Shown here: positions 1 to 32,000 of the stretch, one piece after another
How the letters are laid out: every line of letters begins with the position of its first letter
Numbering within the stretch: position 1 is the stretch's first letter
Source: Candidatus Saccharimonadota bacterium
GTDB lineage: Bacteria > Patescibacteriota > Saccharimonadia > Saccharimonadales > UBA4665
DNA: 32,000 bases
Direction of reading: 5' to 3'
Assembly: GCA_016699955.1 (NCBI GenBank)
Contig: CP064993.1
Span: forward strand, 180,001-212,000
Program-made: the position numbers and the translations under genes
The notes under the pieces: generated by a model
Database searches by the model: none
Told to the model about the DNA's origin: nothing
The model's input: the letters and a program-made list of their open reading frames with translations, nothing else

Positions 1-250
1 GTATTTCGGGCATGGCTTCTTGACCGTCCGGTCGCATGGCAGTACCAGTTGCTTCCATACCAGCCGTAACAGCACCAGACGAGACTAGTGGCACATGGTA
101 ACCTTGTTGTCTGAGATTAAGAACTTGAGCGCAAATAAGCTTCATGGAATCACGGTCTAGTAACTCACGGCCGGCTTCGTGGCGAAACATAGAGGTAGTA
201 CCAATTTTAACGACCACAACCTTATCAAGTTGTTCAGATGTTTTTGACAT
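1..250 (-). CDS. proB: glutamate 5-kinase (amino-acid kinase family), N-terminal 83 codons; the gene runs off the left edge
   Basis: Minus-strand ATG at 250-248. Translation is MSKTSEQLDKVVVVKIGTTSMFRH...HVPLVSSGAVTAGMEATG. The VVKIGT and VSSGAVxAG motifs are typical of ProB/AAK kinases. Not in the ORF track because it is truncated by the window edge. Confidence 0.6.
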   Translation of the reverse strand, partial: MSKTSEQLDKVVVVKIGTTSMFRHEAGRELLDRDSMKLICAQVLNLRQQGYHVPLVSSGAVTAGMEATGTAMRPDGQEAMPEI

Positions 251-323
251 TTATATACAATACGATTTTTAGTCGTAATAATATAGTTAAAAACAGTAAA
301 GTTTGCTACCTACTGGCTCATCT

Positions 324-1784
324 CTACCAAAGCTGCTGGTATTTGGCTGCGGACTGTGGCATGTACGTGTTCGGGTACAACTCGAACTGGGTCCCATAGC
401 CAGCGACGTTGAAGACAACGTCATACAGCAGGTTCCCAGGTCCTGTGCCTCCGTTAGCGGTCATCCAGTCGTACATGTATTGGAACCAGTTCGGCGCTTC
501 ACCGGCGCTGGCAGCGTTGCTCCACTCACAGAGCGCTATTGGCTTGCCATGCTGCGCCGCAAACAGGCGATACTGTTCGATACCCATAGGGCCGCCGTTT
601 GATGTTCGGTTGATATGCGTGTTAAATGCTGACAGGTTGTTAGTACCAGATCCTTCCCAGTTATAGTAGTCGACACCAACTACGTCTACGTACTGGTCTC
701 CAGGCCATGTAGTGCGCACGTCGTAACCCTGGTGAGTGCCGTCGTTTGGACACCAGACGGTCTTCGCGCCAGGAAAGTGAATCCGGACGAGGTTAGCCCA
801 GCGTGCCCACGCAGTTTTAAAGTTGTTGACGTTACCAGGGGTCACAGACCACGGATACCACGTGCCATTAAACTCGTGTGCAAATCGGATGTGCATCTTC
901 GTCGCGTCACGAGCGCCCCACGCGTTCTTGAGCGTGGTTAGTTGAGAGGTCCAACGTGAGTCAAACGCTCCAGAGGCAGCGGATCCCCACGCACCGCTCT
1001 CGCTGTTCAAGAAGGCGCCGATAGCCCAGTCCATGGCGGGGATGTTACCGTAAGGCGCCCCCGAAGGCACGAACCAACTAACTGATGCAATGTGGTTCCC
1101 TTCTGTGTCCTGTGCGGCCCAAGAGCCGCCGATCTCCACAGGACGGCCACGCCAGGCGGCAAAGCTGCCGTTCGCCGTGGTTGCAGCTTCGGACTGGCCG
1201 GATATCCACGTGCCTGTGCCTACGCCGCCAGTCGTCGTACCATTTGTATTTACGGTACTGGTCGTGCCGCCGCCCTGCAAATTGCCTGTGAGCGCGTAGG
1301 AATAGTTTGTGCCAAGGGTAAGACCAGTGTCAGTATAGGTAGTTGCTCCGGCAGCCGGGTTGGCTATGGTAGAACCACCGCGGTTAAGCGTGTAGTTAGT
1401 GAGAGTCGCGCCGCTATATGCCCAGGATAAACTAACAGTAGTATCGGTAGTAGCCGTAACCATAAAGTTAGATATGAAATTGCCGACACCGGATATAAGG
1501 AGTGAGACGGTATCGCTATAACCATCACCTGAGACAGTAAAGTTATATGTTGAGCCGGTGACTAAGAAATTAAATGTCGTCTCGCGCACCGCACCGCCGA
1601 CTGTTCCTGACCATGGCCCGGTGCCTTCGGAATCCACTCCGTCGCGGCCTACCGTCCAGCCACCTGCAGGGTTAAGCGCTGTCGTCCATGTCAGTTTAGC
1701 CTGACCGCTGCCAAGATACGTTATCTGGGCCGATAATATACTAACGGGATTTGCCCTCATACGACGTCTGGCGCTATTACTCAT
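324..1784 (-). CDS. glycoside hydrolase with N-terminal FN3-like modules and a GH26-like (beta-mannanase-type) catalytic domain
   Basis: 486-aa ORF. An FN3-like segment reads VTATTDTTVSLSWAYSG...TTYTDTGLTLGTNYSYALTG. The C-terminal domain has IRFAHEFNGTWYPW (resembles the GH26 acid/base HExNGxWFWW motif) and IALCEWS (candidate nucleophile Glu). The family assignment is by motif only. Confidence 0.6.
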   Translation of the reverse strand: MSNSARRRMRANPVSILSAQITYLGSGQAKLTWTTALNPAGGWTVGRDGVDSEGTGPWSGTVGGAVRETTFNFLVTGSTYNFTVSGDGYSDTVSLLISGVGNFISNFMVTATTDTTVSLSWAYSGATLTNYTLNRGGSTIANPAAGATTYTDTGLTLGTNYSYALTGNLQGGGTTSTVNTNGTTTGGVGTGTWISGQSEAATTANGSFAAWRGRPVEIGGSWAAQDTEGNHIASVSWFVPSGAPYGNIPAMDWAIGAFLNSESGAWGSAASGAFDSRWTSQLTTLKNAWGARDATKMHIRFAHEFNGTWYPWSVTPGNVNNFKTAWARWANLVRIHFPGAKTVWCPNDGTHQGYDVRTTWPGDQYVDVVGVDYYNWEGSGTNNLSAFNTHINRTSNGGPMGIEQYRLFAAQHGKPIALCEWSNAASAGEAPNWFQYMYDWMTANGGTGPGNLLYDVVFNVAGYGTQFELYPNTYMPQSAAKYQQLW

Positions 1785-1843
1785 ACTATACAGGGTATCT
1801 TACATGCTTATATTTAGCTACATGATTATGCCGAACCGGGGTT

Positions 1844-2542
1844 CTACGTATTGAAGTAGCAGTCAAGCAAACTCGTAGCCAGTAATTGCAACGTGTCAAT
1901 TATCGTATCGTTATTTAAGCTTTCGCCGTACACTAGCGGCAGTTCGGTGCAACCCAAAATTACAGTGTCTAGCTTATTGATTTGCCTAAACTTATTTACT
2001 GCTTGTTTGAACGTTTGTTGTTCATTTTTGTTTAGGGTGCCACTGAGCTGTTTATATATGTAGCTCTCAATTTGCCGAGAAAAATCACGCTGTGGTCGCA
2101 CAATTTTAGCAATGTCAGCAAGAGCCTCATCGTAGAGCGTGGAACTTAAAGTCGTGGGCGTAGCTAACAGACCTACTCGCTTGTAGCCAGCAGTTTTAGC
2201 TTGTTCTGCAACAAGTCTGGGTATGGATAGGAACGGCACTTTAGTAACAGCCTGTAATTCAGGCAGTAGTATGTGTGCCGTATTGCAAGCAATACCGTTG
2301 ACCGTACAGCCAGCTTTTTCAAGTAGCTTGGTACGCTCAATGAGCATTTGTTTGGCTTTTGGTAGTTCGTTTTTGTTTGATATGAAGTTGGGTACGGGTA
2401 CGTTCAGTAGCACAATCTCTGGGTAATCGTCAAGTGCAGCAGGAGTATATTCCTGCGTACCTTTAATAATTAACTCGTATAGTTTTGCACTAGCTTGAGG
2501 TCCCATACCGCCAAGTATTCCAATGGCGGACATAGTAAACAC
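1844..2542 (-). CDS. aspartate/glutamate racemase family protein (aspartate racemase-like)
   Basis: 232 aa with GILGGMGPQAS near the N-terminus. The two catalytic-Cys motifs IACNTAH and LGCTELPL are typical of the Asp/Glu racemase family. Confidence 0.8.
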   Translation of the reverse strand: MFTMSAIGILGGMGPQASAKLYELIIKGTQEYTPAALDDYPEIVLLNVPVPNFISNKNELPKAKQMLIERTKLLEKAGCTVNGIACNTAHILLPELQAVTKVPFLSIPRLVAEQAKTAGYKRVGLLATPTTLSSTLYDEALADIAKIVRPQRDFSRQIESYIYKQLSGTLNKNEQQTFKQAVNKFRQINKLDTVILGCTELPLVYGESLNNDTIIDTLQLLATSLLDCYFNT

Positions 2543-2744
2543 TCCTAGTTAAGTAAATAGAAAAGATTCAAATAGTATTTTTATAAATAGGGCTTTAAGC
2601 CCAGTGCAAGAGGTGCCGAGAAAACGAGGCTGTAACTGGTAGGAAATTGTTGCTCAATTTCATAAACAATATTGTAACATATCTTTGACCACATAATTCT
2701 GGTAAAATGAGGCCTACACATAAAACTTAAAAAAGAGAACACTA

Positions 2745-2948
2745 ATGTCTAAAAAAGAGCCCAAACTAAATCCACTGACCATTCCTGGGTATTTATTTAT
2801 CCTCTTAATATCCTTCCTGACTATGCCGTATCTACCGCGGCCGACAGATCCACTTGGCTGGGGTCTTGTTACGGCGGCATATTGTTTGGTAGTTGGATTG
2901 CTGGGTGGTGGATGGTGGTGGCTGTCGAGTAAGTTCGCCGGAAAATAG
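2745..2948 (+). CDS. small hypothetical membrane protein (two predicted TM segments)
   Basis: 67-aa ORF with two hydrophobic stretches (YLFILLISFLTM and LVTAAYCLVVGLLGGGWWWL). An extended -10-like TGGTAAAAT lies at 2700-2708, 37 nt upstream. It competes with an antisense 103-aa ORF that looks non-coding. Confidence 0.35.
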   Translation: MSKKEPKLNPLTIPGYLFILLISFLTMPYLPRPTDPLGWGLVTAAYCLVVGLLGGGWWWLSSKFAGK

Positions 2949-3076
2949 TTATTTATTAAATATAAATGGCTCAAAATGTGGTTTAGCAGCGGCCTTGAGT
3001 GAGAAGTGCCGGTGGCGCTTCTCAAGAACTACCGATTTTTGACACTATTCCCCCTGTGGTGTTGGCTTAATAAATC

Positions 3077-3421
3077 TCAAATTTCTTTGTTAAAGCGTTT
3101 TGCAATATCTGTATTTAATTTCTTATGCCAGTCTTCAGTGTACGTCCGCGCATTTCTCAACAGTTCGTCCGAAAATGTTGCAACGTCATTGCCAGTAATC
3201 TCTAGCACATGCTTGTTATTTGCATTACCTTCCTCAAATAGTTCGAGTAAATCCTTAAAAATAGCTATCATGTCCATGCCTGAACCAGCAGCGTGATTCC
3301 ACATATAATGCTGAATTTTGTGGTACACAAATGTGTAGTCTTCTGGAAGTGCTTTTGCGCGTGCTTCCATGGCTCGCCATTCTTTTTTGTCACCAATCAA
3401 TTTCTCAAGTATATTTACCAT
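3077..3421 (-). CDS. DUF1048-family protein (typically paired with PadR regulators)
   Basis: 114 aa, LIGDKKEWRAMEARAKALPEDYTFVYHKIQHYMW...LELFEEG...VLEITGNDVATFSDELL. Matches my recollection of DUF1048 proteins. Its start abuts the stop of the upstream PadR gene. Confidence 0.7.
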   Translation of the reverse strand: MVNILEKLIGDKKEWRAMEARAKALPEDYTFVYHKIQHYMWNHAAGSGMDMIAIFKDLLELFEEGNANNKHVLEITGNDVATFSDELLRNARTYTEDWHKKLNTDIAKRFNKEI

Positions 3422-3772
3422 TTAACCCTCCTTTAATTCATTAATCTTCGATGATACAAAGTTCCATTTTGCCCAAAACTTTCCAAGCTCCTCCTTGCCG
3501 AGTTTAGTTAAACTATAGAACTTACGGGGTGGGCCTACTACGGAGGGCTTCTTTTCTGTACTGACGTATCCGTTCTTTTCTAGGCGGAGCAAGATTGTGT
3601 AGACCGTGCCCTCTACAACGTCCTTAAAACCAAGTCTTCTTAATTGCTGAGTTATGTCGTATCCATAAGTAGGACTGCGACTGATAACTTCAAGTACGCA
3701 GCCCTCCAGAACGCCTTTTAGTAATTCAGTTATGTTGTTCAAATGGATGATTCCTTTACTATATAGTAACAC
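3422..3772 (-). CDS. PadR-family winged-helix transcriptional regulator
   Basis: LLKGVLEGCVLEVISRSPTYGYDITQQL...VEGTVYTILLRLEKNGYV...YSLTKLGKEEL is the canonical PadR core. The track start is GTG at 3772. TTG at 3742, preceded by AAGGA, gives the more typical N-terminus MNNITELLKG. Confidence 0.85.
   Translation of the reverse strand: MLLYSKGIIHLNNITELLKGVLEGCVLEVISRSPTYGYDITQQLRRLGFKDVVEGTVYTILLRLEKNGYVSTEKKPSVVGPPRKFYSLTKLGKEELGKFWAKWNFVSSKINELKEG
3757..3768. promoter_or_regulatory. perfect 12-bp palindrome TACTATATAGTA with nearby TACTAC/GTAGTA inverted repeats; candidate PadR operator
   Basis: The palindrome was read directly. It lies just upstream of the likely PadR start (TTG at 3742), in the divergent promoter region shared with the 3948 gene. 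More ACTAC/GTAGT half-sites occur at 3775-3800. Confidence 0.3.
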
Positions 3773-3929
3773 TTACTACCACTACATAGTACCACGTAGT
3801 AGCAAATGCAGTCAATAAACAAATTACACGCATTTCGCAGTTCCCTGTGCTGGGCTTACAAAAGAACTCCCGAGGAAATGAGATGCCCGGTGCAGATTAT
3901 TCCGTAAGTCGAGTATACCTAAGGGTGGC

Positions 3930-3938
3930 TGGTATAAT
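3930..3938 (+). promoter_or_regulatory. extended -10 element TGGTATAAT
   Basis: TGnTATAAT was read directly. It ends 9 nt before ATG 3948, which implies a leaderless or near-leaderless mRNA. Confidence 0.45.
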
Positions 3939-3947
3939 GTAAGGGCA

Positions 3948-4547
3948 ATGCCAAAACACAAAAGGACAATGTACACTGACTACACCAAACTGCAAAAAAA
4001 GTGGCGGCGTTGGAAGTACAAAAATACGGCGCTGCTGGTTATAAGCCTGGTGGCGTTTATTTGGCTGGCTCAGACGCCACAGGTCGACTCAGTCGTCAAA
4101 AGCGTGGGCGATCTGGGCTACGTAGGAGCGTTGCTTACAGGAATGTTTTTTGTTTCAACTTTCACAGTTGCACCGGCTGCTGTGGTGCTGTTTCACCTCG
4201 CCACAGTACTCCACCCAGTAGAAGTTGCACTTTTAGCTGGTTTTGGCGCTATGGTAGGCGATTACATCATTTTTCGTTTTATGAAAGACCGCGTATTTGC
4301 CGAGTTACTGCCACTCGTCCACAAGCTACAAACACCGCGGCTAAAAATACTATTTAAAAGCCCGTATTTTGCTTGGGTGCTACCAGTGGTTGGCGCATTT
4401 GTCATTGCCTCTCCCCTGCCCGACGAAGTTGGCGTGAGCATGCTGGGGCTGAGCCGTGTCAAAAAATGGCAGTTTTTTCTGCTGGCCTTCGTCCTCAACA
4501 CTATCGGCATATTCATCGTGATCTCCGCGGCACGTCTAACTCATTAA
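3948..4547 (+). CDS. hypothetical multi-pass membrane protein
   Basis: 199-aa ORF with a basic N-terminus (KKWRRWKYK) followed by about five hydrophobic segments. No family recognised. Confidence 0.7.
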   Translation: MPKHKRTMYTDYTKLQKKWRRWKYKNTALLVISLVAFIWLAQTPQVDSVVKSVGDLGYVGALLTGMFFVSTFTVAPAAVVLFHLATVLHPVEVALLAGFGAMVGDYIIFRFMKDRVFAELLPLVHKLQTPRLKILFKSPYFAWVLPVVGAFVIASPLPDEVGVSMLGLSRVKKWQFFLLAFVLNTIGIFIVISAARLTH

Positions 4548-4551
4548 AAAA

Positions 4552-4578
4552 GCACGGTGTTTAAAGCCGTGCTTTTTT
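4552..4578. terminator. bidirectional rho-independent terminator between convergent genes
   Basis: AAAAAA-GCACGG-tgtttaaag-CCGTGC-TTTTTT. A 6-bp GC-rich stem is flanked by an A-run and a T-run, between the 3948-4547(+) and 4602-5327(-) genes. Confidence 0.7.
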
Positions 4579-4601
4579 GGATATGCAGTTATTTATTGCT
4601 G

Positions 4602-5327
4602 CTAAATACTCGGCACCGTAACCACGCGATGATGCTTGCTGGCTTCGTTGCTTTGAAAGTATGCCACGCACTGACCTTGATTTTTGAACGGCTTAGAGTC
4701 GCTTGTACTCAAATCTTTCCAGCCATTTTTCTTACAATCGCTTGACACTGTTGGTTCAGAAACGAGTACCCCATTGACCCTAACGTTATCGATATAAGTT
4801 GAGCCTGTTTCGTCAATCATTATTTCTAAGTAGTCAACTGTAACTCCACTGGGAACGACTGGGAAACTTTGGGTAGGGTTTGACACGTCAAGATCAACTC
4901 TTGTCCAGCCGTTGCCCAAATCTGTTTGAGTTCCATTGCCGCAACCACCAACAAAGTAAAGGTTACTATCACTGCCCACTAGATTGAACCGTGGTGATCC
5001 GCCCGTACATAGTCCACCGTTTTTATATTCAAAACTGAGCGTTTCTACCGTTGCGCCTGCTACATTTTCAATTGTTGCTCCTGCCGCAACACAGTCGGTA
5101 AGTGGCACATTTTTTTCCAAATACAGCGACGGGGCTGGATTGCCGACCAAGCCATCCATACGAGCTACGGCGCCCCCAGGCGTGCCTTCGCTTCCGCAAT
5201 CTGCTACCGTTCCGACATACGTCCAAGGCGCGAGTTTGTAACTTGAAGCAGCGCTTGCAAAAGGAGCTGCGACAAAGACAATTGCACAGGCAGCCAAAAG
5301 ACTAAGTTTGATAATAGATTTTTTCAT
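4602..5327 (-). CDS. secreted hypothetical protein (signal peptide)
   Basis: The likely start is the MKK ATG at 5327, with GGAGGG 7 nt upstream. Signal peptide MKKSIIKLSLLAACAIVFVAAPFASA. The mature part has no recognised family. Confidence 0.75.
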   Translation of the reverse strand: MKKSIIKLSLLAACAIVFVAAPFASAASSYKLAPWTYVGTVADCGSEGTPGGAVARMDGLVGNPAPSLYLEKNVPLTDCVAAGATIENVAGATVETLSFEYKNGGLCTGGSPRFNLVGSDSNLYFVGGCGNGTQTDLGNGWTRVDLDVSNPTQSFPVVPSGVTVDYLEIMIDETGSTYIDNVRVNGVLVSEPTVSSDCKKNGWKDLSTSDSKPFKNQGQCVAYFQSNEASKHHRVVTVPSI

Positions 5328-5720
5328 AGTTGAACCCTCCAACGTTTAATAAGTTTCAAACTCGACTTACGATAGAACTCTCCCCCCTTTCAGACTCACT
5401 AGGAGCATTCACATGCCACCTTTCTCTTGTTTGGCGGAATTACGGCTCCACCTCATCCAGAGAAAATGTCTTCTGACTTGCTCCCAGACGACACTGAAGA
5501 CGGGGTGTTTTCGGAAGTCGTGTTTACTATACCTGTTAATAATGCTTGCCGCTGTAATCAGGCTTACTAAACATAAGTGCATCTAGAAAAATGTTGCATA
5601 TCGTACGATTTGTGCTACTATACAGTTCGTGTCAAAGACAACTTTCAGCTTTAGCTTTTTTACCACCCCTTCTAAAGGAGGCCGTGTAAGCTTGTAGCAA
5701 AAACAACCAAGCAACTACCC

Positions 5721-5742
5721 GCCTCCACCAGGAGGCTTTTTT
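5721..5742 (+). terminator. rho-independent terminator hairpin (GCCTCC-acca-GGAGGC-TTTTTT) with an upstream competing GGAGGC arm
   Basis: Read directly. A second GGAGGC at 5677-5682 could pair with GCCTCC (5721-5726) as an antiterminator. Confidence 0.6.
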
Positions 5743-5764
5743 AATACATGAGAAAGTAACACAA

Positions 5765-6851
5765 TCACGCATTTCGCACTTTAACTCCCAACCTGCATAA
5801 TTAGTAGCAGGGCGTTAGCCCTGCAAAACTAAGCAGGATAAAATAAACATGTCTCGATCAAAATGTTCTCGCGATCTGTATTGTGCTTTCTTGGAAGTAA
5901 CATCAGATAGATATTCAGCATTGTCACTGAGCGAAGTTGCTCCAGATGGATCGACACTGTCACATGACAGCATCTCTCGTTGGCTTGCAGACGAAAAGGT
6001 ACAGCCCAAGGATCTGTGGCAGGCTGCTAAATCTGAGGTAGCCTCTAAACCTGGTATCCTTGTCTTTGATGATGTAGTCATAGACAAAAGTCGTAGTGGT
6101 AAAACTGAATTAGTAAACTGGCAGTATGCCGGCTCGAAGCACGACATAACTAAAGGTATTGGTGTAGTTAATGCCTTATGGCAAACCAGTAAAGAAGACT
6201 ACATACCGATGGACTACCGTATATGGAATCCGTCGGAAGATGGCAAGACTAAAAACAACCATTTCAGGGATATGCTGACAGCTGTGAAACAGCGTCAACT
6301 TACGCCTGAAATGGTTGTTGCCGACAGCTGGTATTCCAGTCTAGATAACCTTAAAGCCACTCGCTCTCATGGCTGGGATTGGGTGATGGGGTTACGTAGC
6401 AACCGTTTGGTCAACAAACCACATGTACAGATTAAAACCCTCGAGATACCAGATGAAGGTCTGGTCGTACACCTCAAAGGATACGGATGGATCAAGCTAT
6501 TCCGGTTCGTGACCAAACACGGTCGCACTGATTACATTGGTACTAGCAAGCTCGATCTATCCAGGAGCCAAGTCAAAGAGTACTTTGAAAGACGTTGGAG
6601 CGTCGAAGTGTTGCATCGTGAACTCAAACAAACCTGTGGTTTTACTCGCTGTCTGGCCAACACTGGCCGAGCACAGAGAAACCACATTGGGCTCTCTATG
6701 CTCACCTGGATACAAAGACACAAAAGAAGATCTCAGGACAGGCTAAACAATAGACAAAACAGCATGTACCAACAAAAGTGGGAGGTCATAAAACCGAGCA
6801 TCCAGCTAGCGCTGGCTGCTCGTATGCGTGGTTAAGGTGCGAAATGCGTGA
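5765..6851 (+). mobile_element. insertion sequence, about 1087 bp, IS4/IS701-like, with 21-bp terminal inverted repeats
   Basis: IRL is TCACGCATTTCGCACTTTAAC (5765-5785). IRR is GTTAAGGTGCGAAATGCGTGA (6831-6851). They match 20/21 as reverse complements. A single DDE transposase ORF lies inside. A possible 3-bp flanking duplication CAA (5762-5764 and 6852-6854) is too short to be certain. Confidence 0.75.
5849..6835 (+). CDS. DDE transposase (IS4/IS701-like)
   Basis: 328 aa. LVFDDVVIDKS (first D), VVADSWYSS (second D) and YFERRWSVEVLHRELKQTCGF (the RW-x-E-x5-K region typical of IS4-superfamily transposases). The stop codon lies inside IRR. Confidence 0.85.
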   Translation: MSRSKCSRDLYCAFLEVTSDRYSALSLSEVAPDGSTLSHDSISRWLADEKVQPKDLWQAAKSEVASKPGILVFDDVVIDKSRSGKTELVNWQYAGSKHDITKGIGVVNALWQTSKEDYIPMDYRIWNPSEDGKTKNNHFRDMLTAVKQRQLTPEMVVADSWYSSLDNLKATRSHGWDWVMGLRSNRLVNKPHVQIKTLEIPDEGLVVHLKGYGWIKLFRFVTKHGRTDYIGTSKLDLSRSQVKEYFERRWSVEVLHRELKQTCGFTRCLANTGRAQRNHIGLSMLTWIQRHKRRSQDRLNNRQNSMYQQKWEVIKPSIQLALAARMRG

Positions 6852-7714
6852 CAATGTCAGAAAACTTACGTGTCGGCATCCAAACTCAAGCCCCAGGCTC
6901 GTACCATAGCATCGCTGGACAAGGGCTTATTGGTAATCAAAAATATGATGAAGTATGGTACCGGGATTTTCCGTCATTGTACCGTGGTCTACATAAAGGC
7001 CAAGTTGACTGGGCTGTCGCTGCGTATAGCACAGTAACCGGCAAGGCCCAGCGTTCCGTAGATGAGCTCATTAACCCGGAACTTAGAAGTTGGGCTCACA
7101 AGAGAGGTTTGTTACCAGTTGAGATTAACCTTGTCGCAGGTAGTGCGGAGGTTTCATTAGACGAAGTACGGGCAGCTATTGGACATAAAGAGGTTCGGGT
7201 ATACACACAACTTGAGGCCTACATGCAGTGTGTAAAAAAACTAAAGAGTATACTACCGGGTGCGATGCATGTAATTGTTGATGATACTGCTGGGGGTGTT
7301 CAGCAGGTAGTCGAAGGAGGCAATTCGTTCCACCTTGCCCTTGCTAGCCCTCATGCTGCGGCAGCTAACGGCGGTACTGTTATTTCCGACCGATTAAACA
7401 GTGCCCATGCAGTCACCAGCTTCATGCTTCTCTCCCGTGAGCCTGTACCCAACGATGCGGCAACCAGTAGTCTGTTTGTCGTCCAAGAAAAAGGAGATAA
7501 GCCCGGTGGACTCATGCCCATTTACGCCGCACTAGCAGAACGTGGTATTAATCTTGCCTATTTTGAAGGTTTAAAAGAACTTGGACGGTTCGTGATCGAG
7601 GCCGAGGCGGGTCTACATACACCTCAGATGCGTGATGCAATTATTGAAATTGAACAGCACGCTGCATCTGTTCGTATAGTCGGTAGTTTCAATGATGTAC
7701 AACTTGCGGCCTAG
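6848..7714 (+). CDS. divergent prephenate dehydratase-like protein (PDT domain + C-terminal ACT-like domain)
   Basis: Collinear with the PheA PDT-ACT layout. GSYHSIAG corresponds to GAYSEXAA, VTSFMLLSREP to NxTRFxxL, and KPGGLMPIYAALAERGINLAYFEG...FVIEAEAGLH to the ACT domain. The ESRP motif is absent. ATG 6854 is an alternative start; GTG 6848 lies inside the IS right repeat. Confidence 0.6.
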   Translation: MTMSENLRVGIQTQAPGSYHSIAGQGLIGNQKYDEVWYRDFPSLYRGLHKGQVDWAVAAYSTVTGKAQRSVDELINPELRSWAHKRGLLPVEINLVAGSAEVSLDEVRAAIGHKEVRVYTQLEAYMQCVKKLKSILPGAMHVIVDDTAGGVQQVVEGGNSFHLALASPHAAAANGGTVISDRLNSAHAVTSFMLLSREPVPNDAATSSLFVVQEKGDKPGGLMPIYAALAERGINLAYFEGLKELGRFVIEAEAGLHTPQMRDAIIEIEQHAASVRIVGSFNDVQLAA

Positions 7715-7756
7715 CATATGTCACCGGTAATAATTGAGTAATCATCAGTAGTAGGC

Positions 7757-7762
7757 TATAAT
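7757..7762 (+). promoter_or_regulatory. -10 box TATAAT for tRNA-Phe
   Basis: TATAATTTAG lies 13 nt upstream of the tRNA 5' end. The same TATAATTTAG string precedes tRNA-Pro at 30868. Confidence 0.5.
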
Positions 7763-7774
7763 TTAGCCCAATGT

Positions 7775-7850
7775 GGCTCTTTAGCTCAGTTGGTAGAGCA
7801 GAGGCCTGAAGAGCCTTGTGTCCCCAGTTCGAGTCTGGGAGGAGCCACCA
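7775..7850 (+). tRNA. tRNA-Phe (anticodon GAA), CCA encoded
   Basis: Hand-folded cloverleaf. Acceptor GGCTCTT/AGGAGCC, D arm GCTC-AGTTGGTA-GAGC, anticodon arm GAGGC-CTGAAGA-GCCTT, T arm CCCAG-TTCGAGT-CTGGG, then ACCA. Confidence 0.9.
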
Positions 7851-7854
7851 AAAA

Positions 7855-7882
7855 AGGATTATCGTCAGATAGTCCTTTTTTC
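7855..7882 (+). terminator. rho-independent terminator after tRNA-Phe
   Basis: AGGATTATC-gtca-GATAGTCCT (one mismatch) followed by TTTTTT. Confidence 0.6.
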
Positions 7883-7931
7883 TTGACTGGAAACTACTTG
7901 GCGACAGCTAGACTATGCGTTAAGAGTTAGT

Positions 7932-8636
7932 TTAGCTTATGGCGGTGCCGAAAGCGCGGCCAATGGCGTAAGTTACGGCCATTGCTATCAAACCGCCCAC
8001 GAGCACACGTCGGACGGCTGCAGCCTTGTTGGCACCACCGAACTTCGCACTGTAGTAGCCGGTAACAAATAGCCCGAAGACTACGGCCACAAGTGTAGTA
8101 AGTATGCGCGTATCATCAGGTGACAACACTGCTGTCAAAAGTGGGACAAGTGCTCCGAGCCCAAACGAAAAAAACGACGCTACACCAGCGGTCATTGGAT
8201 TTGTCAGGTCTGCTTCATCGAGTTTGAGTTCCGTTTCTAGGTGCGCCTTCAGCGGGTCGCCTTTAGTTAGCTCTTCTGCAAACTGCAGAGCTGTTTTGCG
8301 CGAAACGCCTTTGTTTTCATAAAATGTGGCCAGGTCAGATAATTGACCTTCAGGATCTTTACTAAGCAGCTCTTTCTCACGAGCAATGAAAGCTCGCTCT
8401 GTGTCGCGCTGCGTACTAACCGAAACATACTCGCCGAGCGCCATGCTGATTGCACCAGCAATCAGACCCGCCAGACCAGCCGTAAATATTGCACCCTTGT
8501 TGTTTGTGGCGCCAGCCACGCCAAAAATCAGTCCGGCCGTACTGACCACGCCGTCGTTTGCACCAAGCACGGCGGCACGCAGGCCATTAAGCTTGTCGTT
8601 CTGGGAAAGAGTTAGTTTTTTCTTGAGTTCGTCCAT
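7932..8636 (-). CDS. VIT1/CCC1-family (vacuolar iron transporter-like) membrane protein
   Basis: 234 aa. LRAAVLGANDGVVSTAGLIFGVAGA and a central soluble helical segment followed by TM helices, as in VIT-family proteins. Confidence 0.8.
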   Translation of the reverse strand: MDELKKKLTLSQNDKLNGLRAAVLGANDGVVSTAGLIFGVAGATNNKGAIFTAGLAGLIAGAISMALGEYVSVSTQRDTERAFIAREKELLSKDPEGQLSDLATFYENKGVSRKTALQFAEELTKGDPLKAHLETELKLDEADLTNPMTAGVASFFSFGLGALVPLLTAVLSPDDTRILTTLVAVVFGLFVTGYYSAKFGGANKAAAVRRVLVGGLIAMAVTYAIGRAFGTAIS

Positions 8637-8678
8637 ATATTTTGTCTAAAAAATGAAACTTTATATTTAATAATAAAC

Positions 8679-8755
8679 TGGTGGGTCCTACAGGGCTCGA
8701 ACCTGTGACCTCAGCAATGTGAATGCTGCGCTCTAGCCAACTGAGCTAAGAACCC
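8679..8755 (-). tRNA. tRNA-Val (anticodon CAC), CCA encoded
   Basis: The reverse complement folds as GGGTTCT/AGGACCC acceptor, GCTC-AGTTGGCTA-GAGC, CAGCA-TTCACAT-TGCTG, ACAGG-TTCGAGC-CCTGT, then ACCA. Confidence 0.9.
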
Positions 8756-8907
8756 TCCGCCGCTTGGCCATGACTTCCGCTGAGCCGGAACCTGCCTTGA
8801 CTATCCCGCTTAGTTCCTGTCTTAGCCAGCTACTTTTCCCGAAATCTTCAACTTTCGACTTCGCTCCTTGGTTTGAGATTTCGGCAGACTTTCGGTCTGT
8901 GCAAATC

Positions 8908-9111
8908 TCAGTATACTCTAGTCTGGTGATGATGTGAGAGGTGCCACAAGTGGCAGTAGTGGCATCGATATGCCTGCGGGCGCGAACCATACCAGTATTG
9001 ACTGGTCGTGGCCGTAGCCTCCGCTTGTTTTTTTGTGTCGAAAGCGATCTTCTCCTCGCATGCCATTTTTACTTCATATGGCTCTTGCATATCTGTTGGA
9101 CTTAACCCCAT
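8908..9111 (-). CDS. small hypothetical protein with a Cys/His-rich C-terminus
   Basis: 67-aa ORF whose start abuts the GH13 stop codon. The C-terminus reads YRCHYCHLWHLSHHH (a CxxC plus His cluster). No family assigned. Confidence 0.4.
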   Translation of the reverse strand: MGLSPTDMQEPYEVKMACEEKIAFDTKKQAEATATTSQYWYGSRPQAYRCHYCHLWHLSHHHQTRVY

Positions 9112-10772
9112 TTATGTTTCGTTCTTCCCAAGTGGATGTTTGGCGCACTCGATGAGGGCAGCGTCGTGCGGCGAGAGATGAACTACGCCGTTTTCGTCAA
9201 TGCGCGGCGGTCTCTGCGGGCGCACGCTCACGAGTACGCGGCCACCATGCGGCAGAGTAAACGTTGCCTCGCGCCGTGAATAATTTGCCACCACAAAAAC
9301 ATGCTCGTCTCCACTACGGCGACCAAAAGCAAATACCTGTTCGTCGGCTTCACCGCTCACCGACTCGTAGTCGCCGTGACGGAGTATGTCGTACCGACTG
9401 CGCAAATCCAATAAACGCCGGTAGAGCGCCAGGCATGAATCATCGTCATTTAGCTCAACAACAACGTTGCACTCCCCCGCCCCAGCCGCAACCGGAAGCC
9501 ACGGTGTGGCAGTCGTAAAGCCGGCCGCACTCGTAGCGTCCCACTGCATGGGTGTACGTTCGGGGTCGCGCCCTTCGTTGAGTTCGGGCTTACGCAGCTG
9601 CACAGGGTCATGCACGGCACTCGGCGGAATTACCCCATCCGTCATGCCAAGTTCGTCACCGTAGTAGATAACCGGCAGACCAGGCAGACAAAGCTGAGTA
9701 AGGGCTACCACGCGCGCCTGCGCTACGCCGGTGCGTGAAGCCAGTCGATGTTGATCATGATTGCCAAAACAATAAACTGGAGTGTGTTCGTCTTGGTTCA
9801 AAAAATCCCTGAAACTCGGTGATAAAATTGCGATATGCTTCGGCTGTAAACGGTAGTCCGATGCCCTCAAAGTTAAACGGCATGCTCACGCGAGGATTGA
9901 TGCCGTAAAAGCCGAGATATTGGTCGCGTGTGGTGTAGGCTTCGTCAGGGTAATCCTCAAAAATCATGATGCGGTTTTCATATTCCTCTACAACGTGGGT
10001 CAGCTCTCGCAAATACTCAAACAAGTGTGGCCCAAACCGGCTATGAACGTGTATAAGCCCCCAGTATGGGTCGTCTGGCGGACGGTCGGTATATTTTAGG
10101 TTGCGCGGATCGTCGCGGAGACTTTCGTCTTTAGAGATCCAACGCACGGCGTCTGCCCGCATACCGTCAACACCCATGTCAAACCAAAACCTCAAAATTT
10201 GCGCCATTTCATTGCGAACGTGCGGGTTGTCCCAGTTGAGGTCAGGCTGTTCTTTGAGGAATGTATGTAGGTAGTATTGTCCCGTTGTCTCGTCCCATTC
10301 CCAAGCCGATCCACCGAATATACTTAGCCAGTTGTTCGGCGGTGAACCGTCAGGCTTGGCATCGCGCCAGACGTAATAATCGCGCTTATCGTTAGTCTTA
10401 GACGATTTTGAAAGAAGAAACCAAGGGGTGTTCGCTCGATGTGTGGTTTGGCACAAAATCTATCATGACTTTTATGCCTTGTTCGTGGGCTTGTGCTAGT
10501 AGCTCCTTAAAATCCTCCAGTGTTCCAAACAGTGGGTCTATATCGCAGTAGTCGCTAACATCGTAGCCAAAATCTGCCATGGGGCTTGGAAAAAACGGCG
10601 AGAACCACACGGCATCAATCCCCAATGGCTCTTCCCCACCCTTGAGATAACCAAGGCGCTGAATGATCCCCTGCAAATCACCCACACCGTCCCCGTTTCC
10701 ATCCTGAAAGCTCCGCGGATATATCTGGTAAATAGCATTCACGTCTTTCCACGTTTTTGTTTGTGTTGTCAT
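9112..10772 (-). pseudogene. GH13 alpha-glucosidase (oligo-1,6-glucosidase / trehalose-6-P hydrolase type) interrupted by two +1 frameshifts
   Basis: Three consecutive ORFs (10398-10811, 9755-10456 and 9112-9870) together give a collinear GH13 protein: [19 protein letters not shown]...[12 protein letters not shown] | WF..SKSS...DYYVWRD...QPDLNWDNPHVRNEM...GVDGMRADAV | ...FGNHDQHRL. Frame changes occur at G4 (10425-10428) and A6 (9800-9805). The likely start is MTTQTK at 10772. Confidence 0.8.
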
Positions 10773-10828
10773 GCCATCATTATACCGACACGCTACAGAA
10801 AACAATACCACTTTCTAGAAAGCCGAGT

Positions 10829-11362
10829 TTATTGACGGGTTAGAAAGACGCTCGAGGCAATAAGGTTGTTGCTACTGTCGCGCGCACCGACAGCCATGAT
10901 AGTGTCATTCACTACAGCGGGTTTGTCGTCGCCTTTGTAGACAGTGTTGTCGTTCATAATTACCTTTGTGCTTGTACCGTTGCCAGAAACGGTGGCGGTG
11001 TTGCCGTCCACCGCAGTCACGACACCCATGACGCGCGTGCTTGTCGCTGAGTTGACATCACCCCTCATACCACCACGAGGACCGGCACCACCGGCTCTTG
11101 CACCACCCTGCATACCACCACGCATATCGTCACCATAACCACCGCGTGTCATAATCCTATCGCCCATCCTATCAAACTGGCCACGGTCATCGCCGACGTT
11201 CTTGCCGAGCATAAAAGCCGCGCACAGTAGGCTAAAAAACACGAGTGCCATCAGGATTAGACCGAGCGCTGAGGAGCTAGGCGTCTGCCAAGGTTTTTTA
11301 CTTGGTTGGGTGTTTTTTACTTCGGTGGCCTTTACTTCATTTTGCGTTTCTTGAGCCATCAT
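10829..11362 (-). CDS. membrane-anchored hypothetical protein with a Gly/Arg/Met-rich low-complexity linker
   Basis: AAGGAG lies just upstream of the ATGATG at 11362/11359. One TM segment (LGLILMALVFFSLLCAAFML), then GGYGDDMRGGMQGGARAGGAGPRGGMRGD, then a beta-rich C-terminal domain. Confidence 0.7.
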   Translation of the reverse strand: MMAQETQNEVKATEVKNTQPSKKPWQTPSSSALGLILMALVFFSLLCAAFMLGKNVGDDRGQFDRMGDRIMTRGGYGDDMRGGMQGGARAGGAGPRGGMRGDVNSATSTRVMGVVTAVDGNTATVSGNGTSTKVIMNDNTVYKGDDKPAVVNDTIMAVGARDSSNNLIASSVFLTRQ

Positions 11363-11462
11363 CTTCTCCTTAGTTTTAGCTACTACACTCATATATACCA
11401 TTTGATGCTGAAGATATGCTGAGTGCAGTCAGCTAACTACCCATAGGAAAGATAACTTGAGG

Positions 11463-12755
11463 CTATGGACGCTTGTCAATAAACTCTTGGCAGAAGCGTT
11501 CGAAAACAGCGTTCGTCCAGCCAAAGCCGGTCTGGCTGGGGTAAACACCTTTTTGAGGTGGTTTGTCTGGATTAACGACATTATATTTTTCAAGAAATAC
11601 ACCATGCTCGTTGAACCAGTCTAGATTAGTTCGGAGCCATTTCATGGCGATGCGCTCTGCATCTTCATGGTAACCATATTGCATAAGCCCCTCGACGACA
11701 ATTAGGTGCAACGGCGCCCAACCGTTTGGAAACGCCCACTGTACGGGCACGCTGCCCGGTACGAATTGACCAAGTGGCAGCGCGTCGGTGGTCGCTAGCC
11801 CACCTTTGTTTTCAAAACGACGCAGTGATTTGACGAGTACGGCAGCCCGCTTTTCACTTACCATTCCTGCCCACATAGGATAGTAGGCAGCGAGGCTACT
11901 AGTGTTACTACGTTTTTGTTTTTTGTAATCGTAGTCGTAGTACAACCCCCGCATTTGATCCCACATAAGTTCGTTCATTGCTTTTTTACGTTTTTCGGCA
12001 GCGTCAAGCCATGCTACCGATTCCTTTTCGTCGCCAAGTATCCGGGCGGCACGAGCAAAGTCAGTCTCGTATTTGTATAGCAGCGCATTTAAGTCAACCG
12101 GCAGGTAGTTGAGCGCCTTGCGGCCAAAGCGCGGCGTCATATCCCAGCCACTTTCCGCCTCGGCAAGATCATGGAGATAATTGATATCGTAGTACCGGCT
12201 CAAACCTTTGTGTACCAGCCGCTCATTGGGCTTTTTTGTACCACGCCAGACAACATTATATTCTTGCTGGGCGATGGCGATGGCTCGCTTTAACCATGCA
12301 GTGTCTAGTTCATAACGGCCGTAAACGTCAAAAATAAAACTTGTCAGAAATGGTGGCTGAGAACGTCCGGTCAAATAAGTACGGGATGCATTTGGTATAG
12401 CGCCAAACCGCTCAAACAGGTAAAGCAAATCTTCCAAAATGCCTGTCGTCAAGCTTCGGTGCGGCTCATCGAGCATTCCCTGCACCATAAAGTAACTGTC
12501 CCAGTAGTACATTTCGTTGTAGTCGAAGCTGGCAGTCTCGTCAAAACTAGGGACGAGGTATGGGTTTGGCATGCCCAGCAAACTTTCATCGTCTACTGGG
12601 TGAAACCGTTCGAGTTTTACCCAATATTCAGCAATGTACTCACGTGCCTTTTGCACGTCGGCGCTAGTGAGGGGTTCTGGTTTTGCGGGCAGCAAACGAC
12701 GCGCCGCTTGTTCGGCTGCAATAAGCGCTTTGTCAAACAAATCGTTGCCTTGCAT
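11463..12755 (-). CDS. trehalase (GH37), cytoplasmic type
   Basis: 430 aa with trehalase hallmarks: YYWDSYF, SQPPFL, ESGWDMTPRF and QWAFPNGWAPLH. No signal peptide. Confidence 0.85.
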   Translation of the reverse strand: MQGNDLFDKALIAAEQAARRLLPAKPEPLTSADVQKAREYIAEYWVKLERFHPVDDESLLGMPNPYLVPSFDETASFDYNEMYYWDSYFMVQGMLDEPHRSLTTGILEDLLYLFERFGAIPNASRTYLTGRSQPPFLTSFIFDVYGRYELDTAWLKRAIAIAQQEYNVVWRGTKKPNERLVHKGLSRYYDINYLHDLAEAESGWDMTPRFGRKALNYLPVDLNALLYKYETDFARAARILGDEKESVAWLDAAEKRKKAMNELMWDQMRGLYYDYDYKKQKRSNTSSLAAYYPMWAGMVSEKRAAVLVKSLRRFENKGGLATTDALPLGQFVPGSVPVQWAFPNGWAPLHLIVVEGLMQYGYHEDAERIAMKWLRTNLDWFNEHGVFLEKYNVVNPDKPPQKGVYPSQTGFGWTNAVFERFCQEFIDKRP

Positions 12756-12796
12756 ATGCTTATCGTATGTTAGTCAACGACAAGCGTCAATCAGCA

Positions 12797-13363
12797 TTAG
12801 AGACCGTCTTTCAGGCGGCGAGTATGACCGGGGTTATCACGGGCGTAGAGCACCTGATGCAAAATACCCATGACAGCTTTTGCTTGGTCGTAGCTCATGC
12901 CAATGCGGGATACGGTGAGCGGAGGATTATTTGGCCCTGCGGTCTGGGAAAAATTTACAATGACGCCTTGTTTGTTTGAAACTACTTCAACGCTGTCGCT
13001 GTACATTACCCGTGGGTCAAGCATGATCATCATCGCAGCAGTACGCTTCATGTCACCCTGATCACTAGCTGTATGCTCGTGGTCATCTTGTCCATGGTCG
13101 TGATCATGGTCGTACCTTGCATCGTAACCGGCCAGCTCCCAAAGCTCGTCGGCATGATCCTCGCCTATACCAAAATGGCTGATGAGGAGCAGGAGAATGT
13201 CTTCACTTGGGCGATCTTTGCCTCGCTCAATATTTTGCAGTTGATTTTCTTCAATTTCTACAGCGCCCGACACTTCGGCTAAGCTCTCGCGGCGTTGTTC
13301 GCGTAGCTTTCGGAGTCTTGCGCCGAGCGGTCTGTATGGAGTTGAAGTATCTTTATCTGCCAT
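12797..13363 (-). CDS. XRE-family HTH protein with a His/Asp-rich linker and an uncharacterised C-terminal domain
   Basis: The N-terminal LGARLRKLREQRRESLAEVSGAVEIEENQLQNIERGKDRPS is an XRE-type HTH. The linker reads YDHDHDHGQDDHEHT. Confidence 0.75.
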   Translation of the reverse strand: MADKDTSTPYRPLGARLRKLREQRRESLAEVSGAVEIEENQLQNIERGKDRPSEDILLLLISHFGIGEDHADELWELAGYDARYDHDHDHGQDDHEHTASDQGDMKRTAAMMIMLDPRVMYSDSVEVVSNKQGVIVNFSQTAGPNNPPLTVSRIGMSYDQAKAVMGILHQVLYARDNPGHTRRLKDGL

Positions 13364-13458
13364 AGACTACCATTGTACCCCTGTTAACGTGTCATTGCAA
13401 CCCCAACATGTACCTCTTTGGCTACCAAAATACCAGACTACGAGCTATTATACTTGGT

Positions 13459-14490
13459 ATGCTGCGCATAGATGAACACGTATCCCTCGCACAGTATTCC
13501 ACCATGCGTCTTGGCGGCGAAGCGGCGTATCTTGCTGAAGTTCATAGTCGTGACGATCTAAAAGAGGCGTCTGCCTGGGCATCAGAGCGACAGCTCCCCC
13601 TACTCATGATTGGTGGCGGTAGTAACATTGTTTGGCGCGACGAAGGTTTTCCGGGACTTATTTTGGTCAACCGTATGCTAGGCTACGAAACTTACGTGTT
13701 ACTTGATAGCCATTTCGTAACAGTCGGTGCTGGTGAAATATGGGACACGGTTGTCGGCCGTACCGTGGCCGCGGGGCTGACAGGCATAGAAGCACTCAGT
13801 CTTATACCTGGTACCGCAGGAGCTACACCGGTACAAAATGTGGGAGCATACGGCCAAGAAATTGCCCAGACACTTACTAGTGTGGAGGTTTTTGATAGAA
13901 CAACTGGCCAGTTCACTACAGTACCTACCGAAGCGTGTGGCTTTTCCTACCGCCACAGCAAGTTTCAAACCGAATACCGCGACCGCTTTTTTATAACCGC
14001 AATTACCTTGCACCTCATAGCGGGAAACCCATTCCCTCCCTTCTACAGTGCGGTCGAGAAATACTTAGGCGAGCATCCTGTTGATGGTGACGTGACCCCA
14101 CGCGTCATTAGAGATGCCGTCACTGCTATTCGCTCAAGCAAACTACCTGACCCAGCTAGGGTAGCAAACAACGGCTCCTTCTTTGGAAACCCAGTGGTGG
14201 ACAGTCGCAAATTTATGGAACTAGTTGCTGAGTATCCGACCATGCCAAACTGGTCAAATGAGGATGAAAAAATCAAAATTCCGGCGGCCTGGCTGATAGA
14301 GCAAGTGGGATATAAAGATGTACACGACAGCAAAACCGGCATGGCCACCTGGCCAACACAGCCGCTTGTACTCGTCAATGAACATGCCAAATCTACCGCC
14401 GACCTCCTGCGCTTCCGCGACGAAATTGTGTCAGCCGTGCAAACAAAATTCGGCATAACCCTCAACCAAGAACCCGAACTACTCCCATAA
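13459..14490 (+). CDS. murB: UDP-N-acetylenolpyruvoylglucosamine reductase
   Basis: LAQYSTMRLGGEA...LMIGGGSNIV...GAGE.WD..V...GL.G.E.LS.IPGTAGATPVQNVGAYG is the MurB FAD-binding core, with a C-terminal substrate domain. The ORF opens at 13408, but ATG 13459 (MLRIDEH) fits MurB N-termini and sits 7 nt after TATTAT. Confidence 0.85.
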   Translation: MLRIDEHVSLAQYSTMRLGGEAAYLAEVHSRDDLKEASAWASERQLPLLMIGGGSNIVWRDEGFPGLILVNRMLGYETYVLLDSHFVTVGAGEIWDTVVGRTVAAGLTGIEALSLIPGTAGATPVQNVGAYGQEIAQTLTSVEVFDRTTGQFTTVPTEACGFSYRHSKFQTEYRDRFFITAITLHLIAGNPFPPFYSAVEKYLGEHPVDGDVTPRVIRDAVTAIRSSKLPDPARVANNGSFFGNPVVDSRKFMELVAEYPTMPNWSNEDEKIKIPAAWLIEQVGYKDVHDSKTGMATWPTQPLVLVNEHAKSTADLLRFRDEIVSAVQTKFGITLNQEPELLP

Positions 14491-14685
14491 ATAACTTTTC
14501 TACAAAGCTCACCCTTTGGCTTGGACGACTCTGAAGACGGCGGGGAGGTGTTTTCGTCAGTCGAGCTTATGTGGGGCTGGGTTTGGATAAACATGCGTAC
14601 CCCTGTAGGTGAGCAACCAAGCAATACTAGCGGTTTTCCGCCGACAATATGGGCCTCATTATTTTGCTCTTGATCTGCTACGTTA

Positions 14686-15687
14686 TTACAGCTGCGTATC
14701 GGTCTCCTGCGGCAATACTACACCTAATTGATCGAGTGTTTTCGCCTCTTCAGGTATTACAATCTTAAGCGTGTCTGGATAAGTTATGTCGACAGTGGTT
14801 TTTTGCATAAGCGCTTTGGAGAGAACTCTCACGACTTTCTTAGAAGTTTTGTCTATCCAAACCGTCGCTTCCGTGGTAGGCATGTCTCCGGCGTTATAGG
14901 TGTGTTTAAGCCCTAGTTTTTCTTCTGCTTTACGATTGACCTTCGAAAGAGCATCCTTGTTTATCTTAATGTCGTATTTGAAAGCAGATATTTCTCCGAG
15001 ACGCTCAGTTTTAACTTTTTTCTTGTCAAAGGTAAACACCTTTGTTTCTCTGTACATAGTCAGCAACTCGCGCCGAAGCTCTGCCGGATAGTTACCGACA
15101 AGAAATTCACCCTGTGTCTGGTTTACGTTTCCAGCGAAACCATATGGATCGACGAGTGACGCCTCCGCTTCCGAGTTACATTTGAGCCACTTTCCAGCCA
15201 GTGTTTTATACATTGCTTGAATGCTTTCATCCCTTTCAGAGCTGTCTACATGCATAATCTTCCCATATTCGGCGCGTGTACCTGTTGTAATGCTTTCAAT
15301 TTCAGCAATTATTTTTCCGTCTACTTTATACGTGTCGTGCAGCACGGTTTTTGGCTCGGCAGGATTCGAGAAATCTGTCTTAGTATCTGACACTATAACT
15401 GCATAACCTACATCGGTTGTGTAGCGTTGTCCGATGTATTTCGTGGACATATGGTTTTCGAGCGTCTCGTAAAATACCGCTTCTGGGTCAACGACGAGCA
15501 TTTTGCTCGCAAATATACCTCCAGCAACAAGCAAAAATATCAATAGTAGGACAAGCATAATGTATTTTGTCTTCAAGCGCGTTGGTGGTTCTATGGCGGC
15601 CGGCATTGGGGTAGTCGCGGCTTCCATGGTGTATTCGGGCGTAGCCTTAATTTGGATTTCTTTCGAGGATTTAAATAATCTATTCAT
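14686..15687 (-). CDS. hypothetical membrane-anchored extracytoplasmic protein (cargo segment X)
   Basis: 333-aa ORF. About 40 aa of N-terminal tail, one TM segment (YIMLVLLLIFLLVAGGIFA), then a large soluble domain with no motif I recognise. Confidence 0.7.
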   Translation of the reverse strand: MNRLFKSSKEIQIKATPEYTMEAATTPMPAAIEPPTRLKTKYIMLVLLLIFLLVAGGIFASKMLVVDPEAVFYETLENHMSTKYIGQRYTTDVGYAVIVSDTKTDFSNPAEPKTVLHDTYKVDGKIIAEIESITTGTRAEYGKIMHVDSSERDESIQAMYKTLAGKWLKCNSEAEASLVDPYGFAGNVNQTQGEFLVGNYPAELRRELLTMYRETKVFTFDKKKVKTERLGEISAFKYDIKINKDALSKVNRKAEEKLGLKHTYNAGDMPTTEATVWIDKTSKKVVRVLSKALMQKTTVDITYPDTLKIVIPEEAKTLDQLGVVLPQETDTQL

Positions 15688-15881
15688 GGGCTTAGCCTAA
15701 CATGATACGCAACAATTTTGTATCTGTGCACGTGAGCGCGCTCGCGTATGCACTGTAAAAAAAGTATTATCATATACAGAACGATGAGTGTACTGGGCAG
15801 TTCGAAGTACGGCTGCCCGATTAGTATTTCGTTCGTGGAAGGATTATTCGATAAATGTCTGCCATGGAATCTGACATTCGT

Positions 15882-15915
15882 ATGACAGAAAAGTGTGCTG
15901 TTTTTGGCATATTTG
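15882..15915 (+). repeat. exact 34-nt copy of the purF start (partner 17974-18007)
   Basis: ATGACAGAAAAGTGTGCTGTTTTTGGCATATTTG is identical at both sites. The roughly 90 nt upstream is homologous but diverged. Confidence 0.95.
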
Positions 15916-15940
15916 CTGTTACCGGCCGGGCCCCTGTGGT

Positions 15941-15967
15941 CCTCAACCAAGAACCCGAACTACTCCC
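15941..15967 (+). repeat. exact 27-nt copy of the murB 3' end (partner 14460-14486)
   Basis: CCTCAACCAAGAACCCGAACTACTCCC is identical at both sites. It is joined to the purF-head copy by a 25-nt filler, CTGTTACCGGCCGGGCCCCTGTGGT. Confidence 0.95.
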
Positions 15968-16355
15968 GCCACGAGCTTAGTCTTGTCTTAGTCCTTAGTC
16001 GCAAAATGAGGTAAAGCTCTCCCCTGTTATTCTACAATCCCGGACAAATCTGCAGTAACTTAATCTGTTACAGGCCACGCCTGTAGTAGCTGTGGTATTT
16101 AGTGTGGTGATGTCAAGGCTCCAAGTAGTTTTTTATTGCGATTACCAGAATGGTCGGTCAAGATTTTAGTAAGATAGACTTTCCCACCTTAAGGTCTACC
16201 ACGGCCACATTTTTGAAAGATACTAGGGATAACAATGCTCAAAATCCAACTCCAGCGCCGTGATTACCGGACGTGGGTGAAACATTTTCCGTACCACATG
16301 ACAAGTAAGTAAAAAACAAGACAGAATACACAATACAAATGAGAGGGGTTGTGTT

Positions 16356-16862
16356 TTAAGCTGCTACCTTGGCAATATGTGAAGTAGGATGACCCATTGA
16401 ATTAAAAGCGTCTCCTATAACGAGACCGGCATTTGTGTAGTCTCCCTGCTGTATTTCGGCAAGTACTTTATCTCGCTCTTCTGGTGGAAGTGTATCCAAA
16501 TAAAGAACATTTACTGCATGAAGAAAACCATGAGTAATGCCTGCCACCTTAGGGTCAGGCTCGATAGCCGTAACTTTCACTGTAAAGTACGGATTACCCT
16601 TACTGTCTTCTCGTAGGCGGGTTGGATCGCAGTATACATCAACCTTGTCACTAAATTCTGGACTTTTGGCGACTTCAAACAATGCTCTTAGTCTCCTTTC
16701 GTCAACGCCAAATGGTTGAGTAGGTGTTCCTAGTTGGTATATTTTCCTTAGTCTGTCTTGATTCCAAAAAAAAATTTTGGTATCTTCGTCCACGACTAAA
16801 GGAGGAACTCCTTCCCTGTTTGGTCCAGCTTTTTGACGACTCTCTGGGCTACGTTTAAACAT
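16356..16862 (-). CDS. hypothetical protein (cargo segment Y)
   Basis: 168-aa ORF with no recognisable motif. It contains an A9 (coding-strand T9) tract at 16766-16774. Confidence 0.6.
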   Translation of the reverse strand: MFKRSPESRQKAGPNREGVPPLVVDEDTKIFFWNQDRLRKIYQLGTPTQPFGVDERRLRALFEVAKSPEFSDKVDVYCDPTRLREDSKGNPYFTVKVTAIEPDPKVAGITHGFLHAVNVLYLDTLPPEERDKVLAEIQQGDYTNAGLVIGDAFNSMGHPTSHIAKVAA

Positions 16863-16936
16863 ACATGACCTTTCATCTCCATAGTATTAGAAACATAATA
16901 TACTCTCAATCACTAGAATTGTCAAGGTGTTACTGG

Positions 16937-17076
16937 GTAACTGCTCACTGCCTCAAAAACAGAGGTGATAATTGGTCAACATCTTGCCTACGCTAAACTG
17001 CCTTATCTGTTAGCATTTATGCGATTTTACACTTGTGTAATTACTTAACAGATACCAGGAGGGTGTGAGCAGTTAC
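16937..17076. repeat. long-range inverted repeat forming a roughly 150-nt imperfect hairpin in the intergenic region
   Basis: GTAACTGCTCAC (16937-16948) pairs with GTGAGCAGTTAC (17065-17076) and extends by CCTC/GAGG after a 2-nt mismatch. An inner pair is TATCTGTTA (17004-17012) with TAACAGATA (17046-17054). Confidence 0.7.
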
Positions 17077-17149
17077 GTTACTGGCCTGAACCTCGTGGTT
17101 GCCGTATCACCTCTACAGAAAATACATGGCGTAGCGACACGGGCAAAAA

Positions 17150-17731
17150 CTACGCCACATGTACATTACCAAGAACTGTTACGCAGTCTCCGCAAAATCC
17201 TGAAGTTTCTGGCTTCAATAGCATCATCGCTATACCAGCAAGCATTTCTTGTTTGTTATTTGCCGGTCTCATTATGCATGGATTCGCGCAGTGCCCTGCA
17301 AAAGAGCTCAGGCGAGCATAATTGTTAGCATCTCTTCTCACAAGCCCAAAACTATGTCCAAGCTCATGCGTCACTAGTCCTGAAATGGCAGCAGGATTAT
17401 CTGCCAAACGGCATGTCGAAAATATAGCCTTACCCCTAGCAAAGGAAGATTGGCCAAAAAGGTAGTTCATCCCCGGATGACCTAAATCCCTTCCGGTTGC
17501 AACTACCGTCAAACCCATACCGTTCCATGCCGGTAGAGCATCTAAGATACCGGGCGCATCAACTTGACCTGACGGAAGAGTAGATAGGTCACCCTCAAGT
17601 CTTTCGCGGGAAAAAGCAAGTCCTCCAAGACGAGTTAACAGACGCCCTACTGCTTCGATTCCCCAATAGATGGCATCATAATCAGCTGTGGTAATGTACC
17701 TATCATAATAAAGAGTTACGGGCATTGTCAT
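17150..17731 (-). CDS. archaemetzincin-like zinc metallopeptidase (M54-like)
   Basis: 193 aa. HELGHSFGL followed by GHCANPCIM and a C-terminal CGDC. This matches the archaemetzincin pattern HExxHxxG...C-x-x-x-C-x-M...CxxC, except that a 17-aa insert sits between the Gly and the first Cys. Confidence 0.7.
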   Translation of the reverse strand: MTMPVTLYYDRYITTADYDAIYWGIEAVGRLLTRLGGLAFSRERLEGDLSTLPSGQVDAPGILDALPAWNGMGLTVVATGRDLGHPGMNYLFGQSSFARGKAIFSTCRLADNPAAISGLVTHELGHSFGLVRRDANNYARLSSFAGHCANPCIMRPANNKQEMLAGIAMMLLKPETSGFCGDCVTVLGNVHVA

Positions 17732-17973
17732 AATTATTATATTATTTTATCATTTTTGTAATATATGCGGATTGTTGCGTCCTACATTCCATCCCGAAAT
17801 GCAACAACCTTAAGAATCTAGGCGGTATTGTGCTTGCACAAAAAGGCATAAACAAGTACTATTTTTATAAGGTAAGGGAAATATTACGGGCAGTGAAGTA
17901 AAGAACTGTCCGCTTAGTGATTCAATCGGGAGATAGCATCACGTTCATGATCGAAATGCAAGATGATAAACAA

Positions 17974-19392
17974 ATGACAGAAAAGTGTGCTGTTTTTGGC
18001 ATATTTGGAGCGAGCCCAGAAGTAGAAGCGGCTCGTTTGTCTTTTTATGGGCTGTGTGCGCTGCAGCACCGCGGACAGGAAAGTTCAGGGATTTCAACTT
18101 CGGATGGTAAAAGCCTTTACTTACACGCTGACTATGGCCTTGTGACAACCGTTTACCGCCAGCAAGACCTAGATAAACTACCTGGGCATATTGCTATCGG
18201 TCACAACCGTTACTCCACCTCTGGCGGCACAGATGACTGTTTTAACCAACCGTTTCTTGACAACAAGCACGGCTTCGCTTTTGCCCATAACGGCAACTTG
18301 CCCGACACATCACAGCTCGAAGAGTTCTTAAAAAGTCACCACATCTCATCCAGCAGGCTAAATGATTCCGGCATGATGGCAGCGGCCATTGCCGCACAGC
18401 TTGGGACAGGGCTGAGCTTGCCCGACGCTATCGCTGCCTGTTATCCGCTCTTTACAGGTGTATTTTCGGCGGTGGCGATGAACCAAGATACACTTGTCGC
18501 CTTCCGCGACCCACACGGCATTCGGCCACTGGCTTTGGGTAAAATGCAGGACGGCACTTATGTCATCGCCAGTGAAACCTGCGCACTCGATACCATTGGC
18601 GCGAAGTTTGAGCGCGAAATCGACCCCGGTGAAATGGTCGTTATTTCATCAGATGGTATTCGGTCCACGCAAGTCATCCCAGGTGAACAAAAGCTCGATA
18701 TTTTTGAGTTTGTATACTTTGCCCGGCCCGACAGTATCATCCTCGGTCAAAGTGTCAACAAAGTACGCATGAATTTTGGACGGCTTATGGCACGCGAACG
18801 TTTAGTGAGCGCCGATGTGGTTATTCCGGTGCCTGATTCCTCCATTCCCGCAGCACTCGGCTACGCTGAAGCCAGCGGTATTCCTTTTGAAATGAACCTT
18901 ATAAAGAACCGCTACATCCACCGCACGTTCATCCGCCCCACAGCCGAGCTGCGTGAGCACGACCTTAAAATGAAATTAAACCCACTAGTCGAAGCAATAG
19001 CGGGTCGCCGCGTTGTTCTCGTAGATGACTCAATCGTCCGGGGTACTACCATGCGAAAAACGGTACAGATGCTACGCGATGCAGGCGCAACTGAAGTTCA
19101 CCTCATGATTAGTTCGCCACCAGTTCTCTACCCTGACTATTACGGCATAAACACCCCGTCACAAAAGGAACTTATTGCTTCCGAAAAGACCGTGCCACAA
19201 ATTCGTCAGTACGTTGGCGCAGACTCATTGTATTTTCTCAGCTACGATGGCATGGTTAAAGCCACAGGCTTACCCGAACATGTGTTTTCCGCCTCGTGCT
19301 TTACCGGAATATACCCGACCCCTATCGGAAAACGCGCAGCTGAAATCACTCATGTTAACATTACGGACCGTTTAGTCCCGGAATCAAAATGA
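17974..19392 (+). CDS. purF: amidophosphoribosyltransferase
   Basis: MTEKCAVFGIFG (N-terminal nucleophile Cys after a short propeptide), ALQHRGQESSGI, GHNRYSTSG and a PRTase motif VVLVDDSIVRGTT. The track ORF opens at GTG 17917. ATG 17974 is preferred because a conserved leader hairpin overlaps the upstream part. Confidence 0.9.
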   Translation: MTEKCAVFGIFGASPEVEAARLSFYGLCALQHRGQESSGISTSDGKSLYLHADYGLVTTVYRQQDLDKLPGHIAIGHNRYSTSGGTDDCFNQPFLDNKHGFAFAHNGNLPDTSQLEEFLKSHHISSSRLNDSGMMAAAIAAQLGTGLSLPDAIAACYPLFTGVFSAVAMNQDTLVAFRDPHGIRPLALGKMQDGTYVIASETCALDTIGAKFEREIDPGEMVVISSDGIRSTQVIPGEQKLDIFEFVYFARPDSIILGQSVNKVRMNFGRLMARERLVSADVVIPVPDSSIPAALGYAEASGIPFEMNLIKNRYIHRTFIRPTAELREHDLKMKLNPLVEAIAGRRVVLVDDSIVRGTTMRKTVQMLRDAGATEVHLMISSPPVLYPDYYGINTPSQKELIASEKTVPQIRQYVGADSLYFLSYDGMVKATGLPEHVFSASCFTGIYPTPIGKRAAEITHVNITDRLVPESK

Positions 19393-20069
19393 GTAAGACC
19401 AACATTGCCATATTTGCCTCAGGAAGCGGAAGCACCGCCGAGGCCTTAATACGAGACATCCAGGAGAAAGGCTACCCGCTGAACGTCAAACTTATGATCA
19501 CCAATAACCAAGATGCATTCGTGCGAGAGCGTATAAAGAACCTGAACAAAGAATATTCCTTAGGTATCACATCAGTCGTACTAAATAGCTCCACACAGCC
19601 CTCGGCGAGCGCAATCCTGACAGGGCAACAAACTGAGGAGGAGCAGGCTGCTATGTTGGCGCTTCTAAAGGAAAACGGCATCGAGCTTGTGCTATTACTA
19701 GGCTATATGAAACTTGTCGGCACCACACTCCTCGAGGCCTATGGCTGGCTGCCTGAGTATGAGAGCGTCTACCAGTGCCGTATGCTCAATACTCACCCCG
19801 GACTGTTGCCCGAAACTGTTGGCACGCATGGAATTGGTACGCAGGAATTTACCATTAGGGAAGGCCTGAGGGAAGCTGGCCAAACACTTCATGCGGTAAG
19901 CGCTGAGTACGATATGGGGCCGACTGTCGCTGTACATCGGGTTCCAATCGAGCCAAACGACACACCGGAGGCCTTATTTTCACGAGTGCAAGCAGTTGAA
20001 AAAGCAACCATCGCGTCAGATATAGCAGCATTTGTAGAAGCCCAAAAAAAGTATAGAAAGGAGCAGTAA
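19389..20069 (+). CDS. purN: phosphoribosylglycinamide formyltransferase
   Basis: IAIFASGSGSTAEALI, LNTHPGLLPE and YDMGPTVAVHRVPI..NDTPEALFSRVQAVE are collinear with PurN. There is a 4-nt overlap with purF. Confidence 0.85.
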   Translation: MSKTNIAIFASGSGSTAEALIRDIQEKGYPLNVKLMITNNQDAFVRERIKNLNKEYSLGITSVVLNSSTQPSASAILTGQQTEEEQAAMLALLKENGIELVLLLGYMKLVGTTLLEAYGWLPEYESVYQCRMLNTHPGLLPETVGTHGIGTQEFTIREGLREAGQTLHAVSAEYDMGPTVAVHRVPIEPNDTPEALFSRVQAVEKATIASDIAAFVEAQKKYRKEQ

Positions 20070-20072
20070 GAT

Positions 20073-21383
20073 ATGGCAAAAATATTAATCATTGGGAGTG
20101 GCGGCCGAGAGCATGCACTAGCCTGGGGCATAGCACAGTCACCAAAGGCTGAAAAGGTGTACGTTTCGCCCGGAAATGCCGGAACTGCTCAAGAGCAAAA
20201 ATGCGAAAACGTCGCACTATCTGACAAGGCAGCTACGCTCGCTTTTTGCAAAGAACAGGCGATTGATCTTGTTGTTATTGGGCCCGAAGCGCCATTGGTC
20301 GCAGGGCAAAGTGACCACCTGCGTGCCAACGGCATCACGGTGTTTGGCGCGAGCAAGGCAGCCGCACAGCTTGAAGCCAGTAAAGCTTTCGCCACCCATT
20401 TTATGCAAAAACACGGCATTACTATTCCAGAGTCGGTCATCGTAACATCGGCCGAAGCTGCTCAGGCGGCTATAACTATTTTCGGTGGACCAGAAAAAAG
20501 CGTCATTAAAGCAAACGGGCTTGCCGGTGGCAAGGGTGTATTTTTGCCAGAAAATGAGGCTGAAGCAGGGTACGCCATAGAAAAAATTACCAGTGGCGCC
20601 ATGGATGGTGACGGCAGTCGGTTTGTTGTGCAAGCCCGCAACCACGGACCGGAAGTTTCAGTGTTTGTGCTGAGCGACGGACAGAACTACCAGATTATTC
20701 CGCTCGCTTCTCAAGATCACAAGCGGTTACTGGCAGGAGATAAGGGCCCAAACACTGGAGGCATGGGTGTGTATGCTCCCCTGCCCAGTTGGATGCTATC
20801 GGCAAAACAATGGGAGAAGATAGACGAAATTGCTCAGAAAAGTATCACCGGCATGGCTACAGAACATACGCCCTATCAAGGTGTCTTGTACCTCGGACTT
20901 ATGCTTTCCGAAGAACTTGGCGGCGATCCGCTAGTCATAGAGTACAATGCGCGCTTCGGTGACCCAGAAACCGAAGTCGTCATCCCGCTACTACAGGGTA
21001 ACGACGTCGATATATACGAAATGCTCTATGCCACAGCAACCGGAAATATTGCCAACTTTCCACTACCAACTTCACTTAATGGCGCCGCCCTTACCATCTG
21101 CCTCGCGGCTGAAGGCTACCCTGAATCGCCCGTCACGGGCATGGTAATCGAAGGCTTGAGTGAAAATTATAGAAATGTTTCTGTTTTCCACGGCGGGACA
21201 AAACTTGATGACGCCAAAAATACAGTTAGCTCCGGCGGCCGTGTCCTCTATGTGACCAGCCTTGGCGTTAACTTACAAGCCGCTTCCGAAGCCGCAAACA
21301 GTGCCATTGGTGAAAATGGTATCCATTTCAAAAACATGCAATATCGCTCCGACATTGCATGGCGCGCCCTTAACTCGACCTAG
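20073..21383 (+). CDS. purD: phosphoribosylamine-glycine ligase
   Basis: MAKILIIGSGGREHALAWG, VIKANGLAGGKGV, an ATP-grasp core and EYNARFGDPETEV. AAGGAG lies 9 nt upstream of the ATG. Confidence 0.9.
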   Translation: MAKILIIGSGGREHALAWGIAQSPKAEKVYVSPGNAGTAQEQKCENVALSDKAATLAFCKEQAIDLVVIGPEAPLVAGQSDHLRANGITVFGASKAAAQLEASKAFATHFMQKHGITIPESVIVTSAEAAQAAITIFGGPEKSVIKANGLAGGKGVFLPENEAEAGYAIEKITSGAMDGDGSRFVVQARNHGPEVSVFVLSDGQNYQIIPLASQDHKRLLAGDKGPNTGGMGVYAPLPSWMLSAKQWEKIDEIAQKSITGMATEHTPYQGVLYLGLMLSEELGGDPLVIEYNARFGDPETEVVIPLLQGNDVDIYEMLYATATGNIANFPLPTSLNGAALTICLAAEGYPESPVTGMVIEGLSENYRNVSVFHGGTKLDDAKNTVSSGGRVLYVTSLGVNLQAASEAANSAIGENGIHFKNMQYRSDIAWRALNST

Positions 21384-21709
21384 GGCCTACTGACGACACC
21401 TTGTTTTGTGGCGATAATTACGGCAAGACTAAGGAAAAGGGCAAAACAAATGAGAAAACGTTTGCGTAAAGAAGCGTGCGGGTAAAGAAACAGGTACAAC
21501 ATGCCCGTAAAAAACTGTGCAAAGGAAATAAACGCTACAATGTCGCCGAGGTTTTCAAGCGTCTCACTCCCGGCTCGTTCGGCGCGCGGTATACGCGAAG
21601 CCACAAAAGCCAGTGCCCAAACGCCTGCCAGCTGCAACCAGGCAACTACAAGAGGCCCCCGCTCGGCCGACTTGTACCACTTCGTTTTCTTTTTTTCTTT
21701 TGGTTGCAC
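21380..21709 (-). CDS. small hypothetical membrane protein
   Basis: 109-aa ORF with three hydrophobic segments. It is convergent with purD and overlaps it by 4 nt. Confidence 0.55.
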   Translation of the reverse strand: MQPKEKKKTKWYKSAERGPLVVAWLQLAGVWALAFVASRIPRAERAGSETLENLGDIVAFISFAQFFTGMLYLFLYPHASLRKRFLICFALFLSLAVIIATKQGVVSRP

Positions 21710-21813
21710 CTCTTGATTGTACCATCCATTGTCAACAATTAACCGGACTGATGTTCAACGTCCAACGACAATCATCTTCCTAGTGGTAAACTTCCAGTAC
21801 TGCGCTAGTGGAA

Positions 21814-23133
21814 CTAGTCTTTGCAGTCTTTACAATCACCGCAGGACGAATCCGTATCACTCGGTAACGGAAACTGACTGGCAAAGGCAATTACTTCTGC
21901 GTGAATAGCCGCGAGTTTTTCGTCGTCATCTCGAGCATCGATAGTCTGCTTCATCCATTCCGCTACTTTGACCATGTCTTTTTCTTTGAGTCCGCGCGTC
22001 GTGATGGCAGGCGTACCAAGGCGAATACCGCTTGGGCGGAATGGTGGCAATGGGTCATTTGGAATGGAGTTTTTGTTGAGGTTCAAACCGACTTTGTCGA
22101 GCGCTTTTTCAGCAATGCTACCATCTATGCCAAAACTACTCTGCACATCCGCTACGATTAGGTGATTTTTTGTACCTCCGGCGACCAATGTAAACCCGCG
22201 TTTTTTAAGTTCCTCTGCCAAAACAGAAGCGTTTTTGACGACTTGTTTTGCATAGATTTTAAACTCGGGCTTGAGGGCTTCGCCAAACGCAACAGCTTTT
22301 GCAGCGATGCTGTGCATGTGTGGCCCGCCCTGCGTCCCAGGAAAAATGGCTCGGTCTATGAGTGTTGGGATGTTATCGATGGTTTTTTCAGGTGCTTTGA
22401 GCGGGTTACCGACAGTTCCTTTGCTGAGGATAAGCCCTCCGCGTGGTCCGCGAAGCGTTTTGTGTGTCGTCGTGGTAATAACATGAAAGCCGTAGTCGAA
22501 TGGGTTTTTGGCTTCGCCTGCGACAATAAGCCCGGCAATATGCGCCATGTCTGCCATAAGGAGGCAGTCAGGGCCAACCTCTTTGGCGATGGCCGCAAAC
22601 TTGGCGTAATCTAGCTCACCCGGGTAAGCACTAAACCCTGCCAATATGATCTTGGGCTTGTGCGTGAGGGCAAGTTCTCGGAGCTCGTCATAGTCAATTT
22701 CACCAGTTGTAATATCCTTAACCTTGTACCCGACAAACTTGTAGATATGAGCTGAGCGCGTCATCGGGTTACCATGGCTTAAATGGCCTCCATGGCCAAG
22801 ATCCATGCCGAGAACAGTATCGCCTGGCTCCAGCCACGCATAGTACACGGCCTCATTTGCAGGCACGCCGGAGTGTGGTTGCACATTGGCATGGTCTGCC
22901 TTGAAAAGTTTTTTGGCGCGTTCAATTGCAAGTTCCTCAAGTGGGTCGGTGCAGTCTTGGCCACCATAGTAACGGCGGCGGGGGTACCCCTCACTGTACT
23001 TGTTTGTAAAAATGCTGCCGTTGGCAGTGAGCACGTCACGCGATACGTAGTTTTCACTTGGTATAAGTTCTAGCCCCTCATGCTCACGTTTTTCTTCTGC
23101 TGCAATTAGATCAGCTACTGCGGTATCTACCAT
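21814..23133 (-). CDS. glyA: serine hydroxymethyltransferase
   Basis: LELIPSENY, YSEGYPRRRYYGG, TTTTHKTLRGPRGG (PLP lysine) and GTQGGP. GAGGAGGG lies upstream of the start. It carries an unusual Cys-rich C-terminal tail, SSCGDCKDCKD. Confidence 0.9.
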   Translation of the reverse strand: MVDTAVADLIAAEEKREHEGLELIPSENYVSRDVLTANGSIFTNKYSEGYPRRRYYGGQDCTDPLEELAIERAKKLFKADHANVQPHSGVPANEAVYYAWLEPGDTVLGMDLGHGGHLSHGNPMTRSAHIYKFVGYKVKDITTGEIDYDELRELALTHKPKIILAGFSAYPGELDYAKFAAIAKEVGPDCLLMADMAHIAGLIVAGEAKNPFDYGFHVITTTTHKTLRGPRGGLILSKGTVGNPLKAPEKTIDNIPTLIDRAIFPGTQGGPHMHSIAAKAVAFGEALKPEFKIYAKQVVKNASVLAEELKKRGFTLVAGGTKNHLIVADVQSSFGIDGSIAEKALDKVGLNLNKNSIPNDPLPPFRPSGIRLGTPAITTRGLKEKDMVKVAEWMKQTIDARDDDEKLAAIHAEVIAFASQFPLPSDTDSSCGDCKDCKD

Positions 23134-23294
23134 GTATCCCTCCTCGTTAAGTCCTTAGATATAGTGTACGCTTTTAGTCGCAGGGTGGCATATAGTAATT
23201 TTGTCTGCAAGTATGTTGCCCCACTTTCCAATAGTTTGCCAAACGGCACGCTCAATTTGTTTTTTGGTGATTTTGGCAAACTTTATACCATGGG

Positions 23295-23303
23295 TGATAT
23301 ACT
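23295..23303 (+). promoter_or_regulatory. extended -10 element TGATATACT
   Basis: TGnTATACT ends 9 nt before ATG 23313, the same geometry as at the 3948 gene. Confidence 0.4.
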
Positions 23304-23312
23304 GTCATTACT

Positions 23313-24836
23313 ATGACAACACAGACAAATGAACGAATTGGTGATTTTGTGGCGCGCGTGCGCCAAGAACGCGGCATGACACAAGCAGAACTCGCAAAAC
23401 GACTTGGTACGAGCCAGTCGGCAATCAACAGAATCGAAAAAGGGCGTCAAAACCTTAGCCTTGAAACACTTGGGCGACTGAGCGAAGCTCTGAACAAGCA
23501 AATTATTTCCCTGGGTAGTGGCAGTGTCAACCTGCGGATTGCGGGTGGGCATGAACTAAGCGGTTCCATACAACTAAAAACAAGTAAAAACGCGGCGGTT
23601 GGACTTTTGTGTGCTGCGCTGCTCAATCACGGAACGACAAAATTTCTCAACTTCCCACGGATAGAAGAAGTTTTTCGTATCTTAGAAGTTCTAGAAAGTA
23701 TTGGCATTCAGGCAAAATGGTCAAACGGCAGCGACTTGGAGCTGCGTCGACCGGCCGAGCTCAAGCTCGACAAAATGAACAAAGAAGCCGCCCGTAAAAC
23801 TCGCACCGTCATTATGCTAATGGGGCCACTTATGCACGAACTGCATGAGTTCAAAATACCATACGCCGGAGGCTGTAAATTAGGTGAACGCACAGTCGAG
23901 CCCCACCTGTTTGCGCTTCAGGAATTTGGGCTCGACGCGAAAGCACATGCCGGAAGCTACCACGTTACGGTAAAGCCAAAGCCAGCCGGCCGTTTTGCAC
24001 TATACGAAATGGGTGATACCGTTACGGAAAACGCGCTCCTGGCAGCCGCCGGAAGCCCAGATGAGACCGTAATTGAATTTGCGAGTGCAAACTATATGGT
24101 GCAGGATGTGTGCTTTTTCCTCCAAAAGCTGGGGGTACACATAGAAGGTACCGGGACGAGCACACTACGAATTCGCGGCGTCAGTCACATAAAGAAAAAT
24201 GTGACGTATGCTCCGGCAGAAGACCCCATAGAAGCAATGTTTTTTATTTCTGCTGCAGTCACGACCAACTCAGAAATTACGATTGAGCGCGTTCCAATTG
24301 CGTTTGTAACATTGGAACTCCTGAAACTCAAAAAAATGGGTCTACGATATGACATAACTGAACGATACCCCGCTGCAAATGGTAAGACTGAACTGGTAAA
24401 TCTGCACATCTACAAACACAACGGCGAACTGCGCGCACTTACCGATAAAATTCATTCGCTGCCCTACCCAGGCATCAACACTGATAACCTACCCTACTTC
24501 GTGCCTATTGCTGCGGTCGCCAAAGGTCGCACGCTCATACACGACTGGATGTATGAAAACCGAGCCATTTACTACACGGAAGTTACAAAAATTGGCGCTA
24601 CCATAGAGCTGGCCGACCCACACCGCGTCTATATTACCGGACCGACAAAATTTACGCGTGCTGATGTATTTTGCCCACCCGCTCTGCGGCCAGCAAGTTT
24701 ACTGCTCATTGGTATGCTCGCAGCCGATGGCATCTCGACGTTACGAAACATCTATACCATCCAACGGGGTTACGAAGATCTCGCCGAACGACTCAACTCA
24801 CTCGGTGCTCGTATAGAAGTATTTCACGACTTGTAG
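23313..24836 (+). CDS. murA: UDP-N-acetylglucosamine 1-carboxyvinyltransferase with an N-terminal XRE-type HTH domain (fusion)
   Basis: Residues 1-62, IGDFVARVRQERGMTQAELAKRLGTSQSAINRIEKGRQNLSLETL, form an XRE HTH. The remainder is MurA: LRIAGGHELSGSIQLKTSKNAAV, YAGGCKLGERTVEPHL (active-site Cys loop), ENRAIYYTE and IQRGYEDLAERLNSLGARI. Confidence 0.85.
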   Translation: MTTQTNERIGDFVARVRQERGMTQAELAKRLGTSQSAINRIEKGRQNLSLETLGRLSEALNKQIISLGSGSVNLRIAGGHELSGSIQLKTSKNAAVGLLCAALLNHGTTKFLNFPRIEEVFRILEVLESIGIQAKWSNGSDLELRRPAELKLDKMNKEAARKTRTVIMLMGPLMHELHEFKIPYAGGCKLGERTVEPHLFALQEFGLDAKAHAGSYHVTVKPKPAGRFALYEMGDTVTENALLAAAGSPDETVIEFASANYMVQDVCFFLQKLGVHIEGTGTSTLRIRGVSHIKKNVTYAPAEDPIEAMFFISAAVTTNSEITIERVPIAFVTLELLKLKKMGLRYDITERYPAANGKTELVNLHIYKHNGELRALTDKIHSLPYPGINTDNLPYFVPIAAVAKGRTLIHDWMYENRAIYYTEVTKIGATIELADPHRVYITGPTKFTRADVFCPPALRPASLLLIGMLAADGISTLRNIYTIQRGYEDLAERLNSLGARIEVFHDL

Positions 24837-25436
24837 CTAGACGCGTTTATGAGAAACGTAATCAAAGTAAAATAACTGACGGTATTCGCTGAGCGTTGGG
24901 CCAGTACAGGTTTGCAGTGTGAGGCGAGGCTTGCCCTTGTACTCAAACAGGGCAGTGTTTTTTGGGTCAACTACTTCGTGGCTAGTCAGTCTGTACGTAA
25001 AGACAAAGGTATCAGTTGTCACAGTAGCTTCGGCGCCTGGTTGCACACGCAGCAGTGGCCCAAACACCCAATTAGTCGCATGCCCATATATAAACGTGTT
25101 GTCTTTGCGACTATTTGGTAGCGCCGTAGTTGTGGCATACTGCACTTTGTCGCTCGTAAGCGTCCAGTTTCGTGTGTTTTTGTCGTAAACACCATCTACG
25201 ACCGGTAGGCTTACGCCAACACTTGGTACCTCAACTTTCGTAGGGTGACCAATTGCAAAGGGTACGGGAGGAATAACGTTTGAGTAATCTGGCAACGAAG
25301 CTGCATATACCCTGACCTGCTTGTCGTACTGCTGTGCGGCCAGCGGATACAAGACCGCACAAAATACCCCGCCCATTATGAGCAGGTACAAAAAAGTATT
25401 TGTCACAAACCCAAAACGCCTTTTCTTCGGGATCAT
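24837..25436 (-). CDS. sortase-family transpeptidase
   Basis: An N-terminal TM anchor, IYGHATN (catalytic His region) and RLTLQTCTG (the TLxTC catalytic Cys motif). Confidence 0.8.
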   Translation of the reverse strand: MIPKKRRFGFVTNTFLYLLIMGGVFCAVLYPLAAQQYDKQVRVYAASLPDYSNVIPPVPFAIGHPTKVEVPSVGVSLPVVDGVYDKNTRNWTLTSDKVQYATTTALPNSRKDNTFIYGHATNWVFGPLLRVQPGAEATVTTDTFVFTYRLTSHEVVDPKNTALFEYKGKPRLTLQTCTGPTLSEYRQLFYFDYVSHKRV

Positions 25437-25443
25437 GAATATT

Positions 25444-25452
25444 ATTATATCA
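25444..25452 (-). promoter_or_regulatory. extended -10 element TGATATAAT for the sortase gene
   Basis: The minus strand reads GTGATATAAT-aatattc-ATG, so only 7 nt separate the -10 box from the start codon. Confidence 0.45.
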
Positions 25453-25476
25453 CATTTATACAGTAATTTGCAAATA

Positions 25477-25551
25477 TGGTGCGGGTAGGGAGAATCGAAC
25501 TCCCATCTCGAGTTTGGAAAACTCGCATACTAACCATTGTACTATACCCGC
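25477..25551 (-). tRNA. tRNA-Gly (anticodon TCC), CCA encoded
   Basis: The reverse complement folds as GCGGGTA/TACCCGC, GTAC-AATGGTTA-GTAT, CGAGT-TTTCCAA-ACTCG, GGGAG-TTCGATT-CTCCC, then ACCA. Confidence 0.9.
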
Positions 25552-25557
25552 TTGTCT

Positions 25558-25634
25558 TGGCGCCCCGGGCAGGATTCGAACCTGCGGCCTTAGGCTTAGA
25601 AGTCCTCTGCTCTATCCAGCTGAGCTACCGGGGC
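25558..25634 (-). tRNA. tRNA-Arg (anticodon TCT), CCA encoded; the anticodon stem has two non-Watson-Crick pairs
   Basis: The reverse complement folds as GCCCCGG/CCGGGGC, GCTC-AGCTGGATA-GAGC, GAGGA-CTTCTAA-GCCTA (27G.43A and 31A.39G mismatches), GCAGG-TTCGAAT-CCTGC, then GCCA. Confidence 0.75.
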
Positions 25635-25724
25635 AGCCGGAAAGATTATAACAGAGAATGATACATCTCGCGACATACAAACCCTCTGCTTGGATAATCC
25701 TGGGTGAAGCTGTAGTCTGTAGGT

Positions 25725-26684
25725 ATGGCATCCCGGGTAAAAAAACAAAACTTTATAGAACGACTAATTGGCCGCGTAGATGCGTTCCAGCAACGCCACA
25801 GAATTTTAGCTTTTCCCTACGCAGTCGTAAAGAAATTCAGCGACGATGAGGGTGGTTACCAAGCTGCTCTCATTGCTTACTACGGATTTTTGTCGCTATT
25901 TCCGCTGCTCATCGTTGCGACAGCAGTTATACAAATTATCGCTCAGGGCAATTCCGACCTCCGCGAAAGTCTGCTCGGCAGCATTACGAGCTACTTTCCA
26001 GCGTTAGGACAAAACTTAGCCGACAGTATCAGTACACCTGGCCGTAGCGGCGTTGCACTCTTCCTTGGCCTGTTAATTACTTTCTACGGAGCAAAGGGGG
26101 TTGCCGACGCAGTTCAGCATGCCCTTCACCATGTATGGGCTGTTCCTAGGCATCGGCGGACCGGCTTTCCAAAATCTACCCTGCGTAGTTTTAGTATTAT
26201 TATATTTGCGGGAATTGGACTTGTTGTTGCCGCTTCTTTGACTGGATTCGCGACAAGTGGAGCTCGCCTGCCAATTGTTCGCATGCTACTTTGGCTCGGT
26301 GGCTTTATTGTTCTTGCTAGCGTGTTCTGGGCGGTGTTTACATATGGATCATCTGCTCGCAAACGCCCTTTTGCAAACATTCCGGGTGCGCTTTTTGCAA
26401 GCGTTGCCTTCACTGCACTACAAGCTCTTGGCGCGTACATAATTGCCCACCAGCTAAAAGGACAGACGGGCTTAAATGCGCAGTTTGCCGTGGTGATTGC
26501 CTTGCTTTTTTGGCTCTACCTGCAGGCACGTGTGCTGGTTTATGCGCTGGAGATTAACGTTGTGCGGGCACATAAACTTTGGCCGCGCAGCATCACTCCA
26601 AAGCCACCACTGCCTGCTGACGAAAAAGCCTACGACCTGTACCGACGTCGTGAGATATTTATCGACACCGAACCTGTTTCTTAA
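25725..26684 (+). CDS. YihY/BrkB-family membrane protein (formerly annotated as ribonuclease BN-like)
   Basis: 319 aa. FSDDEGGYQAALIAYYGFLSLFPLL and six hydrophobic segments are typical of the YihY family. Confidence 0.75.
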   Translation: MASRVKKQNFIERLIGRVDAFQQRHRILAFPYAVVKKFSDDEGGYQAALIAYYGFLSLFPLLIVATAVIQIIAQGNSDLRESLLGSITSYFPALGQNLADSISTPGRSGVALFLGLLITFYGAKGVADAVQHALHHVWAVPRHRRTGFPKSTLRSFSIIIFAGIGLVVAASLTGFATSGARLPIVRMLLWLGGFIVLASVFWAVFTYGSSARKRPFANIPGALFASVAFTALQALGAYIIAHQLKGQTGLNAQFAVVIALLFWLYLQARVLVYALEINVVRAHKLWPRSITPKPPLPADEKAYDLYRRREIFIDTEPVS

Positions 26685-26692
26685 GAACTCTT

Positions 26693-26720
26693 GCAAGGAT
26701 TTTATGTCGGGGCGAATGAT
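26693..26720. repeat. imperfect direct repeat (25/28) of the tRNA-His 3' end plus its downstream flank (partner 26930-26957)
   Basis: GCAAGGATTTTATGTCGGGGCGAATGAT compared with GCAAGGGTTTTATCTTGGGGCGAATGAT. The second copy overlaps the last 13 nt of tRNA-His. Confidence 0.85.
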
Positions 26721-26910
26721 ATTCGAATAATTAGTGAGCATACATGCCGAACCAGAGCTATGTAGCAATAAAAGAAAAAATGGCTCTGCGTGAAGCCAGA
26801 TGGGGCTTGCCTTTGTGCTGCGCACAAACCCTCAACTTGCCCCCGGCAACTTTCGGGCTTCGGGTCCGGCCAGTGCCACTGGCACTGGCGTTCAAGCCCT
26901 TCCTCACCCA

Positions 26911-26944
26911 AGATAAAACCCCTGCTTTCGCAAGGGTTTTATCT
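26911..26944 (-). terminator. rho-independent terminator after tRNA-His
   Basis: The minus strand reads AAAACCCTTGC-GAAA-GCAGGGGTTTT followed by ATCTT. Confidence 0.6.
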
Positions 26945-27022
26945 TGGGGCGAATGATGGGGCTTGAACCCACGGCCTCCAGTGCCACAAACTGGCGCTCT
27001 AACCAACTGAGCTACATCCGCC
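26945..27022 (-). tRNA. tRNA-His (anticodon GTG) with encoded G-1 and CCA
   Basis: The reverse complement reads G-GCGGATG...CCAGT-TTGTGGC-ACTGG...GTGGG-TTCAAGC-CCCAT-CATTCGC-C-CCA. The extra 5' G opposite C73 is the histidine identity feature. Confidence 0.9.
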
Positions 27023-27139
27023 ATAAACAGAGGTGATTATAGCGTATAGTAGTCACTTATTCAATCACTGCTTGTATAAAGACTTAAAAATAGACTCCGG
27101 GGCGTAGCCGGAGTCTATTCGGTAAGTGCTTCAAAGCGT

Positions 27140-29101
27140 CTACGCTACTGGTAGTACAAACGGCTGAGCGAACTCATCTTTGAAACGTGCCGCTAGGCGC
27201 TGCAAACGACTTGCAAACTTGTTGCCACGCTTATCGCTTTGGAGGAATGTCAGCAGTGCGATACCAAGCACGCCCGTGCTCAGTAGCATTGGAAACGTGA
27301 GACTGGCTCCTGTATTTTCGAGTTGCGCTGCTGAGGGTTTAGTCGTAACCGAGGGTGTGGTCGTAGTTTCGCCGAGCACTTGCCCGCAGGACGTGTTTTC
27401 GTCAGTAAAGGTCCATGTTGCCACCTCACCTTCGACGCCATCCAGATAGTACCCTTCGTCTGGTGTCGCGGTAACAACGTTCTTGCCATTAACCCAACCA
27501 GTCTGAGTATAGGTCACGTTCTCGGTCTCTGGCAGTGTGATGACATCGTTGTTTGGACCACAGACGACACGCCGTGTCGGATCGGCTGGCACAGCTGGGC
27601 AGTACGTTGCTTCGTCTACGTATCTCCAGCTCGTCTGAACTTCTCGCGGGAACTTGAAGCCCTGCTGTGGTGTTGCGGTTATCACTAGCGTGTCACCTTC
27701 CCACGTTGCTTCGTAGTCAATCCCGTCGACTTCAGGCAGTGTATATTCATCGTTGCCAGCCCCACACACTACTTCTGGTGGAGTTGGCGTAACTGGGGTG
27801 ACTTTAATGACACAAGGGTCATCGTCGAAACAGAGCGTCCAGTGATCATCGCCAACGATTTTGTAGCCCTGTGCAGCCTTAACAGTAATATGCAACTTAG
27901 TCGCGCCGTGCGTAAAGTGTACACCTGGCTGGACATAATGGCCATTGACGTAGTATTTGACCCCTTCCACGTACGGAATGTAGTACGAATCATACTTGGT
28001 TCCACATGGGTCATGCTTCACGGTCGGCTTCTTGGCGTGGACAGAGATTATGCATAGGTCGTCGCTAAAATGCAGCGTCCAACAATCATCGCCGACAATC
28101 TTGTAACCCGGTTGCGCAACTGCAGTTATCTTGATATTCATATCCCCATATGTGTCGTAAGTACCCGGTTGCACGTAGTGGCCGTTGATGTAAAACTTCA
28201 CGCCTTCAACTGCCGGGATTGTGTATGTATCGTCTTTATCTCCGCATGGGTCATTTTGCACTTTTGGAGGAGTCACCTGCACTTCTTTGACGCATGACAG
28301 GTTGGTAAAAGTTAGCGTCCAGCTGCTCTGACCGTTCAATACATAGCCTGGCATAGCCTGCGCTGTTATCGTAACGCTTGTCGCACCATTTGTTGAACGT
28401 GTACCTGCAGATACGACATTATTATTTACCAAATACTTCACGCCTAGAACCGAGGGAATGGTGTACGTATCGTTTGAAAGCCCACATTTGTCATCTTTTA
28501 CGACAGGGGTTGTGGGTTGTACAGGAATGAAGCAGGCAACATTGCCGTCCTGGGCCGTGCCGTACGTATACGTTGTCTGATTGCCCGGAAAAACATAGCC
28601 TGCTTTGCCTGTAACCTTGAGCACGCCGTTCTGCAGTGACCAGTCGAGCTGATTGGTGTCGGCAGGCTTGTTCCAGGTTGCGTTATTGGGGCCACATGGA
28701 TCATTAGTGCTGGGAACTGCTGGCACAGATACGACTGTCGGGCCTTGTGCGGCCGGGCACAGTGTTACTGAAGGGTCTGGCTGGTGGTTATCCTCCGCTA
28801 GTACGTACGAGCGACCCTGTGCATCGCTGAAGAAAGAGCCGACTCCTTGGTAATTCTGAATGGCGTTTGTACTTACGCTGATTGGGTTCTGCCCTGTCTG
28901 TAGCCTTTCGTTTACGCCAGGTGTACCAACATACTTACAGACAAATACTTTTTGATTATTCTGCGAGTACTGTCCGTTTGCAAACGCTTTTCCACCCATC
29001 AGTGGCGACCAAAATGATGTTACGAGCATTGCAGCGTATGCAAATGCTACCGAGGCGTATTTCAGCCTACCTGCGAAACGTTTAACTACTAACTTATACA
29101 T
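27140..29101 (-). CDS. large cell-surface protein with at least six Cys-bounded repeat modules and a C-terminal sortase-type sorting-signal-like region
   Basis: GGAGG lies 4 nt upstream of the ATG. Signal peptide ...LMGGKAFA-NG. The repeat unit is CG-x3-D-x-Y-x-IP-x-V-x-GV-x-Y...G-Y...W-T-L-x-F...C. The C-terminus is LENTG + hydrophobic LTFPMLLSTGVLGIALLTFL + KRGNK. Confidence 0.85.
   Translation of the reverse strand: MYKLVVKRFAGRLKYASVAFAYAAMLVTSFWSPLMGGKAFANGQYSQNNQKVFVCKYVGTPGVNERLQTGQNPISVSTNAIQNYQGVGSFFSDAQGRSYVLAEDNHQPDPSVTLCPAAQGPTVVSVPAVPSTNDPCGPNNATWNKPADTNQLDWSLQNGVLKVTGKAGYVFPGNQTTYTYGTAQDGNVACFIPVQPTTPVVKDDKCGLSNDTYTIPSVLGVKYLVNNNVVSAGTRSTNGATSVTITAQAMPGYVLNGQSSWTLTFTNLSCVKEVQVTPPKVQNDPCGDKDDTYTIPAVEGVKFYINGHYVQPGTYDTYGDMNIKITAVAQPGYKIVGDDCWTLHFSDDLCIISVHAKKPTVKHDPCGTKYDSYYIPYVEGVKYYVNGHYVQPGVHFTHGATKLHITVKAAQGYKIVGDDHWTLCFDDDPCVIKVTPVTPTPPEVVCGAGNDEYTLPEVDGIDYEATWEGDTLVITATPQQGFKFPREVQTSWRYVDEATYCPAVPADPTRRVVCGPNNDVITLPETENVTYTQTGWVNGKNVVTATPDEGYYLDGVEGEVATWTFTDENTSCGQVLGETTTTPSVTTKPSAAQLENTGASLTFPMLLSTGVLGIALLTFLQSDKRGNKFASRLQRLAARFKDEFAQPFVLPVA
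27386..28702 (-). repeat. intragenic tandem repeat region (about 240-bp period for the three central units)
   Basis: The central units are at 28292-28495, 28052-28255 and 27812-28015 (aa 203-270, 283-350 and 363-430). The latter two share long identical peptide strings: VEGVK.Y.NGHYVQPG and GYKIVGDD.WTL.F. Confidence 0.8.
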
Positions 29102-29280
29102 AAAGCCTCCTGCTGCACCTCACCTGCAAGCGACTAATTAAAACATTGTTATTATGCTTTGTTGTGATTGAATAATTTTGTCTTTGCTTATATAGTACAT
29201 CTTCACTAAGAAAAAAATGTGAGATATCTTACAAATTATGTACTTTATGCAATGTAAATGCCGTTTTACAATGCTTGTGT

Positions 29281-29925
29281 TTATGCCGTTACGGTTTGTA
29301 TGAGCAACCCGACTGCTACCGGCACAAGCAGGTTATCAAAACCAAGTGCAGCTATATTCTCAAGAAACGTTGCGAGACAGGCCGTAGCAATCACATATTG
29401 CCATTCAAGACCGCTGACAGAAAAGTGACTGTAGCCGATGAGTAAGCCAAGTGAGATAACAAAGAAGGTCAGGCTACCAACGATGCTTTTTGTTCGTCCA
29501 AAGAGGTGATACTTGTTTTGCGTACCAAACCTGCTGCCAACAATGGCTGCAAAACCGTCGGCAAGTGCCATCTGCAGAATGGCTGCTGCGTATATGCCCT
29601 TTGAGTCTGTGATGAGTGTCAGCAATCCCACACTCAACGCAAAAAATATCTCGCCGTACGTCGGGCGTTGCACACTACCGATTGCGCGAAATACGCCAAG
29701 ATGCATCGCTGCCAGAACTACCACAAAAAACGCGAGGCTTAGCAGCCGAATCTCTGTCCAGTCCAGAAAATACGGCCAGAAAGCGACAAAAGTTCCTACG
29801 GTGACGTGCACAAACTTACGCCCGACCTCACCGTGCATCCAATGTCGCCGCCACCCCCACTCACTTAAAAGCAGCAAGACAAAAACCACCCCGACAGCCA
29901 GCGCCATGTTTGTTAGTTGCATCAA
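29281..29925 (-). CDS. polytopic membrane protein of the CTP-dependent dolichol/phytol/diacylglycerol-kinase-like family
   Basis: 214 aa. GRKFVHV, ADGFAAIVGSRFG and KSIVGSLTFF...ENIAALGFDNLLVP, as in the CTP_transf_1 / dolichol-kinase-type family. Confidence 0.65.
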   Translation of the reverse strand: MMQLTNMALAVGVVFVLLLLSEWGWRRHWMHGEVGRKFVHVTVGTFVAFWPYFLDWTEIRLLSLAFFVVVLAAMHLGVFRAIGSVQRPTYGEIFFALSVGLLTLITDSKGIYAAAILQMALADGFAAIVGSRFGTQNKYHLFGRTKSIVGSLTFFVISLGLLIGYSHFSVSGLEWQYVIATACLATFLENIAALGFDNLLVPVAVGLLIQTVTA

Positions 29926-29946
29926 GTCGTATTGTACGCTTCTGAA

Positions 29947-30777
29947 CTAGTACGATTCAAGGCTGGCGAGGAGATTGTCGAAATCACTGCGCTGCTGCGT
30001 AGAGAAAAGGACAGTAGGTTCGGCCATATGCGCAGACGGTGTGGTAATGCCAGAGGCTTCAGCAAAGTCGCGGTAAAAGGCGGCCGAAACTACTTTGTAG
30101 CGTGAGCCATTGATCTGCTTGTAGCCATGTACGCAAACGCCCTCTACGATCATACTCGAGACTGTTTCGATTATGCTATAGCCGCCCACGGCACTCGGTA
30201 GACTACGTTCCGCATAGTCTACGGCCATCCCGCTGCCAGATATATTGTGCCAGTCTGTGTTGTAGCTGCTTAGTGCTGGCATAGTATTTTGCGGCTCAAG
30301 GCAGCCGACACCTCGCCCGACTGTGGTCGACCAATCGTCACTGGCTCCGCCCACGCTCACAAACGGGTTATCTGCAAACCTTATAAGTTGCCGGCTGCCG
30401 GTATCGCCGCTGCCAATTTTGGCGTCTGCCAGCGTAGCTACGCCCCAACTACTGGGATAGCAAAATGTTACGCCAACCGACTTGTCTGCGTAGCGTTTCA
30501 ACCCGCTTGCACAAGCAGCTGACTCGGCAGTGTCCTGTGGGGCTGGTTTCGTCTGGGATGATGATTTATCAGGGGTGTTGTTTGTCTGGGATTGTTTATA
30601 CGGCGCAGGCGCACTGCCTTTTCGAGCGCCCAATATGAAACCATAAAATAACATGCTACCGAGCAAAACCAAACCAAAGAGTACATACAGCCATTTTTTT
30701 GGTAACTTTGGGGAAGGTTTTGACTCTCCGACAGATGTCGGTTCGGCTGAAACACTCTTTGTTTCTTCTTCTTTCAT
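29947..30777 (-). CDS. hypothetical membrane-anchored extracytoplasmic protein
   Basis: 276 aa. A Lys/Glu-rich N-terminus, one TM segment (WLYVLFGLVLLGSMLFYGFILGA), a Ser/Thr/Pro/Gln-rich linker and a soluble domain of unknown family. Confidence 0.7.
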   Translation of the reverse strand: MKEEETKSVSAEPTSVGESKPSPKLPKKWLYVLFGLVLLGSMLFYGFILGARKGSAPAPYKQSQTNNTPDKSSSQTKPAPQDTAESAACASGLKRYADKSVGVTFCYPSSWGVATLADAKIGSGDTGSRQLIRFADNPFVSVGGASDDWSTTVGRGVGCLEPQNTMPALSSYNTDWHNISGSGMAVDYAERSLPSAVGGYSIIETVSSMIVEGVCVHGYKQINGSRYKVVSAAFYRDFAEASGITTPSAHMAEPTVLFSTQQRSDFDNLLASLESY

Positions 30778-30864
30778 CGTTTGCTCTCCATGGTTAGGTA
30801 TGTTTATAGTACACTGCCAAATAAAAAATCGACAGACATAACTTTCGAGAGCTCGATTCGGTGG

Positions 30865-30873
30865 TGTTATAAT
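30865..30873 (+). promoter_or_regulatory. extended -10 element TGTTATAAT for the tRNA-Pro pair
   Basis: TGnTATAAT ends 17 nt upstream of the first tRNA-Pro. Confidence 0.5.
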
Positions 30874-30890
30874 TTAGTCGTTGCAGTTTA

Positions 30891-30967
30891 CGGGGTGTAG
30901 CGCAGCTTGGTAGCGCGCGTCGTTCGGGACGACGAGGTCGTGGGTTCAAATCCCGCCACCCCGACCA
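30891..30967 (+). tRNA. tRNA-Pro (anticodon CGG), CCA encoded
   Basis: CGGGGTG/CACCCCG, GCGC-AGCTTGGTA-GCGC, CGTCG-TTCGGGA-CGACG, GTGGG-TTCAAAT-CCCGC, then ACCA. Confidence 0.9.
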
Positions 30968-31011
30968 TTTGTTTTGTCGGGTCATTGCTATGCAGTATAA
31001 TCATTTATGAT

Positions 31012-31088
31012 CGGGGAGTGGCGCAGTCCGGTAGCGCACGCGGTTTGGGACCGCGGGGTCGCAGGTTCAAATCCTGTCTCCCCGACCA
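31012..31088 (+). tRNA. tRNA-Pro (anticodon TGG), CCA encoded
   Basis: CGGGGAG/CTCCCCG, GCGC-AGTCCGGTA-GCGC, CGCGG-TTTGGGA-CCGCG, GCAGG-TTCAAAT-CCTGT, then ACCA. Confidence 0.9.
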
Positions 31089-31097
31089 GCATATTAC

Positions 31098-31124
31098 CAC
31101 CTCTGTTTTACGGGGGTGTTTTTT
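31098..31124 (+). terminator. rho-independent terminator after the tRNA-Pro pair
   Basis: CACCTC-tgttttacg-GGGGTG (one G.U pair) followed by TTTTTT. Confidence 0.55.
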
Positions 31125-31164
31125 ATTACGTTCAAGGTGGATTGAGCGGCATCAAAACGCCGAT

Positions 31165-32000
31165 TTATGAAACGTATAAATCTTGTCCAGTAATGGGCTG
31201 TGAAAGCAGTCGTTGAAAGAATTGTAAGTCTTCTATTGTAGGTTCAGGTGTGGGATAGAGTTTTTCTGCCAGCTTGGGCGGAATGCCGTCTTCAATTACA
31301 TTAAGCATTGTAACGACTGTTTCTTTACCATTTACCCGTGTAACGGCAGGTTCATCAAACATTTTGACCGATGATTTTCGTGTAATACTTCTTATCCTAC
31401 CGTCGGCTTCCTTTACTATTTCCAGCTCTTGCTCAAATATACCGTCAAGAACACCATTAGGGTCGTAGTCCACTGGTTCAACATGTCGCTTTAGTGTTAC
31501 CCAAGTTTTACTCGGTTCACCATTTGGGTGTGAGCGGTCTAATACTCGTACTTTCAAGTCAAATTGTCCCCCCTGTACTACGTTACGCCTACGAGAATGG
31601 GCTGCAAATGTTTTTTCAGCAACTTCAACAGTATACTGTTCGCCATTAAAGTCGGACTGGGTTGCTATACCTAATTGAAAAGCGTCAGTTACGCTAAGTC
31701 CATCAGCGCCTGACTGATACTCAGGGTTTCCAGCAAATATAGCGTCGACAACAGCTTTTGCTTCCTCTTCATCAATTCTTATTTGTCCGCCGTATTCACT
31801 AGCACTTGCAGTGCTGCCGAAGTCACTGACTTCGCCTGTTCGGGGATCTACCCTCAAACCAAGACTAAAAGATTTATGGATCGTATCTTGTGGGGAAATC
31901 CAAATATTAACCATTGAAGCCCACTCACCATATCTATACCGTGCCTGAACAGTTACAGGTACTCCCGCCGCAAAGGTTGTTAGGGCAGCCAATCGTTCTG
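31165..32000 (-). CDS. hypothetical protein; the frame stays open to the right edge of the window
   Basis: An ORF of at least 275 aa with no stop upstream before the window end. No recognisable motif. Confidence 0.6.
   Translation of the reverse strand, partial: ERLAALTTFAAGVPVTVQARYRYGEWASMVNIWISPQDTIHKSFSLGLRVDPRTGEVSDFGSTASASEYGGQIRIDEEEAKAVVDAIFAGNPEYQSGADGLSVTDAFQLGIATQSDFNGEQYTVEVAEKTFAAHSRRRNVVQGGQFDLKVRVLDRSHPNGEPSKTWVTLKRHVEPVDYDPNGVLDGIFEQELEIVKEADGRIRSITRKSSVKMFDEPAVTRVNGKETVVTMLNVIEDGIPPKLAEKLYPTPEPTIEDLQFFQRLLSQPITGQDLYVS

Follow-up and report, generated by a model that had tools for sequence, protein, structure and literature searches.

Gene ends repeated between murB and purF

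The window, meaning the whole 32-kb stretch of DNA analysed here, belongs to a metagenome-assembled genome of Candidatus Saccharibacteria (Saccharimonadales) and contains two full-length housekeeping genes that enclose a variable interval. The left one is murB (13459–14490, + strand), encoding UDP-N-acetylmuramate dehydrogenase, recognised by its Pfam domains FAD_binding_4 and MurB_C and by an identical protein (P0005/QQS20024.1). The right one is purF (17947–19392), recognised by Pfam and by the NCBI name of an identical protein. The tail of murB (T1, 14460–14486, + strand, LNQEPELLP) recurs as an orphan copy, T2, at 15941–15967 on the + strand (27/27 nt), and the first 34 nt of purF (H2, 17974–18007, + strand) recur as an orphan copy, H1, at 15882–15915 on the + strand (34/34 nt, MTEKCAVFGIF); extended upstream, this second match covers 52 nt at 85% identity. 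The order along the + strand is tail, segment X, head copy, 25 nt, tail copy, segment Y and head, so that T1 and T2 bracket the X unit, and H1 and H2 the Y unit. The stop codon that follows T1 is supplied from the X unit side; T2 has no immediate stop and continues as PPRA-stop to 15980. A sensitive self-comparison of 14300–18200 revealed these two repeats only (E = 8e-10 and 5.5e-14), with no other sequence common to X and Y, in agreement with the two interleaved exact repeats of the initial annotation. The units are not head-to-tail copies of one segment, as they share nothing but their 27-nt and 34-nt ends.

The C-terminal residues QEPELLP of MurB are conserved family-wide. At the nucleotide level, 3 to 11 positions of the 34-nt purF head are changed in other species, and among 172 related loci none besides the window carries the 27-nt murB tail with fewer than 2 mismatches. 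Judged from these alignments, the exact identity of the tail and head copies is greater than conservation alone would lead one to expect.

The genes of X and Y are unrelated, and the GC content of the units is lower (0.444 for X, 0.428 for Y) than that of murB (0.51) and purF (0.50), as had been noticed from the sequence. The X cargo (14487–15759, − strand) contains X333 (14686–15687), which is membrane-anchored and has no assigned function, and a terminator-like hairpin (14629–14642, terminator scan). Homologues of X333 were found in relatives only (47–62% identity), and all three whose context is known (L081, L011 and L012, relatives being given L numbers here) lie in a murB–purF gap. The first Y gene, Y168 (16356–16862, − strand, 168 aa), is an ORFan whose sole match is itself (QQS20026.1); it has no family match in profile searches, and its structure model is of low confidence (pLDDT 57). 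The second, Y193 (17150–17731, − strand; 193 aa, 191 aa in the NCBI record), encodes an archaemetzincin-like HEXXH metalloprotease, with matches to NCBIfam archmetzin at 2.3e-9, under the curated cut-off, and to PDB archaemetzincins at 8e-8. No recombinase domain was found in X333, Y168 or Y193.

Upstream of H1 lies an orphan purF leader (15760–15881, + strand), which aligns with purF leaders from 8 relatives and has the hairpin conserved in such leaders (15794–15819) along with a promoter-like TATCATATA box. Since it is a genuine purF leader, the first unit is a complete gap allele. Compared to the resident leader (17852–17973, + strand), which leader alignments show to carry the conserved hairpin too, its identity is 46% (58/126 aligned columns), and becomes 100% from the ATG on. 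The homology and the abrupt switch at the ATG previously reported are thus correct, but the identity of 60–70% then given was too high. The two leaders are as far from each other as from those of other species.

H1, the 25 nt and T2 are spanned by a chimeric ORF (15855–15980, + strand) of 41 aa from the ATG at 15855, or 32 aa from 15882; the in-frame 32-codon form (15882–15980) and the sequence of the 25 nt are as first described. This ORF is absent from the annotation of the source record, where locus tags IPL85_01010 and IPL85_01015 are consecutive, and none of its 32-, 38- and 41-aa forms was present in the protein collection searched. We estimate a chance of about 1 in 5 that the 32-codon frame arose by accident, and the chimeric ORF is probably incidental.

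A hairpin motif and the gap in related genomes

The 25 nt at the joint had been described as filler. They turned out to be a copy of a conserved hairpin motif of 22–25 nt, hereafter M, of the form CTGTTA–stem–loop–stem–CTGTRG. This copy, M1 (15916–15940, + strand; CTGTTA-CCGGC-CGG-GCCCC-TGTGGT), was detected by a regular expression and by a covariance model, R1 (31 bits, E = 2.6e-5); its nearest counterpart is CTGTTAAAGGCTGGGCCTGTGGT in L081. The best-formed copy, M2 (16061–16090, + strand; CTGTTACAGGC-CAC-GCCTGTAG), was found by both as well (R1 36 bits, E = 8e-7), and is placed canonically, 3' of a murB tail and 5' of cargo; its 7-bp hairpin has a z of -2.3. Between T2 and M2, the spacer (15968–16064, + strand) contains three CTTAGTC heptamers (15976–15982, 15987–15993 and 15994–16000) and a degenerate motif copy beginning at 16024, seen in a CTGTTA scan. 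The regular expression matched twice in the window, and never in 100 shuffles.

The flanks of the 172 related loci (1.75 Mb) were searched with R1. Matches were limited to the window (2), L001 (1), L081 (3), the species of L003 (11/11 contigs, M lying 24 nt past the murB stop) and one site in L023. M copies in related flanks were therefore confined to the murB–purF gap, plus this one tRNA-side site, and none was found in empty gaps. The motif marks cassette borders in three species, where it delimits three unrelated cargo sets on their left, and in two species it adjoins the 5' edge of a truncated murB tail (at -27 in the window, at -106 in L081). The M-like site of L023 (31.5 bits) is located 73 nt past a tRNA-Gly gene, at the edge of a 1.8-kb insertion that splits two tRNA genes that are neighbours in the window. 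Short tandem repeats of the 3' arm accompany M in L001/L081 (CCTGTAGTT, two to three times) and in L023 (CCTTTGAGTTT, twice). M is small, with one 7-bp stem and a 3-nt loop, and has no match in Rfam; covariation support for the hairpin is weak (6 sequences, 2 covarying pairs, the observed score being reached in 32 of 500 shuffles). Many dispersed intergenic copies, as in REP/RAYT systems, are not what is seen, the 32-kb window having 2 copies, both in the gap. We conclude that M travels with the cassettes of the hot spot and sits at their borders.

In relatives of the window genome, murB and purF are neighbours as well. Six of them have an empty gap of 125–250 nt (L004, L005, L006, L009, L020 and L289, the last being the closest relative), and five cargo-filled types of differing content were found (L003, L011, L012, L001 and L081). 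Variation also occurs within one species: L001 and L081 have flanks about 95–97% identical and different cassettes. Cargo of the relatives includes candidate defence proteins identified with PADLOC (PDC-S01, 4.6e-146; PDC-S42, 8e-27). These comparisons confirm the cargo hot spot that the initial annotation had proposed, and show accessory genes collecting in this gap in one clade of Saccharimonadales. Between cassettes, L001 has one and L081 three extra murB-tail copies (105–143 nt, 92–98% identity), which shows that serial accretion with duplication of the gene end has happened more than once, independently. Two independent tail copies of L081 begin within about 8 nt of each other, and its arrays have tail copies and no head copies.

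Searches of the window's own species, for which the collection consists of this metagenome-assembled genome and fragmentary Logan contigs, found no X-only or Y-only allele and no circular form of a unit. The predicted X-only PurF and Y-only MurB proteins were likewise absent from the protein collection, Logan data being fragmentary. Domain searches found no recombinase gene in the murB–purF gap, as previously stated, nor any integrase, resolvase, tyrosine, serine or HUH recombinase in the whole window, whose sole recombinase-type gene is an unrelated DDE (IS) transposase at 5849–6835, distant from the gap. The gaps of L001, L081 and L003 have no tyrosine, serine or HUH recombinase either, L081 having only an IS1595 transposase. 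No phage or plasmid with the murB tail, M or the cargo was found in IMG/VR, INPHARED or PLSDB.

Origin of the tandem units

Recombination left the duplicated tail (27 nt) and head (34 nt) as scars; they do not represent a new kind of element. The joint (15882–15967), made of purF up to +34, M and murB from -27, is a new link between the distal and the proximal end of a unit. This topology had been attributed to a tandem-duplication or circle junction; it is real, but a plain tandem duplication does not account for it, the units not being duplicates of each other.

We are inclined to think that the array was produced by one insertion-duplication event, of the Campbell type, involving a whole gap unit. 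The window holds two complete gap units in tandem, the first made of murB tail, X, purF leader and head, the second of murB tail, motif, Y, purF leader and head. The incoming DNA would have been a whole unit joined head to tail, as a circle or a concatemer, and would have entered by reciprocal insertion-duplication, with the crossover placed in a conserved gene end. Such a crossover would keep both housekeeping genes whole while the joint retained an orphan copy of the tail and another of the head, and its position would explain the abrupt rise in identity, from about 46% to 100%, right at the gene ends. We infer a circular intermediate. As to the agent, our favoured guess is host homologous recombination following natural transformation, since the neighbourhood encodes no recombinase and Saccharibacteria are known to be naturally competent (PMC10633639). 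What homologous recombination by itself leaves unexplained is the presence of M at the joint, and also the fact that M adjoins tails truncated at different positions in two species. Further points count against this explanation: neither a circular form nor an X-only or Y-only allele of this species turned up, segments of 27–34 nt are near the lower length limit for a RecA-dependent crossover, natural transformation usually imports linear single strands, not circles, and the hairpin of M has little support from covariation.

The main rival is a recombinase acting on M in trans, which we consider possible, if distinctly the less probable. M would be an attachment or crossover site, the gene for the enzyme would lie at another genomic locus or on a transient element, the cassettes would be integrase-less units moving between M sites, and the tail and head fragments would be host DNA caught by aberrant excision, as in specialised transduction. 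The left-border position of M at three unrelated cargo sets and its absence from empty sites fit this scheme, as do its direct junctions with tails truncated at -27 and -106, the nearly coincident starts of the two L081 tail copies, the L023 site past tRNA-Gly, and the 3'-arm repeats beside M in L001/L081 and L023. Integrase-less remnants beside an att site are moreover known from tycheposon islands (10.1101/2020.12.28.424599). Yet neither a tyrosine, serine or HUH recombinase in the window or in the L001, L081 and L003 gaps, nor a phage or plasmid carrier, came out of the searches; M is very short, and the long, patchily converted tail copies resemble products of homologous recombination. With slightly more reserve still, one may speculate that M is the recognition site of a Saccharibacteria recombination system, its putative enzyme acting in trans, that builds integrase-less arrays at the ends of housekeeping genes (murB–purF and possibly the L023 tRNA-Gly), captured gene-end fragments serving as homology for the next integration.

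A local tandem duplication with later allele replacement appears improbable. Unequal exchange, either illegitimate or triggered by transformation, would have produced a second head-to-tail copy of the short segment from murB -27 to purF +34, and foreign cargo would later have displaced the content of one copy through a double crossover, on one side in murB and on the other in the orphan head of 34 nt. Such a right limit would explain the sharp switch at the ATG, the joint has the expected topology, and transformation-driven tandem duplications are documented (PMC3784515); but two rare events are required, M is left unaccounted for, the leaders are mutually as distant as from other species, and the L081 arrays have tail copies without head copies. 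An artefact, in which the assembler joined strain haplotypes carrying the X and Y alleles in series, is very unlikely. The source is indeed a metagenome-assembled genome (a single 1.21-Mb contig), a split alpha-amylase ORF (9112–10456) suggests residual indel errors, and Y168 and Y193 are missing from independent Logan data where murB, X333 and purN are found. This absence is weak evidence, because about half of the other tested window genes are missing there too. A mis-join would carry whole shared flanks rather than 34 nt, a conserved 25-nt motif and 27 nt; the H1-M and M-T2 junctions must occur in real molecules, and a motif-tail junction of like type exists in the independent assembly of another species.

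Few mobile elements can be recognised in the tiny genomes of Saccharibacteria and other Patescibacteria, and little is understood of how these bacteria acquire accessory and defence genes. The murB–purF locus offers a concrete route, small cassettes accumulating between two essential-pathway genes, and its scars (orphan gene ends and a conserved hairpin) provide a signature for which further genomes can be screened. Should the motif turn out to be a recombination site, it would define a new cassette system from an uncultivated phylum and offer genetic tools a natural landing pad. If naturally transformed DNA was instead taken in by homologous recombination, the locus would record a natural insertion-duplication that used only about 30 nt of identity.

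Relation to known systems

The initial annotation knew of no described mechanism for this pattern, but related ones are published: insertion-duplication at gene ends (PMC6379469), serial att-site accretion (10.1101/2020.12.28.424599) and transformation-driven tandem duplication (PMC3784515). Prophage e14 integrates at the 3' end of icd, leaving a 163-bp icd', and Rac at the 5' end of ttcA (PMC6379469). As in these cases, the inserts at murB–purF are bracketed by a direct repeat of a housekeeping-gene end, the gene remains intact with its terminal codons taken from the insert side, and an orphan fragment lies at the far border; here the 3' end of one gene (murB) and the 5' end of another (purF) are involved at the same locus. 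Unlike e14 and Rac, the inserts are 1.5–2.1 kb long with one or two genes, lack integrase and phage genes, and have a conserved hairpin motif at the joint and interleaved tail and head repeats, since tail and head both come with one unit. Searches of IMG/VR, INPHARED and PLSDB found no copy, free or at another site, that bears an attP of the e14/icd type.

Tycheposons accrete serially at one att site, forming islands next to Prochlorococcus tRNA genes (10.1101/2020.12.28.424599). Shared features are cargo arrays split by partial target-gene copies, strain-variable content, integrase-less remnants, and a streamlined host genome with few classical mobile elements. The murB–purF arrays differ in that the end of a protein gene is targeted, not a tRNA, and no array examined contains a tyrosine recombinase or replication module. 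In Streptococcus pneumoniae, transformation generates tandem duplications (merodiploids) of 100–900 kb with identical content, between long repeats (PMC3784515). There, as here, the lineage is naturally competent and the joint runs from the end of a unit to its start, but the murB–purF units are about 2 kb long and unrelated in content.

Small co-oriented cassettes separated by short structured sites also recall integron arrays, and M opens with a GTT-like sequence (CTGTTA...). Typical marks of integrons and CALINs are IntI, attC sites of 57–141 nt with R''/L''/L'/R' boxes, and small co-oriented cassettes. No IntI integrase with attI, nor any tyrosine recombinase, was found in the window or the L081, L001 and L003 gaps; M, at 22–25 nt with one 7-bp stem, lacks the paired R/L boxes and length of attC, and the cassettes are accompanied by copies of neighbouring gene ends. 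Rolling-circle capture is marked by an HUH/Y2 transposase and a terminal hairpin next to a CTTG/GTTC target. The unit has a hairpin at its right end and CAAG shortly past M, which may recall IS91, ISCR or Helitron-like elements; none of the gaps showed an HUH/Y2 transposase.

Accessory or defence hot spots flanked by core genes and exchanged by homologous recombination are a known class. Simple allele replacement duplicates no gene ends, whereas the murB–purF units pile up with orphan ends and a motif. The locus nevertheless has the same flanking genes around gaps that are empty or differently filled, also within one species, and it shares with that class conserved core flanks, empty sites in close relatives, candidate defence cargo in relatives and a sharp identity switch at conserved gene ends.

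Interleaved gene-end repeats and their surroundings

The murB gene ends at 14490 in the window sequence and purF starts at 17947 or 17974. Both repeats described in the initial annotation were recovered exactly. The 27 nt of the murB tail at 14460–14486 (LNQEPELLP) recur without a mismatch at 15941–15967 (tail'), and the 34 nt of the purF head at 17974–18007 (MTEKCAVFGIF) recur at 15882–15915 (head'). A sensitive comparison of 14300–18200 with itself returned these two repeats (E = 8e-10 and 5.5e-14) and no others. The X and Y segments are therefore unrelated, as had been noted. X (14487–15881) holds one minus-strand gene of 333 aa (X333) and Y (15968–17973) two minus-strand genes of 168 and 193 aa (Y168 and Y193). 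Their GC contents, 0.444 and 0.428, are below those of murB (0.51) and purF (0.50), in line with the earlier spot counts. Between head' and tail' lies a 25-nt filler, CTGTTACCGGCCGGGCCCCTGTGGT, and the three pieces do share one frame, open from head' to a TAG at 15978–15980. The heptamer CTTAGTC occurs three times just 3' of tail' (15976–16000). Within Y, an 18-nt inverted repeat (16937–17076, between Y193 and Y168; 89% complementary, arms 104 nt apart) surrounds a second palindrome, CTGTTAGC...TTAACAG, and could be a MITE-like structure or an operator.

For the DNA upstream of head', homology to the purF leader had been claimed at 60–70% identity, with a switch to full identity at the ATG. 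The homology holds, about 120 nt aligning with the purF leaders of eight relatives, but identity to the resident leader is only 46% (58/126); from the ATG onwards it is indeed 34/34. The orphan leader is no closer to the resident one than either is to those of other species. A leader hairpin (GGGCAG...CTGCCC, with one covarying pair) and a promoter-like box are shared. The hairpin lies at 15794–15819 and 17889–17914 in the window, and is also present in the related loci L003–L006, L011, L012, L020 and L289. A TTAG-like box comes after it; the hairpin itself was flagged as terminator-like and may be an attenuator or a regulator site. In other species the purF head matches at 23–31 of 34 positions, and the murB tail has at least two mismatches in every other genome compared, so that the exact repeats reflect more than conservation. 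Either they took part in the crossover as its segments, or they were homogenised.

The window proteins are QQS20022–QQS20034 (locus tags IPL85_010xx) of a Candidatus Saccharibacteria MAG made of a single 1,211,496-bp contig. In one-genome-per-species and metagenome collections the nearest murB is at most 85–86% identical, and the best relative in the metagenome scan reaches 78%. Exact-protein look-up of murB, X333, Y193, purN and the chimeric ORF returned no same-species allele. The interval had been described as devoid of a recombinase gene, and this extends to the entire 32 kb, where no tyrosine, serine or HUH recombinase was found; the sole transposase, DDE_Tnp_1 at 5849–6835, is distant from the locus. 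Scans of the murB–purF interval for tRNAs and Rfam families gave no match. A phage or plasmid origin found no support: neither IMG/VR, searched with X333, with Y193 and with a QEPELLP pattern translated back to DNA, nor INPHARED and PLSDB, searched by blastn, gave a match. Elsewhere in the window, the DDE_Tnp_1 gene (328 aa) lies directly upstream of a prephenate dehydratase ORF of 288 aa (the two together at 5849–7714), versus 437 aa in the related locus L279, which suggests that an IS inserted into or beside that gene. At 9112–10456 the alpha-amylase, one 547-aa gene in L279, is broken up into overlapping ORFs of 252 and 233 aa on the minus strand; the split reflects a frameshift, a pseudogene or an indel error remaining from long reads.

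Variable cargo between murB and purF

Among the closest relatives murB and purF are neighbours, and the gap between them is empty in some and differently filled in others, which bears out the earlier view of the locus as a cargo hot spot. In L004, L005, L006, L009, L020 and L289, the last being the closest relative (86%), the gap is empty, with 125–250 nt holding the purF leader only. The L003 species carries a 235-aa protein and an Xre-type HTH protein, a content found in 10 of 10 contigs among the matches listed for the exact murB protein (18 read). An X333 homologue occupies the gap of L011, and is accompanied by further cargo in L012. L001 has a 400-aa AAA_14/DUF4143 ATPase and a 110-aa ORF. 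The 7-kb gap of L081 contains the ATPase of L001, a 114-aa ORF, an X333 homologue, four further ORFs and an IS1595 transposase. L001 and L081 belong to one species, since their flanks are about 95–97% identical; their cassette content is unlike.

X333 homologues are confined to this clade and lie in the same gap in every case with known context. Two cargo proteins of relatives matched PADLOC candidate defence families (PDC-S01, 4.6e-146; PDC-S42, 8e-27). Y193 is a distant archaemetzincin-like metalloprotease, and Y168 an ORFan whose structure prediction (pLDDT 57) is below what fold search needs. A box, CGTTGTGAAAT, is conserved about 150 nt upstream of purF in L001, L081, L009, L011, L012 and L020; it sits upstream of the purF promoter region and is not evident in either window leader. 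Three contigs of the L003 species with the same murB (L281, L283, L287) stop 61–171 nt past the murB stop, one of them 8 nt past the hairpin motif M (see below), which hints at strain heterogeneity starting at the cassette border.

Additional murB tails, of 105–143 nt and 92–98% identity, were found in L001 and L081. L001 (array at 1826–3930) has a second tail of 142 nt and 93% identity after the ATPase cassette, and L081 (reverse complement, 2870–9960) has three extra ones (143, 106 and 105 nt; 92–94%), one between each successive cassette pair. Accretion that duplicates the murB end therefore recurs in this clade. L001 and L081 have different tail variants inside the intact gene, which indicates exchange among tail copies. 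An extra purF head was found only in the window. The tail was considered as an integron inverse core (CTCAAC) and rejected, the tails of L001 and L081 being without it.

A hairpin motif at cassette joints

The filler belongs to a short motif, M. The pattern CTGTT-N2-5-GG-N2-8-CYTGTRG matches the window twice, at the filler (15916–15939) and between tail' and the Y cargo (16065–16086), and gave no match in 100 shuffles. Among 288 fetched loci it was present in the gaps of L001 and L081 only, and in one unrelated viral contig, probably by chance. A covariance model built from six copies was scanned over 1.75 Mb of related DNA. The window copies scored 31 and 36 bits; L001 has one copy, L081 three, every contig of the L003 species one located 24 nt past the murB stop, and the related locus L023 one more site, with none in the empty gaps. 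M is a hairpin with 7 bp in its stem and 3 nt in its loop, as in TACAGGC-CAC-GCCTGTA, set between CTGT and G. The stem has two covarying pairs (six sequences; 85.7% of cells paired), with a covariation score that was reached by 32 of 500 shuffles, the statistics being weak with only six sequences. An Rfam scan of the motif and the leader gave no match.

The filler is a slightly degenerate copy of M, nearest to the L081 copy CTGTTAAAGGCTGGGCCTGTGGT. The 106-nt tail of L081 is preceded immediately, at its 5' edge, by another copy of M, CTGTTAGAGGCCAGGCCTCTTGCC, just as tail' follows the filler in the window. The series motif, truncated tail, spacer, motif is thus a recurring inter-cassette module in two species. 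The filler as diverged murB was ruled out, because by eye about 6 of 27 aligned nt match the nine codons upstream of the resident tail, and because the encoded AVTGRAPVV misfits the invariant KFGIT region. With its architecture and copy number, M is neither a dif/Xer site nor a DNA-uptake sequence.

Other short sequences were noted around M. The 10-mer CTCAACCAAG opens the tail repeat of the window (15942–15951) and recurs about 20 nt after M in L001 (1887–1896) and L081, where it and the ATPase stop codon overlap. This may be coincidence, related 8-mers being common, and a CCAAG or CTCAACCAAG box following M was discarded for that reason (8-mer at 9 per 32 kb). Tandem CCTGTAGTT follows M twice in L001 (1861–1878) and three times in L081, and in the L003 species a repeated CCTCTAG lies beside motif or tail. 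In L023 (13186–15172) a 1.8-kb insertion separates tRNA-Gly(tcc) from tRNA-Arg and has two paralogous small genes, in units of about 745–770 nt period. The M-like site (31.5 bits) marks its edge, 73 nt past tRNA-Gly, with CCTTTGAGTTT repeated in tandem after it. In the window these two tRNA genes are just 6 nt apart (25477–25634).

Origin of the joint and related systems

The order in the window is tail, X, leader', head', M, tail', Y, leader, head. Two independent simple insertions are excluded, because they would give tail, tail, head, head. The order is exactly that given by one reciprocal insertion of a circular or concatemeric molecule, in agreement with the circle-junction reading of the initial annotation. 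The incoming molecule would have been a whole gap unit closed head-to-tail via M, a circle of 1,481 or 2,092 bp, inserted by a single crossover in the tail, a crossover in the head being equivalent. The layout of Y, with tail', spacer and M ahead of it, is the canonical one (murB tail, short spacer, M, cargo, leader, purF) of L001, L003 and L081, and unit X resembles the layout of L011. We favour insertion by homologous recombination. Natural competence, with recombination of imported DNA, is known from Saccharibacteria (PMC10633639), no recombinase gene lies nearby, the tail copies of L001 and L081 are long and patchily converted, and identity switches fall exactly at conserved gene ends. Three points count against it: stretches of 27–34 nt are marginal for homologous crossover, transformation imports linear DNA, and the presence of M at the joint is left unexplained.

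The main rival is a recombinase supplied in trans and acting at M, gene-end fragments being captured by aberrant events. M borders unrelated cargo in three species and abuts truncated tails at two positions, the starts of two tail copies differ by a few nt, and the M-like site beside tRNA-Gly in L023 marks the edge of an insertion. A motif-directed, trans-acting cassette system appears unlikely to us. Tandem duplication followed by replacement, in two steps, is possible and less economical than a single insertion. An assembly chimera of two haplotypes is very improbable. Joining of haplotypes would use long shared flanks, and would not bring a 34-nt piece of one gene and a 27-nt piece of another together around a conserved 25-nt motif; the head'–M and M–tail' junctions must therefore exist in real molecules. 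A second species, assembled independently, has a junction of the same type. Public sequencing runs are assembled independently in Logan, where an identical murB is on a 4,250-nt contig, and HTH188, X333 and purN were found as complete proteins; trehalase, Y168, Y193, purF and purD were not. If HTH188, murB and X333 share that contig, its right end would lie at 15,713–16,861, bracketing the joint, and the 34-nt repeat could be a branch point in an assembly graph of short k. The absence of Y was rejected as proof of an X-only strain and is weak evidence, because Logan lacks 6 of the 13 window proteins looked up. The predicted purF of an X-only allele and murB of a Y-only allele were not in the protein collection.

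The closest known systems are of four kinds. Core-gene-flanked hot spots are exchanged by homologous recombination. Integration at a gene end leaves a pseudo-end in the case of e14 in icd (163 bp) and Rac at the 5' end of ttcA (PMC6379469), tycheposon islands grow by serial accretion, leaving partial copies of the target and remnants that have no integrase (10.1101/2020.12.28.424599), and transformation can drive tandem duplication (PMC3784515). By the defining tests of each class, the locus fits a core-gene-flanked hot spot, and does not fit an integrase-bearing element, an integron or a plain tandem duplication. What is unusual in it is that the ends of both flanking genes occur as interleaved duplicates, that the units are very small and no recombinase is present, that a conserved hairpin lies at the cassette joints, and that the host is a Patescibacterium.

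What the first reader, a model, noticed from the sequence alone, without database searches (positions are those of the whole stretch)
15968..17916. Cargo segment Y pairs an unknown 168-aa protein with an archaemetzincin-like protease, and about 40% of it is non-coding
Two co-oriented minus-strand genes sit here: an M54/archaemetzincin-like protease (HELGHSFGL ... GHCANPCIM ... CGDC, with a 17-aa insert in the metal-site region) and a 168-aa protein with no recognisable motif. They are embedded in unusually long non-coding stretches for a compact genome: 388 nt (15968-16355), 287 nt (16863-17149) and 185 nt (17732-17916). The segment is bounded by the murB-tail' and purF-head repeats. That placement marks it as accessory. 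A protease paired with an unknown partner and structured non-coding DNA in a variable hot spot is the layout of many small conflict or defence modules. Nothing in the sequence establishes such a function.
Basis: partly seen in the sequence, partly recalled or inferred. Interest (0 to 1): 0.6.

Follow-up and report, generated by a model that had tools for sequence, protein, structure and literature searches.

The report
Mosaic accessory islet with promoter-hugging MITE
This 2-kb stretch of a Saccharibacteria genome is imported accessory DNA that carries a rare archaemetzincin-like protease, an orphan gene and a small transposon sitting just upstream of the orphan gene's promoter; nothing shows it to be a defence module.

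Summary
Both minus-strand ORFs, the three long gaps (44% non-coding) and the bounding murB-tail'/purF-head repeats are at the stated coordinates.

- **Protease:** it is archaemetzincin-like, with a conserved 15-residue insertion before the third zinc-binding His. It belongs to a very rare Patescibacteria family of 9 clusters. In other genomes the gene is solitary and lies among housekeeping genes, usually between obg and exoI.
- **168-aa ORF:** it looks coding and has its own strong promoter. It has no homologue among about 15 billion proteins.
- **The pair:** it is never seen together elsewhere, and neither protein matches a known defence family.
- **"Structured" non-coding DNA:** this is a 140-bp MITE. 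It has perfect 12-bp terminal inverted repeats (GTAACTGCTCAC) and an 8-bp target duplication. The ends resemble those of ISBst12-group IS66 elements. It accounts for half of the 287-nt gap.
- **Other gaps:** the 388-nt gap has no ORF, fold or relative.
- **Hot spot:** the murB–purF gap is truly variable, from about 0.1 kb to 3.4 kb in relatives. The repeat scars fit one-sided recombination that stacked Y onto an older cargo X.
- **By-product:** about 27% of 108 such MITEs lie exactly 11 bp upstream of a TTGACA −35 box.

Interest is moderate, and mostly because of the MITE.

The parts
14460..14486 (+). Resident murB 3' end (LNQEPELLP), reference copy of the murB-tail repeat
   Evidence: D2, 27/27 identical to 15941-15967; murB ORF 13408-14490
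15811..15915 (+). Orphaned resident purF 5' region. The native upstream sequence is 15811-15863 and purF-head' is 15864-15915 (MESDIRMTEKCAVFGIF).
   Evidence: D1; 15811-15915 is 71% identical to the purF upstream and start region of relative L016
15916..15940 (.). 25-nt filler at the junction between purF-head' and murB-tail'. It matches neither gene and resembles 16065-16081.
   Evidence: D1, 82% over 17 nt
15941..15967 (+). murB-tail', the left boundary of segment Y
15855..15980 (+). Chimeric 41-aa ORF, with purF-head' fused in frame to murB-tail'. It is a by-product of the junction.
15968..16355 (.). 388-nt ORF-free spacer downstream of the 168-aa gene. No ORF exceeds 37 aa within the gap, there is no excess folding and no relative was found. 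It remains unexplained.
   Evidence: (z +1.2 and +1.1)
16356..16862 (-). 168-aa orphan gene (IPL85_01015). It has a coding-like codon pattern and is predicted to be a cytoplasmic alpha/beta protein with a disordered N-terminus.
   Evidence: no true homologue; coding score 0.18 per codon; GC1/2/3 of 0.59/0.40/0.30; AF2 pLDDT 57, pTM 0.50; no fold match
16897..16925 (-). Sigma-70-type promoter of the 168-aa gene: TTGACA, 17 nt, TATATT (11/12)
   Evidence: Its position relative to the MITE matches the rule seen in 29 other flanks.
16929..17084 (.). MITE of 140 bp at 16937-17076. It has perfect 12-bp terminal inverted repeats GTAACTGCTCAC/GTGAGCAGTTAC and is flanked by the 8-bp target-site duplication GTTACTGG (16929-16936 and 17077-17084).
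   Evidence: I5; z -3.8/-4.0 on both strands; the TIR resembles ISDge4 of the ISBst12 group, IS66 family
17150..17731 (-). Archaemetzincin-like Zn protease (IPL85_01020). The likely start is the ATG at 17725. Conserved residues are H122, E123, H126, a 15-aa insertion, then H147, C148, C152, M154, C180 and C183.
17732..17916 (.). AT-rich (34% G+C) divergent promoter region between the protease gene and purF
17956..18007 (+). purF-head of the working purF gene, the right boundary of segment Y

Best explanation
Segment Y is not one functional system. It is a mosaic piece of imported accessory DNA, stacked behind an older cargo (X) in a variable hot spot between the core genes murB and purF of a Saccharimonadales genome.

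1. **How it arrived (inferred).** DNA from another strain, with the layout murB-tail'-Y-purF, was added by one-sided recombination. Homology in purF served as the anchor. The other end was joined illegitimately 52 nt into the resident purF, through a 25-nt filler. This left an orphaned resident purF head followed by a foreign murB tail. A Campbell-type insertion of a circularised fragment would give the same product.
2. **What it carries (shown).**
   - An intact archaemetzincin-like zinc protease of a rare Patescibacteria family. In other genomes this gene is solitary and sits among housekeeping genes, usually between obg and exoI.
   - A lineage-specific orphan gene of 168 aa with its own sigma-70 promoter.
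   - The two genes are independent transcription units.
3. **The non-coding DNA.**
   - Half of the 287-nt gap is a 140-bp MITE with an 8-bp target duplication. Its ends resemble those of ISBst12-group IS66 elements. It inserted 11 bp upstream of the -35 box of the orphan gene's promoter.
   - The rest of that gap is an ordinary spacer of 139 nt that holds the promoter.
   - The 185-nt gap is a divergent promoter region.
   - The 388-nt gap is featureless imported DNA, probably decayed sequence plus the 3' end of the orphan transcript (inferred).
For: **Hot spot.** The distance from murB to purF is about 0.1 kb in L014, L015 and L016, about 0.2 kb in L019, and 1.2-2.3 kb with unrelated cargo in L011, L013, L021, L022 and L027. 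Homologues of the X protein lie next to murB in L021 and L022, so X is the older cargo.

**Scars.**
- The murB-tail' and purF-head' repeats are present.
- The sequence left of purF-head' matches the native purF upstream region of L016.
- The two purF heads differ as alleles do: MESDIR against MQDDKQ, followed by 33 identical nt.
- L011 independently carries a 142-nt murB-tail duplication between two cargos.

**Foreign composition.** GC3 is 0.30 and 0.36 against 0.40-0.59 (mostly about 0.5) in the other genes scored. G+C is 0.34-0.47.

**Protease.**
- The family profile hits the archaemetzincin structures 3zvs and 4axq at E 1e-10 and 2x7m at 1.5e-7.
- The top Foldseek matches are the same proteins.
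- NCBIfam archmetzin scores E 2e-9.
- All metal ligands are invariant across the 7 aligned sequences.
- Only 9 clusters exist among 5.8 billion.
- The neighbourhoods are obg-protease-exoI, or frr...tsf.

**Orphan gene.** Only the protein itself is found in both searches, plus two spurious hits to tandem-repeat proteins. The codon statistics look coding. The promoter matches 11 of 12 positions.

**MITE.**
- 116 metagenome stretches carry elements with the same ends.
- 68 of 106 copies have their own 8-bp flanking duplication.
- The window copy has perfect terminal repeats and a perfect duplication.
- ISDge4 (ISBst12 group, IS66 family) has the terminal repeat GTAACTGCTCAGCA and an 8-bp duplication (PMC12898284).

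**No other signal.** There is no Rfam hit even at E<=5. The two proteins of Y and the 333-aa protein of cargo X have no PADLOC hit, and the two Y proteins have no PHROGs hit; X gave only two insignificant PHROGs matches at E about 0.1. There is no phage or plasmid DNA match.
Against: - The recombination route is inferred from scars only. No donor with a murB-Y-purF layout was found.
- The 388-nt gap is unexplained. A novel RNA or a decayed gene cannot be excluded without transcripts or relatives.
- A functional link between the two genes cannot be excluded for an orphan.
- A close relative carries a PADLOC candidate-defence ATPase (PDC-S01, E 6.5e-146) in the same hot spot. The hot spot can therefore host conflict-type genes.
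- Only the 32-kb window of this genome could be read, so three things are untested: the state of its obg-exoI junction, the presence of a cognate transposase, and other MITE copies.
Confidence: 0.68

Rival explanations
1. The protease and the 168-aa protein form a two-gene conflict module (defence, toxin-antitoxin, or protease plus substrate or inhibitor), and the surrounding non-coding DNA holds its regulatory RNAs.
For: - The two genes are co-oriented neighbours in a variable hot spot.
- Both have the same low GC3, so they probably arrived together.
- The same hot spot in relative L011 holds an AAA_14/DUF4143 ATPase that matches the PADLOC candidate PDC-S01 at E 6.5e-146. In L027 it holds a NUDIX protein that weakly matches PDC-S07.
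Against: - There is no PADLOC or PHROGs hit for either protein.
- The 168-aa protein has no homologue, so no conserved pairing exists.
- Every protease homologue whose neighbourhood could be read is solitary among housekeeping genes.
- The genes are 287 nt apart, with a transposon and a separate strong promoter between them.
- No RNA family was found and there is no excess folding outside the MITE.
Confidence: 0.1
2. X or Y is a site-specifically integrated mobile element. Its attachment site is the 27-nt murB tail or the purF head, and the direct repeats are attL and attR.
For: Identical 27-nt direct repeats flank X, and repeats that are 85% identical (33 nt exact) flank Y. L011 also has a duplicated murB tail.
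Against: - There is no integrase, recombinase or transposase in X or Y.
- The two repeat pairs interlock, which one site-specific event does not produce.
- The murB-tail repeat in L011 is 142 nt at 93% identity, which is the length of homologous recombination tracts rather than of a core att site.
- A 25-nt filler at the junction is typical of illegitimate joining.
Confidence: 0.1
3. The long gaps hold undescribed structured RNA genes or riboswitch-like leaders. Examples would be an sRNA in 15968-16355 or a purF leader in 17732-17916.
For: - The gaps are long for this genome.
- The plus strand of 17767-17916, upstream of purF, folds somewhat better than shuffles, with z -2.3.
- A plus-strand promoter-like site lies at 17725-17753.
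Against: - No Rfam family matches at E<=5.
- The 388-nt gap folds worse than shuffled controls on both strands.
- No similar DNA was found in 90 Patescibacteria loci fetched by then (80 of them murB loci of relatives) or in phage and plasmid collections, so covariation cannot be tested.
- Relatives with a 0.1-kb gap manage without such a purF leader.
Confidence: 0.1
4. The tandem X/Y arrangement is an assembly artefact. It would join two strain haplotypes, murB-X-purF and murB-Y-purF.
For: The genome is a metagenome-assembled genome. X and Y behave as alternative cargos of one hot spot.
Against: - The junction keeps only 52 nt of purF and 27 nt of murB, joined by 25 nt of unrelated filler. That is not what haplotype mis-joins look like.
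- An independent MAG from another study (L011) shows an analogous internal murB-tail duplication.
Confidence: 0.05

Closest known systems
Archaemetzincins (AmzA; MEROPS M54; PDB 2x7m, 3zvs, 4axq)
   Same: - The N-terminal alpha/beta metzincin fold is shared.
- The HExxHxxG motif is present.
- A His-Cys follows, then C-x3-C-x-M (Met-turn region) and a distal CxxC. These correspond to the catalytic zinc site plus the Cys4 structural site.
- The size is similar, about 190 aa.
- Sequence and fold searches both rank these proteins first.
   Different: - A conserved 15-residue insertion (VRRDANNYARLSSFA in the window protein) separates HExxHxxGL from the third His.
- About 25 residues, rather than about 17, lie between the Met and the CxxC.
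- Scores fall below the Pfam and NCBIfam family cut-offs.
- The hosts are Patescibacteria, not archaea or vertebrates.
- Only 9 sequence clusters are known.
ISBst12-group insertion sequences of the IS66 family (for example ISDge4 of Deinococcus geothermalis) and the MITEs derived from insertion sequences
   Same: - The terminal repeat starts GTAACTGCTCA, which is 11 of 12 identical to the ISDge4 end GTAACTGCTCAGCA.
- The target duplication is 8 bp (PMC12898284; PMC11946415).
- The element is short, non-coding and multi-copy.
   Different: - It is 140 bp long and has no transposase.
- Interiors are unrelated between sub-families: about 50 clusters among 118 copies.
- About 27% of copies lie at a fixed 11-bp distance upstream of a -35 hexamer. 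I found no report of this for IS66 elements.
- No autonomous parent element was recovered here.
Variable integration hot spots between conserved core genes (defence-island-like loci)
   Same: Two conserved core genes, murB and purF, flank cargo that differs between close relatives. Cargo size ranges from 0 to 3.4 kb. One relative carries a PADLOC candidate-defence gene there.
   Different: - No integrase or other mobility gene is present.
- The cargo is tiny, one to three genes.
- Most cargo proteins have no family at all.
- The cargo in this window has no defence signature.
Homology-facilitated illegitimate recombination in naturally transformable bacteria (from my own knowledge of the Acinetobacter and pneumococcus literature; not looked up here)
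   Same: There is one homologous anchor (purF), one illegitimate joint with filler, and duplication of short flanking segments. This matches the scars at 15864-15967.
   Different: The mechanism was not demonstrated here. It is inferred from a single end product, and competence of this organism was not examined.

Membership tests
Archaemetzincin / peptidase M54 | Zinc-binding consensus HExxHxxGx3Cx4CxMx17CxxC (as I recall it from the archaemetzincin literature) | tested here: inconclusive
   HELGHSFG, C148-x3-C152-x-M154 and C180-x2-C183 are present and invariant in 7 family members. However, 15 extra residues precede the His-Cys, and the Met-to-CxxC spacing is about 25 rather than 17.
Archaemetzincin / peptidase M54 | Scores above the curated family thresholds (Pfam PF07998, NCBIfam NF033823) | tested here: not met
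   PF07998 scores 12.3 bits against a cut-off of 24.4. NF033823 scores 37.4 bits against 145, at E 2.3e-9.
Archaemetzincin / peptidase M54 | Significant sequence-profile and fold similarity to solved AmzA structures | tested here: met
   The profile hits 3zvs and 4axq at E about 1e-10 and 2x7m at 1.5e-7. The top four Foldseek hits are AmzA structures, with probability 1.0 and TM about 0.5. The C-terminal half of the model has low confidence.
Known or candidate anti-phage defence systems (PADLOC-DB v2) | At least one protein matches a defence-system model | tested here: not met
   There are no hits at E<=1 for the 168-aa protein, the protease or the X protein.
Conserved two-gene module | Homologues of both genes are adjacent in other genomes | tested here: not met
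   The 168-aa protein has no homologue. The neighbourhoods of four protease homologues were read (P0005, P0007, P0011, P0012, 13 loci): none has such a partner gene. Next to the protease gene there is only a 41-aa ORF in some loci and an unannotated 228-aa ORF in L092/L093.
MITE (miniature inverted-repeat transposable element) | Short non-coding element with terminal inverted repeats | tested here: met
   The element is 140 bp with perfect 12-bp terminal repeats.
MITE (miniature inverted-repeat transposable element) | Flanking target-site duplication that differs from copy to copy | tested here: met
   The window copy is flanked by GTTACTGG on both sides. Of 106 copies, 68 have their own 8-bp duplication with at most 1 mismatch. 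The chance of that is about 4e-4 per copy.
MITE (miniature inverted-repeat transposable element) | Many copies at unrelated loci | tested here: met
   116 metagenome stretches were found against fewer than 1 expected, giving 108 distinct copies in contigs of 26-66% G+C.
IS66 family, ISBst12 group (as the mobilising element) | Terminal repeat beginning GTAA, and an 8-bp duplication | tested here: met
   GTAACTGCTCAC compares with the ISDge4 end GTAACTGCTCAGCA, and both make an 8-bp duplication. IS66 ends start GTAAGCG and make 8-bp duplications.
IS66 family, ISBst12 group (as the mobilising element) | A cognate DDE transposase in the same genome, or a full-length element with the same ends | not testable with these tools
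   Only 32 kb of the genome is available. No full-length element was found in the fetched loci.
Rfam structured RNA families | Covariance-model match | tested here: not met
   No match in 14400-18100 at E<=5. Only tRNAs match elsewhere in the window.

The most novel reading that the evidence does not exclude
The hairpin between the two genes belongs to a widespread family of MITEs whose ends resemble those of ISBst12-group IS66 elements. Their transposition machinery appears to choose its target by the promoter. The 8-bp target lies exactly 3 bp upstream of a sigma-70 -35 hexamer, at roughly -46 to -39, which is the UP-element zone. It does so in either orientation and can use the same site repeatedly. 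That would be promoter-register targeting by a bacterial DDE transposon, possibly through contact with promoter-bound RNA polymerase. It would be comparable in spirit to Ty3 integration at Pol III start sites. I found no report of it.
Probability: 0.45. Interest if true: 0.65.

Novelty: new variant of a known kind. Interest (0 to 1): 0.4.

Why it matters
- **For the finding itself.** It removes a tempting "defence module" reading. It shows instead how tiny, reduced Saccharibacteria genomes gain genes. Short cargos are stacked between core genes by one-sided recombination that leaves readable scars, and a rare zinc protease has moved from a conserved obg-linked position into such a hot spot.
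- **The protease family.** It is a split-motif archaemetzincin found only in Patescibacteria. A 15-residue loop is inserted into the zinc site of a protease family whose function is still unknown (my own knowledge, not looked up here).
- **The wider lead.** MITEs with these ends sit at a fixed register upstream of -35 boxes in many unrelated bacteria. If the targeting is mechanistic, it would have three consequences. It is a new target-selection rule for IS66-type elements. It gives a free, sequence-only marker of real promoters in uncultured organisms. It is also a possible tool for promoter-proximal insertion.

Tried and rejected
- **RNA families.** Rfam found nothing in the segment at gathering threshold or at E<=5.
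- **Folding of the gaps.** The 388-nt gap folds worse than shuffles. The whole 287-nt gap is only marginal. Only the MITE itself stands out.
- **Homologues of the 168-aa protein.**
  - The word-index search found only the protein itself.
  - The exhaustive HMMER search found it plus two hits (E 1.9e-21 and 1.4e-4) to tandem-repeat proteins. I rejected these because a single repeat gives only 27 bits over 38 residues.
  - Pfam, PHROGs, PADLOC and NCBIfam gave nothing.
  - Viral contigs gave nothing.
  - The single-sequence AlphaFold model had no significant match in PDB or BFVD.
- **Pseudogene remnants.** I looked for remnants of obg, exoI or relatives' cargo genes in the gaps and found none.
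- **Phage or plasmid origin.** No DNA or protein match was found.
- **Autonomous parent of the MITE.** Long-range pairs of terminal repeats in the fetched loci enclose ordinary genes, not transposases.
- **MITE copies near murB or the protease gene in other genomes.** None was found in 1.2 Mb.
- **Literature.** No paper contains the terminal-repeat sequence in a relevant context, and I found none on promoter targeting by IS66 or ISBst12 elements.
- **X and Y as diverged duplicates.** Rejected, because they share no similarity.
Full report
**Source and observation**

The window comes from a Candidatus Saccharibacteria metagenome-assembled genome. The contig is 1,211,496 bp, and the two ORFs are annotated IPL85_01015 and IPL85_01020.

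- A 168-aa ORF at 16356-16862(-) and a 193-aa ORF at 17150-17731(-).
- Gaps of 388, 287 and 185 nt, which make 44% of the 1949 nt.
- A murB-tail copy at 15941-15967 that is 27/27 identical to 14460-14486.
- A purF-head copy at 15864-15915 that is 85% identical to 17956-18007, with the last 33 nt identical.

In a rough gene map of the window most gaps are shorter than 120 nt. The three Y gaps are among the roughly seven longest.

Y is also compositionally foreign. Its G+C is 0.34-0.47 against about 0.50. The GC3 of its two genes is 0.30 and 0.36, against 0.40-0.59 (mostly 0.45-0.53) in 22 other genes.

**The hot spot and the scars**

I fetched 80 murB loci from other Saccharimonadales genomes. 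Nine of them also contain purF downstream of murB. The spacing in those nine varies:
- About 0.1 kb in L014, L015 and L016, whose MurB is 82-84% identical to the window's.
- About 0.2 kb in L019.
- 1.2-2.3 kb in L011, L013, L021, L022 and L027.

The cargo differs from genome to genome:
- L011 has an AAA_14/DUF4143 ATPase plus a 110-aa ORF.
- L013 has a membrane protein plus an XRE-type HTH protein.
- L021 has a homologue of the window's X protein alone.
- L022 has that homologue plus a 202-aa membrane protein.
- L027 has two unknown proteins plus a NUDIX protein.

None of these loci contains the protease or the 168-aa protein. The "accessory" call is therefore correct, and X is the older resident cargo.

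The repeats are best read as recombination scars.
- The DNA just left of purF-head' (15811-15863) still resembles the native purF upstream region of L016. The sequence X + purF-head' is therefore the old junction.
- After 52 nt of purF comes 25 nt that match neither gene. Then come a murB tail with a different ending (ELLPPRA* instead of ELLP*), Y, and a second purF head.
- The propeptide codons of that second head differ as alleles do: MQDDKQ against MESDIR.

This is the product expected if DNA of another strain, with the layout murB-tail'-Y-purF, was added with homology on the purF side only and an illegitimate joint on the other side. A circularised fragment inserted by a single crossover would give the same product. 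This is inference, because no donor was found.

An independent MAG, L011, has an analogous 142-nt murB-tail duplication (93% identical) between its two cargos. This argues against an assembly artefact and for a recurrent process.

**The protease**

Only eight other sequence clusters among 5.8 billion are related to it, at 31-53% identity. All come from metagenomic sources; two carry a source name, one of them "Patescibacteria group bacterium".

- **Conserved residues.** The alignment shows invariant H122, E123, H126, H147, C148, C152, M154, C180 and C183.
- **Closest structures.** A profile of the family hits the archaemetzincin structures 3zvs and 4axq at E about 1e-10 and 2x7m at 1.5e-7. That alignment places a 15-residue insertion between HExxHxxGL and the His-Cys.
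- **Fold.** The AlphaFold model is confident only in its N-terminal half. It still finds the same archaemetzincins first.
- **Family cut-offs.** The curated family models score below their cut-offs.

The protein is therefore archaemetzincin-like in sequence and fold. It is a split-motif variant rather than a member by the family thresholds.

In other genomes the gene sits directly between obg and exoI, in the conserved run ruvX-yceG-LysM/CHAP-obg-protease-exoI. This holds for P0007 and P0011; for P0005 obg is upstream and the downstream gene was not identified. In one distant case it sits between frr and tsf. It never has a 168-aa-like neighbour.

No second copy from this genome appeared in the searches. 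Its only copy is therefore most likely the one in the hot spot. No remnant of obg or exoI surrounds it.

**The 168-aa ORF**

It behaves like a real gene.
- Its codon-position pattern is typical of coding sequence: GC1/2/3 of 0.59/0.40/0.30, with a frame score of 0.18 per codon. Known genes score 0.14-0.35, and spurious ORFs score about 0 or below.
- It has an SD-like AAAGG upstream of the start.
- An 11-of-12 sigma-70 promoter (TTGACA, 17 nt, TATATT) lies at 16925-16897.

It has no homologue. The two searches found only the protein itself, plus two tandem-repeat proteins whose scores are summed from many weak 35-residue matches.

It matches no family in Pfam, PHROGs, PADLOC or NCBIfam. A single-sequence model (pLDDT 57, pTM 0.50; a disordered N-terminus followed by an alpha/beta core) has no significant fold match. 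Its function cannot be assigned.

**The non-coding DNA**

No Rfam family matches, even at E<=5.

*The 388-nt gap.* It has no ORF above 37 aa and folds worse than shuffled controls on both strands. It has no relative in the fetched loci, in phages or in plasmids. It remains unexplained. I take it to be decayed imported sequence plus the 3' end of the orphan transcript.

*The 185-nt gap.* It is an AT-rich divergent promoter region.

*The 287-nt gap.* This one held the surprise.
- Its inverted repeat is the end pair of a 140-bp element at 16937-17076. The element has perfect 12-bp terminal repeats GTAACTGCTCAC/GTGAGCAGTTAC and an 8-bp direct duplication GTTACTGG on each side.
- A pattern made of the two ends found 116 stretches in metagenome contigs, where fewer than one is expected.
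- The interiors fall into about 50 unrelated clusters.
- Of 106 copies, 68 have their own 8-bp flanking duplication.

This is a MITE. Its ends and its 8-bp duplication match the ISBst12 group of the IS66 family: ISDge4 has the end GTAACTGCTCAGCA and an 8-bp repeat (PMC12898284; PMC11946415).

A sub-family 72-76% identical to the window copy occurs in six other contigs, and at least one of them looks like Saccharimonadales.

Without the MITE and one copy of the duplication, the gap would be an ordinary 139-nt spacer that holds the promoter. The "structured non-coding DNA" is thus a selfish insertion, not part of a module.

**A by-product worth following**

- **Fixed distance.** In 30 of 209 outward flanks (29 of 108 copies) a 5-of-6 or better match to TTGACA starts exactly 11 nt from the element's end. 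That is the 8-bp duplication plus 3 nt. Every other offset has 0-7 such matches, about 1 on average.
- **Real promoters.** Of these 30, 22 also have a near-consensus TATAAT 16-18 nt further on. Of 28 testable flanks, 22 are followed within 150 nt by an outward-facing ORF, and one by what looks like a tRNA gene.
- **Orientation and reuse.** The members of one sub-family (L100, L110, L113, L146) carry the promoter at either end of the element. In L147 two copies in tandem share the same 8-bp duplication next to a promoter.

The window copy follows the rule, which independently supports the promoter of the 168-aa gene.

Either the transposition machinery selects its target at a fixed register upstream of -35 boxes, or selection keeps only such insertions. 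The exact spacing favours the first. I found no report of this.

**Verdict on the interpretation**

The descriptive parts are right. The functional suggestion is not supported.
- There is no defence signature.
- There is no conserved pairing.
- The genes are separate transcription units split by a transposon.
- There is no RNA element.

One fact leans the other way. The same hot spot in L011 carries an ATPase that matches the PADLOC candidate PDC-S01 at E 6.5e-146, so such loci can collect conflict-type genes. I therefore leave about 10% for a conflict role of the Y genes.

**Overall**

Y is a small mosaic of imported DNA. It contains a rare split-motif archaemetzincin, an orphan gene and a MITE. 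The finding is of moderate interest, and the promoter-register pattern of the MITEs is its most novel lead.

Noticed in passing
window 16929-17084; loci L094-L209: MITEs with ends GTAACTGCTCAC/GTGAGCAGTTAC and 8-bp target duplications are widespread in metagenomes, in contigs of 26-66% G+C. About 27% of copies lie exactly 11 bp upstream of a TTGACA -35 hexamer that has a good -10 and a downstream gene. Tandem copies reuse the same 8-bp site (L147). This suggests promoter-register targeting by an ISBst12/IS66-type transposase.
   Followed up: partly
L011:1687-1828 and L011:3189-3330: A close relative has its own 142-nt murB-tail duplication (93% identical). It separates two cargos in the murB-purF gap: an AAA_14/DUF4143 ATPase that matches the PADLOC candidate PDC-S01 at E 6.5e-146, and a 110-aa ORF. 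The same stacking process seems to recur.
   Followed up: partly
window 15855-15980 (+): The orphaned purF head is fused in frame to the foreign murB tail, giving a 41-aa chimeric ORF. It sits behind what looks like the original purF upstream region (15811-15863, similar to L016). If that promoter is still active, it would also drive transcription antisense to the 168-aa gene and the protease gene.
   Followed up: no
window 15916-15940 and 16065-16081: The 25-nt filler at the recombination joint resembles a sequence 149 nt further into Y (14 of 17 identical, and similar beyond that). It may be a templated insertion, or it may be chance.
   Followed up: no
window 17725-17745 (-): The protease gene has no Shine-Dalgarno sequence, and an exact TATAAT lies 4-10 nt upstream of its two candidate ATGs. 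Homologues align from the second ATG (17725). The mRNA may be leaderless.
   Followed up: no
window 12797-13363 (-) and loci L011-L090: A 188-aa protein with an XRE-type HTH domain and a weak DUF3467 match is divergently adjacent to murB in most of the 80 Saccharimonadales loci, and lies within a few kb in the rest. This is a conserved gene pair of unknown meaning.
   Followed up: no
window 14686-15687 (-); L021:1311-2066; L022:7054-8241: The cargo X protein is 333 aa, has an N-terminal membrane anchor and matches no family. It has homologues (49-55% identical) at the same position next to murB in two relatives, so it is the older occupant of the hot spot.
   Followed up: partly
P0009, P0010: The exhaustive HMMER search returned E 1.9e-21 for a 2099-aa tandem-repeat protein only because 17 weak repeat matches were summed. 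A single repeat gives 27 bits. This is a caution for reading such tables.
   Followed up: yes
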